Source: a virus
Strand: one strand, 5' to 3'
IMG/VR virus record: IMGVR_UViG_3300029483_000012
Length of the DNA: 50,395 nt
The notes under the pieces are model-generated. The model had not been told where the DNA came from. It made no database searches and saw only the letters and a program-made list of their open reading frames with translations. Made by a program: the position numbers and the translations under genes. Numbering within the stretch: position 1 is the first letter of the stretch; every line of letters starts with the position of its first letter. Shown here piece after piece: positions 1-50,395 of this stretch.

Positions 1-99
1 GTTTACCCCTGCGGAGGACATTGAGGACATCATTGAGTTTGACCCCAATGCCCTTTCCGCTGCGCTGAACTGATAAGGGAGGGAACAAAATATGATTAG
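1..99. repeat. Terminal redundancy copy 1 (identical to 50297-50395). It holds the last 73 nt of the sheath gene, the intergenic RBS and the first 8 nt of the tube gene.
   Basis: Direct comparison: bases 1-99 (gtttacccctgcggaggac...aaaatatgattag) recur exactly at the 3' end of the window. Confidence 0.95.
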
Positions 100-616
100 C
101 AGCAACTATATTCCTGAGAAAATCAGTGAGTATAACGCCTATCTGGACGGCAGCAAAATGATCGGCGTGGCCGCATCTGTGACCCTGCCGGAGATCAATA
201 TGAAAACCAGCACCGTATCCGGCGTGGGCGTCAACGGCGAACTGGACAGCCCCACCATTGGGCAGTTTGAGAGCATGGAGCAGGAAATCCAGTTCAACAC
301 CCTGTACAGCTCCGCCATGGATATGCTGTCGCCCCTGTTCACGGTGAACCTGACCCTGCGAGCGGCACAGCAGGTTTATGACAAAACGGGAGGCTATAAC
401 TTCAAGGGCCTGCGGGTGGTGGAGATCGGGCGCGTCAAGAGCTTCAACCCCGGCAAGGTTGAAAAGGGCGAGGCCATGGAGGCGACCATTACCCTGGAGC
501 TGACCTACATCATGATCGAGGTGGACGGCGTGCAGCTCCTGGAAGTGGACAAGCTGAACGGCATCTACAAGGTAAACGGGAATGATATGCTGGCTGGCGT
601 GAACAGCCTGGTATAA
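92..616 (+). CDS. Tail tube protein (contractile tail, P2 FII / PBSX XkdM type)
   Basis: 174-aa ORF with an AGGGAGG RBS directly after the sheath gene. Sheath-tube-chaperone-tape measure synteny. Size and N-terminus (MISSNYIPEKISEYNAYLDG...) are typical of myovirus tube proteins. Confidence 0.85.
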   Translation: MISSNYIPEKISEYNAYLDGSKMIGVAASVTLPEINMKTSTVSGVGVNGELDSPTIGQFESMEQEIQFNTLYSSAMDMLSPLFTVNLTLRAAQQVYDKTGGYNFKGLRVVEIGRVKSFNPGKVEKGEAMEATITLELTYIMIEVDGVQLLEVDKLNGIYKVNGNDMLAGVNSLV

Positions 617-696
617 CCCGGAAAACGGAACACGGCCCCCCGGCTGCGGGTGGGCCGTGTTTTTCTAAACGAACGACGGCTGAAAGGAGCATTACC

Positions 697-1359
697 ATGG
701 AGGAAATCAAGAACGCGATGGTGGAAGTCAACACGGAAACGCAAGAAGTCAACACCGAAAGGGAAGAAGTCAGCGAGGAGCGCGTTGTGAAGTTGACGAA
801 GCCTTATGTCTTTGAGGGAAAAGAGTATGAGGAAATCGACCTGTCGGGGCTGGAGAAGCTGACCATCCGGGACGCCATCGACACGCAGCTGGAGCTTTTC
901 GGCGTGGAAGTTGCCGCCTCTGTGCTGTGTGAGACCACCACAGCATTTGCCAGAACTATGGCAGCAAAGGCGACCGGACTGCCTATCGAATTTTTCAAGC
1001 TGATGCCGCGCGGCGCTTTTAAGCGGGTAGCGGGCATGGTGCGCAGATACATGAATGCGGACGGCGAGACGGAGAACCATGTGATGCAGTTGGAGAAGCC
1101 CCACAGCTATAAGGGGAAGGAGTACCGGGAAATCGACCTGAACGGCATTTCCGACCTGAACACCCTGAATGAGAGTGAGGCAGAAAACCGGCTGGCCCGC
1201 GAGGGATTTGCGGTGACGGAGAACGGCACCAACTATCTGTACGCCTGCGTGATCGCCTCGATGGCGACGGGCATCCCGGAGGATTTCTTCACCTCTCTGC
1301 CGCTGTATGAGCTGCTGAAACTGAAAAACGCGGTGAACGACGCGGATTTTTTCGAGTAA
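697..1359 (+). CDS. Tail assembly chaperone (gpG / XkdN-like), short product
   Basis: 220-aa acidic ORF between the tube and tape measure genes with a GAAAGGAG RBS. It ends 4 codons after a slippery T_TTT_TTC. Confidence 0.8.
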   Translation: MEEIKNAMVEVNTETQEVNTEREEVSEERVVKLTKPYVFEGKEYEEIDLSGLEKLTIRDAIDTQLELFGVEVAASVLCETTTAFARTMAAKATGLPIEFFKLMPRGAFKRVAGMVRRYMNADGETENHVMQLEKPHSYKGKEYREIDLNGISDLNTLNESEAENRLAREGFAVTENGTNYLYACVIASMATGIPEDFFTSLPLYELLKLKNAVNDADFFE

Positions 1360-1508
1360 AGGGCGGGGCAAAAGCCCTGCGGAAAGCGGCAATCCGACTG
1401 TCCTCGGTGACAGGGACGAGCCTTGAATTTTACTTGAAGTTGCCTGTCCGCGAGTTTGTTGAACTGAATGACGAGGTGGCGGAGGAATGGCGAAGAACAA
1501 AACATTAG
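697..1508 (+). CDS. Tail assembly chaperone, predicted -1 frameshift fusion product (gpGT-like, about 270 aa)
   Basis: The -1 frame is open from the slippery site (1347-1353) to TAG at 1506-1508. It encodes FFRVKGGAKALRKAAIRLSSVTGTSLEFYLKLPVREFVELNDEVAEEWRRTKH and overlaps the tape measure start. Confidence 0.6.
1347..1353 (+). promoter_or_regulatory. Slippery heptamer T_TTT_TTC for programmed -1 ribosomal frameshifting
   Basis: X_XXY_YYZ pattern in the zero frame of the chaperone gene, 4 codons before its stop. This is the canonical location for tailed phages. Confidence 0.6.
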
Positions 1509-4500
1509 AGCTTAGTATCAAGATCGCCGGAAAGATGGACAAGAGCCTGACGGCGGCGCTGGCCAGTAGCCAAGGGCAGCTGGGCAGCTTCGCCAAAAGT
1601 ATCAGCAACATCGGAACGGCGGGACTGGCGGCCATGGGTGCGCTGACGGCGGGAACGGTGGCAACCATCGCAAGATGCACCAAGGAAGCTGCAAAGTTTG
1701 AAAACTATATGTCCGATGTGGTCAAAGTCGTGGACGGCATGGCGGACGCAACCGGAAAAGTAAGCAACAAGATGGCGGAGAACGGGAGAACCTATGCGGA
1801 AAACTACGCCATCTTGGAAGAACGGCTGAAAGACCTGAGTACGCAGATACCGTACACCTTTGAGGATTTGACACGCCTCGCAGCGGCGGCAGGCCAATCT
1901 GGAAAAACCTTTGAGGACTTGACACAGACGGACTTCCTGAAAGACATCGCCATGTGGGGAACGGCTATGGACATTTCCGCAGACCAGGCAGGCGACTGGG
2001 GCGCGAAATGGGAACAGGCGTTCAACATGAACCACAAGCAGGTCATGGAGGTTGCGGATGTCATCAACTACCTGGGCAACAACTACGCCACTACGGCGGC
2101 GGAGATCGCCCAAAGCGTGAATGATGCGGCATCCATGGGCCAGCTGGCAGGCGTGGATGTTAAGGCGACGGCGGCCATCGCGGCCAGTATGCAGGCCATG
2201 GGCGTAAGCACTGACCGGGTGGGCACCAGTATCAAGCGCATCTATACCAACATCACAAAGGGCAGCACGGCCACAGCCGCCCAGGAAGCGGCATTTGAAC
2301 GACTGGGGTTCTCGGCGACGCAAATCGCAAAGTCAATGCAGACAGACGGCACGGGAACGCTGCTGAAAGTGTTTGAAGCAGTGAACAACCTGCCGGACGC
2401 TGAGAAGCTATCCACGCTCAATGCCCTGTTTGGACAGTGGGCCATTGAGGGCGGAGCCAAGCTCACGCAAAACCTGGGCCTCCTGACAGGGATGCTGAAA
2501 GAGGTTTCCAATGCAAGCGTCTGGAGCGGGAGCATGGAAAAAGAGTTCATCATCAAGGCGACGACGCCGGAGGCCATAGAAACCATGCTGGGAAGCGCCA
2601 AGTCTGCGCTGATGGACGACATCGGCACCGCATTTCTCCCAGCCTACAAGGAATTTGGACTGTCCATGATCGGGTTCATCCGAGGCATCCGGGAGAATAT
2701 GCCGGAGTTGACAAAGCTCGCAGAGAGCCTGGGGAAACTGGCGAGCCGCGGCGTGGAAAAGCTGGGTACTGCGATGAACTGGGCGCTGCCATACATCCAA
2801 AAGGGACTGGACTACCTGCTGAACAACGGCGAGCAGGTAGCCCATATCATCGGGATACTGGCGGCCACCTTTGCAGGAATGAAGCTGGCACCGGCGGCGG
2901 AGGGGCTGCTTTCCGGCGTGGGAGGTATGCTGTTCGGCGGAAATGCCGCAGGCGGAGGAAAGCGGAGCGGCGGCCTGTTCGGCGGCATCAAAAACCTGTT
3001 TATGGGCGGGAGAAAAGCCGGGAGCGCCGGAGCCGGTTTTGCATCCGCCTTTGGAGGGGCGGTATCTGGAAACGGATTTAAGGCAACCATGGGAGCTACG
3101 CTGTCAAGCCTGCTGGCCGGAAACGGCTTTAAGGGGACAGCGGGCCTGCTCTCTGCCGCGGCTGGGACGCCGGGGCTTCTCTCCGGCTATGTTGGGCCGG
3201 GAAGCGTAATCAAAAATGCAGCGGCGAACAGTGCAGTGGGCCAATGGCTCGGAGGAATAGGAACGGCCATCGGGAACACAAAGACCGGCGGCCTCCTGAG
3301 TGGCCTGCTGGGTAAAGCGGGAACTGCGGCGGGCGGACTGCTGGGGGCCGCAAAAGGCGGCTTGGGCGGCCTGCTGGGTAAGGCGGGAGCTGCCATCATG
3401 GGGAGCAAAGCCGGAATGGCCGTGGGCGGCCTGCTGGGCAAGGCAGGCGGAGCATTCAGCGCAATCGCTGGCTCCGGTGCGGTAAAGGCAATCGGTGGCG
3501 CTGCGAGCGGGGGTCTTGGGATACTGAGCAGTATTTGGGGGCCAATCGCAGGCGGCTTCGGAACCCTACTGTCCGGGGCGCTCCCGGTCGTGGGCGTGGT
3601 ATCCAGCATTATTGCGGTCGTCAGCCTGCTGGGTGACAACCTGGAGTATATACGGGAAATCGTCGGCGGGGTATTCGGAGAACAGGGGCTTGCCATCTTT
3701 GACAAGTTCACAGGCGCACTGTCCAATGTGGGTAACTTCATCAGCGGGCTGTTTGTGGACGGAGGCGTGGCAAGTGCGCTGTCCGGTTTCCGAGAAATGC
3801 TGTTCGGACAGGGCGGCATATTTGCCGGGAATGAGACGGCTGCCGGGGCGTTTGACGGCATCGTGCAGATGCTCCAATCGGTGATGGGCGTTGTGGGCCA
3901 GGTCGTGACCTTTGCCAACACAACAGTGAAGCCAATCATTGAGGGGATATTCAACTTTATTACGCAGACGGTGGTGCCGGTCATTCTGCAAACCATCCAG
4001 ACGGCGGCCCCGTATATCTCCAGTATCATCAGCGGGATTGGTTCGGCGGTTATGACGGTGGCGCAGATCATTGGCCAGGCCATTCAATTTGTTATGCCGG
4101 TCATTCGCACCCTCGCAACCATCCTGCTGAATATCGGGCAGGTGGTCGTGCCGTCTGTTCTGGCGGCCATCGCAGTATTCTCCGAGGGTATCAGCAACGC
4201 CATCACGGGGGTAAAGACCATCTTTGAAGGCGTTATCACATTCATCACCGGCGTGTTCTCAGGCAACTGGCGGCAGGCGTGGGAGGGTGTGCGGTCGATT
4301 TTCACAGGTATTTTCGACACCCTGGGCGCTCTGTTCAAAGCCCCGATCAACGCCGTTATAACGCTTATCAACAAGGCAATCGCAGGCATCAATGGGCTGA
4401 ATATCACCATCCCGGACTGGGTGCCGGGGTTGGGCGGGAAAACATTCGGACTGAATATCCCGGAAATTCCGATGCTGGCACGGGGCGGATTTACCAACGG

Positions 4501-4801
4501 CGCGAGCATCGCGGGCGAGGCTGGCACAGAGGCGGTTATCAGCTTCCAGAGAGCTGTGCGGCGGGAGAACCTTGCAACATGGGCCAAGGCCGGTGAGCTG
4601 CTGGGCGTCAGGCCGGTGGAACTGGCGGACATCCCGGCGGAGGGCGGCTTCGGCGGCGGAGGCATAACCTTTGCGCCGCAGATCACCATTCAAGGGAACG
4701 CAGACCGCAGCGTAATTGACGAGGCACTGGCGGAGGCGCAGGCCAGATTTGAGGCGTGGTATCTCCAGATGCAGCGCCGGAATGCGCGGACGGCCTATTA
4801 A
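1487..4801 (+). CDS. Tail tape measure protein
   Basis: 1104-aa ORF after the chaperone pair. Helical N-terminal part, central Gly-rich GLLGKAG-type repeats and hydrophobic segments. The position is diagnostic. Confidence 0.9.
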   Translation: MAKNKTLELSIKIAGKMDKSLTAALASSQGQLGSFAKSISNIGTAGLAAMGALTAGTVATIARCTKEAAKFENYMSDVVKVVDGMADATGKVSNKMAENGRTYAENYAILEERLKDLSTQIPYTFEDLTRLAAAAGQSGKTFEDLTQTDFLKDIAMWGTAMDISADQAGDWGAKWEQAFNMNHKQVMEVADVINYLGNNYATTAAEIAQSVNDAASMGQLAGVDVKATAAIAASMQAMGVSTDRVGTSIKRIYTNITKGSTATAAQEAAFERLGFSATQIAKSMQTDGTGTLLKVFEAVNNLPDAEKLSTLNALFGQWAIEGGAKLTQNLGLLTGMLKEVSNASVWSGSMEKEFIIKATTPEAIETMLGSAKSALMDDIGTAFLPAYKEFGLSMIGFIRGIRENMPELTKLAESLGKLASRGVEKLGTAMNWALPYIQKGLDYLLNNGEQVAHIIGILAATFAGMKLAPAAEGLLSGVGGMLFGGNAAGGGKRSGGLFGGIKNLFMGGRKAGSAGAGFASAFGGAVSGNGFKATMGATLSSLLAGNGFKGTAGLLSAAAGTPGLLSGYVGPGSVIKNAAANSAVGQWLGGIGTAIGNTKTGGLLSGLLGKAGTAAGGLLGAAKGGLGGLLGKAGAAIMGSKAGMAVGGLLGKAGGAFSAIAGSGAVKAIGGAASGGLGILSSIWGPIAGGFGTLLSGALPVVGVVSSIIAVVSLLGDNLEYIREIVGGVFGEQGLAIFDKFTGALSNVGNFISGLFVDGGVASALSGFREMLFGQGGIFAGNETAAGAFDGIVQMLQSVMGVVGQVVTFANTTVKPIIEGIFNFITQTVVPVILQTIQTAAPYISSIISGIGSAVMTVAQIIGQAIQFVMPVIRTLATILLNIGQVVVPSVLAAIAVFSEGISNAITGVKTIFEGVITFITGVFSGNWRQAWEGVRSIFTGIFDTLGALFKAPINAVITLINKAIAGINGLNITIPDWVPGLGGKTFGLNIPEIPMLARGGFTNGASIAGEAGTEAVISFQRAVRRENLATWAKAGELLGVRPVELADIPAEGGFGGGGITFAPQITIQGNADRSVIDEALAEAQARFEAWYLQMQRRNARTAY

Positions 4802-4813
4802 CGGGAGGACGGT

Positions 4814-5026
4814 ATGGCATACATCACTAAGAGCGGCGATACATGGGACATGATCGCCAAGGAAGTCTATGGGAGCGAATACCATGCCGATGTTCTGATG
4901 GCGGCGAATGCAGCGCACATTGAGACTTTTATCTTCCAAGCCGGGGTGGAACTGTCCACCCCGGCGCTGGAGGAGGAACGGAATGGACTGCTGCCGCCGT
5001 GGAAATATGAGGCGAACTATGATTAG
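4814..5026 (+). CDS. Tail protein X (LysM-like, P2 gpX / XkdP-like)
   Basis: 70 aa. MAYITKSGDTWDMIAKEVYGSEYHADVLMAANAAH... follows the same pattern as P2 gpX (GDTLD.I...YG......VL.AN). Located just after the tape measure gene. Confidence 0.8.
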   Translation: MAYITKSGDTWDMIAKEVYGSEYHADVLMAANAAHIETFIFQAGVELSTPALEEERNGLLPPWKYEANYD

Positions 5027-6371
5027 AGCAAGAAGCCTGGCGCTGGATGTGCGCTACAACAATGCCCCGTTTGCCGGGCAGGTAGGCGGAGAAATCGAAA
5101 ACCTGACCTATATCGACAGCGCGGCAGACAACAGCGACAGCATTGACATCACGCTGGACGCACAGGATGGAAAGTGGCTGCGGGGCTGGCTACCGGAAAA
5201 GGGCGCGACGCTGCGCCCGCGCATCCGGGGGTACAACTGGGAGGCGCAGGGAGACAGGCGCATCATTGAGTGCGGGTTATTCGTGCTGGATGATGTGAGC
5301 TTTTCTGATGCACCAACCACCTTGCAGATCGGCGGCGTGAGCAAGCCGAGCGACAGCGACTTTTCGGAGCTGGAGCGGGAAACCATTTGGAAAAACACCA
5401 GCATCAAGAGAATTGGAGAGACCATAGCGGGCCGGTATGGGCTGGCGTTCACCTACGATGCAGACGATTATGACATCGAGTGCGACGAGCAGGACGGAAC
5501 GGACAGCGGCTATTACAACCAGCTATGCAAAAACTACGGCCTTATCCTGAAAGTTTACGCCCGGCGGCTGTGGGTGTATGACCGGGAGCGGTACAAGGAA
5601 AAGCGAGCGGTAAAGACTTTCCACCGGACGCAGATCAGGCCGGGCAGTTTTGCATATACCACCACCCTGTCCGGCACATACACCGGCGGGTACTTCAACT
5701 ACACCGACGCGGACAAGGACATCGACATCGTGTGCAGCGTGGGCGGAGGGACACACACAAAGAGCGTGAACCGGAGAGCGACCAGCGTATATGATGCCAG
5801 CGTCCAACTGTGCGCGGAGCTGAACAACGCCAACCACGGCACGGTACGGCTGCGCTTCGGGGTAGATGGGGACTGGCTGGTGAGTGCGGGAAACTGCATC
5901 AATCTGGCCGGGTACGGAAAGCTGGACGGAAAATACTTTGTTGACAAGGTGACGCATAAGGTGAGCGCCAGCGGACTTACCACGGATTTCGAGTGCAGCG
6001 GCATCGGAACTGCGTTCCACTACTGGGATGTGGGCGGGAAGATCGAGTACCACGAGCCGGAGGAGGACAGCGGCGTTGATTACGACAGCGCCTACGCCAC
6101 CACAAGCCCGGCGGCCAATGCGGCCAGCTCGGAGGCGGGAGCCGAAGCGGGGGCGTCGGTGACGCTGACAAATGCGCCTTTCTATGTGGCAAGCACATCG
6201 GCAAGTCCAGCGTGCCACAAGAGCGGAACCTATTATTTCTACGATGGCATCTTAATCAACGGGAGATACCGCATGACCAACACGGCGGCGCGGTGCGGAA
6301 AGCTGCCGGTAGGAAAGAATGTAACCGGATGGGTGCCAGCGAGCTATTGCATCGCGGGAAAGGAGGGATAG
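5019..6371 (+). CDS. Late control D-like tail/baseplate hub protein (P2 gpD / XkdQ-like)
   Basis: 450 aa counted from ATG 5019, which overlaps the stop of the gpX-like gene. The N-terminus MIRARSLALDVRYNNAPFAGQVGGEIENLTYIDSAADNSDSIDITLDAQDG is typical of the family. The upstream part of the 4908 ORF overlaps the previous gene and was discarded. ATG 5007 is an alternative start. Confidence 0.75.
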   Translation: MIRARSLALDVRYNNAPFAGQVGGEIENLTYIDSAADNSDSIDITLDAQDGKWLRGWLPEKGATLRPRIRGYNWEAQGDRRIIECGLFVLDDVSFSDAPTTLQIGGVSKPSDSDFSELERETIWKNTSIKRIGETIAGRYGLAFTYDADDYDIECDEQDGTDSGYYNQLCKNYGLILKVYARRLWVYDRERYKEKRAVKTFHRTQIRPGSFAYTTTLSGTYTGGYFNYTDADKDIDIVCSVGGGTHTKSVNRRATSVYDASVQLCAELNNANHGTVRLRFGVDGDWLVSAGNCINLAGYGKLDGKYFVDKVTHKVSASGLTTDFECSGIGTAFHYWDVGGKIEYHEPEEDSGVDYDSAYATTSPAANAASSEAGAEAGASVTLTNAPFYVASTSASPACHKSGTYYFYDGILINGRYRMTNTAARCGKLPVGKNVTGWVPASYCIAGKEG

Positions 6372-6374
6372 CCG

Positions 6375-7187
6375 GTGGCAAGCACGAACCGCACGGGGCG
6401 CGTGAGCGCCATCGACTATGAGGCGGGCGCCTATGAAGTGACATACTTTGACCGGGGGCAAAGCGTGACGCGGAAGATCAATGCCATCAGCAACGGCGAA
6501 TACAAAATGCCGGTGATCGGCCAGATCGTCAGCGTGGCGCACACCAGCAGCGGCCTTGCGGCGGCCACGACGACGGGAACGGTCTGGAACAAAACAAACC
6601 GCCCAGCGGAGGGCTTCAAGGGGCTTTACCGAAAGGAATACGGCTCCCAAAAGGGACGGGCTTACAGCCGGTATGACGAGAATACGGGCGTGTACACGCA
6701 GTATGTGGACAAGCGCACCGGGCGTACCTGCAACGGAGAAATCTTCGATGAAGCAAAAGGCCCCATCAGCCTGGTGGCGGGCGGGCAGTTCCAGGCCAAA
6801 AGCAGCTCGGCCAGCATCAGCCTGAATGCGAAAACGGGCGTCGGCCTTGTGGCGGGAACATCGGTGAGCATCGAGGCCGGGAGCTTTGTGAGCATCGAGG
6901 CGGCGGGGGAACTGAGCGTGTCCGCCGGAGGAAAGTACACGCTGACGGTGACAAAGGGCGTGGAAGTCGAAGTGTCGGGCGGCGAGGCAAAGATCACGCT
7001 GAACGGAGCGGTAATCACCGTGACAGAGGCGGGGGATGTGACCGTGACCAGTCCGAGCAAAATCAACCTGTCGGCCCCGGAGATCAAAGCGGAGGCATCG
7101 GCGGGCGATATTGTCATACAAGGGAAAAGCCTTGTCAACCACACGCACGAGGACAGCCTGGGCGGCGGGACTACACCGCCAAAGTAA
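6375..7187 (+). CDS. Baseplate central spike protein (gpV / gp5-like OB fold plus beta-helix)
   Basis: GTG start with an AAAGGAGGG RBS. The C-terminal half is made of beta-helical repeats (SISLNAKTGVGLVAGTSVSIEAGSFVSIEAAGELSVSAGG...) and ends with an HTH-E apex motif. Confidence 0.65.
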   Translation: MASTNRTGRVSAIDYEAGAYEVTYFDRGQSVTRKINAISNGEYKMPVIGQIVSVAHTSSGLAAATTTGTVWNKTNRPAEGFKGLYRKEYGSQKGRAYSRYDENTGVYTQYVDKRTGRTCNGEIFDEAKGPISLVAGGQFQAKSSSASISLNAKTGVGLVAGTSVSIEAGSFVSIEAAGELSVSAGGKYTLTVTKGVEVEVSGGEAKITLNGAVITVTEAGDVTVTSPSKINLSAPEIKAEASAGDIVIQGKSLVNHTHEDSLGGGTTPPK

Positions 7188-7201
7188 GGAGGAGATCGCA
7201 C

Positions 7202-7594
7202 ATGGCGCTGGGGAGCTATATGGGGGTGTCATTCACGGTGAGCGACCGGCGCATCCTGACACCGAGCGGCCTGAAAGGACAGGGAGGAAGCGAGTGGGCA
7301 ACCCACAACCGAACCGGGGCAAGGGCAAGGAGCCAGTGGATTGCGCCCAAGCTGCGGAAATATTCGTATGACCTGCTGCTTCGGGCACAGGACGGCGTGA
7401 ACCCGAGAAGCACACTGCGACGCCTGCAACGCGCGGCAGAGCAGGATGTGGCGGACTGGTTCATTATCGGCGGCTCGCCCCTTTCGCCGTATCCGTTCAA
7501 AATCACCGACATCAGCGACGAGTGGGCCGTAGTGCTGCACCGGGGAGCGATGGTGGAGTGCAAAGTGACGCTGACCATCGAAGAATACCTGTAA
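7202..7594 (+). CDS. Tail/baseplate module protein of uncertain role (pattern reminiscent of P2 gpU or XkdR)
   Basis: 130-aa ORF with a strong AAGGAGG RBS between the spike and gp25-like genes. Its loose resemblance to gpU (W..H.R.......Q..G......L.L) was judged by eye only. Confidence 0.45.
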   Translation: MALGSYMGVSFTVSDRRILTPSGLKGQGGSEWATHNRTGARARSQWIAPKLRKYSYDLLLRAQDGVNPRSTLRRLQRAAEQDVADWFIIGGSPLSPYPFKITDISDEWAVVLHRGAMVECKVTLTIEEYL

Positions 7595-7604
7595 GGAGGG
7601 CGCT

Positions 7605-7919
7605 ATGCTTAACACGGAAAAAGCTGTGATCGAGATACTGCCGGGCAAGGTGGACGACAGCACGGCGCGGGAGGTATATCGAAACCTGCAAGTGCTGTAT
7701 GGGACTGTGTCCGGGGAGCAGGCGCTTGACCGGGAGTTTGGAATTGACGGCAGCATCATCGACTACCCACAGGAGAATGCGCAAGTTCTCCTGGTTGCAG
7801 AATATGTGCGCAAAACCGAACGGTATGAGCCGCGGGCAAAGGTGGCCCGCGTGGAATGGACGGGCGGAAAGGCGCAGGACGGAACTATGACCCCAAAGGT
7901 GGTGATCGAAATTGTCTAA
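7605..7919 (+). CDS. Baseplate wedge protein, GPW/gp25 family (XkdS-like)
   Basis: 104 aa. The motif GEQALDREFGIDGSIIDYP matches the gp25/GPW signature region. It lies immediately upstream of the baseplate J gene. Confidence 0.75.
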   Translation: MLNTEKAVIEILPGKVDDSTAREVYRNLQVLYGTVSGEQALDREFGIDGSIIDYPQENAQVLLVAEYVRKTERYEPRAKVARVEWTGGKAQDGTMTPKVVIEIV

Positions 7920-9069
7920 TATCATTGAGCTGGAGAACTGCCCGGAGCTGAACTTCATCGAGAACATGACCTTGCAGGAGACGGAAGATCAAATGCGGGA
8001 ACTGTACGCCGGATATTACCGGGAGCTGACCGGGAGAGACCCGGAGATCGGGGACGCCGACACGGTGAACCTGCTGATTAAAGCGTTCTGTGCGATGGAA
8101 TATCAGACCATGCAGTATGCGGACGCAAAGGGCAGAATGGAAATGCTGAAAACCAGCACCGGGAGCGCCTTGGATGCGCTGGCGGCGCTGGTGGGGCTGA
8201 CCAGGAAAGCGCCGGAACGGGCCACGGCCTCTGTGCGGTTCAGCCTGGAGGAGCCGAGGAGCGTCGTTGTTGCTATCCCGGCGGGAACGCGGGTGAAAAC
8301 CGAGGACGGGAAGTATTTCAACAGCCTGGAGTACGCCGAGATCAAGGCGGGCGAGGGCTATGCGGATGTTGTGGTGCAAGCTGAGGAAGCCGGAGCGGAG
8401 AGCAGCGGCATCCTTTCGGGTGCAATCAAAATACTGGTAGACCCCATTCCGTACATTTCCGGCGTGAGCAACACAACGCCGAGTACGGGCGGACTGGACA
8501 CCGAGGACGACGACAGCCTGACCCGGCGCATCTACCTTGCGCCGAGCGTTTATAGCTGCGCCGGGCCGCGGGACGCCTATGAATACTATGCGCGGGAATG
8601 GCGTGGGGATGTGGCGGATGTCCGCATCGTAAGCCCACAGCCGGACGAGGTGAATATCTACTTCGTGATCGAGGATGAAACAGGGCTTCGGCTTCCGAAC
8701 CCGACGGAGCTTGCGGGTATGGCGGAACACATGGACGACGAGACCATCCGCCCGCTGTGCGACCATGTAAGCTGCCTCGCACCGGAGGAGGTGGACTATA
8801 CCATATCGTTCACCTATTGGATTGCAGAGAGCAACCAGAGAAGCGCAAGTGAAATCCAGAGCAAGGTAACGGCGGCGGTCAAGGACTTCCAGACATGGCA
8901 GCGGAAACTTGGGCGGGACATCAACCCGACGGAGCTGATCGCCCGCCTGCGGGCGGCGGGGGCAAAGCGGGTGAAGCTGACGGCCCCGGCGGATGTGGCC
9001 GTGCAGACCATGATGCTGCCGAAATGCACCGGTGTGACGGCGACCTACGGAGGGCTGGAGGATGATTAA
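7912..9069 (+). CDS. Baseplate J-like protein (P2 gpJ / XkdT)
   Basis: 385 aa with a TTG start 8 nt after AAGGTGGTG. Size and W-J-I synteny fit. The call rests mainly on position and size. Confidence 0.8.
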   Translation: MSNIIELENCPELNFIENMTLQETEDQMRELYAGYYRELTGRDPEIGDADTVNLLIKAFCAMEYQTMQYADAKGRMEMLKTSTGSALDALAALVGLTRKAPERATASVRFSLEEPRSVVVAIPAGTRVKTEDGKYFNSLEYAEIKAGEGYADVVVQAEEAGAESSGILSGAIKILVDPIPYISGVSNTTPSTGGLDTEDDDSLTRRIYLAPSVYSCAGPRDAYEYYAREWRGDVADVRIVSPQPDEVNIYFVIEDETGLRLPNPTELAGMAEHMDDETIRPLCDHVSCLAPEEVDYTISFTYWIAESNQRSASEIQSKVTAAVKDFQTWQRKLGRDINPTELIARLRAAGAKRVKLTAPADVAVQTMMLPKCTGVTATYGGLEDD

Positions 9070-9760
9070 AAGCCTGAGAGATGCGCAGATCATAGACGGC
9101 CTGCCGCGTATCGTGCGGGAACAGCCGTGGGTCAAGGCGCTGTCCATGGCCGCTGCCGTGCTGCACAAAAAGACCATGGATTATATCGACGGAAGCCAAA
9201 TCTATACCGCCATCGACAGCGTGGCGGAGCCAGTGCTTGACGCCCTGGCGGTCAACTGGAAAATCGACTGGTATGACACCGGGTACGACATCGACCGGAA
9301 ACGGCGCATCGTTAAAACAGCATTGACCATTCGGCGGACGATGGGCACAGTGGGCGCAGTCCGGGCGCAGGCGGACGCTATCTATCCGGGTTCAACCCTG
9401 GAGGAATGGTTTGAGTACGGCGGGACGCACGGGAGGTTCCGGCTGCGGGTGAACATCGTCACGGTGGAGGAACGGGAGGAGTTTGAAGCGATGTCGCTCC
9501 GGGAGATCGAACGGCGGCTTGCGGCGGCAAAGCGGTTCAGCTCCCACTTGGAGGAGGTGGAATACTACGATGCGGGCGGCGTGGCGACAGCTTACGGAAT
9601 GGCGGCCTATGTAGGCGCTGAGTTCGTGGAGAGCTGCACCACCATCCGGGTGAACCCAAGCCCGGACACCAAAACAGGGACGGCCACGGCACACGCCCTG
9701 GCGGCCTGCGTAGGAGCGGTAATCATCGACTTCGGGACAACCGAGAGAACAGGAGGATAA
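9062..9760 (+). CDS. Tail protein I-like baseplate protein (P2 gpI / XkdU)
   Basis: 232 aa. The segment VLDALAVNWKIDWYDTGYDIDRKRRIVKTALTIRRTMGTVGAV is typical of the gpI family. It overlaps the gpJ-like stop. Confidence 0.75.
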   Translation: MIKSLRDAQIIDGLPRIVREQPWVKALSMAAAVLHKKTMDYIDGSQIYTAIDSVAEPVLDALAVNWKIDWYDTGYDIDRKRRIVKTALTIRRTMGTVGAVRAQADAIYPGSTLEEWFEYGGTHGRFRLRVNIVTVEEREEFEAMSLREIERRLAAAKRFSSHLEEVEYYDAGGVATAYGMAAYVGAEFVESCTTIRVNPSPDTKTGTATAHALAACVGAVIIDFGTTERTGG

Positions 9761-9763
9761 AAC

Positions 9764-12700
9764 ATGGCCTGGTTAGGCGTAATCACGAACAACGGAAACG
9801 ACCTGCTGACCCGGTGGGTGGAGGGGAAGAACCTGCACATCACCAGAGCGGCGGCGGGGCAAGGGCGAGTGGAGCAGACCGCCATGCTGGCGCAGTCGGC
9901 TCTTGTGAACGAAAAGCAGACGGTGAGCATCGTGTCCAACACACCGGCAGAAAAGGGCCAGAGGCTCAAACTGCAAGTGACGGCACAGGCTGCGGTGGGG
10001 TACAACCTCAACCAGTTCGGCGTATGGGCGAGACTGGACGAGGAAGAAGATCAAATGATCGCCCTGTTCCAGACGGATACGGACATCGGCATTGAAATCC
10101 CGAGCAAGGAGGCCATGCCGGACTTTGTATACACATTCTACGGGCTGCTGGCATTCTCCAACCAGGGAAACCTTACGGTCAAAATTGATGCCGCCGCTGT
10201 GGTGACGGCGGAAACCATGGGACAGGCAATCGCTGAGGTCATGGGTGCCCACGCCGGAGACCGGGAGGCCCACGCGGCCTTGTTCGAGAAAAAGGCGGAT
10301 TTGGGCGCTGACAGAAAAGTGGTGATCGACCAGCTCCCTGTAAACACGCCGAACGGTGTAGCGGGGCTGGACAAGGACGGCAAGGTGAGCGCCACCCAGC
10401 TGCCGGTGAACGCACCGAACGGCATAGCGGGACTTGGCGACGACGGGAAGATTGCGGCGGCGCAGCTCCCCAGCTATGTGGATGATGTGGTGGAGGGCTA
10501 TTACCATGAGGGTGCTTTCTACTCTGACCCGGCCCACCGGGAGCAGATCACCCCGGAAAGCGGCAAGGTCTACATGGATGCGGAAACCAACATCACATAC
10601 CGGTGGAGCGGGCACAGCTATGCGCCCATCGGCTCCGACCTGGCCCTGGGCGAAACGCAGAGTACAGCCTACCGCGGTGATCGAGGCAAGATCGCATACG
10701 ACCACAGCATGACCAAGGAGGGAAACCCCCACGGAACGAAAGCCGCAGACATTGGCTATACCGACAATAAGGGGCTGGGGGCGACCAACTTGCAGGGGGC
10801 TATGGACGCAGCCGCGCAAAAAGCAACCGACGCGCAGAAGTCTGCGGACGCGGCGCTGGAAGCCATCACAAAAATTGGGCACACCATCGACGCTGTGCCC
10901 AGCCAGAACGGAACGCTGACCTATACCGGAAGCGAGCAAAGCCCGACCTGGAACAGCTATAACCCGGAGACCATGACCATGGGCGGCGTGACCAAGGGAA
11001 CGGATGCCGGGTCGTATAACGCCACATTTACCCCGAAGGAGGGGTACACCTGGGGAGACGGAACCAACGAGACAAAAACCGCAGTGTGGAAAATCGGGCG
11101 GGCCACGATCATGGCGGTGCCCAGCCAGTCCGGGGCGCTGGCCTATACCGGAAGCGCACAGACACCGGCCTGGGCCAACTACGAAAGCACAAAGCTGACC
11201 CTGGGCGGAACCACCAGCGGAACCAATGCGGGAAGCTATGAGGCGACCTTTACGCCAAAGGCCAACTACCAGTGGCAGGACGGAAGCACGACCGCAAAGA
11301 CCGCCGTATGGCGCATTGAACGGGCAAAAATCGCAGTGGTGCCCAGCCAGTCCGGGGCACTGACCTATACCGGCGGGGCGCAAAGCCCGAGCTGGAGCAA
11401 CTATGACAGCACAAAGCTGACCCTGGGCGGCACTACCAGCGGAACTGCCGCGGGCAACTACAACGCGACATTTACACCGAAAGAAAACTACCGGTGGCAG
11501 GATGGAAGTGTGACCGCCAAAAATGCGGCGTGGGCCATTCAAAAGGCGGCAGGCACGCTGGCCCTCTCCCCCACCTCCATGACCCTGGACGCCTCTGCCA
11601 AGAGCAAGAGCATCACTGTGACCAAGAACGGCACGGGGGCGGTCTCGGCCACCGCATCGCCCAGCGGCGTGGTGACGGTGAGCGTGAGCGGGAACACGGT
11701 CACGGTGACTGCCGTTAAGGACGGAAACGCCACAGTGACGGTGAATGTGGCGGCGGACGCCAACCACACCGCCCCGAGTGCAAAGACCTGTTCTGTGAAG
11801 GTGGAGATGCCGAACATCTACGGCGTGGAGTGGGACGGCACCAGCACAACGGTGTGGAGCCGGACGGATAAGGCGGCAGGCTTCACGAACCCTGTGCCCT
11901 ATGTGGCCGGGCAGAGCAAGTACGGAAGCCCGTTCGATAACCTGATGCCCTGGAGCGGGATGGTTCGGTCAAGCGACCCCGCAGCGGGCGAGCTGGTGGC
12001 TATCCCGAAATTCTGGTTCAAGTGGACAAAGAGCGGGAGCCGGTTGAAACTCCAGATCGCGGACAAGGCGACGCCGGGTTTCCATGTCTCCCCGGCCCAC
12101 GCAGACCGCGGGGACGGAAAGGGCGAGCGGAACACCGTGTACATTGGCCGGTATCACTGCCACACGAGCAACTGGAAAAGCCAGAGCGGCGGAAAGCCCA
12201 AGGCAGACATCACCCGGAGCGCGGCGCGGAGCGGTATCCACGGCCTGGGCGGCACCATCTGGCAGAGCGACATCCAAATCCGCATGACGATCTGGATGCT
12301 GTACCTGGTGGAGTTCGCAGACTGGAACAGCCAAAAGACCATCGGCAAAGGCTGCGGAGACAACAGTGCCCCCGGCAACATGGGTTATACGGATAGTATG
12401 CCGTACCATACCGGAACTACGCAGAACAGCCGGGACAGCTACGGCCTGGGCACACAGTACCGGAACATTGAGGGTCTTTGGGACAATGTATACGACTGGG
12501 GAGACGGCTGCTACTACAACAGCGCGGGGCTGAACATCATCATGAACCCCAATCAATTCAGCGACACCAGCGGGGGAACCGCCGTGGGCGTACCCACGAG
12601 CGGGTGGCCCAGTGCATTTGCGGTGGCAACGAAAAGCGGTCTGGAGTGGTGCATCTACCCCACGGCGACGGGGGGCAGTGAGACCACCTACTCGTCGGAT

Positions 12701-12847
12701 TACTGGAACTTCGGCGCGTCCTACCCGTGTCTGTGCTTCGGCGGTGGCTATTACCGGAGCGGGGACCGCGGGTTGTTCTTTGTGTACTACAATTCCGTGT
12801 CGAGCGCCGTCGCGGACATCGGCTGCCGCCTCCAAAAACTCCCCTGA
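9764..12847 (+). CDS. Tail fibre / receptor-binding protein; DGR target protein with a C-terminal C-type-lectin-like variable domain
   Basis: 1027 aa. N-terminal tail-collar-like segment, then QLPVN.PNG.AGL..DGK short repeats, 3 x 74-aa Ig-like tandem repeats and a Big_2-like segment (LALSPTSMTLDASAKSKSITV...). The C-terminal domain's last about 46 codons are the VR matching the downstream TR. Confidence 0.9.
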   Translation: MAWLGVITNNGNDLLTRWVEGKNLHITRAAAGQGRVEQTAMLAQSALVNEKQTVSIVSNTPAEKGQRLKLQVTAQAAVGYNLNQFGVWARLDEEEDQMIALFQTDTDIGIEIPSKEAMPDFVYTFYGLLAFSNQGNLTVKIDAAAVVTAETMGQAIAEVMGAHAGDREAHAALFEKKADLGADRKVVIDQLPVNTPNGVAGLDKDGKVSATQLPVNAPNGIAGLGDDGKIAAAQLPSYVDDVVEGYYHEGAFYSDPAHREQITPESGKVYMDAETNITYRWSGHSYAPIGSDLALGETQSTAYRGDRGKIAYDHSMTKEGNPHGTKAADIGYTDNKGLGATNLQGAMDAAAQKATDAQKSADAALEAITKIGHTIDAVPSQNGTLTYTGSEQSPTWNSYNPETMTMGGVTKGTDAGSYNATFTPKEGYTWGDGTNETKTAVWKIGRATIMAVPSQSGALAYTGSAQTPAWANYESTKLTLGGTTSGTNAGSYEATFTPKANYQWQDGSTTAKTAVWRIERAKIAVVPSQSGALTYTGGAQSPSWSNYDSTKLTLGGTTSGTAAGNYNATFTPKENYRWQDGSVTAKNAAWAIQKAAGTLALSPTSMTLDASAKSKSITVTKNGTGAVSATASPSGVVTVSVSGNTVTVTAVKDGNATVTVNVAADANHTAPSAKTCSVKVEMPNIYGVEWDGTSTTVWSRTDKAAGFTNPVPYVAGQSKYGSPFDNLMPWSGMVRSSDPAAGELVAIPKFWFKWTKSGSRLKLQIADKATPGFHVSPAHADRGDGKGERNTVYIGRYHCHTSNWKSQSGGKPKADITRSAARSGIHGLGGTIWQSDIQIRMTIWMLYLVEFADWNSQKTIGKGCGDNSAPGNMGYTDSMPYHTGTTQNSRDSYGLGTQYRNIEGLWDNVYDWGDGCYYNSAGLNIIMNPNQFSDTSGGTAVGVPTSGWPSAFAVATKSGLEWCIYPTATGGSETTYSSDYWNFGASYPCLCFGGGYYRSGDRGLFFVYYNSVSSAVADIGCRLQKLP
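10895..11560 (+). repeat. Three tandem 222-bp (74-aa) Ig-like repeats inside the tail fibre gene
   Basis: Units start at 10895, 11117 and 11339 (VPSQ[NS]G.L.YTG..Q.P.W.NY....T.GG.T.GT.AG.Y.ATFTPK..Y.W.DG...K.A.W.I). Confidence 0.9.
12691..12829 (+). repeat. DGR variable region (VR) at the 3' end of the tail fibre gene
   Basis: 139-nt alignment to 13143-13281 with no gaps. By hand count there are 18 mismatches. 17 of them are positions where the TR has A and the VR has G or T; one is C to T. Confidence 0.9.
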
Positions 12848-12886
12848 CAGGGGAGGGGGTGCAGGGGGACGGGGGCCGCAGCCCCC
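12839..12886 (+). promoter_or_regulatory. GC-rich hairpins just 3' of the VR (candidate DGR target-recognition cruciform)
   Basis: ctcccct-gac-aggggag (12839-12855, spanning the stop codon) and gggggc-cgca-gccccc (12871-12886). No T-run follows either hairpin. Confidence 0.5.
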
Positions 12887-13142
12887 TCCCTCCTGCATAT
12901 CCCCGGCCCGCAGGCCGTCGTCCTCGCGGACTTTACATCGCTTGCCTCGCCGCAACGCGGCAAGGCGCACTCGCGCCGTCGCTCGTCCTCACCCGCCCGA
13001 ACCCGCCGTGCTGGGCTTCGGGCGGGCGGAAAAGAAGCGGACGAGAGACGGAAGATAAGAAACCTTAACGGGTTTTCCGCCGCAAACGCGGCGTGAAAAT
13101 ACAGGGGGAGATCGCGCACGCAGTCGGTGCCTTGGTTTTTGG

Positions 13143-13281
13143 CTCGTCGGATAACTGGAACTTCAACGCGTCCAACCCGTGTCTGCACTTCGGCGGTAAC
13201 TATAACCGGAACGGGAACCACGGGTTGTTCTATGTGAACTACAATTCCGTGTCGAACGCCAACGCGAACATCGGCTGCCGC
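13143..13281 (+). repeat. DGR template region (TR)
   Basis: Non-coding copy of the VR, rich in AAC codons in the VR reading frame (SDNWNFNASNPCLHFGGNYNRNGNHGLFYVNYNSVSNANANIGCR). It lies 280 nt upstream of the RT gene. Confidence 0.9.
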
Positions 13282-13560
13282 GTCCTTTTAGGACTGGCTA
13301 CCCACCTCCATTCCTCGTCGTCACAAGCTGCGGAGCGTGCGCCCCGGCCCACGGGCCAGGGCTTACTTCCTCCGCTGCTCTTCCTCTTCCTTGCAAACCC
13401 GCTGATGCTGGGCTTTGCTCGGATGGGGAGAGGCGAGGGCGTGATCTTCCTCGGCACCCCTTGGTGCAGATTAGCCAACAGGACACGGTTTAGTACACTC
13501 CCGCAACCGGCGGGAGCGGTGGAAAGATCGTGAGGCTAAAAGGAGGAGCAAACATCCTGT
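13282..13560 (+). ncRNA. Putative DGR RNA spacer between the TR and the RT gene
   Basis: No credible ORF is present. The position corresponds to the Sp segment of the BPP-1 DGR RNA. Extent and transcript ends are not determined. Confidence 0.4.
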
Positions 13561-14664
13561 ATGAAACGAGCAAAAGACCTATACCAAAAACTGATTTCAG
13601 ACGAAAATCTCAGGCTGGCAATCCTCACGGTGAACGCTACGCATAAATGGCACCCACACCACAGGCCAAATAAAACGGTGCTGCGGGTGGAGGCGGACAT
13701 CGACGGATATGTGGAGAAGCTGCGGGAGATCATCGTCAACGGATATGATGCGGCCCCACCAAGAATAGCCCGGCGCTGGGACAAGAGCGCCGGAAAATGG
13801 AGGGACATATCAGAGCCGAGATTGTGGCCTGACCAGTATGTTCACCATGCGGTCATTCAAGTTCTGGAACCGGTGCTGATGCGGGGAATGGACAAGTTCT
13901 GCTGCGGAAGTATCAAGGGCCGGGGCATCCATTACGGCGTTAAGGCAATCAAGAAATGGATGCGGACAGACCCGAAAGGGACGAAGTATGCAGAGGAGCT
14001 GGACATCCACCATTTTTACGACAGCCTGACCATTGAAACGGTGATGGCCCGCCTGCGGAGGCTGGTCAAAGACCGGAGGATGCTGGATGTATGTGAGCGG
14101 CTGATGAAGTACGGCGTCCTGATTGGCGCATTCTTCTCACAGTGGTTTGCCAACACGGTGCTGCAACCGCTTGACCAGATGATACGGAACAGCGGGCTGT
14201 GTGACCACTATATGCGGTACATGGACAACCTGACGCTGTTCGGGCGGAACAAAAGGAAACTGCGAAAGCTGCGGGGCATGATCGAGGATTGGCTTGCAGG
14301 CCGCCGGTTGAAGCTAAACAACAAGTGGCAGCTCTATCCGACGGCAAAGCGGACGGTGGCGGCGCTGGGATACCGGTTCGGCCATAAGTTTTCCCTGCTG
14401 CGAAAGCGGAATATGGTGCGGTTGAAAAAGTCGCTATCAGAATGTTATCGGGCCATGCGGAAACACCGGAAGATCAGGCCGAAGCTGGCACAGGGCCTAT
14501 TGTCACGGTTGGGCCAAATGAAGCACTGCAACCATGTACATTTCTTTGAGAAGTATGTGGAAACAGGGCTGCAACGAAAATTGAAGCTCGTGGTAAGAGA
14601 GCATACGAGAAAGGAGCAGGCAAGATGGAATATGTGTACGGAACCGCTGAAATCGACGGCGTGA
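13561..14664 (+). CDS. DGR-type reverse transcriptase
   Basis: 367 aa. RT motifs read by eye: RDISEP...D.YVHHAV, SIKGRGIHYG, LDIHHFYDS, VLIGAFFSQ (the DGR-typical [ILV]GxxxSQ), YMRYMDNLTLFG (YMDN in place of YxDD) and LGYRF. It sits directly after the TR. Confidence 0.9.
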   Translation: MKRAKDLYQKLISDENLRLAILTVNATHKWHPHHRPNKTVLRVEADIDGYVEKLREIIVNGYDAAPPRIARRWDKSAGKWRDISEPRLWPDQYVHHAVIQVLEPVLMRGMDKFCCGSIKGRGIHYGVKAIKKWMRTDPKGTKYAEELDIHHFYDSLTIETVMARLRRLVKDRRMLDVCERLMKYGVLIGAFFSQWFANTVLQPLDQMIRNSGLCDHYMRYMDNLTLFGRNKRKLRKLRGMIEDWLAGRRLKLNNKWQLYPTAKRTVAALGYRFGHKFSLLRKRNMVRLKKSLSECYRAMRKHRKIRPKLAQGLLSRLGQMKHCNHVHFFEKYVETGLQRKLKLVVREHTRKEQARWNMCTEPLKSTA

Positions 14665-15269
14665 TGCGGGAAAACCTGAAAGTCATTGGCGGCCCGAAGC
14701 TGGAGGAGGGGGAGTACCTGACCACGGTTCGGGAGTACGACGACAACACGATCACCGACCGGTGCCGCATCGACCGGCACTATCTGACGGCGGAGGACGA
14801 GGACGGGACGAAGTACGACTTCTATGCCATCAGCGAGCATTACCGCTACATCGACCGTACCAAGATGCTGGATGAAACCAAGGCGGCGACAGAGATCGCC
14901 TTTGTCGCCCTGGCCGAGACCGGCGGCATCGACGGGACGACTGCCGGGGAACACAAAAATCTGTTTGAGGAATGGCAGGCGGGGGTCTCCTACAAAGTGG
15001 GCCAGTACAGGCGCTATGGAGAGAAGCTGTACTGGTGCGTACAGCAGCACACCTCGCAGGCGGGATGGGAGCCGGACAAGGCGGCAAGTCTGTGGTCTGT
15101 GGCCGCTGACCCTGCGGAGGAGTGGCCGGAATGGAGCCAGCCGCTTGGAGCGCATGACGCCTACGCCAAGGGGGCAAAGGTGTCGCACAACGGGAAGCAC
15201 TGGGTCAGTGATGTGGATGCGAATGTGTGGGAACCCGGCGTCAGCGGATGGTCGGAGGCGAAAGAATGA
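14625..15269 (+). CDS. Tail-fibre-associated protein with two C-terminal carbohydrate-binding (chitin-binding type 3 / CBM5_12-like) repeats
   Basis: 214 aa. Repeats are YKVGQYRRYGEKLYWCVQQHTSQAGWEPDKAASLW and YAKGAKVSHNGKHWVSDVDANVWEPGVSGW. AAAGGAG RBS. Confidence 0.55.
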   Translation: MEYVYGTAEIDGVMRENLKVIGGPKLEEGEYLTTVREYDDNTITDRCRIDRHYLTAEDEDGTKYDFYAISEHYRYIDRTKMLDETKAATEIAFVALAETGGIDGTTAGEHKNLFEEWQAGVSYKVGQYRRYGEKLYWCVQQHTSQAGWEPDKAASLWSVAADPAEEWPEWSQPLGAHDAYAKGAKVSHNGKHWVSDVDANVWEPGVSGWSEAKE

Positions 15270-15448
15270 GCAGCCATTTGCAGATCATCGCTGAACTGGA
15301 GACGGTGACAGAAATCCAGGCAAAAGCCATCCGTGTTCTGGCAACGAGGCTGGCAGAACTGGGCGACACGGAGACCGGGCGGGACGAGATCGCGGAAGCC
15401 GATAAGGCATACCGTGAGGCCATCGGCGGAACCGATTGGATGGGCTGA
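15266..15448 (+). CDS. Small helical protein, unknown function
   Basis: 60 aa counted from ATG 15266, which forms an ATGA overlap with the previous stop. It lies between the tail and lysis genes. Confidence 0.5.
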   Translation: MSSHLQIIAELETVTEIQAKAIRVLATRLAELGDTETGRDEIAEADKAYREAIGGTDWMG

Positions 15449-15467
15449 TACGCAGGAGGACGAGGGA

Positions 15468-15752
15468 ATGTACATCGACGCGGACTTTATCATCAAGGCA
15501 GCAAGCCTGCTGAGCGCACTGGGGGCATTGGTGGCGGCGGTCGTGGCCGTGTACAAGGTGCTGGAGAACAATAAGAAGCAGAACGAGTTCATCAACGCCA
15601 TGCAGGAGGAGCAGACCTTGATCTGCTACGGACTGCGGGGCGCTCTGCAAGGGCTTGTGGAGCAGGGGTGCAACGGGCCATGCAAGGACGCACTGGCGAG
15701 GTTGGACAAGCACCTGAACAAAAGCGCACACCCGCATATCCCGGAGGGCTGA
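15468..15752 (+). CDS. Membrane-anchored small protein (one N-terminal TM), possible holin accessory
   Basis: 94 aa counted from ATG 15468 after AGGAGGACGAGGGA. TM segment IIKAASLLSALGALVAAVVAVY. Confidence 0.45.
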   Translation: MYIDADFIIKAASLLSALGALVAAVVAVYKVLENNKKQNEFINAMQEEQTLICYGLRGALQGLVEQGCNGPCKDALARLDKHLNKSAHPHIPEG

Positions 15753-15753
15753 G

Positions 15754-16068
15754 ATGGCCGGGCGGCGGGTGAACAAAAAGACGAAACGCAAGAAGAAGCG
15801 CATCGGAACGATGGACTTGATCTTGCTGCTCGTCTTTATTTGTCTGGTTATCTTTACCGTTACCATGATACGGCTGTTCCAGGTCTACGGCTCGGTGCCG
15901 GATACCCTTGTAACCTGTGTGTTTGCCACACTGGGCGGGGAGTGCGGTATCCTGGGGTGGATAAAGACCAACAAGGATAAACGGCAGGACAGACGGTGGC
16001 AGCGGGAGGATATGAAACGGGAAAGGGAGGCGATGGAGCAGGCCGTGCAACAGTCAGAGGAACCGTAA
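15754..16068 (+). CDS. Putative holin (two TM segments, basic N- and charged C-termini)
   Basis: 104 aa. TM segments LILLLVFICLVIFTVTMI and LVTCVFATLGGECGILGWI, followed by a highly charged tail. Directly upstream of the endolysin gene. Confidence 0.55.
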   Translation: MAGRRVNKKTKRKKKRIGTMDLILLLVFICLVIFTVTMIRLFQVYGSVPDTLVTCVFATLGGECGILGWIKTNKDKRQDRRWQREDMKREREAMEQAVQQSEEP

Positions 16069-16082
16069 AGGAGGGATAGATC

Positions 16083-17570
16083 GTGCTGAACGGCAGGAAC
16101 AATGAGGAAAAAATCTGGAACTACCTGAAAGGCGCAGGGTTAAACGACTGTGGAGCCGCTGGGCTGATGGGAAACCTGTATGCAGAAAGCGGCCTGCGAC
16201 CGGACAACCTGCAAAACACCTACGAACAAAAGCTGGGTATGACGGACACCTCATACACGGCGGCGGTTGACGGAGGAACCTATACCGGGTTCGTGCGGGA
16301 CTGCGCCGGTTATGGGCTGGCACAGTGGACTTACTGGAGCCGGAAACAGGGACTTTTCAATTTTGCCAAGGCGGCGGGCCGGAGCATCGGAGACATGGAG
16401 ATGCAGCTTGATTTCCTGATGAAAGAGCTGCGTGAGGGTTACAAAGCTGTTCTGACCACGCTGAAAACGGCGGGAAGCGTCCGGCAGGCATCAGATGCAG
16501 TCATGCTGCAATTTGAGCGCCCGGCAGATCAGAGCGAGACGGCGAAAAAGCGCCGGGCCTCGTTCGGGCAGAAGTATTATGACAGGTACGCAAAACCCAA
16601 GGAGGGACAAGCTGTGGGAACATTCAAGCCGAGACTGACCCGACCGGAGGCGGGCAACAAATATTACATCACCAAGGCGAGCGGAGGATGGTCGGACGCC
16701 ATCAAGGGAAAGCCGGTGGACGCGCTGTGCAACACCCTTTCCAACTGCGTGGGCTATGCCTATGGGCGATTTAATGAGATCGGCGGTTACGGGTGCTGTA
16801 AATATCTGCGGCCCGTGAACGCCGAAAACTTTATCCAGTTTGCCGGGGGCCTGGCCGTAGGTCAGGAGCCGAAGCTGGGGGCCTGCATGGTGTGGCGCAA
16901 GGGGGCGACGCTGAACGGTTCGGATGGAGCGGGCCATGTGGCAATCGTGGAGCAGATTATCAGTGCAACTGAGATCGTGACCAGCGAAAGCGGATACGGA
17001 AGCAAAACCCCGTTCTGGACAAAGCGCCGGAAGAAAGGCACAGGGAACTGGGGAGCCGGGAGCGGGTACACTTTCCTGGGCTTTATCTATAACCCGGCTG
17101 TGAGCGGAAGCACCACGACAACCCCGGCACCGAACCCACCGACAACCGGAGGCGCAACCGAAGCGCTGAAATACAAGGTGGGCCAGATGGTGCAATCTCT
17201 GGCGAAGAAGCACTACACCAGCTCCAATGCGGCGACGGGAAAGAACTGCAAGCCGTGCGAGGCAAAGGTGACGGCCATCAATCCGGGAAGCAAGCACCCC
17301 TATCATGTGGTGGGCACTTCTGTGTATGGATGGGTAGACGAGGACGACATCGCGGCCACGGCATCTGCTGACACTGCCCTTGCCGTGGGCGACCGGGTGA
17401 AGATGGACAAGTCGGCAACGATTTACGGCACCATGCGCAAGTTTACTGCATGGGTGTATGCCACAAAGCTGTATGTGCGCGGCATTGACGGGAACCGCGT
17501 GGTGGTATCCACGCTGAAAAGCGGGGCTATCACCGGTGCGGTTGACAAGAAGCATTTGACGAAAGTGTAA
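16083..17570 (+). CDS. Multidomain endolysin: phage-lysozyme-like N-domain, CHAP/NlpC-P60-like peptidase and two SH3-like wall-binding repeats
   Basis: 495 aa, GTG start after AAAGGAGGG. N-domain motif GAAGLMGNLYAESGLRP...GYGLAQWTYWSRK. Peptidase Cys in SNCVGYAYGR and His in GHVAIVEQI. A TTTTPAPNPPTTGG linker precedes two C-terminal repeats. Confidence 0.8.
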   Translation: MLNGRNNEEKIWNYLKGAGLNDCGAAGLMGNLYAESGLRPDNLQNTYEQKLGMTDTSYTAAVDGGTYTGFVRDCAGYGLAQWTYWSRKQGLFNFAKAAGRSIGDMEMQLDFLMKELREGYKAVLTTLKTAGSVRQASDAVMLQFERPADQSETAKKRRASFGQKYYDRYAKPKEGQAVGTFKPRLTRPEAGNKYYITKASGGWSDAIKGKPVDALCNTLSNCVGYAYGRFNEIGGYGCCKYLRPVNAENFIQFAGGLAVGQEPKLGACMVWRKGATLNGSDGAGHVAIVEQIISATEIVTSESGYGSKTPFWTKRRKKGTGNWGAGSGYTFLGFIYNPAVSGSTTTTPAPNPPTTGGATEALKYKVGQMVQSLAKKHYTSSNAATGKNCKPCEAKVTAINPGSKHPYHVVGTSVYGWVDEDDIAATASADTALAVGDRVKMDKSATIYGTMRKFTAWVYATKLYVRGIDGNRVVVSTLKSGAITGAVDKKHLTKV

Positions 17571-17585
17571 TAGGAGGGTATACAC

Positions 17586-17924
17586 ATGGATAACATTATG
17601 CAGTACATTCCACTGGCGGTATCCGCTGTTCTGCTGGCGGCCCTTATCCTGACGGTGGTCACCAACATCATCACCCAGGTTCTCAAAAAGCTCACCTGGG
17701 AAAAGATACCCACCAACATTCTGGCCTTTCTTGTGGCGATGGCTGTGACCCTTCTGGCGTTCTTCGCAGCCTGTCAGATCATGGCGTGGGCCGTCACCTG
17801 GTACATGGTGGCCGGAGCAGTAGCCCTGGGCTTGTTCGTCGCCTACGCCGCTATGTTTGGATATGACAAACTGCGAGAGGCGCTGGAGCAGATCATTAAC
17901 TGGGAAAAGAGAAAAACAGAGTAA
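17586..17924 (+). CDS. Holin-like membrane protein (three TM segments)
   Basis: 112 aa with a TAGGAGGG RBS, three hydrophobic helices and a charged C-terminal tail (REALEQIINWEKRKTE). Adjacent to the endolysin gene. Confidence 0.6.
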   Translation: MDNIMQYIPLAVSAVLLAALILTVVTNIITQVLKKLTWEKIPTNILAFLVAMAVTLLAFFAACQIMAWAVTWYMVAGAVALGLFVAYAAMFGYDKLREALEQIINWEKRKTE

Positions 17925-17930
17925 AGATGT

Positions 17931-17975
17931 CCCCCGGCTATCACACTTACAGGTGCGGTAGCCGGGGGATTTTTC
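17931..17975 (+). terminator. Rho-independent terminator ending the late (tail/lysis) transcription unit
   Basis: cccccggcta (17931-17940) pairs with tagccggggg (17959-17968) and is followed by ATTTTT. Confidence 0.8.
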
Positions 17976-19357
17976 ATTATACACGCAACAGTGAAAATAA
18001 CTATTGCGGAACGGGAAAATATTGGGTATCATAAGGGTGTAAAATGCGACAAAACAAGACAAGCGGAACGGAACCGGGAAACCGGAAACCGCCCGCAGGG
18101 ATGCACGGAAGGAGGTATTACAGTGCAGGCCAAGGAGCGCACATTTAAGCACCTGACAAAGAACGACAGGCTGAGAATGGAACGGTGGCTGAACAAAGGG
18201 ATGAAGCCGAGAGAGATTGCAGATAAGCTGCGCGTCCACATCTCCACCGTCTACCGGGAATTGAAGCGGGGAGAATATGAGCGGCTGGATGGGGACACCT
18301 GGGAGATGGTGACGGCGTACAGCCCGGACATCGCAGAGGAGCGGTATCAAAATCACTTACGGGAAAAAGGGCCAGACTTGAAGATTGGAGCAGATCACGA
18401 ATTGGCCCGATACATCGAGGAGACGATCATCGCCAACGATTGCAGCCCTGCCGCTGTACTGGGGTATGCAAAGATGGAGGGCCGGACATTCAAGACCTCT
18501 GTTTCCGTAGCAACCATTTACAGCTATATCAAAAAAGGGATATTCCTGCGTATCACACAGGTGGATTTGCCGCGGCGCGGGAAGAAAAAGCAGGGGTACA
18601 AAAAGGTAAAGACAAGGAAAGACCAGGCCAGGGCATCTGCCGGTGAGAGCATCGAACGCAGACCGGAGAGAGTAAAGAACCGGGAGGAGTTTGGGCACTG
18701 GGAAATGGATACGGTGTACAATAAAAAGGATAGTACCAGCAAGGCGCTTCTGGTACTGACCGAGAGAAAGACCCGGCGGGAGATCATCATACTGATACCG
18801 AACCGCAAAGCGGAGACCATTGTTAAAGCATTGGACGCACTGGAGCGGAAAATCGGAGCAGTGAATTTCAGGAAGATTTTTAGAACGATTACGGTTGATA
18901 ACGGCTCTGAGTTCTCGGCGGCGGAGGAGATGGAGCGCAGCGCTGTCAACAAGACCATCCCCCGGACAAAGGTTTATTTCTGCCACCCCTATTCATCGTG
19001 GGAGCGCGGGAGCAACGAAAACGCCAACATTATGATTAGGCGGAAACACCCCAAGGGAACCGACTTTGAAAAGGTGAGCGCAAGACAGATCGCCGAGACC
19101 GAACAATGGATAAACAACTACCCCCGGAAGATACTGGGGTATATAAGTAGCGAAGTGGCTTTCCGGGCCTGCTTGCGGGAGATAGGGCTATCGGCGTAGG
19201 CCGGATGGGACGCATGGGAGAAAGGGGGAAACTGGAGGGGGCATGAGGAACATAATAAGGAAAAGCGGAGGCTGCCGACCAAGGGAATTGACGGCGGCCA
19301 TATTGTCATGTTAAAATTAGACAAAATAAAAGGTGAAAATTTGTGCGCAATAAATGC
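17976..19357 (+). mobile_element. IS30-family element (boundaries approximate; inverted repeats not resolved by eye)
   Basis: The segment contains a complete IS30-type DDE transposase gene and looks more AT-rich than the flanks. It is bounded by the lysis terminator on one side and the early promoter on the other. Confidence 0.6.
18123..19199 (+). CDS. IS30-family DDE transposase
   Basis: 358 aa counted from GTG 18123 (GGAAGGAGG RBS). N-terminal HTH (REIADKLRVHISTVYRELKRG). DDE triad contexts GHWEMDTV, ITVDNGSEF and WERGSNENANIMIRR. Confidence 0.9.
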   Translation: MQAKERTFKHLTKNDRLRMERWLNKGMKPREIADKLRVHISTVYRELKRGEYERLDGDTWEMVTAYSPDIAEERYQNHLREKGPDLKIGADHELARYIEETIIANDCSPAAVLGYAKMEGRTFKTSVSVATIYSYIKKGIFLRITQVDLPRRGKKKQGYKKVKTRKDQARASAGESIERRPERVKNREEFGHWEMDTVYNKKDSTSKALLVLTERKTRREIIILIPNRKAETIVKALDALERKIGAVNFRKIFRTITVDNGSEFSAAEEMERSAVNKTIPRTKVYFCHPYSSWERGSNENANIMIRRKHPKGTDFEKVSARQIAETEQWINNYPRKILGYISSEVAFRACLREIGLSA

Positions 19358-19386
19358 TTGACTTTTTCAGGCTGAATAATTAGAAT
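19358..19386 (+). promoter_or_regulatory. Sigma-70-like promoter TTGACT-N17-TAGAAT (candidate early promoter)
   Basis: -35 at 19358-19363 and -10 at 19381-19386 with 17-nt spacing. It lies 79 nt upstream of the first plus-strand early gene. Confidence 0.6.
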
Positions 19387-19432
19387 AAATGCGAGAGAAC
19401 TCGACAAGAGTTTTCCCGCATTTATTTTTTTG
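19387..19432 (+). terminator. Rho-independent terminator abutting the -10 element
   Basis: aaatgcgagagaactc / gagttttcccgcattt stem (16 pairs, one mismatch, one G-T) with a GACA loop, followed by ATTTTTTT. Confidence 0.7.
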
Positions 19433-19464
19433 TCAAAAAGCCAGCAGAAAAGGAGGCGGGCAGG

Positions 19465-19704
19465 TTGAGTAAAAGGCATCTCATGCTGAAAGACCGCATG
19501 GAACTTGAAAGATTGTATGGAATAGGGTTCGGTGCGGCGGAGATCGCAACGAAGCTGAAAGTCCATCGCTCCACTGTGTACAACGAGTTGAAGCGCGGAG
19601 ACACCGGAGAGATGGACGAAAATGGGCGGTTTGGGTATAGCGCGGAGCTGGCGCAGCAGAGACTTCTTGAAAATTACCGCCAGAGAAGAACGGCGAGAGC
19701 CTGA
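19465..19704 (+). CDS. Stand-alone HTH protein paralogous to the N-terminal DNA-binding domain of the IS30 transposase
   Basis: 79 aa with a TTG start after AAAAGGAGG. It aligns by eye with transposase residues near the HTH: L..DR.ELER......AEIATKLKVHRSTVYNELKRG versus L..DRLRMERW....PREIADKLRVHISTVYRELKRG. Confidence 0.7.
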   Translation: MSKRHLMLKDRMELERLYGIGFGAAEIATKLKVHRSTVYNELKRGDTGEMDENGRFGYSAELAQQRLLENYRQRRTARA

Positions 19705-19724
19705 CCAGGGAGAGGGGTACATAT

Positions 19725-20090
19725 ATGAAAGCCGCATACTGCGAAATCAAACGGGGCCGGAACTGCGTGACGGTCAATTACTATTCTAAGGAGGGATACG
19801 GCCTGGAGCTGGGCTGCCGCAAGCTGGAGCGGGAGCACCGGGAGGCGTATGCGGCAAAGCGGCGCAGGCTGAACAGAATTAGGGAGAACATCGGGGCGGG
19901 CGTTGGTATGCTGGGATTTCTGCTGCTTCTCTGTGCGGGAGGAACTGAGGAAATTTCCGTGATTGTCATGACCGGGGCCGCCGGGCTGGCGTTGATGGTA
20001 CTGGGCGGATGGCTGGGCCATGCGTTCTACGGCCAGGAGGAAAATGCAGAGTGGCTGCGCCGGATGCGGGAACGGGGAGAAGTGGAATGA
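19725..20090 (+). CDS. Membrane protein, unknown function (two TM segments)
   Basis: 121 aa. TM segments GVGMLGFLLLLCAGG and VIVMTGAAGLALMVLGGWLG. Confidence 0.6.
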   Translation: MKAAYCEIKRGRNCVTVNYYSKEGYGLELGCRKLEREHREAYAAKRRRLNRIRENIGAGVGMLGFLLLLCAGGTEEISVIVMTGAAGLALMVLGGWLGHAFYGQEENAEWLRRMRERGEVE

Positions 20091-20365
20091 CCGAGGAACG
20101 AGAGGCCATCCACCGGCGGGCAATCGAAAGAGAGCGGGAAAACCGCTGGAACGCAAAAGGCCGGGCCTGTGTCACCCATCCTAAGTACGGTTCCGTGGTG
20201 GTGCCGCACAGCTCCAACCTCGCGGCCTTGATGAATGCGGCGGAATACTGGGGCTGCGACTGGTCGGAGATCACCGACGCGTCGGTCATGGTGGCAAAAC
20301 CAGGAGACGGCCCGGCAGTGAAACCGAAAGAGTTTTGCAACCTGGTTGCAAGTGATTTGAGATGA
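20087..20365 (+). CDS. Hypothetical protein
   Basis: 92 aa counted from ATG 20087, which forms an ATGA overlap with the previous stop. Confidence 0.55.
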   Translation: MTEEREAIHRRAIERERENRWNAKGRACVTHPKYGSVVVPHSSNLAALMNAAEYWGCDWSEITDASVMVAKPGDGPAVKPKEFCNLVASDLR

Positions 20366-20380
20366 TCGGAGGAACTGAAT

Positions 20381-21214
20381 ATGAAAGTGAGAATTAACGC
20401 CCATGGAAACGCCTTGCCGGAGGCTCACGGAGAATGGATTGACCTTTGCACAGCAGAGGACACCACATTGAGCTTTCTGGAGTACAAGATCATTTCCCTG
20501 GGCATTTCTATTGAAATTCCGGCGGGCTACTATGCCCATATCGTGCCGAGGTCGTCCACATTCGGGAAGTGGGGCATCCTGCTTGCCAACAGCATGGGTG
20601 TGATCGAGAACGATTACTGCGGCGACGGGGATGTGTGGGGCTTCCCGGCGGTGTGCCTGCGCAAGGACGGGACAACCATTCCGAAGGGGACACGCATTTG
20701 TCAGTTCCGGCTTGTGGAGAAAGCGCCGCCTGTTGAGTTTGTGCAGGTGGAGAGCCTGGGAAACGAAAACCGGGGCGGATACGGAAGCACCGGAGAGCGG
20801 GCGGGCATGACCGAGAGCAGACAGCCGCAGGAAATGCCGGGCCAGAGAATGAGCCGGGTCGAGCGGATGTTTGGGAGCCGTGATAGCTGGGCTACACCGG
20901 CGGCGGACGATGGACAGGGGCCGTATAAGGGGTTCTTGATGATCGAGTGCGAGGAGTGCGGAGCGGTCAAAGCGTTCTGCGCAAAGCGGGAGACCTACGG
21001 ATTTAAGTGTTCCTGTGGGCATGAAACCCCGCTGGAAAATTTGCGCCCGCTGTTCATGCACTGCAAATGCGGAAAGAGCTTCCGATACAAAACCAATGTC
21101 ACGGCACAGACCATCACCCACACCTGCCTGAATTGCAAGGCACCGGTGGACATGGAGCTGAACAGCAAAGGTAACGCGTATGTGACTGTTGGAGTGAGAA
21201 AGGGGCAAGCATGA
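20381..21214 (+). CDS. dut: Trimeric-type dUTPase fused to a C-terminal double zinc-ribbon extension
   Basis: dUTPase motifs IVPRSS, GVIENDYCGD, GTRICQF and NRGGYGSTG lie in the first about 145 aa. About 130 further aa carry CEECG...CSCG and CKCG...CLNC pairs. Confidence 0.85.
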   Translation: MKVRINAHGNALPEAHGEWIDLCTAEDTTLSFLEYKIISLGISIEIPAGYYAHIVPRSSTFGKWGILLANSMGVIENDYCGDGDVWGFPAVCLRKDGTTIPKGTRICQFRLVEKAPPVEFVQVESLGNENRGGYGSTGERAGMTESRQPQEMPGQRMSRVERMFGSRDSWATPAADDGQGPYKGFLMIECEECGAVKAFCAKRETYGFKCSCGHETPLENLRPLFMHCKCGKSFRYKTNVTAQTITHTCLNCKAPVDMELNSKGNAYVTVGVRKGQA

Positions 21215-21336
21215 AAAAGTTTTTTGAAATCTTGTCTGCTGCGTTGTTCTTAGCGGTGACGGTAACTTGGGCCGCAGCCCTTATTCTGGCCGGGCCTGCA
21301 CTGCTGAAACTCTGTATTCTGTACCTGTTTGGATAA
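21211..21336 (+). CDS. Small hydrophobic membrane peptide (41 aa)
   Basis: MKKFFEILSAALFLAVTVTWAAALILAGPALLKLCILYLFG. ATGA overlap with the dUTPase stop. Below the ORF-track size cutoff. Confidence 0.45.
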   Translation: MKKFFEILSAALFLAVTVTWAAALILAGPALLKLCILYLFG

Positions 21337-21348
21337 GGAGGGGCAGAC

Positions 21349-22011
21349 ATGAAGCTGTCAAAGTATGTGAAGCTGGTCAAGGGCGGCGGATATTGCATGG
21401 TCGCCCATGTGGAAGATAGCGGGATTTGGCTGGGAACCAGATCGGCAATCTTCCGAGCAACCGAGCTGCCGGACATGGTGGGAGAAGAACAGGTGCGCAC
21501 GGTTCTGGATATGCCGGAAAAGGCATGGGAGAAAGTTCATTTTGACGAGCGCTGGGAGGGCACAGTTAAAAGCATCTTCGGGATGAACCTTTCTGACTAT
21601 GCGGACGGCGAGCAGGACACCGAAAAACTGAAAGTGATGGCAGCGCCGGATGGGCTTTGGTGCGATTGCCGCCGGAGCATGGATGATGGTGAGCTGATCT
21701 TTTACCGCGAGGCGATGCTCTCTCCCCTGGCGGAGCAGATCAAGGAAAGCGACTACATCAGGTACACGGTCAGAAAAATGGAGGGCGGCCAGCGGTATTT
21801 GGTGGTGCATGACGGGTTCGAGGTGCTGGCGGCGATCATGCCGGTGCGGATTGTGACCGAAAAGTATCTGGCAGACCTGTCGGAGTTTCAGGCGCTATGC
21901 ACCGAGCAGTTTTACCGCGAGCAGGCGCGGGGAGAGTTTGCGGCCCAGGAGACCGAGGAGCCGGATGCGGAGCAGATCGGGATGGAGGATACACCGGAAA
22001 ATGAAAACTGA
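21349..22011 (+). CDS. Hypothetical protein
   Basis: 220 aa with an AAGGAGGGG RBS and an acidic C-terminus. Confidence 0.65.
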   Translation: MKLSKYVKLVKGGGYCMVAHVEDSGIWLGTRSAIFRATELPDMVGEEQVRTVLDMPEKAWEKVHFDERWEGTVKSIFGMNLSDYADGEQDTEKLKVMAAPDGLWCDCRRSMDDGELIFYREAMLSPLAEQIKESDYIRYTVRKMEGGQRYLVVHDGFEVLAAIMPVRIVTEKYLADLSEFQALCTEQFYREQARGEFAAQETEEPDAEQIGMEDTPENEN

Positions 22012-22207
22012 AACCGTGGAAGCTCGGGCGGTAAAGATTGCTGCGAAAATTATGCAGGCAGATGGACTTTGCCGTTACGATGATGTGGACAAGTGTCGCA
22101 GGGTATATGCGACTAAGGAAATCTGCGAGCAGTGCATCCATTCGTGGCTGCTGACCAAGGCGAAAGTGGAGCTAATCAGAGAGGGGGAAATGAAGCATGA
22201 ATGTTGA
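22001..22207 (+). CDS. Hypothetical small Cys-containing protein
   Basis: 68 aa counted from ATG 22001. Confidence 0.5.
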   Translation: MKTETVEARAVKIAAKIMQADGLCRYDDVDKCRRVYATKEICEQCIHSWLLTKAKVELIREGEMKHEC

Positions 22208-22451
22208 AAGAGCGCGAGAAATTCTCGACCCGGAACATCGGGAGAACTACGACGGCATGGAGGCCGTAAATGAGGCTTGCCGGATGGGGCGGGATGCGCT
22301 GGGGAAACTGGTGCCGCTGCGCCCCTATCCTGACGGAGATAAAAGTATCATGGCCTGCCCCCGATGCGGGAGCGGAGAATACCTGCACAATGAGGACGGG
22401 AATGAGCAGAACTTCTGCGGGCAGTGTGGGCAGGCTATCGAATGGAGATAA
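22197..22451 (+). CDS. Zinc-ribbon protein, unknown function
   Basis: 84 aa with a CPRCG...CGQCG pair. Confidence 0.55.
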   Translation: MNVERAREILDPEHRENYDGMEAVNEACRMGRDALGKLVPLRPYPDGDKSIMACPRCGSGEYLHNEDGNEQNFCGQCGQAIEWR

Positions 22452-22485
22452 GCCATAGCAAGTGTTAATGAGAGAGTGAGAAGCG

Positions 22486-23498
22486 ATGAACGAGGCAATT
22501 CATATCAGCAGCAGACAATTCCAGTATATCGCCCGTATCAGCCACGGAAAAGACAGCATGAAAATGCTGGATGTGATCGTGTTGCGTGGATTGCCTCTGG
22601 ACAGGATAACGACAACGGATATATGGGCAACTGACACTATCCGGGGCGAACACCCGAAGATGGTCGAGTTTAAGGATATGGCGGATGAATATATCTGGCG
22701 TAAATATCGCATCGAAGTTGAACACCTATGCGCTATGCGCAACGGGGAGAAGGTAACTTACGAAAAACTGTTTTACCATACACCGAAGCGCAAGATTGCG
22801 GGGGGGCACTGGTCAGCAGATAACTCCGAAAACGCGGGGGGGGGGGACAAGAAACAAGGAACAATCCTTGGTTTCCCAACCCTGTGGGGGCCGTGGTGCC
22901 AGTCAGACCTCAAACGAGTGGCAAGAAAACCGCATCCAGGGTTTTCCTGCACAAATCGGGAGCTGGTGCAAGAAACTCAAAATCGACTATATCCGGCTTC
23001 CCGGTCAGCGTTACCCGAAAAGGCCAGTGGTGCCAAAAACTCAAAACCAGATTTTCGGGAAGCCCCGCCACGAGGGGCGGTAAAAATATCGTGGAATACA
23101 TCGGTATTGCGGCAGATGAACCAAAGCGATTTGGGCAACTGAGCGAGCGCAAGCGTGCGCCGCTGGTGGAGTTTGGAATAGAGGAGGGGCTTTGCGGCCT
23201 GTACTGCCAGTACGAGGGTATCTTGGCACCGAGCTATGAAACAAGTTGCCGGGATGGGTGCTGGATGTGCCACAACCAAGGCGTTGACCAGCTCCGGCAA
23301 CTGCGGCGGGACTATCCAGAACTGTGGGCTTTGTTGCTGAAATGGGATGCGGATAGTCCAGTGAACTTTAAGCCAGATGGCCGGACAGTCCGTGACTATG
23401 ACGAGCGGTTTAGTCTGGAGGATGAAGGGTTTATCCATACGGACAAACGGTTTTTCTGGAGGATGCTGGACGAGCCGTTGCAAATGAGATTGTTTTAG
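22486..23498 (+). CDS. PAPS-reductase-family (PP-loop ATPase) protein, reading frame interrupted at a poly-G tract
   Basis: The N-terminal part carries the PP-loop SHGKDS (frame of 22486; this ORF ends at 23142). The C-terminal part (IVEYIGIAADEPKRF...CWMCHNQGVDQLRQLRRDYPELW) is in the frame of 22884-23498. One extra G in the G11 tract would fuse the two parts. Confidence 0.65.
22800..22806 (+). repeat. Homopolymeric G7 tract inside the PAPS-reductase-like gene
   Basis: Read directly from the sequence. Confidence 0.95.
22836..22846 (+). repeat. Homopolymeric G11 tract inside the PAPS-reductase-like gene (candidate slippage / phase-variation site)
   Basis: Read directly from the sequence. 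It lies just upstream of the point where the three frames diverge. Confidence 0.95.
22870..23045 (+). repeat. Three tandem diverged copies of the GFP-x(4-9)-WC-x2-LK module, each in a different reading frame
   Basis: GFPTLWGPWCQSDLK (22870-22914), GFPAQIGSWCKKLK (22940-22981) and GFPVSVTRKGQWCQKLK (22995-23045). The starts are spaced 70 and 55 nt apart, both 3n+1. Confidence 0.85.
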
Positions 23499-23516
23499 GA
23501 GAAACGAGGGAATTTG

Positions 23517-23744
23517 ATGGACTGCTATTACTGCAAAGCAAAGGAATACTGCATAGCTGCGGCACAGCCGGGGTCGATGATGTGCTTGGTGAACCGTATG
23601 AGGTATGGAGGCACACACGCGGACGATGCGCCGCCCCGTCAGGTCGGGGGCTTTTGCCAGTATTGCGGTCAGCCGCTGCGGGAGATCGGAAAAGAACGGT
23701 TCTGCAACAATGTGAATTGCCAGAACCGATTTATAAGCGTATGA
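23517..23744 (+). CDS. Small Cys-rich (zinc-finger-like) protein
   Basis: 75 aa counted from ATG 23517, with CYYC...C and CQYCG...CNNVNC motifs. Confidence 0.55.
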   Translation: MDCYYCKAKEYCIAAAQPGSMMCLVNRMRYGGTHADDAPPRQVGGFCQYCGQPLREIGKERFCNNVNCQNRFISV

Positions 23745-23756
23745 GGCGGAAAACAA

Positions 23757-25121
23757 ATGAAAATGAAATTGCTGATTGGAGGCAGCCCATGCACGCACTG
23801 GTCTATCGCTCAGACAAAGAACCGTGAGACAGAGGCCAGCGGCATCGGATGGGAACTGTTTCTTAACTACAAGATCGCCAGGGACAAATATCAGCCGGAC
23901 TATTTTTTATACGAGAATAACAAGTCTATGTCAGCAGCCATACGGGAGCAGATCACACAAGAACTGGGTGTGGAGCCTGTGCTTATCAACTCGGCGCTGG
24001 TATCTGCTCAGAACCGCCAGCGGCTTTACTGGGTCGGGAAGCGTGAGCCTGACGGGACATACAATCAAGTGCCGGTGGAACAGCCGGAGGACAGGGGCAT
24101 ACTCCTGCGGGACATCCTGGAGACTGGCGTAGTGTGGAGAGAAAAGGCGTACACGCTGAAAGCAAACTACCACAAAGCATCCACTGTAAACGCCGTGGAC
24201 GGAGGACGTTTTCCGGCACCGATGGCTGCGGAACCAGTAAACACGACTGCGGACGGGAAAGCCCAATGCCTACGGGCCACATATTATAAAGATGGCATCC
24301 GAAATATGGTAGGAAACATGGTTGACCGAAAAACCTGCGTGGCAGAGCCGGTGCGTATCGGGACTATCGAAAGCGCCGCCAAAAACGCAGACTTTGACAG
24401 TCAGCAGTACAGGGTGTATTCGCCAGACGGGAAAAGCGTTACACTGTGCGGCCAGGGCGGCGGTGTAGGCGCAAAAACTGGGTTGTACGCAGTGCCGATG
24501 CGCGTCTACGAGGCGACTGCACAGGGATATACAGATATTCAGCCGGGAGAGTGCGTAGACCTGACCATGCCGAAGTCCAAAACACGGCGCGGCAGGGCTA
24601 TGAGAGAAAAAAGCAACTGCCTGACGACCTCGTGCGAGTATTACGAATACTGCGGGACGCTGGATGCACCGGTATACAAGGTCGAGGATGGGTATATCAC
24701 AATCAATGAAAAGAAATATCCTATCAAACTGCGAGATGGATGCTATATCATCCGAAAATTGACCGTAACTGAGTGCAAACGGCTCCAGACGGTGCCGGAG
24801 TGGTACATATTCCCAGCGTCAGACACACAGGCGTACAAAATGTTGGGAAATGGGTGGACGGTAGATGTGATCGCACACATCATGAGCCATTTCGGCGGAC
24901 TGGGGGGGAGATCGGTCGAGGTTTTGTCCATGTACGACGGAATGAGCTGCGGCCACATCGCACTGGACAAGCTGGGCGTAAATGTGACGGCATATTATGC
25001 AACAGAAATCGACAAGTACGCCATCCAGGCCACTATGCACAACTACCCGGAAACAGTGCAACTTGGGGATGCGTTCCAGGTACGGGATGATGGGTGGAAA
25101 GTTGAAGGGATGGAAGCATGA
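23757..25121 (+). CDS. DNA (cytosine-5) methyltransferase with circularly permuted motif order (IV-X followed by I-III)
   Basis: The N-terminus starts at motif IV (LLIGGSPCTHWS). ENN (VI), QNRQRLYW (VIII), RLQTVPEWY and GNGWTV (IX-X) follow. Motif I VLSMYDGMSCG, motif II ATEID and motif III LGDA occupy the last about 75 aa. Confidence 0.8.
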   Translation: MKMKLLIGGSPCTHWSIAQTKNRETEASGIGWELFLNYKIARDKYQPDYFLYENNKSMSAAIREQITQELGVEPVLINSALVSAQNRQRLYWVGKREPDGTYNQVPVEQPEDRGILLRDILETGVVWREKAYTLKANYHKASTVNAVDGGRFPAPMAAEPVNTTADGKAQCLRATYYKDGIRNMVGNMVDRKTCVAEPVRIGTIESAAKNADFDSQQYRVYSPDGKSVTLCGQGGGVGAKTGLYAVPMRVYEATAQGYTDIQPGECVDLTMPKSKTRRGRAMREKSNCLTTSCEYYEYCGTLDAPVYKVEDGYITINEKKYPIKLRDGCYIIRKLTVTECKRLQTVPEWYIFPASDTQAYKMLGNGWTVDVIAHIMSHFGGLGGRSVEVLSMYDGMSCGHIALDKLGVNVTAYYATEIDKYAIQATMHNYPETVQLGDAFQVRDDGWKVEGMEA

Positions 25122-25309
25122 GCAAAAAGAATATGCGCCGTATCTCTATTCTGGTAACGGCGCAGACGGCAAAGAACCTGGAACGGCTGGCGTCCATGTG
25201 CGGATACCGAGAAATCGGGATGGTCGTGGACAAGCTGACCAGAGAAAAAATGATCTCCCTGCATACGGACGCTCTGATGCCGGGAGAAAGAAAGGGGAAA
25301 CAGATATGA
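25118..25309 (+). CDS. Ribbon-helix-helix (CopG/Arc-like) DNA-binding protein
   Basis: 63 aa. RRISILVTAQTAKNLERLASMCGY.EIGMVVDKL fits a strand-helix-helix pattern. Confidence 0.5.
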   Translation: MSKKNMRRISILVTAQTAKNLERLASMCGYREIGMVVDKLTREKMISLHTDALMPGERKGKQI

Positions 25310-25425
25310 GATACCGGTGTAACTGCCCGGAATATGAGGAGCGGCCCTGTGACAACCCGAACGAGGAATTGGAGTGCGAGGAGTGCCAGCATGGAAAGCC
25401 GGAGGAAAGCGAGGAGCAAAAATGA
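25306..25425 (+). CDS. Small acidic Cys-rich peptide (39 aa)
   Basis: MRYRCNCPEYEERPCDNPNEELECEECQHGKPEESEEQK. ATGA overlap with the previous gene. Confidence 0.35.
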   Translation: MRYRCNCPEYEERPCDNPNEELECEECQHGKPEESEEQK

Positions 25426-25643
25426 ATGAGAAAACAGTCTACGCCTGCGCAGACCAGGAGCATGACGCCTGGGTGTGCGGGAAGTGCGGATACATAGAGA
25501 ACTTTGAGGCGGACGGCCCGGAGGAAAACGGGTGGCGCTTCTGTCCTGCCTGCGGGCGGGAAATCGTGATTGCGGATGAAACATCAGAGCTAACGAAAAA
25601 ACAATGGGACTGGATCATGGGACGGTTCAGCCGTGCAGAGTAG
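25422..25643 (+). CDS. Zinc-ribbon protein
   Basis: 73 aa with a CGKCG...CPACG pair. Confidence 0.55.
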   Translation: MNEKTVYACADQEHDAWVCGKCGYIENFEADGPEENGWRFCPACGREIVIADETSELTKKQWDWIMGRFSRAE

Positions 25644-25659
25644 ACAAGGAGGCCGGGAG

Positions 25660-25881
25660 ATGACTGGAAACGAGCTGTGTCCATTCAATAACGCCAACTG
25701 TATGTGCCAGTTTTGTACGGAGCCATGCAACAATGGGCTGAACTGCTGGGAGTGCAAAAGCAAAGGCGAACAGGTTCACAGCGTCTACCTCTGCACGGGG
25801 TTCAAAGGAGACCTGAACAGGTATCTTGAAAACTGGAAAGCGCACCAGACGGAGGGAGAAAATGAGCTGGAGAAAAGATAA
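25660..25881 (+). CDS. Small Cys-rich protein
   Basis: 73 aa counted from ATG 25660 after CAAGGAGG, containing 9 Cys. Confidence 0.5.
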   Translation: MTGNELCPFNNANCMCQFCTEPCNNGLNCWECKSKGEQVHSVYLCTGFKGDLNRYLENWKAHQTEGENELEKR

Positions 25882-26092
25882 CCCATCCCGCTGGCGGGTG
25901 TGGCCCAAGGAGCGAAAGACGAAGCGGGCGGCGGTGAAGCCGGACGCGGAGGCGCTGGAACTGGTGCGGTGCAAGGATTGCCGCAACCTGGGAATCACGG
26001 GCTGCTACGGAGAGTGCAGAAAGGGCTATTTGGGGATCGTGAGGCCGGATGACTTTTGCAGCCGGGCGGAAAAGAGGGGCGGTGTGCGGTGA
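25862..26092 (+). CDS. Small Cys-rich protein, paralog A (VRCKDC...PDDFCSR motif)
   Basis: 76 aa. It shares its C-terminal motif with the next gene. Confidence 0.55.
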   Translation: MSWRKDNPSRWRVWPKERKTKRAAVKPDAEALELVRCKDCRNLGITGCYGECRKGYLGIVRPDDFCSRAEKRGGVR

Positions 26093-26358
26093 AAAGGTAC
26101 ATCGAGCAGGATGCCGTCGAAAAAATGCTTGAAGATGCCCAGTTGATCTCCGATGGAGAGTTCTGTGGCTATTGTACGGAGGATGTGAACTTGGATAGCA
26201 TACCAGCCGCCGATGTGGTGGAGGTAGTCAGGTGCCGGGAATGCGAGCAGGGCGGAAAATCTGCGAACTTTCCGGGAATGGTGTACTGCAAAAACACCAG
26301 AACCTATACGAACCCGGACGATTTTTGCAGCCGTGGGAAAAAGGAGGAGACGGAGTGA
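26089..26358 (+). CDS. Small Cys-rich protein, paralog B (VRCREC...PDDFCSR motif)
   Basis: 89 aa counted from GTG 26089, which overlaps the previous stop. Confidence 0.55.
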   Translation: MKRYIEQDAVEKMLEDAQLISDGEFCGYCTEDVNLDSIPAADVVEVVRCRECEQGGKSANFPGMVYCKNTRTYTNPDDFCSRGKKEETE

Positions 26359-26397
26359 GCGAGGCAACGAGCTTCATTCTGATAAGGAGATGAACGA

Positions 26398-26556
26398 GTG
26401 AAGGGGCTTCTTGGGAAAGTGGCTGCGATTATGGTGATGATGATGGCGGCCAGGGTTGCGAGCATTGTAACAGGTGATGATCCGGCGTGGTATCTTCTGA
26501 TCATGTGGCTTTGGAAAGACCTGTCAGAAACGATGGAGAAGGAGAACCGAATGTGA
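26398..26556 (+). CDS. Small membrane peptide (52 aa)
   Basis: GTG start 8 nt after AAGGAG. Sequence VKGLLGKVAAIMVMMMAARVASIVTGDDPAWYLLIMWLW... Below the ORF-track size cutoff. Confidence 0.35.
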   Translation: MKGLLGKVAAIMVMMMAARVASIVTGDDPAWYLLIMWLWKDLSETMEKENRM

Positions 26557-26840
26557 TGTACAGTTTTCGGAAATCGTTTTTTCCTACGCCGGAGGAAGAA
26601 GCGGAAATGTGCCGGGCGGCGATCAAGTTGCACGAGGAGCAGATCGGGGACTGTTCCACTTGCGTAAATCTTGACCGTTCCATGGAGCCGGGGTTTGTAA
26701 CGGACTACGGAGGGTGCCGCATGGGGAAAGCGTTTTTTGCAGAAAAGGCGTGCGGCCTTGTAGACCATGTTTGCGATGGCTACACAGAGGAACGCGGGCT
26801 GGTGGAGTGGGCGGAGGCGCGTTTGGCAGAGCTTGCATAA
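26556..26840 (+). CDS. Hypothetical Cys-containing protein
   Basis: 94 aa counted from ATG 26556 (MYSFRKSFFPTPEEE...). Confidence 0.5.
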   Translation: MYSFRKSFFPTPEEEAEMCRAAIKLHEEQIGDCSTCVNLDRSMEPGFVTDYGGCRMGKAFFAEKACGLVDHVCDGYTEERGLVEWAEARLAELA

Positions 26841-26899
26841 TGTGGGTGAGAAGTTAGAAGCTGCTGGGCGTGGAGCGGAGGAGACAATTTAGCGAGCGG

Positions 26900-27199
26900 C
26901 AGCGGTCGCGCCGGTGATCGGCGCGGCCTTGCCGGTTGAGAAAACTCCTGTGCCTGCCTGACGGCGGGCAAAAAATAAAGTCGGCGAGGGCCGACAATGG
27001 GCTGGTATATCAGCGTTAAGTTAAGGGACAGGCCAAAAGGTTGGCCGGACAGGAAAGAGAATGTTGTTGAGCGGAAGCAAGGCCCGCCCTTGCTTCCGGT
27101 AATCAGCAATCAGCACAAAGCGCAGGCTGGGTCAAGGGAAAGGGTGGAGATTTCCGGCAGGAAATACGACCCGGCCTTGACACAGACGGAGCGGGTGCT
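26900..27199 (+). promoter_or_regulatory. Hairpin-rich intergenic region upstream of the Rep gene (candidate replication origin / nick site region)
   Basis: Stem-loops seen: cgcgccg-gtgat-cggcgcg, gtcggc-gagg-gccgac, ggccaa-aagg-ttggcc, ggaagcaagg-gcccgc-ccttgcttcc and atttcc-ggca-ggaaat. There is also a tandem aatcagc x2. Confidence 0.4.
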
Positions 27200-28075
27200 A
27201 TGGGGAGGGGTGAGGTTGTGGGCCTGTATTACCGAGAACAAAAGCATATCTGCGGCAAGGACTACGACACAGCCCCATACATGGAGGTCGATCTATACCC
27301 TGTCTCAGCCAAGAAGCATAAGGCGTCACGCCGGGCAAAGAAAAAAGAAGCATCCTCTCTGGCGCAGCAGACCTACAACGACAACCGGGCCAAGCGCTAC
27401 CATGTGCAGCTCGTCAACACCAACTTCGGAAAAGGGGATTTCTCTTGGACTGGGACATACGACGACGATCATCTGCCGGGGCCGGGGGACACAAAGCGGG
27501 CCGACCTGGATTTTACGAACTACATCAAGCGGCTGTATCGCTGGTGCGATAAGAACGGGGTGCAGCGGCCCAAGTGGGTGGCGGCTACGGAATATACCAC
27601 CGTGGACGAGGCCGGGAAGGTGTGCGGACGACACCACCACCACGCCATCATCCAGCACACGGAGGGGCTGACCCGGGATGTGCTGGAAGAGCTGTGGAGC
27701 GTGAACGGGAAGCGGATCGGGCTAACGCGGGGCGAATACCTGGATGTTGACCACGGAAGCGTGGAGAGCCTGGTGCGGTATATCTGCAAGAACAAACGGT
27801 GTGCACGCTCCTGGAGGCAGAGCCGGGGGCTGGAGAAGCCGAAAACACCGCCGCCCAATGACAGCAAGTGGAGCCGAAAGAAGCTGGAGGAGGCCAGCAC
27901 GATGTACATAGACGATGCGGAGTTCTGGGAGAAGCAGTACCCGGGCTACACCCTGAACCGGGTGGAGACCACAGTGAACGGCGCGGGGCATCGGCATACG
28001 GTTGTGATCTTGCGACGGGCCGAGTGCTGGCACGGACGAGGAAACATGAAGAAAACGAGGAGGAAAACGACATGA
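27200..28075 (+). CDS. HUH-type rolling-circle replication initiator-like protein
   Basis: 291 aa (GTG 27218 after GGGGAGGGG is an alternative start). Motifs FSWTGTY (motif 1-like), RHHHHAIIQ (HUH) and VRYICKNKR (catalytic Y..K-like). Confidence 0.6.
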   Translation: MGRGEVVGLYYREQKHICGKDYDTAPYMEVDLYPVSAKKHKASRRAKKKEASSLAQQTYNDNRAKRYHVQLVNTNFGKGDFSWTGTYDDDHLPGPGDTKRADLDFTNYIKRLYRWCDKNGVQRPKWVAATEYTTVDEAGKVCGRHHHHAIIQHTEGLTRDVLEELWSVNGKRIGLTRGEYLDVDHGSVESLVRYICKNKRCARSWRQSRGLEKPKTPPPNDSKWSRKKLEEASTMYIDDAEFWEKQYPGYTLNRVETTVNGAGHRHTVVILRRAECWHGRGNMKKTRRKTT

Positions 28076-28605
28076 CGGACAAAGAGCGGTTCAAGGCGAT
28101 CTTTGAAACGCAGGTAATGCGAGCGGGAGCGGAAGAGCTGCTGGAGTGGCTGGAAAGCACGGACTTTTTCGAGGCCCCGGCCAGCACTCGGTTCCATGGG
28201 ACATACCCGGGCGGACTGGTGGCACACAGCCTGAATGTGTACGACCAGCTGCTGTTTGATCATAGCGCGTTGAAGTACGGCGGGCAAACGCTGGCGGTGT
28301 GCGCCCTGCTTCATGATGTGTGCAAGGCGAATTACTACCAGCGGGACAGCGACGGGTGGACGGTGCGGGACGCGCTGCCCATGGGCCACGGGGAAAAGTC
28401 TGTGTATCTGGTGATGAAGTTCATGGACTTGACCGACGAGGAGGCTCTTGCTATCCGCTGGCACATGGGGGCTTATGACGATGCTTTCCGGGGCGGGAGC
28501 CGGGCGCTGAACGAAGCACAGGACAAATGCACCCTTGTGCTGGCCCTGCACCACGCCGATATGCAGGCGACACAGGAAGAAAAACGGCGGGAGGGCATTT
28601 TGTGA
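28072..28605 (+). CDS. HD-domain phosphohydrolase
   Basis: 177 aa with H...HD contexts FHGTYPGGLVAHSL and CALLHDVCK, then HGEKS and ALHHADMQAT. Confidence 0.7.
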   Translation: MTDKERFKAIFETQVMRAGAEELLEWLESTDFFEAPASTRFHGTYPGGLVAHSLNVYDQLLFDHSALKYGGQTLAVCALLHDVCKANYYQRDSDGWTVRDALPMGHGEKSVYLVMKFMDLTDEEALAIRWHMGAYDDAFRGGSRALNEAQDKCTLVLALHHADMQATQEEKRREGIL

Positions 28606-29111
28606 TGGCGTTCCGTCTGGAGCTGTCCGACCTGCCGCCGCGCTACCGTGCGCAGGCGGAAGCGCAGCTCGCCAAGGGAAGAAAAAAGCGGAGCGACCCG
28701 CTGGCGGAGGCGGCACGGGCCGCGAAGATCACCGGCAAGGAGTTTGACAGCCTGGGCGAGTATGAATATTACATCGGCACCGTGGCCCCAAAGGTGGCGC
28801 GGGGTGAGATCGTGGAGTGGGAGGCCCACCCATGCTTTCCCCTGTTCCCGGCGGGACAATACGGGGCTTTGAAGCTGCGCCCGGTTCGGTATACTGCGGA
28901 CTTCCGGTTGGTTTATGCAGACGGAACCGTGGAGATCGTGGAGATCAAGAGCAAGTTTGTCCGGCGGATGCAGCGGGATTATGCCCTGCGGCGGCGGGTA
29001 TTCCTGGAACAGGTGGCCCGCCCGGCTGGATGGAAATTTACGGAGATCATAACAGCGGACAGCAAAGAGGAAATTGACCGCTGGACAGAACTGACAAAGG
29101 GGGCAAAGTAG
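28605..29111 (+). CDS. DUF1064-like PD-(D/E)xK nuclease (Holliday-junction-resolvase-like)
   Basis: 168 aa. SLGEYEYY...YTADFRLVYADGTVEIVEIKSKF matches the remembered DUF1064 pattern (S..E...Y..L...ADF.v...dG...veDvKG). Confidence 0.55.
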   Translation: MAFRLELSDLPPRYRAQAEAQLAKGRKKRSDPLAEAARAAKITGKEFDSLGEYEYYIGTVAPKVARGEIVEWEAHPCFPLFPAGQYGALKLRPVRYTADFRLVYADGTVEIVEIKSKFVRRMQRDYALRRRVFLEQVARPAGWKFTEIITADSKEEIDRWTELTKGAK

Positions 29112-29113
29112 CG

Positions 29114-29347
29114 ATGGACGAGAAGCAGAAACCCGTGTGCGGGCTGTGCCAGCGGCACCAAAAGCTGGAGACCGTGGACGGGATGGCCTTTTGGATTGAG
29201 TGGGACGAAAACGGCAGGCCGCGCCTGTGCATGGACAGCACGACTGCGGGTGGCGGGCTGAATGTGCTTTGTGTGCAGTTCTGCCCCATTTGCGGGCGGA
29301 GATGTGAAAACATTGTGGAAATGGAGGAAAACCATGGGGAAGCATAA
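29114..29347 (+). CDS. Zinc-ribbon protein
   Basis: 77 aa with a CGLC...CPICG pair. Confidence 0.5.
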   Translation: MDEKQKPVCGLCQRHQKLETVDGMAFWIEWDENGRPRLCMDSTTAGGGLNVLCVQFCPICGRRCENIVEMEENHGEA

Positions 29348-29966
29348 AAGAAAGCCACCTGTTTTCGCCGGGAATGTGGCCCGGCAGGCCCAGGCGCGGT
29401 ATCTGCGCACCAAGAAGCCGGAAAGCGAGCGGGTACAGGAAAACCGGGAGGCGGCAGGCCATGTGATCTGTTTGTGCTTCATGGTGGCGCTGAATGACCG
29501 GTACGGCATTGGAGAGGGCCGCTTGCAGAGAGTGACGGACGCGGCCAATGGGGAGCTGGAGCGCTTTGCAATCAACCAGAGGGCCGTGGGTATGGAGCGG
29601 GCAAAGAAACTGCTCAACGAGACGCTGGCGGGCTTGTACGACGGGAATTTTGTGCTGCCTATCACGAAGCCACCCAAAAAAGCAAGAGACTGGGCCATGC
29701 TGGGAGAACAGCGGGAAGCGGCGGAGATCGTGGTCAAGTGCTACGCACTGGGCACACACAAGGCGCTGGGCTTTGGCCGGGAGCGCCTGGAGGAGACGAT
29801 CAAAGCCACGGAAGCTGTGTTCCGGGAGTTTGGAGAGTGGGCAAAGGGCGGGGACTACTTCGGGTACGCCATGCTGGCAAGACGGCTGACGGAAATTCTC
29901 GGTGAGCCGGTGGAAGTGGACGAAAGCAAGGCTGACGAGCCGATTTTCAGCAGAACGCTGGACTGA
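29334..29966 (+). CDS. Hypothetical protein with an internal duplication (two ...G[IF]G..RL... helical repeats)
   Basis: 210 aa. The repeats are HVICLCFMVALNDRYGIGEGRLQRVTDAANGELERF and EIVVKCYALGTHKALGFGRERLEETIKATEAVFREF. Confidence 0.55.
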   Translation: MGKHKRKPPVFAGNVARQAQARYLRTKKPESERVQENREAAGHVICLCFMVALNDRYGIGEGRLQRVTDAANGELERFAINQRAVGMERAKKLLNETLAGLYDGNFVLPITKPPKKARDWAMLGEQREAAEIVVKCYALGTHKALGFGRERLEETIKATEAVFREFGEWAKGGDYFGYAMLARRLTEILGEPVEVDESKADEPIFSRTLD

Positions 29967-30015
29967 GGGTGTTAGAGGGAGACGGCGAACAGAAAGCCGG
30001 GAACGGGAGGCGACG

Positions 30016-30498
30016 ATGCAGTTTGAGAGCGTGAAACACATAGCCCAGTATTACAAGGCCATTCCGGGTATGCTGCGCTTGTTACAGCAGGAGCGGGAGG
30101 AGCTGGAGGGCAATTACTATGGGCTGCGTGGGCTGGCGTATGACGGGACGCCGCACAGCTCGTCGCCGGGGAAACCGACGGAAGAAGCGGGCCTGCGGGC
30201 GCTGGAAAGCGGTGTGGGCGACCGGCTGGCAGAGATCAAGGCGAACGAGACGGTTTTGAGCGCGGACGCAGCGGCCATCCGGGGCTGCCTGGACGCCGTA
30301 AACGGTAGGTACAAGCAGGTGATCTTGATGCGCTATGTGCGTGGTTACAGTTGGGCAAAAACGGGTGTCAGAATGAACGCACCGGACAGCACCGTGAGAA
30401 ACTGGCACGAGCGGGCTATGGAGCGTTTTGGCGAGGCCCTGGAGGAGCTACCGGAGGCGGCGGAGTTGGCCGCCCGCGCCGCGCGCGCGCGTACATAA
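30016..30498 (+). CDS. ArpU/RinA-like late transcriptional regulator (sigma-70 region-4-like C-terminus)
   Basis: 160 aa. The C-terminal VILMRYVRGYSWAKTGVRMNAPDSTVRNWHERAMERFGEAL resembles a sigma region 4 HTH. It is the last gene of the early block. Confidence 0.5.
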   Translation: MQFESVKHIAQYYKAIPGMLRLLQQEREELEGNYYGLRGLAYDGTPHSSSPGKPTEEAGLRALESGVGDRLAEIKANETVLSADAAAIRGCLDAVNGRYKQVILMRYVRGYSWAKTGVRMNAPDSTVRNWHERAMERFGEALEELPEAAELAARAARART

Positions 30499-30821
30499 TA
30501 AGCGCTGAAAAATTTTGTGAGGGGAGCAGGATGATTTTGGGGCTGTGTCTGCCGCCCACCGGGACGGATTTTCGCAGGGGCGAGCCGCCGGAAACCAGCC
30601 CTAAAGGAAGTTTTCTGAACCGACTATATGCGCGGCGTGTTCAAGTTTCCACAAAGCGGGGAAAGGCTGTGGAAAAACAATTTGCGAATGGAGGAAAAGC
30701 CCGTGGGTTTTGTGAGAACGATAACCGGAAGCGTGGGTAGATACTTAGCTCGGCGGCGGCGGATACGGGCGCTGCGGAGCCGGTATAGATACCTGTACAG
30801 GAGCGGGAAAAGATGAAAGAA

Positions 30822-30860
30822 CCCCGGCGGGCCGTTTTGTTACGGTCTGCCGGGGTTTTG
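30822..30860. terminator. Terminator hairpin between the convergent plus and minus gene blocks
   Basis: ccccggc (30822-30828) pairs with gccgggg (30849-30855) and is followed by TTTTGTTT on the plus strand. Confidence 0.6.
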
Positions 30861-30910
30861 TTTCGCTTTTTGAGGTTTTGATAACGCTTTTTCCCGTTCT
30901 GATAACGGCG

Positions 30911-31135
30911 TCAGGGTTCCGGGGGTTCGTCGGGCGTATTGAGTTCGAGGGGCTGGCCCTCCCGCTTCATGCGCTCAATACAAGCCTGTATCACATAGCC
31001 CTGGACGCTCTGATCGGCGGCCTTGGCAGCGGCACGGATGGCCGCACCAATGGACTTGATCGGGCGGACGCTGATATAGTCGCACTTGGCGTTATAACGG
31101 TCGTTGCCGCGCCGCCTGTATTCTGGAACTGGCAT
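30911..31135 (-). CDS. Ribbon-helix-helix-like protein (last gene of the minus-strand operon)
   Basis: 74 aa. ISVRPIKSIGAAIRAAAKAADQSVQGYVIQACIERMKREG fits a CopG-like strand-helix-helix. Confidence 0.5.
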   Translation of the reverse strand: MPVPEYRRRGNDRYNAKCDYISVRPIKSIGAAIRAAAKAADQSVQGYVIQACIERMKREGQPLELNTPDEPPEP

Positions 31136-31138
31136 AGG

Positions 31139-31405
31139 TCATTCCTCCTCCTGGGGTTCGTTATAGCCCGTCAGGTCGATCATGGTGATCTCCGGGGGCT
31201 GCGGGGTGAGTTTGTAATAGCGCCCGTTTTCGTAGTGCTGGTCGGTTACGCCGTCGAACCAGGTAATATCTCCATGCTGGGCCTGGGCGGCCTCCATGCT
31301 TTGCTGTGCCTGCTGCTCGGTCAGGCCGTCAAAGGTGAGGCGCTGGCCGTCGGCAAACTGAGCCACCAGGCGGAACGCCGGGAAAATCTGCTGTGTGTTG
31401 TCCAT
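31139..31405 (-). CDS. Hypothetical protein
   Basis: 88 aa counted from the ATG at 31405 after GGAGG (MDNTQQIFPAF...). Confidence 0.55.
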   Translation of the reverse strand: MDNTQQIFPAFRLVAQFADGQRLTFDGLTEQQAQQSMEAAQAQHGDITWFDGVTDQHYENGRYYKLTPQPPEITMIDLTGYNEPQEEE

Positions 31406-31424
31406 GGGGTGCCTCCGTTCACTA

Positions 31425-31610
31425 TCAGTCGGTTGCAAGATCATCGGGGACATCTGCGGCGGTTAAGGGCCTGTTGCAAGCGATTTCTTTAAGGGGGAGA
31501 TATGGGCAATCGTTATAGCTGGGGTATTTATCGGCCTCGGCACAGAGGAGGCACGAGGCACGGGTGCAATTCTTGTTGACGCGCTGGGCGATGTATTCCT
31601 TGTTGGTCAT
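31425..31610 (-). CDS. Small Cys-rich protein
   Basis: 61 aa with a GGGAGG RBS. Confidence 0.5.
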   Translation of the reverse strand: MTNKEYIAQRVNKNCTRASCLLCAEADKYPSYNDCPYLPLKEIACNRPLTAADVPDDLATD

Positions 31611-31673
31611 ATAAAAACCTCCCGATGAAGTGAATTGAACTTGTCGTATTATAACACGAAACAGTGTATAGGT

Positions 31674-32144
31674 CTATTCAAATTCAGATAAATGCTGGGA
31701 AAGGGCCTGTTCAATCCCGCGGCGCTGGCACTCGCCGGTGCGGTCAAGCTGTATGCTGCCGTCTTGACCGGCGAAAATGGTGCAGCCGCACTTCCAGATA
31801 TACATAGCCTGCGTGATGATGTCCAAAGTCAGATAATCGCAGAGGGCGAGATCATAGGGGGTAACAGAGGAACTGGAGCCGCCATTGAACAGATTGTGAG
31901 CGGAGCGGATGGCTGTAAATTGGCTGTCAGACAGTTCCGCCCGGCGGGCGACGGACAAAATGCCGGGAAAACTGATACCGTCGGGGCAAATTTTGCGCCG
32001 GGCGATGTCACACAGCGTTTTGTCGGCGGAAAGGATATAGACGGCGGCCATGTATCCGCCGTCCCGCTGGCGAGCGGGGGCGGAGCTGGCGGCCAGGGAT
32101 ATGAGTTCACAGTAGCGGGCATAGTGGTTCTTGTGGTCAATCAT
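31674..32144 (-). CDS. Hypothetical protein
   Basis: 156 aa, translationally coupled to the upstream gene. Confidence 0.6.
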   Translation of the reverse strand: MIDHKNHYARYCELISLAASSAPARQRDGGYMAAVYILSADKTLCDIARRKICPDGISFPGILSVARRAELSDSQFTAIRSAHNLFNGGSSSSVTPYDLALCDYLTLDIITQAMYIWKCGCTIFAGQDGSIQLDRTGECQRRGIEQALSQHLSEFE

Positions 32145-32386
32145 TGGGATACCTCCTGTTCGTTTGGCTCGTAGTAGGCCACGACTTCACCGGTCACGCT
32201 GTCGTGGCGGCTGATGATGGTATAGCCGAACTGTGCAAGATCGTCGCGGGCAGCCTGGAGGACGGCGGCCTGATATTCCGGGCCGCGCTGTGCAAAGCGG
32301 TCGGGCTTTGTGTAGCGGCGGCGGAAGTCCTCAACAGAGGATGCGGGAACTTGGTATTTTTTGAACTTTTCATACAGAATTGACAT
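32141..32386 (-). CDS. Hypothetical protein
   Basis: 81 aa counted from the ATG at 32386 after AAGGAG (MSILYEKFKKYQ...). Confidence 0.55.
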   Translation of the reverse strand: MSILYEKFKKYQVPASSVEDFRRRYTKPDRFAQRGPEYQAAVLQAARDDLAQFGYTIISRHDSVTGEVVAYYEPNEQEVSQ

Positions 32387-32427
32387 GGGGCAATCTCCTT
32401 TCTGCTGCTTATTTCTGGCCTGTGGCG

Positions 32428-32562
32428 TTACTGGTGGTCGGGTTCCAGCCATTCGTCGCGGCTGCCATCGACATAGGCTTTGATATGCTGCTGCCAGCCG
32501 TTGTCCTGGTAGATGATGATGTGCAAGCCGTCCGGCTCATTGATCGTGCGTTTATATTCCAT
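32428..32562 (-). CDS. Possible small protein (44 aa)
   Basis: MEYKRTINEPDGLHIIIYQDNGWQQHIKAYVDGSRDEWLEPDHQ. Weak RBS. Below the ORF-track size cutoff. Confidence 0.3.
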   Translation of the reverse strand: MEYKRTINEPDGLHIIIYQDNGWQQHIKAYVDGSRDEWLEPDHQ

Positions 32563-32613
32563 GTGAGATCACTTTCTGCCCTTTACCCTGGGCGGCGGGT
32601 TTTGTATGGGGTG

Positions 32614-32653
32614 CCGTCGCTTTGTGCCGGTGCGGCGGCTCCAAGGTGTCCGG
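32614..32653. repeat. Intergenic repeat, copy C (diverged)
   Basis: ccgtcgctttgtgccggtgcggcggctccaaggtgtccgg. It lies just 3' (in minus sense) of the stop of the 32686 gene. Confidence 0.75.
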
Positions 32654-32685
32654 GTATCATTTTCGCGGGGTCACGAAAATGGTTG

Positions 32686-33690
32686 TCAATCAAGGCCAAG
32701 GGCGCGGCGGGCGGCCTGCTCTGCGTTGGGTGTCAACTGCCGCTGCCATGCGCTGTATCGGGGAGACCAGCGGAAGCCGTTGGATTTGAGTGCGGCGCGG
32801 GTCTCCTCGTCGGGCTTTTCGTCAAAGAGGATTTGGAGCCGGTCGGCCTCCAGGTTGCGGACGATCTCGCCGCCGTCAAATTTGGTGTTTTCGGCGGGCT
32901 GTGTCTGTCGGGCGGCTCGGCTGTCCAGCTCGGCAAGGCGGGTTTCCACCCGCTTGATCTTGCCCCGCAGGCTGGAAAGCTCATAGTCAGGCATGGGCTT
33001 TTGCGCCCAGGAATAGGCGCTTTGGATGGCGGCGTCATTTTGGGCGGCGGTTTCATCGCTCATGCCAGGGAAGCCCTTCAAGGTCTTGTGCTTGCGGTAG
33101 TAGGCGTTCATGGCCTTGCCGGTGTCCAACCTGTTTTGTAACTGCTGGAGCTGATCGGTGAGCATTTCACGGGCGTGAGGGTCGGCCAGATCGACGGGGC
33201 CGGAGCCGACGGTTTTGATTTTGTGCAAGATGGCCTCGATCTCTTTGTATTCCTGCCACAAGCTGTCCTCGCGGGCGTTCTGGCGCTGCTTTTTCTTCAC
33301 CGGGAAGTTAGAGCCGCCGGAAACAAGGATACTGGGACAGCTTGCGCCGTTGCGGTTGTAGTCGTTCGTCCACTGGGCGAGGCGGCGGGCGTAGCGGTCA
33401 AGTAGGGCGTCCAGCTTGCCGTGGTAATAGGGACTTGTGGCGGCCTTGCAGCGCTCAACCAGGGCGGCGGCTTTGTCCACGCTGGCCCGGTATTCGTTTG
33501 TGGCGCGGCCTGCGGGGTAGTCTCGCATGGACATCATCTCGTGCGCCCGGCGGGCCGTCTCCTCGTCGATGGGGTAATATTTGACGGCGGGGGCTTTCTG
33601 GGCTTGCTCCTGGGGCTGTGCGTCGTTGTGGCCGGTGGCGTCAATGATCTCGTCCAGATCGGCGGTCAATAGGCTTTGCTGTTCGTACAT
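32686..33690 (-). CDS. DUF3560-like protein (family common in conjugative elements)
   Basis: 334 aa counted from the ATG at 33690 after AAGGAGG. The C-terminal EADRLQILFDEKPDEETRAALKSNGFRWSPRYSAWQRQL matches the remembered DUF3560 end motif. Confidence 0.55.
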   Translation of the reverse strand: MYEQQSLLTADLDEIIDATGHNDAQPQEQAQKAPAVKYYPIDEETARRAHEMMSMRDYPAGRATNEYRASVDKAAALVERCKAATSPYYHGKLDALLDRYARRLAQWTNDYNRNGASCPSILVSGGSNFPVKKKQRQNAREDSLWQEYKEIEAILHKIKTVGSGPVDLADPHAREMLTDQLQQLQNRLDTGKAMNAYYRKHKTLKGFPGMSDETAAQNDAAIQSAYSWAQKPMPDYELSSLRGKIKRVETRLAELDSRAARQTQPAENTKFDGGEIVRNLEADRLQILFDEKPDEETRAALKSNGFRWSPRYSAWQRQLTPNAEQAARRALGLD

Positions 33691-33721
33691 GGCTTTTCCT
33701 CCTTGGTTTTGGGTGGTGGGG

Positions 33722-33928
33722 TTATTGGTCGGCTTCCTTGGCCGCCTCCGGGGTGCCGGAATAGTTGTAATCAAGCCCGTGCTGCTCCATGAGATCGGAA
33801 ACCGCCTGACCCGTCAGGCCGGAGAAGCAAAGGGTTTCGTCAACAACCGTCGCCCCAAGCGTGGCGGCAAGGTCGGACAGGCTGCCGAAGTGGTTCAGGA
33901 CTGTGGCATAGATTTTGAGTTGCGGCAT
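33722..33928 (-). CDS. Hypothetical protein
   Basis: 68 aa with a GGGAGG RBS. Confidence 0.55.
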   Translation of the reverse strand: MPQLKIYATVLNHFGSLSDLAATLGATVVDETLCFSGLTGQAVSDLMEQHGLDYNYSGTPEAAKEADQ

Positions 33929-34039
33929 GGTGGAAACCTCCCTGTTTTGGATTTGGGTTTTGGCCCATGAGCGCCCCCGCCCTGGTGGGAGCGGGGCCGG
34001 GCTTGCACCGGCGGCGCGTTTTGCGTCGGCCTTGCGGGT

Positions 34040-34201
34040 TTACAGTTTGAGAAGCCGCCGGGCGGTGTCCTCGTCGATGTAGTTTGACCATCCGGCGCGG
34101 TGAAGCTCCTCGGCGGCTTGGGAAAGGGTAATCGTGCCGTTCTGGACATCCTCGCGCAGACTATCCAGAATATTTTTGATGGGGAACGGCTCTTTGCGCA
34201 T
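34040..34201 (-). CDS. Small hypothetical protein (53 aa)
   Basis: MRKEPFPIKNILDSLREDVQNGTITLSQAAEELHRAGWSNYIDEDTARRLLKL with an AAGGAG RBS. Below the ORF-track size cutoff. Confidence 0.5.
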   Translation of the reverse strand: MRKEPFPIKNILDSLREDVQNGTITLSQAAEELHRAGWSNYIDEDTARRLLKL

Positions 34202-34243
34202 GGTATCAGCTCCTTTTTGGGTTTTGTGGTTTGGCCCTGTGGC

Positions 34244-34289
34244 CTGGGGCCGGGTCGCTTTGTCCGGTGCGGCCCGCTAAGGTGTCCGG
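34244..34289. repeat. Intergenic repeat, copy A
   Basis: ctggggccgggtcgctttgtccggtgcggcccgctaaggtgtccgg. It differs from copy B at 1 of 46 positions by eye. Confidence 0.9.
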
Positions 34290-34298
34290 GGGGTGTGG

Positions 34299-34742
34299 TC
34301 AGTCAAGACAGGTTTCAAAGCTCATGCGGTACTGCTCTTTGAGCTTGTCATAGGCGCGGCGGGTGACGGTGTATGTGCTGCGCTGCTCGTCGTAGGATAT
34401 ACCGCGCCCGCGGAGCTGCGGGAGATCGTCGCGGAGCGGACGGAGATAATAATGCTTGCCGTAGTATGAAAGACTGGCGGAAAAGTCGCAGCCCGTCGGG
34501 GCCTTTTGCATTTCGTAGCAATAGGAATATTCACCGGGTTTGTCTGCGTGAACGGCGGGGGACTTTGCCGCCTCCAGTGCTTCATAGTCGGGAGCGTGGC
34601 CGAAAAGCTCACCTGTTTCGATGTCGTAGCGGGCAACGGTAAACTCTGGGACAAAAAGCGTTGTCTGCTCGTTGATCTGCTGGGCGTAGCCGCCGGGGAC
34701 GGGGGTAAAAGTGCCGTTGATTTTGCGCTCGATTGCTGCCAT
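34299..34742 (-). CDS. Hypothetical protein
   Basis: 147 aa with a GAGGAGG RBS. Confidence 0.65.
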   Translation of the reverse strand: MAAIERKINGTFTPVPGGYAQQINEQTTLFVPEFTVARYDIETGELFGHAPDYEALEAAKSPAVHADKPGEYSYCYEMQKAPTGCDFSASLSYYGKHYYLRPLRDDLPQLRGRGISYDEQRSTYTVTRRAYDKLKEQYRMSFETCLD

Positions 34743-34763
34743 GGTGAAAACCTCCTCGTTTTG

Positions 34764-34970
34764 TTAAATAACGCCGCCGTCAGCAGTGACAATGCAGACG
34801 CCACCGCCGCCGGTGATATACTCGTTTCCGCCCTCGTCGGAGTAGTGCTTGCAACCACTGTGTTTCATTTCGCCGGTGAAGCCGTCACGGGTGTATTCCC
34901 ACTCTGGGCGGCGGGTCAATCTGCCGACGATCTCAAAGCCGACGCTTTTTGCGTATTCTCGAATTTTCAT
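34764..34970 (-). CDS. Hypothetical protein
   Basis: 68 aa counted from the ATG at 34970 (MKIREYAKSVGFEIVG...) with a GGAGG 8 nt upstream. Confidence 0.55.
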   Translation of the reverse strand: MKIREYAKSVGFEIVGRLTRRPEWEYTRDGFTGEMKHSGCKHYSDEGGNEYITGGGGVCIVTADGGVI

Positions 34971-35065
34971 TTTGTGCGCCTCCATTTTGTTTCTGGCCTG
35001 CCATCATCAGCGCCGGGCGGCCATTCCCGGCGGACGGCCACAGCGGGCCGTTTCGGCGTTGTGCG

Positions 35066-35950
35066 TCAGGCGACGCGGACATAATAGGCGGATTTTTTGT
35101 TGCTCCACTTGGCCCCGGCGGCCTTGATCGCGTCGGCGTGGCGCTCGGTGTCTCCGGCCAGCCACACCACCGGCGCGGCGGTCTGTGCGCCCTTGATGGT
35201 AGTGGTGACGCCTGCCAGATCGGCAAAGCGGGCGGCAATCAGTTCGGCGGCGGTTTTGGGTTCGGGCTGCTCGGCGGCGGGCGCGGCCTGCTGGGCTTCC
35301 AGCTCGGCAATTTTGTTAGTGGCCCGGTTAAGATCGCCGCGCACGGCGGAAAGCTCGTCTTGTGCCTGGGCCAGCTCGGCGCGGAGTTTGTCGGCCTCGG
35401 CGGTGGCGTCGTTGTCGCACTCGGCAAAGTATGCCTTGACGGCCCGGGCGGCCTTGGGTTCGGGCTTGATCGGCAGAACCAGGGCCAGGGGTTCATCACC
35501 CACATAGGCGACGGCGGCGGAGATCGCGCCGGTGGCCCGGAGCGTTGCGGATGGGGTGAGCGCCGCAATAAATTTTGCGTTGTAGAACGACGCCACACCG
35601 GCGGCGGGGTTGTAGTAACTGGCGGCGGGGGCCTTGCCTGCCTGGAGGGTCAGGGGGCAGCGCTCCAGGGCGGGGGCGTTGGCGGTCTGCTCCACGGTCT
35701 CGTTAAACAGCTTGACCAGATCAAAGCCGTTATCCGCGGCCTTTTCGCCGTTCTGCATGGTGTAGTTACCGGCTTCGCAGCAGGTCACGGGCTGGACGAT
35801 GGCGGCATACTCCGGGGAGTTCATCTTGTAGGCGATAAAGCCGTTGGTAACATAGATCGCGCCGTCGTCGGTCACGCGGCAGATAATGCGCTCGGAGCCT
35901 TTCAGAGCCTTTGCGGCCTCGTTGGTGTAGTTGCCCATGTACTTTTTCAT
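35066..35950 (-). CDS. Hypothetical protein with a coiled-coil linker and a C-terminal ...IKAAGAKWS.....AYYV module shared with the DUF3560-like protein
   Basis: 294 aa with a GGAGG RBS. C-terminal sequence VVWLAGDTERHADAIKAAGAKWSNKKSAYYVRVA. Confidence 0.6.
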   Translation of the reverse strand: MKKYMGNYTNEAAKALKGSERIICRVTDDGAIYVTNGFIAYKMNSPEYAAIVQPVTCCEAGNYTMQNGEKAADNGFDLVKLFNETVEQTANAPALERCPLTLQAGKAPAASYYNPAAGVASFYNAKFIAALTPSATLRATGAISAAVAYVGDEPLALVLPIKPEPKAARAVKAYFAECDNDATAEADKLRAELAQAQDELSAVRGDLNRATNKIAELEAQQAAPAAEQPEPKTAAELIAARFADLAGVTTTIKGAQTAAPVVWLAGDTERHADAIKAAGAKWSNKKSAYYVRVA

Positions 35951-36000
35951 GCTGATAACCTCCAGATCATCTGTTTTTTCTTGTGTGGCCCGGTGTCGGG

Positions 36001-36046
36001 CTGGGGTCGGGTCGCTTTGTCCGGTGCGGCCCGCTAAGGTGTCCGG
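36001..36046. repeat. Intergenic repeat, copy B
   Basis: ctggggtcgggtcgctttgtccggtgcggcccgctaaggtgtccgg, directly after the stop of the 36055 gene. Confidence 0.9.
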
Positions 36047-36054
36047 CGGCTGGG

Positions 36055-36468
36055 TCAGCGCTTGGATTTTTCAACCTGCAAGGCGTTGAACAGGTGGGAC
36101 TTTGCCATATAGAAATGGGGGTCGGTCTCGGGGGCGTCCTGCCCGGCAGCGGCGGCGGCTTCCTTGACGGCCTTGCCGGGCTTGTCGGTGTACTTCCAGA
36201 GGTTGCACACCAGGGCGGCGTGCTGGCCCTTTTTCACGCTGTACCCCATGCGCTTCCACTCCGCGAAAGTGTGGAAAGTGTCAGCGGCCAGCATGGCATG
36301 AAACACGGCGTCGGGGGTCTCGTCGCTGCCCTCGGCAACGGTGATCTTCACGCCCGCCCGGCGGGCGGCGATCTGCTCGGCGGTGTAGGTGGCGGCGACC
36401 AGCTCGGCAAGCTGGGCGGGGGTAAAGCTGGCGCGGACGGTCTCAAAGATGATCTCGTTGTTTGTCAT
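36055..36468 (-). CDS. ArdC-N / DUF1738-like ssDNA-binding-domain protein (first gene of the minus-strand operon)
   Basis: 137 aa. The motif FHTFAEWKRMGYSVKKGQHAALV resembles the ArdC N-domain core (TF.QW..lG..VkKGek). This assignment was made by eye only. Confidence 0.4.
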   Translation of the reverse strand: MTNNEIIFETVRASFTPAQLAELVAATYTAEQIAARRAGVKITVAEGSDETPDAVFHAMLAADTFHTFAEWKRMGYSVKKGQHAALVCNLWKYTDKPGKAVKEAAAAAGQDAPETDPHFYMAKSHLFNALQVEKSKR

Positions 36469-36500
36469 GGTGTTTTTCCTTTCCGGCTCGTTGGCCTGTT

Positions 36501-36550
36501 CACTGTTGCGTGTCGTTCTGTGCTTTCAGCATACACTGTTGCGTGTCGTT
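36501..36550. repeat. Two perfect 17-bp direct repeats (cactgttgcgtgtcgtt) bracketing the -10 of the minus-strand operon promoter; candidate operators
   Basis: Copies at 36501-36517 and 36534-36550, 33 bp centre to centre. Confidence 0.85.
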
Positions 36551-36557
36551 TTGTCAA
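36528..36557 (-). promoter_or_regulatory. Promoter of the minus-strand accessory operon: TTGACA-N18-TATGCT with an A-rich upstream element
   Basis: On the minus strand the -35 TTGACA is at 36552-36557 and the -10 TATGCT at 36528-36533. Upstream lies cgaaaaaaattgcgaaaaag. The ArdC-like gene starts about 60 nt downstream. Confidence 0.6.
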
Positions 36558-36591
36558 GCACTTTTTCGCAATTTTTTTCGGGGGCTGGGGG

Positions 36592-36616
36592 TTCCCCCTA
36601 CGGGGGAAATTTTTTT
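36592..36616 (+). terminator. Plus-strand terminator-like hairpin (ttccccc-tac-gggggaa plus T7)
   Basis: 7-bp GC stem followed by AAT and seven T. No plus-strand gene lies upstream, so its role is unclear. Confidence 0.45.
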
Positions 36617-36635
36617 GAACCGCCCCGCCGGGGCG

Positions 36636-36664
36636 TTGATTTTCCCCGGCGGCGGTGGTAGAAT
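36636..36664 (+). promoter_or_regulatory. Plus-strand promoter TTGATT-N17-TAGAAT facing the small minus-strand gene
   Basis: -35 at 36636-36641 and -10 at 36659-36664. The spacer overlaps a 9-bp hairpin (ccgccgggg/ccccggcgg). Confidence 0.5.
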
Positions 36665-36748
36665 ACAAGCGGCAGGGCGGCGGCGAACTCGCAGCCCGTG
36701 CCGTGGTTGAGAGCGTCGGGCCGTGCCTTGGTGGGGTGGCCCGGCGCT

Positions 36749-36886
36749 TTACTTGTTCAGCAGATCGCGGAGCCGCTGGCGGAACTCGTCAAGGTCTTTG
36801 CACTCGCTGGCGAGTAGCAAGAGCCGGAGCCGTTCGGCCTCCCGTGCCTGCTGTACAAGCAATTCGCTTGCTGTTGGCGTGGTCAT
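36749..36886 (-). CDS. Small helical protein (45 aa)
   Basis: MTTPTASELLVQQAREAERLRLLLLASECKDLDEFRQRLRDLLNK with a GGGGAGG RBS. The longer 144-aa ORF upstream of this ATG is low-complexity. Confidence 0.45.
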   Translation of the reverse strand: MTTPTASELLVQQAREAERLRLLLLASECKDLDEFRQRLRDLLNK

Positions 36887-36973
36887 GTTCACCTCCCCTT
36901 TCTGGTCGCCTGGGCCGTGGTGGCCCTGGGCGGTTCGCTGGGCGGCGGGCCGTGTGGCCTCCGCTTGCCTCGG

Positions 36974-37002
36974 ATGATAGCGGCATTTTTTCGGGCCGTC
37001 AA
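36974..37002 (-). promoter_or_regulatory. Minus-strand promoter TTGACG-N17-TATCAT upstream of the 45-aa gene
   Basis: On the minus strand the -35 is at 36997-37002 and the -10 at 36974-36979. Confidence 0.5.
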
Positions 37003-37016
37003 TAGGGCCAAAACCG

Positions 37017-37057
37017 TTCCCCCGTCCCCCTTTAGGGGGGACTGGGGAAGTTTTTTT
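37017..37057 (+). terminator. Plus-strand rho-independent terminator
   Basis: ttcccccgtccccc pairs with ggggggactggggaa (13 pairs, one mismatch) and is followed by G plus seven T. Confidence 0.6.
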
Positions 37058-37226
37058 GCACAAATTTCCGGGGTGATTTTTTGTGGAAAATGCTGTGTTT
37101 GGGGGATTATAGGGGGCGTATATATCCAGGCTATCAAGATACCAGACCGGGCGCATAAAACCCTCCGCCGGGCGGCTGGGCATGATCGGCGGAAGAACGG
37201 CGGCGGGCAGGAACCGGGGCAGGACG

Positions 37227-37304
37227 GGCGGCAGATCAGCGGGAGACGGCGGCAGATCGGGCCGGGGGTGGCATGGTGTGAGCCGGAACCGTGGGCGGCA
37301 GATC
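37227..37304. repeat. Three copies of the 11-mer GGCGGCAGATC (iteron-like; each contains GATC)
   Basis: Exact copies at 37227-37237, 37248-37258 and 37294-37304. Confidence 0.9.
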
Positions 37305-37356
37305 GTCGCCGTGGTGGCTGCGGCCTATGCGGGCGCGGGCGGTGGGGCGCACTCAT

Positions 37357-37533
37357 GCAGGCCCAGGGGCAGCGCAAGCCGCCAGCAGGCAGAGGGGCAG
37401 CAGAAGCAGCAACCAGGAGCCGCCAGCCGGGAGACCGGACAGCAACCACCGCACCAGGCAGGGACAGCCCACCACCAGCGGGAGCGGAACAGGAAACCAA
37501 CGCCAGCACCAACGCCAGCGGCCAGGCCGAAGA
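37357..37533 (+). other. 177-nt tract with no T on the plus strand (no A on the minus strand), inside a T-poor segment of about 440 nt
   Basis: Base-by-base scan: the last T before the tract is at 37356 and the next T is at 37534. All six frames are open simply because no stop codon can be formed. Confidence 0.9.
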
Positions 37534-37822
37534 TCACACCAAACGCGCCCGCGCCCTCGCCCGCCCGCGCGAAGTCGGAACGCCCGCGCCCGCGAAAGGT
37601 ACTGCTGGGCCGCAGGCCAAGCCTTGCGGGTTCGGAAGCGCAAAATTTTTTTAGGTAAGGGGTCAAAAAATCGCTTCCCTGGGGCCGGGCCGGGAAATAG
37701 TTAGGGGGTCAAAAATGCGACAAACGGGAGCGGATGAGCGAGCAAGACATAAAAAATCCCCCATGAGCTATGCGATGGATAGCACAAGAGGGAAATGAAT
37801 AAGGAATTATTTTGAAAAGCAC

Positions 37823-37851
37823 TTTTATTTTGCGACAATATGCGATATAAT
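37823..37851 (+). promoter_or_regulatory. Candidate promoter with a perfect TATAAT -10 and a weak -35 in an AT-rich context
   Basis: TATAAT at 37846-37851. The hexamer 17 nt upstream is TTTTAT. Confidence 0.4.
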
Positions 37852-37857
37852 ACAGAG

Positions 37858-38064
37858 GCCAAACCAATCTGAATAATTGCGCAAACAAAATCCAAAGGGG
37901 TTACTATACCCTTTTGGGTATTCGCCTATGCGAACAGAGTGAATTTGATAAAATGCAAATTCCGTTTCTGTTCGTATGGGGAAACCCGTTTGCGCAGATT
38001 GGTTTGGCGACTATCGGAGTTTGTGTTTTTGTGCGGCTGCTTCGGTAGCCGCACTTTTTATTTT
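37858..38064 (+). ncRNA. Highly structured leader RNA / candidate riboregulator or sRNA upstream of the lipoprotein gene
   Basis: The outer helix pairs 37858-37870 with 37996-38008 (13 bp) and 37879-37886 with 37988-37995 (8 bp). Inner hairpins lie at 37892-37917 and 37931-37974 (8 + 7 bp). A UUCG-loop terminator follows at 38031-38064. Confidence 0.5.
38031..38064 (+). terminator. Rho-independent terminator with a UUCG tetraloop, between the structured leader and the lipoprotein RBS
   Basis: gtgcggctgc-ttcg-gtagccgcac (10 pairs, one G-T) followed by TTTTTATTTT. Confidence 0.75.
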
Positions 38065-38086
38065 ATACAAAGGGGGTTGCGACGCA

Positions 38087-39130
38087 GTGAAAACAAAAAG
38101 AGGAATGGTACTTCTACTATTTATGGGAACGCTCCTTTTGCTTATGTCTGGGTGCGGAGCAAAATATGAAAATCCAGCTGACCTTCCGTTTGGAAGTGAT
38201 GGGTGGCAGATGCAAACGGCGGGAGAGGCCATAGAAGCTCTGTCCGCAGCCGGATTTACCAATATTCAGGAGAACATAAAGGAAACAAGTTCTGCTGATG
38301 ATGCGGGAAAAATCACAAAGATAACTGTGAACGGTGAAAACCTGTTCCGCAAAGGAGACCGGCACGAGGGAACCGATGTGGTGGAGATCACATATTATTC
38401 CTTGAAACGGTACGAGACAGAAATGGAAATCGAAGTGTCGGGAGATGCGGGGCTGCCGGTGTTCACAGTGAACACGAACCTGCCGAACGGGACAAGACTG
38501 GAATTGAAGCTGAGCAACGAGGAGAGCTATTCTGAGCAGCAGACAGTAAAGGTTAAGGACGGGCAGGCTGTCAGTGATATATTTTGGGATAATGGGCATT
38601 ACCTGCTTGGGGAATACACGCTGTCTGTGGTCATGAAGCCGGAAGATCAGAACGCAAGTGTGCAATATGAAATTGGAAAAAACGGAGAAGCCATGACAGG
38701 GCCGCTGGTACATATAGACGAAAACGATGCGGGTAAATACTTGCTCCTGGAGGATGGCTACACCTCGAACTATACAGAGCCAGAAAAAATCAGTGAAGAT
38801 GAACTGCGGGAGCGCTTTGCACAGGCGCTATCTGGCTTTGGAAACGACTATGAGATTGACTTAGAGGGGTATGTGTACACCGTGAGCGTGTGGCAGGACG
38901 GCTTGGCAGCTTGTGCGATACTGGCGGAGCAAGGAGTGCCGACCGCGGTAGAACAGTGGGGGGAGATTGTGGACACAACGGCGGAAGCGTCCAACAGCCT
39001 GCAAGAGCTACTGAGTATTAGCGGGTATGGCGATTACATGGTGCAAATAGAGGTCTTGAATGACCAGAACCATGAAAACACCTTGCTGACAGTACTCCTG
39101 GGGATGGTGTCATACAACTGCGTCTCTTGA
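38087..39130 (+). CDS. Secreted lipoprotein (moron), candidate superinfection-exclusion factor
   Basis: 347 aa counted from GTG 38087 (ATG 38105 is an alternative start). Signal peptide KTKRGMVLLLFMGTLLLLMSGC with the lipobox LMSGC. The gene is visibly more AT-rich than the neighbouring phage genes. Confidence 0.75.
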   Translation: MKTKRGMVLLLFMGTLLLLMSGCGAKYENPADLPFGSDGWQMQTAGEAIEALSAAGFTNIQENIKETSSADDAGKITKITVNGENLFRKGDRHEGTDVVEITYYSLKRYETEMEIEVSGDAGLPVFTVNTNLPNGTRLELKLSNEESYSEQQTVKVKDGQAVSDIFWDNGHYLLGEYTLSVVMKPEDQNASVQYEIGKNGEAMTGPLVHIDENDAGKYLLLEDGYTSNYTEPEKISEDELRERFAQALSGFGNDYEIDLEGYVYTVSVWQDGLAACAILAEQGVPTAVEQWGEIVDTTAEASNSLQELLSISGYGDYMVQIEVLNDQNHENTLLTVLLGMVSYNCVS

Positions 39131-39249
39131 AAAATTTTGGGAGTTAGCAACTTTCGCAGGTTTTCTGTGTTAATATCATAGTGTGCAATAAAGCCCGTGG
39201 CGGAAACGCTGCGGGCTTTGCCGTTGGATGCGCCCTGCGCAAGCCGAAG

Positions 39250-39276
39250 CCCTGCGTACCTACGCGGGGTATTTTT
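39250..39276 (+). terminator. Rho-independent terminator downstream of the lipoprotein gene
   Basis: ccctgcgta / tacgcgggg stem followed by TATTTTT. An additional hairpin lies at 39190-39219. Confidence 0.55.
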
Positions 39277-39316
39277 GTAGGCTGCGCCGGGGCGCACGAT
39301 TATTTGGAGGTGTGAA

Positions 39317-40090
39317 ATGCCGAAGCGGAGCGAAAAGCGCGACACCGCCAAGGCTGAATACATCGCCCGAAAAGCGAGGGGCGAGGAAGTAAGCCTGCGG
39401 GAGCTGGCAAAAGAGCAAGGCGTGGGCTATCAAACGCTGCGTAACTGGAAAGCGGCGGACAAGTGGGACGAGGCGCTGCCCAAAAGAAAGCGGGGCGGCC
39501 AGCCGGGGAACCGGAACAGCGCCGGGAAACAGAACGCCGCAGGGAGCCATCCGGGCGCACCGGTCGGGAATAAGAACGCGGAGAAGGACGGAGCGTACAG
39601 CGCCGTCTTTTTTGATATGCTGACGGACTGCGAGCGGGAGCTTGTGGAGCAAACGCCGCTGAAAAGCAAAGAGGCCCTGGGGCATGAAATGAAAATCCTG
39701 AAATTCCGGGAACACAAGATACTGGCGAAGATTGCCGAGTATGAAAGTGCCCCGGAAGATAGTCTGTATATCTCCAGCCTGATGGACATGAGAGTGCCGG
39801 GTGGGCGGGGAAAGGACAAAAAGGACGGGGCTGTGCAGAGCATGGGAATGTACAGCAAGGACAGCGCATTTAGTCGGGCACTGAAATTGCAGGAGGCGCT
39901 TTACAAGGTGCAGGGCCGTATTGCCAAGATCGCAGACAGCCTGCGGGCGCTGGAGGAAAGCGAGCGGCGCATGGAGCTGGAGCGGGAACGCTTGGCGCTG
40001 CTGCGGATGCGGGCCACCGGCGCGGTGGATGTACCAGACCCAGAAATGAGCGGAGAGAGCTTTGCCGATGGCGGAGAGGAGGAAGCATGA
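39317..40090 (+). CDS. terS: Terminase small subunit-like protein (YjcR-type, GNKNA repeats)
   Basis: 257 aa. N-terminal HTH-like segment (SLRELAKEQGVGYQTLRNW) followed by GGQPGNRNSAGKQNAAGSHPGAPVGNKNA. Confidence 0.7.
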   Translation: MPKRSEKRDTAKAEYIARKARGEEVSLRELAKEQGVGYQTLRNWKAADKWDEALPKRKRGGQPGNRNSAGKQNAAGSHPGAPVGNKNAEKDGAYSAVFFDMLTDCERELVEQTPLKSKEALGHEMKILKFREHKILAKIAEYESAPEDSLYISSLMDMRVPGGRGKDKKDGAVQSMGMYSKDSAFSRALKLQEALYKVQGRIAKIADSLRALEESERRMELERERLALLRMRATGAVDVPDPEMSGESFADGGEEEA

Positions 40091-40572
40091 CACTCTACAC
40101 AAGCAAGGTGGTGGCCCAGTGGTTATGCCTGACCGAGCGGCGGGTGCGGCAGCTCAGGGACGAGGGCGTGATCGTGGAGGCGAGGCCGGGCCTTTATGAA
40201 CTCCAGCCGACGGTGGCACGGTATATCACCTACATCGGCGGAGCAGGGAAAGAGACGCTGACCAACGAGCGAATGAAGCTGACGAGGGCAAAGCGGGAAG
40301 CGGCGGAACTGGAAAATGAACTGCGCAAGGGAGAAGTCCACCGGACAGAGGACATTGAGCGGGGCATCAAGTCCATGTTCCTAAATATCAGAAGCCGCTT
40401 TCTGGCACTCCCGGCCAAACTCTCCCCCACCCTGGCGACCATGGGGGGAAACCAGACTGGCATATTTGACGAGCTGAAACAGGCCATCGACGAAATTCTG
40501 GAGGAAATGAGCGACTACCGGGTGGCCTTTGCGGTACAGGACGGTGAAAGCGATGGAGAAGAAGCGGAATAA
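40087..40572 (+). CDS. Second terminase small subunit-like protein (Nu1-like winged HTH plus coiled coil)
   Basis: 161 aa. N-terminal VAQWLCLTERRVRQLRDEGVI...Y.L..TV.RYI.Y. It lies directly upstream of the gpA-type large subunit gene. Confidence 0.6.
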   Translation: MTLYTSKVVAQWLCLTERRVRQLRDEGVIVEARPGLYELQPTVARYITYIGGAGKETLTNERMKLTRAKREAAELENELRKGEVHRTEDIERGIKSMFLNIRSRFLALPAKLSPTLATMGGNQTGIFDELKQAIDEILEEMSDYRVAFAVQDGESDGEEAE

Positions 40573-40714
40573 AAATCCATGCGAGGGATGCGTGTGGCCT
40601 GCATACGCCGAGGGAAACAAAGTCCTCTGCCCATTCCAGCGCTGTGTGAGAAAGGAATATGAACGGCTGTGGCTGGAACGGAAAGAAGAACATGAAAAAG
40701 AGAAAGATCATTGA
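40553..40714 (+). CDS. Possible small zinc-finger protein overlapping the terminase gene junction
   Basis: 53 aa (MEKKRNKNPCEGCVWPAYAEGNKVLCPFQRCVRKEY...). Weak RBS. It overlaps both neighbouring genes. Confidence 0.3.
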   Translation: MEKKRNKNPCEGCVWPAYAEGNKVLCPFQRCVRKEYERLWLERKEEHEKEKDH

Positions 40715-42527
40715 TCTGCCAAAGCCCACCATGGATATGCTGGCCCGGTGCGCGGCGGTGCTGAAACCACCACCGGAGCTGACCCTTTCAGAGTGGGCGG
40801 ACAAATACCGGGTGCTGTCGGCGGAGAGCAGCGCAGAGCCGGGCCGCTGGCACACGGATAAGGCCCCATATCAGCGGGAGATCATGGACGCCATCGGAGA
40901 CCCGCACATCCGCAAGGTAGTCATTATGAGTGCCGCGCAGATCGGAAAGACCGATGCGTTTATTCTGAACCCGCTGGGGTACTACATGGATTACGCCCCG
41001 GCCCCTATCCTGGTGATGCAGCCGACGCTTGACATGGGACAGACTTTTTCCAAAGACCGGCTGGCCCCAATGATACGGGACACGCCGGAGCTGCGGGACA
41101 AGGTGGATGTCAAGAGCCGGTACAGCGGCAACACCATCATGAAGAAAAATTTCCCCGGCGGGCACATCACCATCGTAGGCGCGAACAGCGCCACGGGCCT
41201 TGCCAGCCGCCCGATCAAGGTTCTGCTGGCGGACGAGGTTGACCGCTATCCGGCCAGCGCCGGAACAGAGGGCGACCCTTTGAGCCTGGCACAGAAGCGG
41301 CAGACGACCTTTTGGGACAAGAAAACCGTGATCGTCAGCACGCCGGTTATCAAAGGGCAGAGCCGCATCGAAACAGAGTTCGAGCAAAGCACGAAAGAGG
41401 AATGGAATGTGCCGTGCCCAGACTGCGGGCATTACCAGCCGTTCGTGTGGGCCAATGTGATCTTTGACCGGGAGAACCCGCAGGGAGAGGTGCTGTACAA
41501 GTGCGAGCGGTGCGGGGTGGTATCCGGGGAATATCAGTGGAAGCAGGCGAGCAAGCGGGGGCAGTTCGTGGCAGAAAATCCGGCGGCGGAGGCCAGAGGT
41601 TTCCACCTGAATACGCTGGCATCCACCTTCTGCTCCTGGAAAGAGATCGTCCAAAAGTTCCTTGTGGCAAAAGAACAGCTTGACCAGGGAAACCCGGAGG
41701 GCATGAAAGTTTGGGTGAACACGGAGCTGGGCGAGACCTGGGAGGAGCGGGGCGAGCAGGTGGAGGACACTGTGCTGCTGAACCGCAGAGAGGTTTACGA
41801 TGCGGATGTGCCGGACGGGGTGCTGGTGCTGACAGCGGGCGTGGATGTCCAGGACGACCGGTTTGAGGTGGAAGTGGTCGGCTGGGGTGTCGGGAAGGAG
41901 AGCTGGGGCATACGGTATCAGAAAATTTACGGCGATATGCTCAAAGAACAGGTATGGCAAGACCTAGACGCTTTTCTGCTTTCCGGTTTCAAGAAAAAGG
42001 ACGGAACGACGCTGCATATCATAAGCGCCTGCGTTGACAGCGGCGGCCACCATACCGATCAGGTTTATCGCTTCACCAGAGACCGGTGGGAAAGAAAAGT
42101 GTGGGCCATCAAAGGAAAGGGCGGCAGCGATGTGCCATACATCCGAAACCCGACTACGAACAACCGCGTAAAAACGCCGCTGTTCATCATCGGCGTGGAC
42201 GCAGGAAAAGCGCTGCTATATCAGCGGCTCAGGCATGAGACCAAGGGGCCGAACTACTGCCACTTCCCGGAGAATGAGGCGGCGGGATATGACGAGGAAT
42301 ACTTTCGGGGCCTTACTGCGGAGAAGATGGTGGTACGGTTCCGAAAGGGGCGGAGCGTGGTTGTGTGGGAGCTGAAAGACAGTAAGCACAAGCGGAACGA
42401 ACCGCTTGACCTGCGCAATTACGCCACGGCGGCGCTGGAAATCGCAAACCCGGTGCTGCAAATGACGGACGGAGTGCCGCAGCCGAGGAAGCGGCAGGCG
42501 GGCCGCCGGATGCGAGGAGGTATATAA
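40692..42527 (+). CDS. terL: Terminase large subunit, lambda gpA family
   Basis: 611 aa counted from ATG 40692 (40659 and 40731 are alternative starts). LTLSEWADKYRVLSAESSAEPGRWHTDKAPYQREIMDAIGDPHIRKVVIMSAAQIGKTD parallels the gpA N-terminus and Walker A region. Confidence 0.9.
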   Translation: MKKRKIIDLPKPTMDMLARCAAVLKPPPELTLSEWADKYRVLSAESSAEPGRWHTDKAPYQREIMDAIGDPHIRKVVIMSAAQIGKTDAFILNPLGYYMDYAPAPILVMQPTLDMGQTFSKDRLAPMIRDTPELRDKVDVKSRYSGNTIMKKNFPGGHITIVGANSATGLASRPIKVLLADEVDRYPASAGTEGDPLSLAQKRQTTFWDKKTVIVSTPVIKGQSRIETEFEQSTKEEWNVPCPDCGHYQPFVWANVIFDRENPQGEVLYKCERCGVVSGEYQWKQASKRGQFVAENPAAEARGFHLNTLASTFCSWKEIVQKFLVAKEQLDQGNPEGMKVWVNTELGETWEERGEQVEDTVLLNRREVYDADVPDGVLVLTAGVDVQDDRFEVEVVGWGVGKESWGIRYQKIYGDMLKEQVWQDLDAFLLSGFKKKDGTTLHIISACVDSGGHHTDQVYRFTRDRWERKVWAIKGKGGSDVPYIRNPTTNNRVKTPLFIIGVDAGKALLYQRLRHETKGPNYCHFPENEAAGYDEEYFRGLTAEKMVVRFRKGRSVVVWELKDSKHKRNEPLDLRNYATAALEIANPVLQMTDGVPQPRKRQAGRRMRGGI

Positions 42528-42764
42528 ATGGCTGTTTTTTCAAAAGAGCTTTGCCAAAAAAAGCTGAACACATGGATGAAAGCGGAGGAGGCAATCGCAA
42601 CCGGGCAGAGCTATCAGATCGGGAGCAGAATGCTGACCCGAGCAGATTTGAAGCAGGTTCGGGAGGAAATGGAATACTGGGCCGGGAAACTGGCCGAGGC
42701 GTCCGCAGAGGAGAAGCACGGGGGACGGAACCGGAGTTATCGGGCCGTGGCCCGTGACCTATAA
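42528..42764 (+). CDS. Head-tail joining protein, lambda gpW-like
   Basis: 78 aa, lying between the terL and portal genes as in lambda. GGAGG RBS. Confidence 0.65.
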   Translation: MAVFSKELCQKKLNTWMKAEEAIATGQSYQIGSRMLTRADLKQVREEMEYWAGKLAEASAEEKHGGRNRSYRAVARDL

Positions 42765-42775
42765 GGAGGGCAGGC

Positions 42776-44377
42776 ATGGCGAAACCGAACATCTTTGACC
42801 GGGCGGTGATTGCCGTTGCTCCTGTCCATGCGGCAAAGCGGGCGGCGGCCAGAGCCGCCCTGTCTGTAATCAACAGCGGATACGGAAACTACGGTGCGAA
42901 CCTGACCAAAAAGAGCATGAGGGGCTGGGAGTTCTACGGCGGCAGCCCGAAAGAGGACATCGAGGACAATATCAATGTGCTGCGCCAGCGGAGCCGCGAT
43001 GCCTATATGGGTATCCCGACTGCGGCGGCGGCACTGAAAACCATGCGAACCAATGTGATCGCAGGCGGACTGATGCCTGCGCCGCAGATCGACGGGGAGT
43101 ATTTGGGGCTGAGTGAGGGAGAAATGGAGCGGCTGCAAGCGCAGATCGTCCGGGAATTTTCGCTGTGGGCGGATACTCCGGTGTGCGACGCAGAGAGGAT
43201 AGATAACTTCTACCAGCTCCAGCAGCTCGCATTCCTGGGATACCTGATGAACGGGGACGAAATCGCCCTGCTGCCGATGAAAAGGCAGGTGGGCCAGCCA
43301 TACGACTTGCGGGTGCAGCTGGTGGAGGCGGACAGGGTGTGCAGCCCGGACGGGTTCGACCGGCTGATGCCATGCACGGTGCAGGGGTACAAGGTACACA
43401 GTATTGTGCAGGGGGTCGAAACAGACGCAGACGGGATGGTGGTCGCCTACTGGGTGTGCAACCATCACCCACTGGGCAGCCACAGCGCCACGGATGCGGA
43501 CGGCATTACCTGGAAGCGGGTGGAGGCGTATGGAGCGAAAACGGGCCGAAGAAATGTCCTCCATGTGATGAACCGGGAACGAGCGGGCCAGAGGCGCGGC
43601 GTCCCGATCTTGGCCCCGGTTCTGGAGAGCCTGAAACAGCTTGGGAGATATACGGACGCTGAAATCACAGCGGCGGTGATCTCAGCCATGTTTACGGTGT
43701 TCGTAAAGAGCCAGAACCCGACCGAGGGCAGACCGTTCGGAGAAATGATACCGGCGGAGGAACTGATCGACCGAGGCGACGAGAACAGCATTGAGCTGGG
43801 GCCGGGGGCCATTATCGACCTGAACCCAGGCGAGGAAGTCCAGTTCGCAGACCCGAAGCACCCAAACACAGGGTATGATGCATTTACCAATGCGACCATT
43901 CGGATGATCGGGGCGGCGCTGGAGATACCGCCGGAAGTCATGCTGAAACAGTTCTCCACCAGCTACTCAGCGGCCAGGGGCGCACTCAATGAGTTCTGGC
44001 GCACCTGCGGTATGCAGCGGGACTGGTTTGCGGACGACTTCTGCCAGCCGGTGTATGAAGAATGGTTCACAGAGGCTGTGGCCCGAGGGCGCATATCGGC
44101 TCCGGGATATTTCAGTGACCCGGCTATACGAAAGGCGTACACGGCCTGTTCGTGGAATGGCCCGGCCAGAACGAACCTGAACCCAGTGCAGGAAGTAACG
44201 GCGGCCATCAAGAGAGTGGAGGCTTGTTTCAGCACCGCCCAGGAGGAGACCGCCCAAATGACCGGCGGGGACTATAACCGCAACATCAAGCAGCGAGTGA
44301 TGGAAGCCAAGCGAAAGCGCGAGGTGGATATAATCGGAAGCCCGGATGAACCGTTTAAGCCGGTGGAGGGCGAATAG
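42776..44377 (+). CDS. Portal protein (lambda gpB family)
   Basis: 533 aa, with the position and size of lambda-type portals. AAGGAGGG RBS. Confidence 0.85.
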   Translation: MAKPNIFDRAVIAVAPVHAAKRAAARAALSVINSGYGNYGANLTKKSMRGWEFYGGSPKEDIEDNINVLRQRSRDAYMGIPTAAAALKTMRTNVIAGGLMPAPQIDGEYLGLSEGEMERLQAQIVREFSLWADTPVCDAERIDNFYQLQQLAFLGYLMNGDEIALLPMKRQVGQPYDLRVQLVEADRVCSPDGFDRLMPCTVQGYKVHSIVQGVETDADGMVVAYWVCNHHPLGSHSATDADGITWKRVEAYGAKTGRRNVLHVMNRERAGQRRGVPILAPVLESLKQLGRYTDAEITAAVISAMFTVFVKSQNPTEGRPFGEMIPAEELIDRGDENSIELGPGAIIDLNPGEEVQFADPKHPNTGYDAFTNATIRMIGAALEIPPEVMLKQFSTSYSAARGALNEFWRTCGMQRDWFADDFCQPVYEEWFTEAVARGRISAPGYFSDPAIRKAYTACSWNGPARTNLNPVQEVTAAIKRVEACFSTAQEETAQMTGGDYNRNIKQRVMEAKRKREVDIIGSPDEPFKPVEGE

Positions 44378-44390
44378 GAGGATAGAGACA

Positions 44391-45476
44391 ATGCCGGAAA
44401 ACAAGAAATTCTGGAAGTTCTGCAACCAGGTGGGAAACACCGTGGAGCTGTTGCTTTACGGAGACATCTCGCAAACGAGCTGGTGGGGCGATGAAGTGAC
44501 GCCGAGACAGTTCGCGGAGGAGCTGGCAGGACTGGGGGCGCTGGACAAGATCGTGGTGCGCATCAACAGCGGCGGTGGAGATGTGTTTGCCGCCCAGGCA
44601 ATCGGAAATCAGCTGGAGCAGCACCCGGCGGAGGTGACGGCCAAGATCGACGGGCTGTGTGCCAGCGCGGCAACCATTGTGGCCTGTCACTGCGGAAAGG
44701 TGATCGCAGCCAACGACAGCACCTACATGGTGCATCCGGTTCGCATGGGCGCATACGGCTACTACAACGCCGAGGAGCTGAAAAAGTACATTGAGGCGCT
44801 GGACGCCATCCGGGAGAGTATCACGGGCCTGTACGCCAAAAAGACCGGCAGAGAAAAGGACGAAGTGGCCGGGTGGATGGATGAAACGAAATGGTGGACA
44901 GCTCAGCAAGCCAAGGAGAACGGCTTCATCGACGAGCTGGTGGACGATGCAGAGGAAACCGTCGTGGAAAACCGGGACGGGATGCTGTTCGTGAACAGCG
45001 TCAATATGCACTTGCCTTTCGACAAGGCACCTGACTTTGTGCAAAGCAGCAAGGCAGCAAAAACCGCCGCCGACTGTTTTGTAAATAAAAATTGCCATAA
45101 GGAGGTAAAAAACATGGCAAACGAGATCAAGACCGTGGACGATCTGCGCGGGGCCTATCCCGCACTGGTCAACGAGATCGAGGAGGCGGCGGCGCAGCAG
45201 GCCAGAAGCGACGAGCGCCAGCGCATCCAGGACATCGAGGAAATGGCCCTGCCTGGCAGCGAGGAGCAGACCTTTGAGGCCAAGTACACCAAGCCCATCA
45301 GCGCAAGCACCTATGCCAAGGCCGCTATGAAGAAAGCCAAGGAGCAGGGCAACGCATGGCTGAATGGGGCAAAGAACGACGCCGAGCATCTGGACGGCGT
45401 GAAGAAGGAGACGCCGGGGAACGGCGAGCAGGACGAGTTCATGGACGCCATCAAGTCCATGGGCGGCAAGAAGTAA
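44391..45476 (+). CDS. Head maturation protease (ClpP/S49-like) with a C-terminal scaffold domain
   Basis: 361 aa. INSGGGDVFAAQAI and GLCASAATIVA are typical of ClpP-type prohead proteases. The C-terminal third is a charged helical region. Confidence 0.85.
   Translation: MPENKKFWKFCNQVGNTVELLLYGDISQTSWWGDEVTPRQFAEELAGLGALDKIVVRINSGGGDVFAAQAIGNQLEQHPAEVTAKIDGLCASAATIVACHCGKVIAANDSTYMVHPVRMGAYGYYNAEELKKYIEALDAIRESITGLYAKKTGREKDEVAGWMDETKWWTAQQAKENGFIDELVDDAEETVVENRDGMLFVNSVNMHLPFDKAPDFVQSSKAAKTAADCFVNKNCHKEVKNMANEIKTVDDLRGAYPALVNEIEEAAAQQARSDERQRIQDIEEMALPGSEEQTFEAKYTKPISASTYAKAAMKKAKEQGNAWLNGAKNDAEHLDGVKKETPGNGEQDEFMDAIKSMGGKK
45114..45476 (+). CDS. Nested in-frame scaffold protein (lambda Nu3-like arrangement)
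   Basis: An in-frame ATG at 45114 is preceded by a strong internal RBS (AAGGAGGTAAAAAAC). The 120-aa product is helical and charged. Confidence 0.55.
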   Translation: MANEIKTVDDLRGAYPALVNEIEEAAAQQARSDERQRIQDIEEMALPGSEEQTFEAKYTKPISASTYAKAAMKKAKEQGNAWLNGAKNDAEHLDGVKKETPGNGEQDEFMDAIKSMGGKK

Positions 45477-45488
45477 GGAGGAGCGAAC

Positions 45489-45845
45489 ATGAGTATGGAT
45501 TTGGCGAAAAAGACCTTTTCCACCCAGCCTGACTATCTGATCGCCGGGACGGCGGAGATCGTCACTGCGGCAAAGGAGGCGGCAGCCGCATTGAAGCGCG
45601 GCGCTCCCGTGGTGCTGGACGGCTCCGGCAAACTGGCCGCTGTGACGGTGAGCGGCGGCCCTGGAACCTATAAGACCGAGGCCACCGGCCTGTATGGCAT
45701 TCTCGCGGAGGATGTAAAGAGCGGAGAGCAGGGCGTTGTGTACCTGAGCGGCGAGTTTTTTGCCAATGCACTGGTACTGCCTGCCAATGGCTCTGCGGCG
45801 GATTTGGAGGTTCCTTTCCGCGCACTGGGCATCTTTTTGAAGTAA
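45489..45845 (+). CDS. Head decoration protein (lambda gpD-like)
   Basis: 118 aa lying between the protease/scaffold and major capsid genes. AAGGAGG RBS. Confidence 0.7.
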   Translation: MSMDLAKKTFSTQPDYLIAGTAEIVTAAKEAAAALKRGAPVVLDGSGKLAAVTVSGGPGTYKTEATGLYGILAEDVKSGEQGVVYLSGEFFANALVLPANGSAADLEVPFRALGIFLK

Positions 45846-45858
45846 GGAGGAAACTTTA

Positions 45859-46911
45859 ATGGCTAACGAAGTGAATATTTACAGCCCTCGCTATCTGGCG
45901 GAGGTCGTGCGGCAGGCACCCCCTGTCCGCACCTATTTCCGAGACACTTTCTTTACCAATGTCAAGCCGTTCTCCACCGAGCGGGTGGACATTGATCTGG
46001 TGAAGGGCGACCGGCGCATGGCGGCGTTTGTGCATCCCCGCCTGGGCGGCAAAGTGCTGACGGCAAACGGCTACACCACCGAGAGCTACAAGCCCCCTCT
46101 GGTGAACCCCTATGATGTGACAACGGCTGACCAGCTTATGACCCGTCTGCCGGGAGAGGATTTGTACAGCGGTATGACCCCCGCCCAGAGGGCGGCTCAG
46201 AAGCTGATGGAGGAGTACGCCACCCTGAATGATGCCACCACCCGCAGAGAAGAGTGGATGGCCGTTCAGGCAATCGTGACGGGCACCATCCCCATTGTGG
46301 GCGAGGGCGTGAACGAGGTCATCGACTTCGGCTTTACCAACAAGATCACTCTGAGCGGCGAAAACAAGTGGGGCGGCACCAAGGCTGACATCCTGGGCAA
46401 CCTGGGCGACTGGACTGACAAGGTGCTGACCGGCGGCTTTGCCAATGTGGATATGGCGATTTTGGGCAAGGAGGCCAAGAAGAAATTCTTTGCCGATGCC
46501 AATGTCCAGAAGATGATGGACAACCGCCGCATGAACATGGGAGAGATCAACCCCCGTGACCTGCCCAACGGCGTGAAGTACCTGGGGCACCTGACTGACC
46601 CCAGTCTCGACCTGTACGCCTACGGCGAAGTGTACTACGACGACTGGACAAACCCGGAGGAGCCCGCCACCAAGCCGCTCATTCCCGACAATGCGGTTAT
46701 CCTGATTAGTTCCCACCCGAACTATATGATGGCCTATGGTGCCTGCACCTACATTGAGCAGGCGAGCGGCCTGTGGGTGACCTCTCAGACCAGCCGCCTG
46801 CTGCGCAGCTATGTGGAGCATCACCCTGACCGCCGCATGGTGGAATTGCAGGCCCACCCCCTGCCCATCCCCGACAAGGTGGACAGCTGGCTGGTAGCTA
46901 CTGTGTGCTGA
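45859..46911 (+). CDS. Major capsid protein, lambda gpE family
   Basis: 350 aa. The N-terminus MANEVNIYSPRYLAEVVRQAPPVRTYFRDTFF is typical of E-family capsid proteins. A strong terminator follows the gene. Confidence 0.9.
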   Translation: MANEVNIYSPRYLAEVVRQAPPVRTYFRDTFFTNVKPFSTERVDIDLVKGDRRMAAFVHPRLGGKVLTANGYTTESYKPPLVNPYDVTTADQLMTRLPGEDLYSGMTPAQRAAQKLMEEYATLNDATTRREEWMAVQAIVTGTIPIVGEGVNEVIDFGFTNKITLSGENKWGGTKADILGNLGDWTDKVLTGGFANVDMAILGKEAKKKFFADANVQKMMDNRRMNMGEINPRDLPNGVKYLGHLTDPSLDLYAYGEVYYDDWTNPEEPATKPLIPDNAVILISSHPNYMMAYGACTYIEQASGLWVTSQTSRLLRSYVEHHPDRRMVELQAHPLPIPDKVDSWLVATVC

Positions 46912-46920
46912 CAATTCAAT

Positions 46921-46955
46921 CCCCTGCCTGCTGTGTGCAGGCGGGGGAGTTTTTC
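46921..46955 (+). terminator. Rho-independent terminator/attenuator after the capsid gene
   Basis: cccctgcctgc pairs with gcaggcggggg (one G-T) and is followed by AGTTTTTC. Confidence 0.7.
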
Positions 46956-46969
46956 TGCGGAGGTGCAGC

Positions 46970-47383
46970 ATGGCACTTTTTGAACTGGAACAGGATTTTG
47001 GAAGCGACCCGGAAACGGAGTGGAAAGCGCCGACTTTCAAAGACTGTGCAGCGGCAGACATCGACCTGACTTTCTTTGAGCAGGACGAACACGCAGACCT
47101 GCACACGGTTGACGGGAAAGAGGCGCTGGTCATTGTGGATGACCAACGGCTGAAAGAACACAACTCGCACTGGGAAGCCGGAGCGAAACAGAACTTTGAT
47201 ACGGGCCTATACACCGCATCCACCGTGCTGTACATCCGGGTAAAGGACTACGGGCCGAAGCCGAAGATCGGGAAGCATTTGGTCATGGATAAGGGCACCT
47301 CGCAGCAGCGGACTTACAGTATCCTGAACTGCGAGGAAGAAGCGGGTATTTACCGCATCACCATGGAGAGGACGAGACAATGA
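46970..47383 (+). CDS. Head-tail connector / head completion protein (function inferred from position)
   Basis: 137 aa with a GGAGG RBS, the first gene after the capsid gene. Confidence 0.45.
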   Translation: MALFELEQDFGSDPETEWKAPTFKDCAAADIDLTFFEQDEHADLHTVDGKEALVIVDDQRLKEHNSHWEAGAKQNFDTGLYTASTVLYIRVKDYGPKPKIGKHLVMDKGTSQQRTYSILNCEEEAGIYRITMERTRQ

Positions 47384-48081
47384 GCAGGGTGACTTACGAC
47401 GCAGGAACCATGACCATCACAGTGGACGGGCTGGAGGATGTGGAGCGAGCGCTGGGGGACTTGAAGAAAAAGACCCCGGCGGCGGCCAAGGTAGCGATCA
47501 ACGCCACAGCACGACAGGCAAGAAAGCTGATGGTGGCGCAGGCAAAGGCCAGGTATGCCGTGAACGCCGCTGGGCGGCGGCACCTGAAAGACCTGGTACA
47601 GCGGAAAAAGGCCACGAACACAAGTCTGAGCGCAGAGCTTCACATCGAGAAGATGCGGAACGACCTGGGCTATTTCCAGCACAGGCCGACAGAGAGCTTC
47701 AAGGGGCGGGATGTCCTGCGCAGAGCGCCTGCCCATGTAAAGGCGCGAGTTCTGAAATCCTCTACCATGACCGCTTTGACCGGCGACGGAGCCAATCTGA
47801 GCAAGGGCTTTTTGGTGGAGTTCAAGAGCGGCCATGTGGGCATGGTTCAGCGGCGCATCGGCTCCAGCTCCAGCCATACGGTTACAGAGCGGGGGCGTCC
47901 GCGGTGGCGGAACAAGGACGGGAAAGTGGAAAAGCTGGTGACGATGGGAAGTCCGTCGGCAACTGCGATGCACAGCACCGTTTGGCCCTATGTGGAACCG
48001 GAGGTAACGGAATACCTGTACGACAGACTGATGGAGCAGACCGAGCGGGTGATCGCGCGGGCAAAGGCCAGAAAGGGATAG
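47380..48081 (+). CDS. Neck / tail completion protein (HK97 gp10-like pattern)
   Basis: 233 aa with an ATGA overlap. The N-terminal AAAKVAINATARQARKLMVAQAKARYAV resembles gp10-family proteins by eye. Confidence 0.45.
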   Translation: MSRVTYDAGTMTITVDGLEDVERALGDLKKKTPAAAKVAINATARQARKLMVAQAKARYAVNAAGRRHLKDLVQRKKATNTSLSAELHIEKMRNDLGYFQHRPTESFKGRDVLRRAPAHVKARVLKSSTMTALTGDGANLSKGFLVEFKSGHVGMVQRRIGSSSSHTVTERGRPRWRNKDGKVEKLVTMGSPSATAMHSTVWPYVEPEVTEYLYDRLMEQTERVIARAKARKG

Positions 48082-48084
48082 GCG

Positions 48085-48612
48085 ATGAAAGATTACATGG
48101 ATGCGGTGAAAGCCGCAGGGATTGGGCGGACGCCGCAGCTTTGCCAAGACGCGCTGATCGAGATGCTGGAGGAGCTTTTCGCCGGGAAAAAGTACAACGG
48201 CCAACAGGGCAGAAAACCGCTGAACATCTATAAGCAGGATTTGCCGGTGCCGGAGGACTACGACGCGGATGTGGACACGGATGCGGCGGCGGCCCCCTAT
48301 ATCGTGGCCCGCATGACCGGCGGAGCCATTAAGGACGAAAGCGGGCCGCAGACGGTGGAGTTCAGCTTGATCGTATGCGCATACGACGAGGGCGGAGCGC
48401 GAGAGGGCTATCAGGATGTGGCGAACATCAAAGAGGACATTGTACAGCGGGTCTGTACGAGGCCCTATTTCGGCGGTGCGTTCACCATCCTGAAACCCGT
48501 CGTATGGGCTATGCAGCAGGATGATACGCACCCGTATTATTTCGGGGCTTGCACCTTGACCTGCACGGCCCCGGCTATGACACAGGACACGGAATTGGAG
48601 GGACTGGTATGA
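48085..48612 (+). CDS. Neck / tail terminator-like protein (function inferred from position)
   Basis: 175 aa, lying between the connector genes and the sheath gene. Confidence 0.4.
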   Translation: MKDYMDAVKAAGIGRTPQLCQDALIEMLEELFAGKKYNGQQGRKPLNIYKQDLPVPEDYDADVDTDAAAAPYIVARMTGGAIKDESGPQTVEFSLIVCAYDEGGAREGYQDVANIKEDIVQRVCTRPYFGGAFTILKPVVWAMQQDDTHPYYFGACTLTCTAPAMTQDTELEGLV

Positions 48613-48908
48613 GCAGGAAAGCAGAGGCGTCGGCCATGGGTATGGCCGAGCGGGCGGAAGGAGCGGCAGGGCGGAAGAAAAAGGCTGGCCCTGTTGTCTA
48701 CTGCGGCCCGACTGTAAGGGGCGTAGCGAAGCAGTACACGGTGTTCAGCGGAGGCATCCCGGAGGCGCTGGAGGATTTTTCTGAACGGCACCCGGAGGTA
48801 AAGGCCCTGTTGGTGCCGGTGGAGCAGTTCGCGGAGACCAGGAGGAAGATGGAGACTGCCGGAACGGCAGAAGCCATCCTGTACCACAAAATCAAATCTG
48901 AGCTGTAA
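48609..48908 (+). CDS. Hypothetical structural-module protein
   Basis: 99 aa counted from ATG 48609, which forms an ATGA overlap. Confidence 0.5.
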   Translation: MSRKAEASAMGMAERAEGAAGRKKKAGPVVYCGPTVRGVAKQYTVFSGGIPEALEDFSERHPEVKALLVPVEQFAETRRKMETAGTAEAILYHKIKSEL

Positions 48909-48920
48909 GGAGGAAACAAT

Positions 48921-50369
48921 ATGGCTTACAAGCATGGCGTATATACCAGCGAGGTGGAAACCAGCCTGACTGCGCCTATTGTCGGGACGGCGGGACTGCA
49001 AGTGATCGTGGGAACCGCACCGGTGAATATGCTGAAAGACCCGGCGGCGGCAGTCAATGTTCCGCTGCTGGTGAACAACTACAAGGAGGCTGTGGAGGCC
49101 GTCGGCTACAACGACGACTTTGAAGCCTATACCCTGTGCGAGTGCATCAGTGCGGCGTTCAGCGTAGTGGGCGTGGCCCCCATGGTGCTTATCAATGTGC
49201 TTGACCCGGCGAAGCACAAGGCGGATATTTCGGAAAAGACGATGCAGGTAAACGACGGCGTGGCCGTGCTGGACGAAGTGGGCGTACTGCTGGAGGGTCT
49301 GACCATCAAGGCGGATGCAACGCCGCTGGAGGCAGGCAAGGACTACACGACCACATGGAACAACGACGGTACCCTGAACATCGTACTGCTCAAAGGCGGA
49401 GCTGGTGAAAAGGCAACCACGCTGACTGCGACCGGCAGCAAGATCGACCCCAGCAAGGTCAAAGCCGCGGACATCGTGGGCGGTGTGGACATCTCCTCCG
49501 GCAAGGAAACCGGCCTGGAGGTGGTGCGGCAGGTATATCCCAAGCTGTCCATGACCCCCGGCATTCTGCTGGCCCCCAGGTTCAGCGCGGACGCCACGGT
49601 GTCTGCTGCGCTCCAGGCAAAGACCAAGAGCATCAATAGCGTGTTTGGCGCGGTGTGCATCGTGGACATCAACAGCAAGACGGACGGTGCAGTAAAGTAC
49701 ACCGATGTTAAAACCAAGAAGGAGGAGCAGGCGGTCAGCGACCCCAACGCATACGCCGTATGGCCCTATGCCAAGGTGGGCGAGGTGGTGTATAGCGGTT
49801 CCGCCCTGGCTGCCGCCCTGACGGCGTACACGGATGCGCAGAACGACGACACACCCAATGTCAGTCCCAGCAATAAGACGCTGGCGATCTCCGCCGCCTG
49901 CCTGGCAGACGGAACAGAGGTCGTGCTTGACCAGGAGCAGGCCAACACGGTGAACAGCTTCGGCGTGGCAACCTGGCTGAACATGAACGGGTTCCGCCTG
50001 TGGGGCAACAACACTGCGGCATACCCTGGCATCACAGACCCAAAAGACCGCTGGTTCAGCGTCCGCCGGTTTATGACCTGGGCAGCCAACAGCTTTATCC
50101 TGACCTACTTCCAGAAAGTTGACAGCCCGGCCAACAAGCGGCTGATCGAGGCCATCGTGGACAGCGAAAATGTACGGGGCAACGGCTTTGTGGCCCGCGG
50201 CGTGTGCGCCCGGTACGAGATCACTTTCAACGAGGACGAGAACACTACCACCGACCTGCTCAACGGCAAGATCACTTTCCACCAGTACATCACGCCGTTT
50301 ACCCCTGCGGAGGACATTGAGGACATCATTGAGTTTGACCCCAATGCCCTTTCCGCTGCGCTGAACTGA
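48921..50369 (+). CDS. Tail sheath protein
   Basis: 482 aa. The N-terminus MAYKHGVYTSEVETSLTAPIVGTAGLQVIVGTAP is typical of contractile sheath proteins. The tube gene follows across the circular junction. Confidence 0.9.
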   Translation: MAYKHGVYTSEVETSLTAPIVGTAGLQVIVGTAPVNMLKDPAAAVNVPLLVNNYKEAVEAVGYNDDFEAYTLCECISAAFSVVGVAPMVLINVLDPAKHKADISEKTMQVNDGVAVLDEVGVLLEGLTIKADATPLEAGKDYTTTWNNDGTLNIVLLKGGAGEKATTLTATGSKIDPSKVKAADIVGGVDISSGKETGLEVVRQVYPKLSMTPGILLAPRFSADATVSAALQAKTKSINSVFGAVCIVDINSKTDGAVKYTDVKTKKEEQAVSDPNAYAVWPYAKVGEVVYSGSALAAALTAYTDAQNDDTPNVSPSNKTLAISAACLADGTEVVLDQEQANTVNSFGVATWLNMNGFRLWGNNTAAYPGITDPKDRWFSVRRFMTWAANSFILTYFQKVDSPANKRLIEAIVDSENVRGNGFVARGVCARYEITFNEDENTTTDLLNGKITFHQYITPFTPAEDIEDIIEFDPNALSAALN

Positions 50370-50395
50370 TAAGGGAGGGAACAAAATATGATTAG
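50297..50395. repeat. Terminal redundancy copy 2 (identical to 1-99). Either a circular-assembly overlap or a direct terminal repeat.
   Basis: Exact 99-nt match to the window start. The unique genome length is therefore 50296 bp. Confidence 0.95.

What the first reader, a model, noticed from the sequence alone, without database searches (positions are those of the whole stretch)
12691..14664. Diversity-generating retroelement diversifying the tail-fibre tip
The last about 46 codons of the 1027-aa tail fibre (VR, 12691-12829) align without gaps to a non-coding copy 452 nt downstream (TR, 13143-13281). A reverse transcriptase gene carrying the DGR-typical IGAFFSQ motif follows the TR. By hand count, 17 of the 18 mismatches are TR adenines replaced by G or T in the VR. 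They fall mostly in AAC codons (the TR frame reads NWNFNASN...GNYNRNGNH...NANAN). This is the signature of adenine-specific mutagenic retrohoming onto a C-type-lectin-like receptor-binding domain. It is the main accessory system that can be proven directly from the sequence.
Basis: partly seen in the sequence, partly recalled or inferred. Interest (0 to 1): 0.7.

Follow-up and report, generated by a model that had tools for sequence, protein, structure and literature searches.

The report
Active Avd-less DGR on phage tail fibre
A gut phage carries a working diversity-generating retroelement that keeps rewriting the tip of its tail fibre; this is a known kind of system, but it has no Avd helper protein, a variant reverse-transcriptase active site (YMDN) and a conserved RNA motif (RT-18).

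Summary
VR 12691-12829 and TR 13143-13281 align without gaps, with 18 mismatches, 17 of them at TR adenines (Fisher p=7e-12). None of the 33 TR adenines is at codon position 3.

The DGR interpretation is supported:
- The RT (13561-14664) matches Bordetella phage bRT best and has the IGxxxSQ motif.
- The fibre C-terminus models as a C-type-lectin fold; its best match is the DGR variable protein TaqVP.
- Five near-identical phage genomes share an identical TR, but their VRs differ at 33 columns, 30 of them TR adenines.
- One relative's private TR changes are copied into its own VR.

The element therefore appears to have been active recently.

Departures from the BPP-1 prototype:
- No Avd gene was found in the complete 50.3-kb genome. 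Avd-less architecture is already catalogued.
- The catalytic motif is YMDN, not YMDD. This is conserved across the clade and under purifying selection.
- The Rfam RT-18 RNA lies between TR and RT in 30 of 30 sources scanned.
- A covarying duplex brackets the TR.
- A>C changes are nearly absent in this lineage (unexplained).

Verdict: a new member of a known kind, of moderate interest.

The parts
9764..12847 (+). Target gene: 1027-aa tail fibre, located directly after the P2-like baseplate genes (Baseplate_J, Tail_P2_I)
   Evidence: ORF. PHROG tail-fibre and tail-protein families, plus a weak Pfam Phage_tail_fib N-terminal hit. Neighbouring genes.
11996..12844 (+). C-terminal receptor-binding domain (residues 745-1027), predicted C-type-lectin (CLec) fold of DGR variable proteins
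   Evidence: AlphaFold2 model with mean pLDDT 87.6 and pTM 0.89. Foldseek best hits are TaqVP 5vf4 (E 7e-7, prob 1.00), then Mtd 1yu2, formylglycine-generating enzymes and TvpA 2y3c. There is no Pfam or PDB sequence hit.
12691..12829 (+). Variable repeat (VR): the last about 46 codons of the fibre; mutated positions span 12701-12815
   Evidence: The VR differs among 5 loci that share an identical TR, at 33 columns of which 30 are TR adenines.
12816..12833 (+). IMH-like 3' end of the VR (ACATCGGCTGCCGCCTCC). It carries a fixed C at 12830 where the TR has G (the IMH versus IMH* difference).
   Evidence: all VRs keep C and all TRs keep G at this column. Its function is inferred from BPP-1 (PMC3240598; PMC5758913 section 18).
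12839..12855 (+). GC-rich hairpin (7-bp stem, 3-nt loop) 5 nt downstream of the VR/TR homology; the analogue of the BPP-1 target-site hairpin/cruciform
   Evidence: A GC-rich hairpin is found at the same place in all lineages, with a different sequence in the L037 group. Its function is inferred.
12860..12897 (+). Second, longer GC-rich hairpin after the fibre stop codon (possible terminator; no T-run)
   Evidence: Sequence and folds. Not tested further.
12918..13066 (+). Extra segment of about 131-149 nt in the VR-TR spacer. It is present in the window and L054 and absent from L001, L004, L005 and L006. It appears dispensable.
   Evidence: the VR-TR gap is 309 nt in the first group and 178 nt in the second.
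13073..13099 (+). Conserved hairpin upstream of the TR (11 bp with one bulge)
   Evidence: helix 1: 100% of cells paired, with one compensatory pair (C-G to A-U in 8 of 14 sequences).
13104..13117 (+). 5' strand of a long-range duplex that brackets the TR (GGGGGAGAUCGCGC)
   Evidence: It pairs with 13439-13452, two pairs show compensatory changes, and the distant lineages L036 and L037 have different but complementary sequences at the same place.
13120..13129 (+). Motif GCAGNCGNTG just upstream of the TR, with 8 of 10 positions invariant across all 19 sequences aligned (RT identity 48-100%). Its role is unknown.
   Evidence: invariant columns.
13143..13285 (+). Template repeat (TR), non-coding; includes IMH* at 13268-13285. 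It has 33 adenines within 13143-13281 and 12 AAC codons in the VR frame.
   Evidence: It is 100% identical in the window, L001, L004, L005 and L054. The ORF that covers it (13093-13533) has no family hit, a low coding score, and is broken by a 100-nt indel in relatives.
13439..13452 (+). 3' strand of the TR-bracketing duplex (GCGUGAUCUUCCUC), immediately 5' of RT-18
13455..13545 (+). RT-18 RNA motif (Rfam RF03021) in the TR-RT spacer, ending in the Shine-Dalgarno sequence of the RT
   Evidence: 78.2 bits against a gathering score of 41.3. RT-18 is found at the same place in 12 of 12 related loci. In 17 further Avd-less relatives it is found in 16, and RT-17 in the other.
13561..14664 (+). DGR reverse transcriptase, 367 aa. 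Motif 4 is LIGAFFSQ. Motif A is E146-L-D148. Motif C is Y-M-D222-N223 (Asn where bRT has D216).
   Evidence: dN/dS is 0.08-0.14 against relatives.

Best explanation
This is a functional diversity-generating retroelement in a roughly 50.3-kb myovirus-like phage of gut Oscillospiraceae. A transcript that spans the TR and its flanks (upstream hairpin, TR-bracketing duplex, RT-18 RNA) is copied by the adjacent RT into cDNA, with misincorporation opposite template adenines. The cDNA replaces the homologous VR at the 3' end of the tail-fibre gene. Replacement is directed by the IMH-like GC-rich end of the VR and by the hairpin just downstream. Because the adenines sit at positions 1 and 2 of 12 AAC and a few other codons, each round re-draws about 20 residues on the ligand-binding face of a C-type-lectin-fold tip without creating stop codons, and so changes receptor specificity. 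Shown here: the A-specific VR/TR pattern, TR-to-VR information flow, VR turnover between near-identical genomes, the RT's family, the CLec fold, and the conserved RNA elements. Inferred by analogy with BPP-1: RNA-primed cDNA synthesis, IMH- and hairpin-directed homing, and a scaffolding role for RT-18. The system works without an Avd gene and with a YMDN catalytic motif.
For: A-specific mismatches: 17 of 18 in the window (p=7e-12), and 507/1224 A sites against 35/3557 non-A sites over 34 related pairs. Turnover: five loci with 95-98% identical flanks and an identical TR have VRs only 87-89% identical, differing at 33 columns of which 30 are TR adenines, and 30 of the 33 TR adenines are hit. 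TR-to-VR transfer: the four private TR substitutions of L006 are all mirrored in its own VR. RT: the best PDB match is bRT 8ub7 (E 2e-16, against GsI-IIC at 3e-11 and retron RTs at 1e-5 or weaker); the chain's D138/D215/D216 numbering matches the bRT paper. The IGxxxSQ motif is present. dN/dS is 0.08-0.14. Target: CLec fold with best hit the DGR variable protein TaqVP. Thirty-six homologous loci keep the same cassette, with RT identity from 46% to 100%. RT-18 RNA is present in 12 of 12 plus 16 of 17 loci. The TR-bracketing duplex and the upstream hairpin covary (96.9% paired against 40-55% in slid controls; 0 of 500 shuffles reach the observed score). A GC-rich hairpin follows the VR in all lineages.
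Against: No Avd was detected in the whole genome, and bRT needs Avd in vitro. The second catalytic Asp of YxDD is Asn. No sigma-70-like promoter was found upstream of the TR. No read-level data are available, so 'active now in this very genome' is inferred from differences between assemblies. The priming site and the role of RT-18 are untested. A crude energy test did not generalise the bracketing duplex across the wider clade. Each VR carries an occasional non-A mismatch, such as C>T at 12734.
Confidence: 0.93

Rival explanations
1. Fossil DGR. The cassette was once active, but the YMDN substitution or the loss of Avd has killed it, and the VR/TR differences are historical.
For: D216 of bRT is one of three catalytic aspartates and it is Asn here. 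No Avd was found. One relative, L067, does carry a frameshifted RT yet still shows 22 A-type mismatches, so a dead cassette can look like this.
Against: YMDN is conserved in 117 of 120 homologues down to 55% identity. The RT is under purifying selection (dN/dS about 0.1). VRs differ between genomes that are 95-98% identical around the cassette and have identical TRs. An independent E/YMDN lineage also shows A-specific VR/TR divergence in more than 40 loci. DD-type sister lineages are equally Avd-less and equally diversified.
Confidence: 0.04
2. The DGR is functional but depends on a helper supplied in trans: an Avd or another accessory protein encoded by the host chromosome or by another prophage.
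For: bRT requires Avd for cDNA synthesis (PMC6182149 and PMC7826257, listed). Pfam's Avd model could miss divergent members. Only the phage genome could be scanned here.
Against: No hit in 65 called genes plus gap ORFs. The whole clade (more than 150 loci) leaves only 60-320 nt between VR and TR. Wu et al. found no remote avd in genomes whose DGRs lack it, and proposed Avd-independent homing (PMC5758913). A conserved structured RNA (RT-18) occupies the position where BPP-1 RNA binds bRT-Avd.
Confidence: 0.1
3. Not a DGR. An ordinary segmental duplication of the gene's 3' end happens to lie next to an unrelated RT (group II intron, retron or defence RT).
For: NCBIfam's best-scoring model is group II intron RT/maturase (74 bits).
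Against: That score is far below the model's cut-off of 300, and the retron and DRT models are also below cut-off. No group II intron or retron RNA family was found by Rfam. The mismatch spectrum is incompatible with neutral divergence (p=7e-12 in the window and about 1e-289 pooled). The TR is invariant while the VR varies.
Confidence: 0.01

Closest known systems
Bordetella phage BPP-1 DGR (mtd-avd-TR-brt), the prototype
   Same: The target is a phage tail-fibre tip with a CLec fold. The VR lies at the 3' end of the gene and the TR lies upstream of the RT. Adenine-specific mutagenesis acts on AAC codons. There is a GC-rich IMH-like end and a hairpin after the VR. A structured spacer RNA lies between TR and RT (RT-10 in BPP-1, PMC5737381), and sequences upstream and downstream of the TR pair with each other (the 'cPRT stop' duplex, bioRxiv 10.1101/2023.10.23.563531). 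The RT carries IGxxxSQ, and bRT is its best solved homologue.
   Different: There is no avd gene. The spacer RNA is RT-18, not RT-10. Motif C is YMDN and motif A is E-x-D, where bRT has YMDD and K-x-D. The observed spectrum is A>G 68%, A>T 32% and A>C 0.4% in this lineage, whereas bRT misincorporates G opposite A at about 12%. RT identity is low.
Avd-less DGRs: 'Architecture A' (target-TR-RT) and the avd-lacking Lineage 3 of Wu et al. 2018 (PMC5758913)
   Same: The order is target gene, then TR, then RT, with no accessory gene. The target is a C-terminal CLec-type VR. Firmicutes/gut phage setting. Wu et al. already inferred an Avd-independent variant of mutagenic retrohoming.
   Different: I could not place this RT in their tree, so membership of Lineage 3 in particular is untested. 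That survey does not mention the YMDN motif, RT-18 or the TR-bracketing duplex.
Thermus aquaticus TaqVP (PDB 5VF4) and other DGR variable proteins (Mtd 1YU2, TvpA 2Y3C)
   Same: They are the best structural matches to the modelled fibre C-terminus, and in all of them the VR forms the C-terminal part of a CLec fold.
   Different: Sequence identity is only 11-15%. Here the domain is fused to a 744-residue phage fibre shaft with three 74-aa Ig-like repeats (D2).
RT genes of cultured Firmicutes phages: Lactobacillus phage LBR48, Butyrivibrio phages Arawn and Idris, Faecalibacterium phage FP_Epona
   Same: They are the closest RTs in deposited, annotated phage genomes.
   Different: Identity is only 29-33%. 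There is no nucleotide-level match to any deposited phage. The closest record, at 50%, is an unannotated faecal contig.

Membership tests
Diversity-generating retroelement (DGR) | TR/VR near-repeat whose differences are confined to TR adenines | tested here: met
   17 of 18 mismatches are at TR-A (p=6.7e-12). Pooled over 34 pairs: 507/1224 A sites against 35/3557 non-A sites.
Diversity-generating retroelement (DGR) | RT of the DGR clade, with the [I/V/L]GxxxSQ signature in motif 4 | tested here: met
   LIGAFFSQ is present. The best solved homologue is bRT 8ub7. Scores are below cut-off for the group II, retron and DRT models. One sister group reads IGAFFSA.
Diversity-generating retroelement (DGR) | Canonical RT catalytic triad (motif A Asp plus YxDD) | tested here: not met
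   Motif C reads YMDN: Asn stands at the bRT D216 position. The motif is conserved across the clade (117 of 120). It also occurs in 26 of 111 more distant representatives. The loci nevertheless show A-mutagenesis.
Diversity-generating retroelement (DGR) | Unidirectional TR-to-VR transfer, with an invariant TR and a variable VR | tested here: met
   The TR is identical in 5 loci whose VRs differ at 33 columns. The private TR substitutions of L006 are mirrored in its own VR.
Diversity-generating retroelement (DGR) | IMH/IMH* at the 3' end of the repeats, and a GC-rich inverted repeat downstream of the VR | tested here: met
   There is a fixed C/G difference at 12830/13282 in a GC-rich block. A hairpin lies at 12839-12855 and is conserved in position across lineages. 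Its function is not testable here.
Diversity-generating retroelement (DGR) | Accessory variability determinant (Avd), present in about 74% of DGRs | tested here: not met
   No PF05635 or other Avd-like hit was found in the called genes and gap ORFs of the complete genome (the fibre, RT and neighbouring ORFs were scanned). The VR-TR gap of 295 nt is non-coding. Avd is not universal (PMC5758913).
Diversity-generating retroelement (DGR) | Variable protein with a CLec (or Ig) fold that displays the VR | tested here: met
   Model pLDDT is 87.6. Foldseek hits are TaqVP (prob 1.00), Mtd, FGE and TvpA.
Diversity-generating retroelement (DGR) | Structured RNA flanking the TR that supports self-primed cDNA synthesis | tested here: inconclusive
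   RT-18 lies in the TR-RT spacer in the window, in 12 of 12 related loci and in 16 of 17 further relatives. A covarying duplex brackets the TR. Priming itself cannot be tested with these tools, and the duplex was not generalised by a crude energy test.
Group II intron RT/maturase | Score at or above the TIGR04416 cut-off, and flanking intron RNA domains | tested here: not met
   74 bits against a cut-off of 300. No group II intron RNA family was found by Rfam.
Retron | Retron-type RT with an adjacent msr/msd RNA | tested here: not met
   The retron St85 model scores 39 bits against a cut-off of 235. PDB retron RTs score E of 1e-5 or weaker, against 2e-16 for bRT. No retron RNA family was found.

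The most novel reading that the evidence does not exclude
The window belongs to a large, gut-dominated clade of DGRs that work without Avd. In this reading, a conserved RNA module takes over the scaffolding role: RT-18 or RT-17, together with a duplex that brackets the TR. Within the clade the RT active site has been re-wired repeatedly, with motif C D-D changing to D-N strictly together with motif A K-x-D changing to E-x-D. This implies a contact between the two positions and a catalytically competent 'YxDN' reverse transcriptase. The window's own lineage has additionally lost A>C outcomes, which would restrict each AAC codon to 9 amino acids.
Probability: 0.45. Interest if true: 0.6.

Novelty: new member of a known kind. 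Interest (0 to 1): 0.4.

Why it matters
DGRs on phage tail fibres are textbook examples, and Avd-less cassettes are already catalogued, so the core finding is ordinary. What it adds is a well-documented natural example showing that an Avd-less cassette with a YMDN-type RT is active in the human gut. It also gives a functional home (DGR spacer RNA) to the orphan Rfam motif RT-18. It reveals a strict K/DD versus E/DN coupling in the RT active site that could be tested by mutagenesis. Finally, the cassette is compact (about 2 kb, a single protein), which may be attractive for DGR-based directed-evolution tools that currently need bRT plus Avd.

Tried and rejected
1. I supposed that the DN motif explains the near-absence of A>C. 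This is rejected. DD-type relatives have 17% A>C, but an independent E/YMDN lineage has 15% (73 of 496). The depletion is therefore lineage-specific and remains unexplained.

2. Avd search. Pfam was run on the called genes plus gap ORFs, joined into pseudo-proteins, and found no hit. The 'Serglycin' hits there are artefacts of my GS linkers.

3. The ORFs overlapping the VR-TR spacer and the TR (12727-13068 and 13093-13533) have no family hit, a low coding score, and are broken by indels in relatives. I rejected them as genes.

4. Generalising the TR-bracketing duplex to 168 loci with a duplex-energy z-score gave a median z of -0.58, which is not supportive. The claim is therefore limited to the window's lineage.

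5. GGUGCC/GGCACC pairing between the region upstream of the TR and RT-18 P1 is not conserved in distant lineages. Rejected.

6. The similarity between the two extra spacer inserts (12918-13066 and about 13312-13425) is weak: roughly 65 nt at about 60% identity. Not pursued.

7. The downstream CBM5/12 gene as a DGR accessory. It always overlaps the RT stop by about 37 nt in this phage family, but gene order is conserved across the whole phage family, so this cannot separate a partner from a neighbour. It is not detected in the 48%-identity group.

8. Searches that found nothing: megablast against deposited phages; a sigma-70 promoter scan; literature searches for YMDN, 8UB7 and RT-18 with DGR; viral-contig scans with P0331, P0292, P0346 and P0297. 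Alignment A4 was too divergent to search with.

Full report
OBSERVATION. Window 12691-12829 (the last 46 codons of the 1027-aa ORF 9764-12847) aligns without gaps to 13143-13281, 452 nt downstream. There are 18 mismatches. Seventeen are TR adenines replaced by G (11) or T (6) in the VR, and one is C>T at 12734. The TR has 33 adenines, of which 17 are changed, against 1 of 106 other bases (Fisher p=6.7e-12). None of the 33 adenines lies at codon position 3, and 12 codons are AAC. The homology continues to 12833/13285 with a single C/G difference at 12830/13282. No other copy exists on either strand of the window.

WHAT IT IS.

Reverse transcriptase. The ORF after the TR (13561-14664, 367 aa) is an RVT_1 reverse transcriptase. 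[quoted passage not shown] The chain's numbering (D138, D215, D216) matches the catalytic aspartates given for Bordetella phage bRT in bioRxiv 10.1101/2023.10.23.563531, so that chain is bRT. NCBIfam's group II, retron and DRT models all score far below their cut-offs. The DGR signature [I/V/L]GxxxSQ is present as LIGAFFSQ.

Target domain. The fibre's C-terminal 283 residues have no Pfam or PDB sequence match. An AlphaFold2 model built on 57 homologues (pLDDT 87.6) matches the DGR variable protein TaqVP (5VF4; E 7e-7, probability 1.00), followed by Mtd, formylglycine-generating enzymes and TvpA. This is the C-type-lectin fold of DGR targets.

Genome and host. The window is a complete circular phage genome of 50,296 bp with a 99-nt terminal repeat. 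It encodes lambda-type terminase and portal, a capsid protein, a tail tube and a P2-like baseplate, and the fibre follows the baseplate genes. Related RT loci are found in MAGs labelled Oscillospiraceae, Acutalibacter and Clostridia.

IS IT ACTIVE? I fetched 68 related loci. Thirty-six of them show a VR/TR pair with A-biased mismatches, at RT identities from 46% to 100%.

Five loci (window, L001, L004, L005, L054) share a 100% identical TR and have flanks 94-99% identical, but their VRs are only 87-89% identical. These VRs differ at 33 columns, 30 of which are TR adenines, and 30 of the 33 TR adenines are hit in at least one VR.

L006 carries four private substitutions in its TR, and all four appear in its own VR. 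This shows that information flows from TR to VR.

Pooled over 34 unique pairs, 41% of TR-A sites are changed, against 1% of other sites. The RT is under purifying selection, with dN/dS of 0.08-0.14.

HOW IT DEPARTS FROM THE PROTOTYPE.

(i) No Avd. The 295 nt between the fibre stop and the TR are non-coding and GC-rich, and they contain hairpins. A Pfam scan of the called genes and gap ORFs of the whole genome found no Avd-family hit. This architecture is already known: Wu et al. 2018 report 29% of DGRs without accessory genes and an avd-less Lineage 3, and they infer Avd-independent homing (PMC5758913). In more than 150 relatives the VR-TR gap is only 60-320 nt.

(ii) Catalytic motif. Motif C reads YMDN, with Asn at the position of bRT D216. 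This is not a lesion. It is conserved in 117 of 120 homologues down to 55% identity. A 48%-identical sister group reads QMDN and IGAFFSA and still shows A-mutagenesis. Among 111 representatives at 28-57% identity, 26 have xxDN. The residue two before the motif A aspartate tracks it strictly: Lys with DD in 69 of 69 cases, Glu with DN in 17 of 17, and Gln with either. The metagenome loci add no exception: E with DN 61 times and K with DD 11 times, including a K/YMDD locus (L270) whose RT is as close to the query as its E/YMDN neighbours. On a rough neighbour-joining tree the state changes at least six times. I found no paper that describes this, although the searchable library is incomplete.

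(iii) RNA. Rfam places RT-18 (RF03021, 78 bits) at 13455-13545, ending in the RT's Shine-Dalgarno sequence. RT-18 is found at the same place in 12 of 12 related loci. In 17 further Avd-less relatives of both DD and DN type it is found in 16, and RT-17 in the other. Weinberg et al. 2017 assigned only RT-10 to a DGR (the BPP-1 TR-RT spacer) and speculated that other RT motifs serve other DGRs (PMC5737381). RT-18 fits that prediction.

Upstream of the TR, a hairpin (13073-13099) and the segment 13104-13117 are conserved. That segment pairs with 13439-13452, immediately 5' of RT-18, and so brackets the TR. On 14 sequences, 96.9% of cells are paired against 40-55% when the partners are slid, three pairs carry compensatory changes, and no shuffle out of 500 reaches the observed covariation score. 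The distant lineages L036 and L037 have different but complementary sequences at the same position. This resembles the duplex formed by sequences upstream and downstream of the TR in the bRT-Avd-RNA structure. A crude energy test over 168 loci did not generalise it, so I claim it only for this lineage.

(iv) Target-site signals. The GC-rich 3' end of the VR, with its fixed C/G difference from the TR, and a 7-bp hairpin 5 nt downstream (12839-12855) occupy the positions of IMH and the cruciform of BPP-1. A hairpin is present there in every lineage.

(v) Spectrum. In this lineage A>C is almost absent: A>G 344, A>T 161 and A>C 2. bRT-Avd misincorporates G opposite A at about 12% (PMC7826257). DD-type relatives show 17% A>C. 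I suspected the DN motif, but an independent E/YMDN lineage shows 15% A>C, so that idea is refuted. The deficit is specific to the window's lineage and its QMDN sister group and is unexplained. It could be an RT property or selection on the fibre tip. If it is mutational, each AAC codon reaches 9 amino acids instead of 15, and the theoretical repertoire falls from about 10^19.5 to 10^15.7.

MECHANISM.

Shown:
- Adenine-specific, unidirectional TR-to-VR rewriting of a CLec tail-fibre tip, by a cassette consisting of the TR, flanking structured RNA and one RT.

Inferred from BPP-1:
- The RNA self-primes cDNA synthesis on the RT.
- The bracketing duplex limits the template.
- IMH and the hairpin direct cDNA integration.

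Open:
- The priming nucleotide.
- The promoter (none was found).
- Whether a host factor replaces Avd.
- How an active site with Asn at the second motif C position and Glu near motif A binds its metals.

COMPARISON AND VERDICT. The element is a member of the DGR family in the Avd-less target-TR-RT architecture. Two features of the canonical definition were tested and not met: Avd and YxDD. Neither is universal or required for the phenotype seen here. The closest RTs in deposited, annotated phage genomes reach only 29-33% identity (LBR48, Butyrivibrio phages, FP_Epona), and there is no nucleotide match to deposited phages. I rate it a new member of a known kind, of moderate interest. The side observations give specialists concrete experiments: the YxDN/E-x-D coupling, RT-18 as the spacer RNA of an Avd-less clade, and the lineage-specific loss of A>C.

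Noticed in passing
window 33958-36046 (- strand) and 39229-39296 (+): Four self-cleaving-ribozyme matches lie within 2.1 kb, between small ORFs on the minus strand: twister-sister 33958-34042, RAGATH-5 34238-34289 and 35995-36046, and Hammerhead_II 34992-35058. There is also a DUF3800-VIII RNA at 39229-39296. All score above Rfam gathering thresholds.
   Followed up: no
RT residues 146 and 223 (window 13996-13998 and 14227-14229); P0241-P0390; L069-L331: There is a strict coupling between the residue two before the motif A Asp and the last residue of motif C. Lys goes with D-D (69 of 69) and Glu goes with D-N (17 of 17), with at least 6 switches on a rough tree and no exception in 72 further metagenome loci.
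   Followed up: partly
VR/TR pairs of window, L001-L068: A>C substitutions are nearly absent in this lineage and its QMDN sister group: 2 of 507 by the trimmed count, or 3 of 545 by the pipeline count. DD-type relatives show 17%, and an independent YMDN lineage shows 15%. The cause is unknown.
   Followed up: partly
window 12918-13066 and about 13312-13411: There are two extra non-coding segments. The first, of about 131-149 nt, lies in the VR-TR spacer and is shared only with L054. The second, of about 100 nt, lies in the TR-RT spacer and is shared with the 99-100%-identity group but absent from the 80-87% group. They show weak mutual similarity.
   Followed up: partly
window 14625-15269: A 214-aa protein with a CBM_5_12 domain starts 40 nt before the RT stop codon, in another reading frame. 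The overlap is conserved in all loci of this phage family. Three homologue clusters (P0018, P0020, P0024) are called as 569-aa RT-CBM fusions.
   Followed up: partly
window 17991-19199: An IS30-like transposase (rve core plus HTH_38) sits directly after the lysis cassette, inside the phage genome.
   Followed up: no
window 22486-23498: A roughly 1-kb stretch has no confidently called gene. It holds two overlapping + strand ORFs of 218 and 204 aa in different frames, with no Pfam hit. This may be a frameshifted or interrupted gene.
   Followed up: no
window 1-99 and 50297-50395: There is an exact 99-nt terminal direct repeat, so the window is a circularly closed assembly of 50,296 bp. The gene ending at 50369 (probably the tail sheath) and the tail-tube gene at the start are adjacent across the junction.
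   Followed up: yes
L067 (AP018533.1, Clostridiales bacterium CCNA10, complete genome) 6001-7031: The RT of this prophage copy is frameshifted after about residue 90, yet its VR/TR pair still shows 22 A-type mismatches. It is an example of a recently inactivated cassette.
   Followed up: no
L060 (NZ_JAWHPN010000082.1, Collinsella aerofaciens HTF-129, 622-nt contig): A 622-nt contig in an actinobacterial isolate assembly encodes a 99%-identical fragment of this RT. This is probably contamination and not a host signal.
   Followed up: no
window 10886-11551: The fibre shaft contains three tandem 222-nt (74-aa) repeats at 73-78% identity, with a weak He_PIG/Ig-like hit.
   Followed up: no

Follow-up and report, generated by a model that had tools for sequence, protein, structure and literature searches.

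Phase variation by simple repeats normally switches a gene on or off, and programmed frameshifting normally delivers two products in a fixed ratio; at the phage locus described here, both appear to be coupled. Among the closest known systems are the Helicobacter pylori genes futA, futB and futC, in which a poly-C tract was reportedly found together with a −1 frameshift cassette by Wang, Rasko, Sherburne and Taylor in 1999. As in the gene studied here, an intragenic hypermutable homopolymer sets the reading frame and a signal further downstream partly restores a full-length product from the off-frame states, a step that we infer for the phage gene. But the fut genes encode a single protein version that is on, off or made at a low level, whereas here the frame would select a module copy and thereby change the isoform. 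Moreover, the putative slippery site of the phage gene is a T-run that would be usable from two incoming frames, and the proposed stimulator is a covarying H-type pseudoknot. The editing sites of the paramyxovirus P/V/W genes and of Ebola GP resemble the locus in that a G-rich or homopolymeric site opens three frames after a shared N-terminal part. In these viruses it is the viral RNA polymerase that slips, and translation ends in three unrelated C-terminal parts without rejoining a shared frame. In contrast, the variation at the phage locus resides in the DNA, each frame holds a paralogous copy of the same module, and a common C-terminal part follows.

Contingency loci and phasevarions (mod, hsdS, opa, lic) likewise contain a slipped-strand intragenic repeat whose polymorphic length decides the frame; examples are the poly-G loci of Campylobacter (PMC4965091, PMC3025981). 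The classical loci switch on and off, sometimes with a truncated protein of altered specificity, but possess neither redundant off-frame modules nor a frame-restoring signal. The present gene also differs in its setting, since it belongs to temperate phages of gut Clostridia and is not a surface or restriction-modification gene of a pathogen. Finally, the −1 cassettes of the IS3 family, of dnaX and of the phage tail-chaperone genes G/GT combine a slippery run, a spacer and a stimulatory structure. The similarity to our locus extends to the spacer length (about 5-6 nt), to the type of structure (a stem-loop or an H-type pseudoknot whose connecting loop is A-rich) and to a nearby stop in the incoming frame. 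Such cassettes set a fixed ratio of two products per genotype, whereas the one described here is coupled to an upstream hypermutable tract and appears to merge two incoming frames, for which both a −1 and a −2 shift would be needed. A genome survey (PMC3711429) contains no such cluster, and our literature search found neither a described combination of a repeat tract with a frameshift signal nor a phase-variable phage PAPS reductase.

Layout of the locus and identity of the enzyme

The window is a stretch of 50,395 nucleotides of viral DNA (IMG/VR record IMGVR_UViG_3300029483_000012), and all features given below lie on its plus strand. The gene of interest appears to encode a phage SspD/DndC-like "PAPS-reductase" PP-loop enzyme. 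Its N-terminal part (22486..22799) is read in frame 1, and its translation can be aligned to the corresponding part of full-length homologs. The C-terminal part, GKNIVEYIGIAADEP…CRDGCWMCHNQ… (23079..23498, stop codon 23496-23498), is read in frame 0 and matches PHROG 424 and 28782. Between them lie a first hypermutable tract, G7 (22800..22806), a second one, G11 (22836..22846), which acts as the frame selector, and three tandem copies of the module GFP…WC…LK. Copy 1, GFPTLWGPWCQSDLK (22870..22914), is in frame 1, that of 22486, which in the assembled sequence is the phase of the N-terminus. Copy 2, GFPAQIGSWCKKLK followed by IDYIRL (22940..22981), is in frame 2, as seen from its translation and its own-frame pN/pS. 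Copy 3, GFPVSVTRKGQWCQKLK (22995..23045), shares frame 0 with the C-terminal part. The window as assembled is in the copy-1 state.

An earlier note on this DNA, made from the letters alone, had already described the two G tracts and the three copies with their positions and frames, their successive offsets of 70 and 55 nt, and the openness of all three forward frames from about 22824 to 23083. Each of these points was re-checked on the sequence and holds, with the three frames open from 22824 to about 23080. The same is true for the predicted consequences of tract length: G11 gives a 218-aa ORF (22486-23142), G10 a product that ends at 23083, and G12 the full-length protein of 337 aa. The three-frame observation is therefore correct throughout, and it goes beyond chance. 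The G11 tract is the sole homopolymer of more than 7 bases in the 50 kb window. The DNA core TGGTGY-N3-9-CTCAAA occurs four times in the window (0.07 expected), and three of these occurrences fall within 150 nt at the locus. The strong divergence of the copies in DNA sequence explains why Tandem Repeats Finder reported no array at the locus.

The assignment of the enzyme rests on several lines of evidence. The SxGxDS-type PP-loop motif near the N-terminus, SHGKDS (22540-22557, residues 19-24), is almost invariant among homologs. PHROG 424 ("PAPS reductase") was matched with E = 9.5e-16 by the G12 construct and with 5e-39 by a baseline homolog, and the PADLOC SspD profile matched with E = 5e-10. 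Together with the PP-loop fold of a close homolog, these are the features shared with SspD, DndC and phage "PAPS reductase" enzymes; unlike them, the gene has no sequence match in Pfam (nothing at E ≤ 10 with each frame and the full-length construct) or in a PDB sequence profile search. NCBIfam gave no match above its cut-off, blastn against GenBank phages found nothing, and the exact DNA pattern around the tract was not found in viral contigs. The split-looking gene of the GenBank phages nd4 and AR1074-1 was rejected as a counterpart, since the architecture is not shared. DNA methyltransferase genes adjoin the PP-loop gene.

For the fold, the homolog P0121 rather than the window protein was modelled with AlphaFold from a 92-sequence alignment. 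The model (pLDDT 91.6) adopts a PP-loop (adenine nucleotide alpha-hydrolase) fold. The top PDB matches in Foldseek were NcsA, [4Fe-4S] LarE, 5mkp, which is a [4Fe-4S]-dependent tRNA thiolation enzyme, and MnmA, with a probability of 1.0 but TM-scores of only ~0.4; by this comparison, the predicted fold appears nearest to PP-loop [4Fe-4S] sulfur transferases. In the same model the WC dipeptide of the module opens a core helix, and the Cys of the module is invariant across the 92 homologs.

Purifying selection on each copy and length variation of the tract

The N-terminal part of the gene showed pN/pS values of 0.03-0.2 in frame 1 only, and the C-terminal part values of 0.02-0.2 in frame 0. Selection on the copies was analyzed on 21 sequences picked by the geometry of their array and not by the motif, because a dN/dS test on motif-selected sequences suffers from ascertainment bias. 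For copy 1 the ratio was 0.08 in its own frame compared to 2.8 and 3.3 in the other two, with 13 of its 18 variable columns at the third codon position. Copy 2 gave 0.08 in its own frame and 0.94 in frame 1 (the ratio in frame 0 is undefined, as pS is 0), and copy 3 gave 0.28 compared to 1.1 and 1.7 elsewhere. The spacers between the copies look neutral in the same 21 sequences. Between the window and the related locus L001, all seven differences within copy 1 are synonymous in the copy's own frame, even though this is not the frame of the ORF called there. Hence, purifying selection maintains each copy in its own frame. The earlier note had argued that the off-frame copies are not the remains of a plain pseudogene or an assembly error, and the selection on them bears this out. 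Natural full-length proteins in which copy 1 or copy 2 is hard-wired in frame also exist, for example P0075 (42 contigs), L187, L092, L003 and L160.

We compared the locus with 162 non-identical relatives found in phages and prophages of gut Clostridia. In 84 of them a simple repeat occupies exactly the same site, either a poly-G of 6-17 bases (most of these genomes are short-read metagenome assemblies, so that long poly-G lengths carry some error) or, in the more distant relatives, an (AG) repeat of 6-17 units. In these 84 loci, the repeat is followed by two to four copies of the module in differing frames. In contrast, a single module without a repeat is seen in the 51 short-linker relatives, all of which are in frame. 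The search for the same three-frame architecture elsewhere, which the earlier note had called for, thus found it in dozens of diverged relatives. The offset between the N- and C-terminal frames is distributed 29/22/33 among the repeat-bearing loci and 74/1/3 among the repeat-free ones, counts that, like all those across the loci, overstate independence, since the sequences are phylogenetically related.

Direct comparison of close relatives demonstrates that the length of the tract varies at the DNA level. The window has G7 and G11 where the otherwise nearly identical flanks of L232 enclose G9 and G7, and in L233 both tracts are merged into one G9. Several sets of near-identical genomes differ solely in tract length. 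L023 and L025, on two contigs of one MAG, were compared over 4.1 kb, and a single AG unit is the only difference between them. As the translations in three frames show, such changes in length shift the frame and thereby give a different product. An identical 218-aa product is encoded by seven independent contigs, and therefore the G7/G11 state of the window is not a one-off assembly error. The polymorphic tract and the own-frame selection on the copies together support the idea of a homopolymer-controlled choice among three isoforms, as originally suggested.

The openness of the frames was also quantified in the relatives. Of 213 modules, 211 can be reached from the repeat without a stop, compared to 87.5 expected. 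The three frames are open from the repeat to the T-run described below in 77, 73 and 60 of 78 loci, with about 5 expected, and the blocked ones are mostly those whose module has been lost. Openness of all three frames across the array is far above the prediction from shuffled sequences. In the frames other than that of the C-terminal part, stops cluster within a few dozen nucleotides past the end of the array, just after the T-run.

A candidate recoding cassette downstream of the array

Directly 3' of the array, a conserved candidate recoding cassette (23052-23094) consists of a T-run, a 5-nt spacer and an H-type pseudoknot. The run itself, TTTTC preceded by A (23052..23056), encodes Phe in all three registers (TTT at 23052, TTT at 23053, TTC at 23054). 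The motif, a non-T base and then TTTT[TC], is conserved at the nucleotide level and would permit re-pairing at −1 and −2; it differs from the canonical heptamer X XXY YYZ. Among 57 distinct sequences of the region, 50 carry the T-run in register 0 of the C-terminal frame with a preceding base that is never T; the run is absent from the other seven. Phe at this site is encoded by TTT in 51 of 51 cases compared to 37% TTT elsewhere in the same genes, and the codon after it starts with T in every case. Of 78 loci, 36 have a stop as the very next codon after Phe when read one base ahead. The spacer between the run and the structure is mostly 5 nt long (range 3-6). A few repeat-bearing loci (L124, L057) have a C-run in place of the T-run.

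Stem 1 of the pseudoknot pairs GCCCC (23062-23066) with GGGGC (23074-23078) around the loop GCCACGA, and stem 2 pairs CCACGA (23068-23073) with TCGTGG (23089-23094); the A-rich connecting loop, GGTAAAAATA, extends over 23079-23088. Both stems covary. For stem 1, which was realigned by a covariance model, 92.6% of the cells are paired, 13 cells show double changes compared to 1.7 in shuffles, and the covariation score was reached by 0 of 500 shuffles. For stem 2, which was derived from position-defined strings, 94.3% of the cells are paired compared to 22-48% with the partner slid, five of the six pairs show changes on both sides, and again 0 of 500 shuffles reached the score. The covariance model R1 has a single match in the window (23049-23084, 42.5 bits). 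The model of the cassette matches 77 of the 84 repeat-bearing loci, with the remaining seven below its threshold, and none of the 51 short-linker baseline loci. It is the covariation, not the energy, that supports the hairpin, which on its own is thermodynamically unexceptional in the window (z = −1.0). Rfam contains no family matching the structure. An outer helix in the minimum-free-energy fold was rejected, as it is absent from other lineages, and so was an intrinsic terminator on either strand, as no U-tract follows the stem.

According to the earlier note, only the frame of copy 3 leads to a full-length enzyme, and the copy-1 and copy-2 states end in truncation. This stands for ribosomes that do not shift: in the copy-1 state they would stop at TGA in frame 1 (23140..23142), which yields the 218-aa product, and in the copy-2 state at TAA in frame 2 (23081..23083), within the connecting loop of the pseudoknot. 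But the T-run and the pseudoknot suggest that ribosomes may return to the C-terminal frame, so that truncation would not be the only outcome.

Proposed mechanism and alternative explanations

From these sequence features we consider it fairly probable that the repeat picks the frame, and with it the module, and that a −1 or −2 ribosomal frameshift then restores the C-terminal frame, resulting in three full-length isoforms of 337 aa. The length of the hypermutable repeat sets which of three frames exits the N-terminal part. Each frame holds its own copy of the apparently essential module G-F-P-x(5-8)-W-C-x(2-3)-L-K, the copies being 3n+1 nt apart. At the T4-5 run, tRNA-Phe could move back and re-pair by one or two bases at most, and the run with its spacer and pseudoknot would thereby funnel the frames into one: a ribosome that is one base ahead of the C-terminal frame would slip by −1, one that is two bases ahead by −2, and one already in this frame would continue unshifted. 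Any tract length would then lead to a full-length enzyme that differs in its active-site module (copy 1, 2 or 3); the three predicted isoforms are 337 aa long and contain exactly one module each. The predicted junction peptides are …NSKPDFSGSPATR for the copy-1 state and …TQNQIFSGSPATR for the copy-2 state. Isoform levels are probably unequal, because unshifted ribosomes would terminate just past the signal. One of the incoming frames would require a −2 frameshift, of which few cases are known. We also considered that serial +1 shifts might join all three copies in a single protein, but rejected this in view of the lack of spacer conservation and of the open state of every frame downstream of the repeat.

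The early stops could instead be the purpose of the switch. The repeat would then switch the gene among the full-length enzyme and two short N-terminal isoforms that have a function of their own (regulation, a dominant-negative effect or ligand binding), this function would account for the selection on the module, and the pseudoknot would pause ribosomes or control termination. The state of the window as assembled, whose 218-aa product recurs on seven contigs, agrees with this idea, as do the end of the non-C frames within a few dozen nucleotides of the array and the frequency of truncated ORFs in the protein database, such as P0105 with 51 members. Nevertheless, we regard it as unlikely. Judged by the structural model, the short forms would be devoid of the strand after the module helix, the GIAADEP motif and the invariant CxxC, which makes catalysis by them improbable. 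Moreover, truncation as an end in itself leaves unexplained why a three-register Phe run is located 5 nt before a covarying pseudoknot only in array-bearing lineages, and why the frames stay open up to this run, past the end of each module.

A less probable explanation, to which we give a low weight, places the mix of frames mainly at the level of RNA or the ribosome: on G11 or (AG)n, the polymerase might stutter or tRNA-Gly slip, so that one genotype would make all three isoforms at once, in the manner of paramyxovirus P/V/W editing. A roughly uniform spread of frame states would be tolerable if each genotype made all isoforms, and long homopolymers are generally known to cause transcriptional slippage; to our knowledge, RNA polymerase slippage on dinucleotide (AG)n repeats is not established. 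Slippage during transcription of A/T runs has been addressed before (PMC1088944). However, the length variation in the DNA is seen directly and is sufficient alone, and slippage at the RNA level could act alongside the frame choice and frameshift proposed above.

Still more doubtful is a split enzyme, in which the off-frame C-terminal part would have a translation start of its own at GTG 23091, through internal initiation or termination-reinitiation, and assemble with the copy-1 or copy-2 N-terminal fragment. This codon is GTG in 78 of the 84 repeat-bearing loci, compared to 37% GTG among the Val codons elsewhere in the same genes, but its conservation is accounted for by its position in stem 2 of the pseudoknot. 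Loci with ATC, GTT or GTC instead, of which ATC is no start codon, retain the array and carry compensating loop changes, and on these grounds an internal start at GTG 23091 was rejected. Frame 2 ends at its TAA 7 nt before this GTG, at which a gene caller predicted an ORF to start; the G-rich stretch 12-14 nt upstream, however, is sequestered in stem 1. In addition, the model suggests that the Rossmann-like core would be cut between a helix and the next central strand, a demanding place for reassembly.

A decaying pseudogene or an assembly artefact, with a poly-G frameshift error in a gene with junk tandem duplications, has in effect been refuted by the comparison with relatives. Poly-G runs do attract sequencing errors and several contigs break exactly at the tract, but the same state occurs on seven contigs, the (AG)n relatives show the same three states, every copy is under strong purifying selection in its own frame, the openness of all three frames is conserved, and a covarying pseudoknot is present.

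Returning to the choice of module by the repeat with subsequent return to the C-terminal frame, we give slightly better than even odds to the view that the virus diversifies a protein in a previously undescribed way, without recombination or reverse transcription, by means of a repeat, three cassettes and a −1/−2 funnel that together would permit heritable and reversible switching among three full-length isoforms. If true, this would be a new design principle for isoform switching, a natural case of −1 and −2 frameshifts merging frames at one site, and an instance of three-way overlapping coding kept by selection. The SspD/DndC-like gene neighbours DNA methyltransferase genes, and the temperate phages that carry it infect Clostridia abundant in the gut; the isoform switch might therefore serve to vary nucleic-acid modification in the arms race between phage and host. 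For practical purposes, annotation by gene callers is unreliable at these genes, which are split or truncated in about two thirds of the assemblies.

An out-of-phase module array behind a simple repeat

The gene at 22486-23498 carries a G7 tract (22800-22806) and a G11 tract (22836-22846), followed by three tandem copies of a module with the consensus G-F-P-x(5-8)-W-C-x(2-3)-L-K at 22870-22914, 22940-22981 and 22995-23045. Successive copies are offset by 70 and 55 nt, and each is therefore readable in its own frame only: copy 1 in phase with the 218-aa N-terminal ORF (22486-23142; frame 1), copy 2 in frame 2, and copy 3 in phase with the conserved C-terminal part ending at 23498 (frame 0, the C frame). 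All three forward frames are free of stops from 22824 to ~23080. The window sequence thus bears out the earlier note with respect to the tracts, the copies and their spacing, the frames of the ORF and the C-terminal part, and the open frames. Apart from G11, no homopolymer in the 50-kb window exceeds 7 nt, and the DNA core of the module occurs four times, three of them in the array, compared to 0.07 expected occurrences. Seven independent contigs encode the 218-aa product with identical sequence. A frame 0 TAA lies between the two tracts (22821-22823), so that length combinations placing ribosomes in frame 0 at this point would switch the gene truly OFF, a feature not shared by single-tract loci. 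Only three G-runs of at least seven exist in the window, including a G7 tract at 24902-24908 within the adjacent C5 DNA methylase ORF (23757-25121).

Protein searches returned thousands of relatives. From genomes, viral contigs and metagenomes, we retrieved 230 loci and anchored the conserved N- and C-terminal parts by tblastn, which placed both anchors in 189 loci (162 unique). Baseline loci have a linker of 90-108 nt, a single module and no repeat, and their gene is always in frame. The architecture of a repeat followed by out-of-phase modules proved to be shared by 84 of the 162 unique loci. In this expanded class (linker of 166-376 nt), the N-terminal anchor is directly followed by a simple repeat and then by 2-4 modules in different frames. 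Their spacing is always 3n+1 (70/55, ~82/67 or 58/58 nt, in three diverged lineages). The repeat is mostly poly-G (6-17), in other loci (AG) with 6-17 units at the same position. Which module lies in the C-terminal frame varies by lineage, being the last in that of the window and the first in others. A different form is found in Phage nd4 (L234, GenBank OR777945.1, 1483-2451), where the KLFYH…GFP…C…LK segment is duplicated in frame, as also in repeat-less relatives with a 243-nt linker; in nd4, moreover, TGA stands in frame in place of the Trp codon of the invariant CWFC motif, and the annotated gene is thereby split into two.

Selection on the copies was assessed by Nei-Gojobori pN/pS per segment and frame in 21 unique sequences sharing the array geometry of the window, a set that avoids motif-choice bias and includes N-termini in any of the three frames. 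Copy 1 gave 0.08 in frame 1 (2.8 in frame 2, 3.3 in frame 0), copy 2 gave 0.08 in frame 2 (0.94 in frame 1, undefined in frame 0, where pS = 0), and copy 3 gave 0.28 in frame 0 (1.1 in frame 1, 1.7 in frame 2). The first spacer, between copies 1 and 2, stayed at ~0.9 in all three frames. In a sliding-window analysis of 49 sequences, the selected frame moves from 1 to 2 to 0 along the region. Hence, every copy is selected in its own frame, and the view of the earlier note that the out-of-frame copies are maintained, rather than remnants of a plain pseudogene, holds. Moreover, 211 of 213 modules have a stop-free path from the repeat, compared to 87.5 expected; although shared phylogeny means that the counts are not independent, the effect is large and recurs in three lineages. 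From the repeat to a conserved T-run behind the array, the three frames are open in 77, 73 and 60 of 78 loci (~5 expected), and blocked frames are mostly those with a decayed or absent module. The end of copy 2 (KLKIDYIRL, frame 2) and the start of copy 3 (KSTISGFP, frame 0) share the DNA at 22970-23003. Variation is very low here in every frame (pS 0.03-0.12), which suggests genuine dual coding.

Length variation of the repeat and loss of the array

Tract length, and hence the frame, differs among near-identical loci (G11/G10/G17; G10/G9; G9/G8; G9/G8/G10), including those with two tracts (G8+G10 vs G10+G8 vs G13+G10). One relative with 93% identity to the window carries G9+G7 instead of G7+G11 between almost identical flanks, a net change that restores the frame. 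Two contigs of one MAG (L023 and L025; 27,090 and 27,088 bp) are one AG unit apart and otherwise identical over the 4.1 kb compared. In this (AG)n lineage (L023:540-700 and L025), the repeat has been tandemly duplicated along with its 5' flank (CAAYCTGTTCAWGT), so that two (AG)n tracts are present, in analogy to the pair of G tracts in the window. The offset between N- and C-terminal frames is distributed 29/22/33 over its three states in repeat-bearing loci compared to 74/1/3 without a repeat. The repeat is therefore hypermutable and polymorphic at the DNA level; RNA-level slippage at the tract may add to this variation. Metagenome and viral contigs start (L110, L170, L171, L195) or end (L225, L227, L230) exactly at the repeat, around residues 103-124 of the protein, as would be expected from assembler failure at a heterogeneous or low-quality tract.

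The array can also be lost. In a locus 95% identical to the window gene (L233:1775-2000, compared to window 22800-23030; P0007, 279 aa), two deletions, one between the two G tracts and one between the GTGGTGCC of copy 1 and its homologous counterpart in copy 3, have left one hybrid module in frame. Recombination between copies thus also occurs and gives baseline-like genes.

A candidate recoding cassette and its proposed role

Directly adjoining the 3' end of the array, just upstream of the C-terminal anchor, synonymous sites are unusually conserved and resolve into a T-run, a spacer and two stems, an element absent from the earlier note. The T-run (23052-23056; a non-T base, then TTTT[TC]) is present in 50 of 57 distinct region sequences and missing from seven. 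It always starts at a C-frame codon and therefore encodes Phe in all three registers; together with the preceding non-T base, this start means that a backward slip cannot pass the C frame. The Phe is TTT in 51/51 cases (37% elsewhere in the same genes), and the following codon always begins with T (Leu TTR 22/22 vs 19% elsewhere; Ser TCN 28/28 vs 42%).

After a spacer of usually 5 nt follows the GC-rich stem 1 (5-7 bp; 23062-66 with 23074-78), with compensatory variants GCCCC/GGGGC, GCTCC/GGAGC, GCGCC/GGCGC, GCCCG/CGGGC, GTCCG/CGGAC, GCGCG/CGCGC and GCGGG/CCCGC. After realignment of the rows by a covariance model, 92.6% of cells were paired and 13 were double changes (1.7 in shuffles). In stem 2, the loop (CCACGA, 23068-73) pairs with a segment 9-13 nt downstream (TCGTGG, 23089-94). 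Tested on position-defined strings, which excludes selection for complementarity, 94.3% of cells were paired compared to 22-48% with a slid partner, and five of six pairs had changed on both sides. For each stem, none of 500 shuffles reached the score. Stem 2 pairing also accounts for the use of GTG as the Val codon of IVEY, seen in 78 of 84 repeat-bearing loci; in the few with ATC, GTT or GTC, the loop changes match. Together, the two stems make up a classical H-type pseudoknot, whose first loop is 1 nt long and whose third loop is A-rich, located 5 nt after the putatively slippery T-run. The covariance model has one match per array-bearing locus (23049-23084 in the window). Among unique loci (E ≤ 0.01), the cassette occurs in 77/84 with a repeat, 0/51 with a short linker without repeat, and 7/27 with a long linker without repeat, which are derivatives. 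An Rfam search found no family matching this arrangement.

In the model that we propose, repeat length sets the frame and thereby selects exactly one module to be read. Ribosomes one or two bases ahead of the C frame would then slip by −1 or −2, respectively, at the T-run and continue into the C-terminal part, while those already in the C frame would not shift. For frameshifting in general, a U-run that precedes a short spacer can permit shifts of −2 in addition to −1, which we take as a lead. The model is supported by the open frames reaching the T-run. Moreover, one base ahead of the C frame, the Phe codon is immediately succeeded by a stop in 36/78 loci, in agreement with slippage in the P site while the A site is vacant. 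The comparison directly shows the repeat with its length polymorphism in DNA, the own-frame selection, the open frames, the T-run and the pseudoknot; a ribosomal shift at the T-run, how efficiently and in which direction it would occur, and differences in isoform function are inferred. The three products predicted for the window would have 337 aa and one module each. The roughly even spread over the three offset states is as expected if all are viable, and natural full-length genes with copy 1 or copy 2 hard-wired in frame (P0075, on 42 contigs; L187, L092, L003, L160) indicate that such isoforms are tolerated.

Alternatively, the truncated isoforms may serve a separate function, but this would leave the cassette unexplained, and the short forms would lack core catalytic elements. 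A split enzyme with re-initiation at the GTG is disfavoured by the covariation, since the ATC variant is compensated in the loop. The comparative data exclude a pseudogene or assembly error.

Both components, phase variation through simple repeats and frameshifting stimulated by a pseudoknot, are known, and in H. pylori fucosyltransferase genes a poly-C tract is combined with a frameshift cassette. Our literature search found no paper describing a repeat, a module array and a frameshift cassette together. We have come across no description of an active-site module present in three selected copies out of phase with one another, of a signal by which two incoming frames would merge into one, or of such an arrangement in gut Clostridia phages.

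The enzyme and other features of the phage

Sequence searches of Pfam, NCBIfam and the PDB with the gene product gave nothing useful, but it matched the profiles of PHROG 424 ("phosphoadenosine phosphosulfate reductase") and PADLOC SspD. The AlphaFold model of a single-module homolog is a confident PP-loop fold (pLDDT 91.6). Its nearest solved structures, with TM-scores of only ~0.4, are NcsA, LarE, the tRNA thiolation enzyme 5mkp ([4Fe-4S]-dependent sulfur transferases) and MnmA. In this model, the WC of the module opens a core helix and the IVEYIGIAADEP segment forms the next strand. In 92 homologs, the Cys of the module is invariant, as is a CxxC further downstream; we infer that an Fe-S cluster may be bound by these three residues. 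The gene neighbours are phage-typical (dUTPase, small zinc-ribbon proteins, C5 DNA methylase), with a Dam-type methylase directly upstream in close relatives. The hosts belong to the Oscillospiraceae and to other groups of gut Clostridia.

The phage also carries a diversity-generating retroelement (12691-14664). Its 143-nt variable repeat (12691-12833) differs from the template repeat (13143-13285) at 19 positions, 17 of which are A in the template, and a reverse transcriptase ORF (13561-14664; Pfam RVT_1) lies 3' of the template. Three 78-nt direct repeats (10886-11407), placed 222 nt apart and 73-78% identical, lie upstream of the retroelement target region and probably code for domain repeats in a tail or receptor-binding protein. 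Within the phage region, an IS30-like transposase ORF (17991-19199; HTH_38 and rve integrase core) is located between the genes for the lysis/tail lysozyme and the dUTPase.

Follow-up and report, generated by a model that had tools for sequence, protein, structure and literature searches.

The DNA considered here is a stretch of 50,395 nucleotides from the IMG/VR virus record IMGVR_UViG_3300029483_000012, which we call the window. Between positions 37724 and 39129 its plus strand, on which all features discussed below lie, holds a variable, moron-like cargo slot that consists of a promoter, a leader RNA, a terminator and a lipoprotein gene. This cargo gene (38087..39130) starts with GTG and encodes a lipoprotein of 347 aa (MKTKRGMVLLLFMGTLLLLMSGC...), which is not confidently assigned to a family; a domain search yielded a sub-threshold PASTA match only. 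Its Shine-Dalgarno sequence, AAGGGGG, can be read at 38070..38076. A preliminary description of positions 37823-38086 had proposed a promoter, a multi-helix leader and a UUCG terminator in front of this gene, hence the architecture of an attenuating leader or riboswitch or of an sRNA of about 200 nt. This architecture is supported by helices that covary and by a promoter of fixed position in a family of homologues.

The promoter is of the sigma-A type and extends over 37823..37851, as judged by position weights from 69 family members. In the window its -35 element is weak (TTTTAT, 37823-37828), the TGCG at 37841-37844 resembles the TRTG of an extended -10, and the -10 box at 37846-37851 is indeed the perfect TATAAT that had been reported. 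The family consensus (n=69) reads TTGAca at -35 to -30 and TRTGnTATAAT, with the -10 box at -12 to -7; TG is found at -15/-14 in 41 of the 69 copies, and the spacer between the -10 box and the first G of the RNA measures 6 nt in 52 of them. The hallmarks of a sigma-A/sigma-70 promoter are thus present family-wide. Since the interval between the -10 box and this G is fixed across the family, +1 is placed at G37858, which is also base 1 of the closing helix P1. G37858 is therefore the probable start of transcription, in agreement with the start that the preliminary description had expected near this position.

The RNA downstream is very stably folded. The segment 37855-38075 has a minimum free energy of -101.3 kcal/mol, compared to a mean of -55.7 ± 4.1 kcal/mol for dinucleotide shuffles (z = -11.2), and none of 200 shuffles folds as well. 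The long closing helix is built as first described: P1 pairs 37858..37870 with 37996..38008 (13 bp) and P1b pairs 37879..37886 with 37988-37995 (8 bp), both being recovered by folding, by a repeat finder and by covariation. The repeat finder reports the P1 arms as 14 nt of 100% complementarity; it shows no tandem repeats. The 5' strands of P1 and P1b are separated by an asymmetric internal loop, GAAUAAUU (37871..37878; family consensus nAAUAn). With 21 perfect base pairs, P1/P1b by far exceeds the stability of the P1 helices usually gated by ligands; this has to be counted against an attenuator.

Two hairpins are enclosed, as had been claimed. P2 (37890..37919) has 12 bp, a UACUAU loop and the family consensus GGGnnAnUAUACCCUUUU; the idea that it acts as an anti-Shine-Dalgarno element was dropped for lack of conservation. 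P3 (37921..37983) is longer than originally drawn, its lower stem comprising 15 bp (37925-37939 with 37966-37980) instead of 8 bp; above it follow an apical stem of 7 bp (37941-37947 with 37956-37962) and an A-rich loop (37948-37955). The alternative ttcgc/gcgaa pairing at 37921-37934 exists in the sequence but is unused in the minimum free energy fold and lies outside the family consensus. A small alternative hairpin with the loop UUGGCG (38000..38013; 38000-38003 with 38010-38013) competes with P1. Then come a linker of 22 nt, GACUAUCGGAGUUUGUGUUUUU (38009..38030), and the terminator (38031..38064), which precedes the Shine-Dalgarno sequence and GTG 38087 of the lipoprotein gene exactly as had been stated. 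Its stem of 10 bp (38031-38040 with 38045-38054), seven of them G-C, is capped by UUCG and followed by TTTTTATTTT, the U-tract occupying 38055-38064. These are the features of an intrinsic (Rho-independent) terminator.

The open frame that continues from ATG 37976 into the lipoprotein gene, and a GGAG in the linker, 11-12 nt 5' of a conserved (G/A)UG that opens the terminator stem, invite the idea that the region is coding, be it by translation from this ATG or from the (G/A)UG as the start of a leader peptide. Its probability is close to nil. These nucleotides recur in front of more than 80 unrelated proteins, the linker shows 1-nt indels (its U run has 5 or 6 residues), and the signal peptide of the lipoprotein starts at GTG 38087 behind a good Shine-Dalgarno sequence. 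The conservation of the nucleotides in front of so many unrelated proteins and the 1-nt indels exclude translation from ATG 37976, which the preliminary description had named as the finding that would overturn its proposal. The putative mini-ORF has neither a conserved stop nor a conserved length; the leader peptide was dropped because it is not conserved.

The RNA of about 200 nt is a member of a large family for which Rfam 15 has no matching model. The element is present in at least 120 contigs from human-gut metagenomes and, in addition, in 12 IMG/VR contigs, 2 MAG contigs and 2 GenBank scaffolds of uncultured phages. At least 108 copies are distinct, 69 of these below 93% similarity. Most members reside in non-phage contexts, ahead of single genes. 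A search of cultured phages and plasmids found no homologues, the exceptions being two 'Bacteriophage sp.' scaffolds of human-faecal origin that carry no annotation. A tRNA or tmRNA lies within 1 kb at about 10 of 70 loci (coordinates read by eye), which fits the ends of islands but is not general.

A covariance-model scan of 37823-38086 against Rfam 15 gave no family at the gathering threshold, which bears out the earlier remark that the fold is not a recognised class. When the scan was made permissive (E ≤ 10), the best match was L20_leader with 23.5 bits, well short of its gathering score (58.7), and it spans mostly the terminator. Ten other family members returned solely the same weak L20_leader matches (20-23.5 bits with that of the window included), and 10 further loci had no match at the element. 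The linker string is absent from a full-text literature search, keyword searches gave no description of the element, and two linker strings were absent from the first 200 of the 408 supplementary files of one large csRNA catalogue.

Covariation was assessed with 70 non-redundant homologues, with the reservation that their alignment (A6) had been fitted to the model structure. Paired cells amount to 94.6%, whereas shuffles reach 75.6% and slid controls 33-44%; double changes occur in 38 of 51 pairs, and every helix covaries. The conservation of the helices in homologues, on which the first proposal had been made to depend, is thereby established. G.U and U.G together account for 340 cells, A.C and C.A for 51, and this excess points to RNA made from the plus strand. 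Examples are easily found in P1: position 8 is UA26/CG22/AU20, position 11 is CG29/UA27/AU9, and pair 7 has 12 UG versus no CA. In one homologue (L211) the base of P1 reads GUCACAC/GUGUGAC, and the sequences of the P1 arms deviate both there and in L212. P1b (helix 2) has double changes at all 8 pairs, including a compensatory change from G-C to A-U in the related phage locus L018. The lower stem of P3 (helices 4 and 5) displays 4-5 pair types with 95-96% pairing, and the apical motif of P3, UGAAUUUGAUAAAAAUGCAAAUUCC, is conserved. In the terminator stem (helix 7) 98.4% of the cells are paired, and double changes are seen at 9 of its 10 pairs. Even the small alternative hairpin has a covarying pair (AU27/GU22/UA17), replaced by C-G in L211. 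Loops and junctions are strongly conserved as well. The lengths of the P1 and P3 arms, compared in a length-covariation test for a tertiary contact, are uncorrelated; this, too, is a point against an attenuator.

The linker is complementary to two partners within the same RNA, the apical region of P3 and the terminator. It is identical in the window and in L018, despite only 38% identity of the proteins encoded downstream. As most homologues were retrieved with a sequence pattern that lies within the linker, its conservation is in part built in, and the covariation that can be seen in either alternative helix is limited.

The first partner consists of the apical loop and 3' strand of P3. In the family this anti-antiterminator measures 15-17 bp; in the window 37948..37964 pairs with 38015-38030 by 15 bp plus A37948-U38030, and the apical stem of P3 is thereby excluded. 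The duplex is worth -16.9 kcal/mol in the window and -19.1 kcal/mol in the family mean, compared to -6.8 kcal/mol for shuffled linkers and -4.1 kcal/mol for the apical hairpin. Its cells are paired to 95%, against 28-59% in slid controls. The distal, covarying pair (226-431), which is located outside the search pattern, varies as AU39/GC11/UA5/UG3, and the lengths of the A run and the U run on its two strands co-vary.

The second partner is the 5' arm and loop of the terminator. The resulting antiterminator (38011..38048) combines a main helix of 10 bp (38011-38020 with 38039-38048) with an extra one of 3 bp (38024-38026 with 38033-38035) and is mutually exclusive with the terminator. It is found in all 70 copies, and in 32 of them its stability equals or exceeds that of the terminator. 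The family means are -15.7 kcal/mol for the antiterminator and -16.0 kcal/mol for the terminator; the energies of the exclusive partners of the linker are balanced in 60 of the 70 copies. Antiterminator cells are paired to 92.6%, against 20-48% in slid controls, and four pairs have double changes; when the pairing is tallied without an alignment, it comes to 75-100% per position. The compensatory changes include 418-443 (G-C to A-U) and D9 (A-U to G-C). In the window the antiterminator has -14.8 kcal/mol and the terminator -19.9 kcal/mol. The terminator is thus more stable by 5 kcal/mol, and for this particular copy the difference tells against an attenuator.

The element thus comprises a conserved 5'-UTR domain next to a promoter, a terminator and an antiterminator that exclude each other, and an anti-antiterminator that shares a strand with the latter. 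Our favoured interpretation, to which we assign a probability of roughly 60%, is that these widespread, promoter-proximal leader RNAs of about 200 nt act in cis as attenuators of the gene directly downstream. Judged from the pairings, the logic of the attenuation is of the riboswitch type. The following scheme is our inference as to where the RNA really begins and ends, in which order it folds, which way it switches, and whether there is a trigger and what it might be. Transcription would start from the sigma-A promoter at G37858, and the nascent RNA would form P1/P1b as its long closing helix, together with a three-way junction carrying P2 and P3. The emerging linker of 22 nt would then be caught by P3, pairing with its A-rich apical loop and 3' strand (37948-37964 with 38015-38030). 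With the linker captured, the UUCG terminator (38031-38064) could form; most transcripts would stop there and leave a stable RNA of about 205 nt, both ends of which lie in helices. If, however, the apical hairpin of P3 is closed or occupied, the free linker would pair with the 5' arm and loop of the terminator (38011-38020 with 38039-38048), and the antiterminator so formed would let the polymerase enter the promoter-less lipoprotein gene. Candidates for closing the apical hairpin are a ligand, a protein, an RNA acting in trans or an inversion of the core.

A stable transcript of this kind could also work on its own. A stand-alone sRNA (about 205 nt) acting in trans, with the linker as seed or protein-binding site and with downstream genes that merely gain from leaky read-through, would account for the strong conserved promoter, the strong terminator and the protection of both ends by helices, as well as for the high conservation of the linker, invariant between the window and L018. 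About 11% of the copies have no co-oriented gene within 200 nt, and a few copies precede a convergent gene or a tmRNA, which means that the RNA can exist on its own. We nevertheless consider this explanation unlikely. A co-oriented ORF with a Shine-Dalgarno sequence follows 87 of 112 copies (78%), among the matches listed. The start codon lies at a median of 20 nt (IQR 14-25) past the U-tract, a distance that leaves no room for a separate promoter. Moreover, the partners of the linker all reside inside its own RNA and one of them is the terminator, which is the signature of a cis switch, and no target has been identified. The conservation of antiterminator and anti-antiterminator likewise favours a cis-attenuator over a pure sRNA.

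The genes behind the element are a motley collection. The lipoprotein gene is not its only companion; it travels with many different genes. Of the downstream proteins 84 are distinct, and a lipobox-like signal is present in 38 of these and a TM-like segment in 23 others. When 66 complete ones were compared with Pfam, 34 unrelated families emerged, none of them in more than three members. The pool includes lipoproteins, small membrane proteins and BspA-like surface proteins; a few genes serve anti-phage defence, their products including UzuA and a type II MTase. The coherent function that the genes under a metabolite riboswitch would have is not seen, and this absence of a common function, unusual for such a riboswitch, weighs against an attenuator. 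An all-against-all clustering of neighbours disclosed no conserved partner gene, the largest clusters being generic ABC ATPases or cargo, and no conserved motif, attC-like or a second repeat, was found 3' of the cargo gene.

The cassette is mobile. In sibling phages the shared backbone ends at about 37723 and resumes at 39130, and the G+C content of the slot is 0.41-0.53 versus about 0.60 for the phage (composition profile). Two relatives, L007 and L059, are 98% identical on either side and carry another insert of 1046 nt without the RNA. The window, L018 and L085/86/88 have the same RNA in the same phage slot in front of different cargo, and the homology among them ends exactly after the terminator. 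A promoter of its own, a slot that is absent or replaced in siblings and an atypical composition are what characterizes a phage moron. The cassette has no terminator of its own behind the lipoprotein gene; the hairpins that come next (39249-39296) are part of the conserved DUF3800-VIII RNA.

These data also fit a plain moron expression unit, in which a constitutive promoter, a stabilising 5' structure and a leaky, insulating terminator would secure a fixed low expression without any switching. The variable slot of atypical composition is that of a moron, the cargo is functionally heterogeneous, and the terminator of the window is clearly more stable than its antiterminator. But a plain unit leaves unexplained why the linker has two exclusive, conserved partners with balanced energies in 60 of 70 copies, and why loops and junctions are so strongly conserved. 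This makes it quite improbable in our view.

The position ahead of terS (39317) and terL (40659), both encoded on this strand, with two more terminator-like hairpins at 39249-39296, recalls the leader of a phage late operon. Under a processive antiterminator, as in the lambda PR'-6S RNA-tR' unit with Q, or by means of an RNA such as HK022 put, which modifies RNA polymerase, transcripts begun at 37858 would serve terS, terL and the structural genes. That is highly improbable. An RNA-model scan of 64 related terS loci found the element in L018 only, although the late genes are common to all, and most family members are not located in phages but before single genes.

One copy, L084, deserves special attention. 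Its core is inverted between intact P1 arms, while promoter, linker and terminator are unchanged. The anti-antiterminator partner is missing, and the antiterminator (-18.3 kcal/mol) outweighs the terminator (-14.8 kcal/mol); L084 is accordingly predicted to be locked ON. One might suspect a phase switch by DNA inversion, with the P1 arms as inverted repeats and a flipped core that loses its anti-antiterminator and turns the gene ON, the more so as many cargo genes encode surface proteins. This is very unlikely to be how the family works. Inverted copies make up 1 of 114 distinct ones among the matches listed, and the count in assembled contigs is 109 forward versus 1 inverted, again among the matches listed. 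The P1 arms covary as an RNA helix that tolerates G.U but not A.C, and their sequences differ in L211 and L212. The helices of the core are conserved as RNA in a single orientation, and a comparison of neighbours revealed no recombinase gene consistently nearby.

Tentatively, and with more doubt than confidence, we consider a new riboswitch-like class devoted to horizontally acquired cargo genes (for surface, membrane and defence proteins) in gut Firmicutes and their phages; it would answer a signal that keeps the apical hairpin of P3 closed and could, in addition, be flipped as DNA between the P1 arms into a locked-ON state. The signal may be a second messenger, a protein of the host or of a phage, or the RNA of another copy. 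If true, riboswitch logic and an invertible switch would come together in one mobile unit.

How does the putative attenuator compare with known systems? The attenuating riboswitches and the protein- or tRNA-dependent leaders of Firmicutes, such as the T-box and the L20 leader (RF00558), likewise have a promoter-proximal sensor followed by terminator, antiterminator and anti-antiterminator that share strands, and then a Shine-Dalgarno sequence. Unlike these, the present family has no covariance-model match and a closing helix of 21 bp, would regulate heterogeneous accessory genes and is mobile as an entire unit. Phage morons and the lambda PR'-6S RNA-tR' unit share with it a promoter of their own and a short terminated transcript directly before an accessory gene; morons, in addition, separate genes that are neighbours in sibling phages and have an atypical composition. 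The lambda unit is a leader that needs the Q protein and has no conserved fold, whereas here the fold is conserved, contains its own switch and also occurs outside phages.

The cwpV and flgB switches of Clostridioides difficile are invertible 5'-UTR switches in which orientation decides on termination in the leader. The segment flanked by inverted repeats between a promoter and a surface-protein gene, together with the one inverted copy (L084), is reminiscent of them. In contrast, the arms here form an RNA helix, the orientation is 109 to 1 among the matches listed, the terminator lies outside the repeats, and no recombinase is linked. Leader-encoded immunity RNAs are known from P4 (CI) and from P1/P7 (c4) (Rfam C4 family). 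They, too, have conserved, mutually complementary leader segments that control premature termination; they differ in that neither sequence nor structure matches, and the family here bears no sign of processing or action in trans. Published structured RNA motifs of no assigned function are similar in their complex conserved folds, their Rho-independent terminator ends and their occurrence in Firmicutes and phage-related DNA. The paper on these motifs places them rarely in 5' UTRs, whereas the family here is a 5' UTR in about 80-90% of its copies, and none of their Rfam models matches it. Several other candidates were rejected: a retron ncRNA (downstream genes unrelated, the reverse transcriptase of the window 24 kb away), a type III antitoxin (no tandem repeats, downstream genes unrelated), a phi29-type pRNA (the terminase is of the GpA type), and an integron attC or the ends of IS200/IS605 (context, defining features absent).

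The family appears to reside in gut Firmicutes and their phages and to control read-through into swapped-in accessory genes. The RNA family databases should gain a family here, where annotation is now blank or ORF callers run straight through, as the call from ATG 37976 illustrates. If the attenuator model holds, there would be a well-populated, strongly covarying candidate class of riboswitches or riboregulators with a directly testable design. The RNA would also be a marker of hotspots of cargo exchange, because the homology of related phages breaks exactly at its end. One portable RNA module would govern very diverse accessory genes of human-gut Firmicutes and the phages that lysogenise them, and would provide a handle on when prophage 'morons' and the cargo of islands are expressed.

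The leader RNA ahead of the lipoprotein gene is essentially built as the preliminary description had it. The TATAAT box lies at 37846-37851, and the closing helix consists of P1 (37858-37870 with 37996-38008) and P1b (37879-37886 with 37988-37995). Both enclosed hairpins, P2 and P3, exist, but the lower stem of the second comprises 15 bp, not the 8 bp first ascribed to it. A 22-nt linker (38009-38030) leads to the expected terminator at 38031-38064, with its 10-bp stem, UUCG loop and U-tract, and behind it follow the SD (38070-38076) and the GTG start (38087) of the lipoprotein gene. The stretch 37855-38075 folds with -101.3 kcal/mol, which corresponds to z = -11.2 versus dinucleotide shuffles.

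Homologues were retrieved by searching public sequence collections for short stretches of the element, a procedure that fixes part of the linker sequence. Matches were found in 12 IMG/VR contigs and, among the matches listed, in more than 120 human-gut metagenome contigs. Separate searches added two MAG contigs (Acutalibacter, Clostridiales) and two unannotated GenBank "Bacteriophage sp." scaffolds. Together, the matches listed comprise 108 distinct copies, 69 of them below 93% similarity. The promoter is common to 69 family members: TTGAca at -35 to -30 and TRTGnTATAAT with the -10 hexamer at -12 to -7. Since the -10 box keeps a fixed distance to P1, with 6 nt before the helix begins in 52/69 copies, G37858 is the probable +1. 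The RNA would thus start inside P1, stop at the terminator and measure about 205 nt.

The helices are conserved and covary. When 70 non-redundant copies were fitted to the model structure, standard pairs occupied 94.6% of cells versus 75.6% in shuffled alignments and 33-44% with partners slid; E-values are rough, as they stem from a quick calibration. Changes on both sides are seen in 38 of the 51 pairs, and covariation extends to P1, P1b, P2, the lower P3 stem and the terminator. An alignment-free check of P1 agrees, one pair for instance being UA25/CG22/AU18. Besides the two alternative pairings described below, a small third one, a hairpin of 38000-38003 with 38010-38013, also covaries in the family. 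G.U pairs outnumber A.C pairs by 340 to 51, which points to a structure formed by + strand RNA and speaks against a palindrome of double-stranded DNA.

Two partners of the linker are conserved, and they are mutually exclusive. In the anti-antiterminator, linker positions 38015-38030 and the P3 apical loop with its 3' strand (37948-37964) form a helix of 15-17 bp, which amounts to -16.9 kcal/mol in the window; the family mean is -19.1 versus -6.8 kcal/mol for shuffled linkers and -4.1 kcal/mol for the apical hairpin that this helix replaces. Pairing is observed in 95% of cells versus 28-59% in slid controls. The distal pair, a position outside the search pattern, covaries (AU39/GC11/UA5/UG3), and the A-run and U-run lengthen and shorten in step. 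As an antiterminator, 38011-38020 pairs with 38039-38048, i.e., the end of the 5' arm, the loop and the start of the 3' arm of the terminator, and is extended by a short inner helix. Here 92.6% of cells pair versus 20-48% in slid controls, with compensatory changes in four pairs. The antiterminator is the best non-terminator structure in 70/70 copies. Its mean energy, -15.7 kcal/mol, is balanced against the terminator's -16.0 kcal/mol; in 32/70 copies it equals or exceeds the terminator in stability, and in 60/70 it comes within 3 kcal/mol. This explains the strong conservation of the linker and the apical motif, and even that of the CUUCGG loop, as each must satisfy two partners.

The best-supported reading, to which we assign a probability of roughly 0.6, is transcription attenuation in cis. 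In the default state, P3 would capture the linker, the terminator would form and a stable short RNA would accumulate. If the apical hairpin of P3 were held closed or occupied, presumably by some trigger, the linker could form the antiterminator and the promoter-less gene behind the element, its cargo gene, would be transcribed. The analysis demonstrates the helices, their mutual exclusion, their energies and the coupling to a gene; from these, the order of folding, the direction of the switch and the existence of a trigger are inferred. A trans-acting sRNA would account for the strong promoter and terminator and for the occurrence of stand-alone copies, yet it leaves unexplained why both "seed" partners, the terminator among them, lie in cis; we consider it unlikely.

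A natural variant backs the switch logic of the attenuator. At 3653-3856 of IMGVR_UViG_3300010346_002427 (L084), the P1 arms are intact but enclose an inverted core, with promoter, linker and terminator oriented as in the rest of the family; both strands are hit by the covariance model. The partner for the anti-antiterminator is gone, and at -18.3 versus -14.8 the antiterminator is now more stable than the terminator. Such a locus would also fit a programmed DNA inversion of the core. Because only 1/114 distinct copies is inverted, this is a distinctly improbable main mechanism and at most a minor rival or an extra layer.

The RNA is coupled to a gene. In 87 of the 112 distinct copies with enough flanking sequence, a co-oriented, SD-bearing ORF starts at a median of 20 nt past the U-tract; in 13 it starts slightly further off, and 12 have none. 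An unregulated moron, i.e., a mere phage accessory-gene unit, would not explain the balanced alternative helices and is improbable. Translation from ATG 37976, the alternative named at the outset, has a negligible chance, as unrelated proteins follow the same nucleotides and the linker shows 1-nt indels.

The cargo proteins are extremely diverse. Among 84 distinct ones, 38 carry a lipoprotein-type signal and 23 others a hydrophobic segment. Pfam matches of the 66 complete proteins include BspA-type LRR, SHOCT, zinc ribbons, SPFH, ABC ATPases and an EcoRI-like methylase. Defence models (UzuA, type II MTase) are hit by a few. The cargo at L153 and L200 (284 aa, MPIYLNEILNIAKDDY...) appears to match the UzuA model of the Uzume anti-phage system, an assignment made by eye, as the scan gives only the number of matching members; part of the cargo thus seems to be defence genes. 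A consistent neighbour gene was not found around family members. In about 10/70 loci, by coordinates read by eye, a tRNA or tmRNA gene lies less than 1 kb away, consistent with a location where integrated elements end. In one metagenome contig (L103), a Gut-1 RNA (Rfam RF01706; 7632-7726) precedes the family member by about 600 nt.

The window represents a phage genome, with genes for a GpA-type large terminase (40659-42527), small terminases (at 39317 and 40087), an ArdC-like early protein, an endolysin and a DGR-type reverse transcriptase, and with several ribozyme and RNA motifs. The element marks the divergence of leftward and rightward genes, in an island of low G+C (0.41-0.53 versus about 0.60 for the phage). 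In 69 related-phage loci, retrieved via the small terminase, backbone homology stops at about 37723 and resumes at 39130; therefore, 37724-39129, with promoter, RNA and lipoprotein gene, is a variable cargo slot. The sibling phages L007 and L059 match the window at 98% identity in both flanks, but the slot between them contains another insert, with an HTH gene and a second gene judged DUF4236-like by eye. Among these loci, the covariance model restricts the RNA to the window's clade and L018. A leader for late-operon antitermination is very improbable, since the element is missing from siblings that share these late genes. In three more distant siblings (L085, L086, L088), the same RNA occupies the same slot with a zinc-ribbon membrane protein as cargo, and homology to the window stops at 38074, directly after the terminator. 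Between L018 and the window, the 3' half of the RNA, linker and terminator are identical, whereas the lipoproteins are only 38% identical.

Several other features were noticed in these phages. Just upstream of the slot, an 18-nt direct repeat (TAGGTAAGGGGTCAAAAA / TAGTTAGGGGGTCAAAAA) occurs at 37652-37669 and 37698-37715, and similar G-run/A-run motifs at 36590-36620 and 37010-37060. The region 37182-37650 (G+C 0.74, purine-skewed) has no convincing ORF, and many sibling IMG/VR contigs stop at equivalents of 37329-37600; either the genome terminus, which would be a cos region in view of the GpA-type terminase, or a stretch that breaks assemblies may lie here. A DUF3800-VIII RNA with two terminator-like hairpins (39229-39296, +) lies between slot and small terminase gene and keeps its place in 5/8 sibling loci scanned (L007, L016, L017, L018, L030); no DUF3800 gene was seen beside it. 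Motifs of the self-cleaving-ribozyme type, namely a twister-sister, two RAGATH-5 and a type II hammerhead, cluster on the - strand amid the leftward early genes (33958-34042, 34238-34289, 34992-35058, 35995-36046); RAGATH-5 recurs in 6/8 sibling loci scanned, a twister-sister match in one (L040). An RT-18 motif (13455-13545, +) directly precedes the reverse transcriptase gene (13561-14664, +), and both adjoin a large tail-fibre-like gene (9764-12847), a layout resembling a diversity-generating retroelement. An IS30-like transposase gene (HTH_38 and rve domains; 17991-19199, +) is flanked by the endolysin gene (16083-17570) and one with a dUTPase domain. A related phage, IMGVR_UViG_3300044856_000079 (L072), has the window's length, 50395 nt; megablast gave no match between them, blastn only short stretches of 72-82% identity.

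The earlier impression that the fold belongs to no known riboswitch class is borne out: with the Rfam 15 models, neither the window element nor other members gave a match. L20_leader came closest, at 20-23.5 bits versus a threshold of 58.7, mostly over the terminator. A description of the family was not found in the literature, where the large catalogues of unnamed candidate gut and viral RNAs (PMC8040213, PMC10690425) might list it nameless. The element is outside every catalogued RNA family, and we regard it as a new family of regulators of a known kind: it would work like a riboswitch or leader attenuator, and it sits in the phage genome like a moron.
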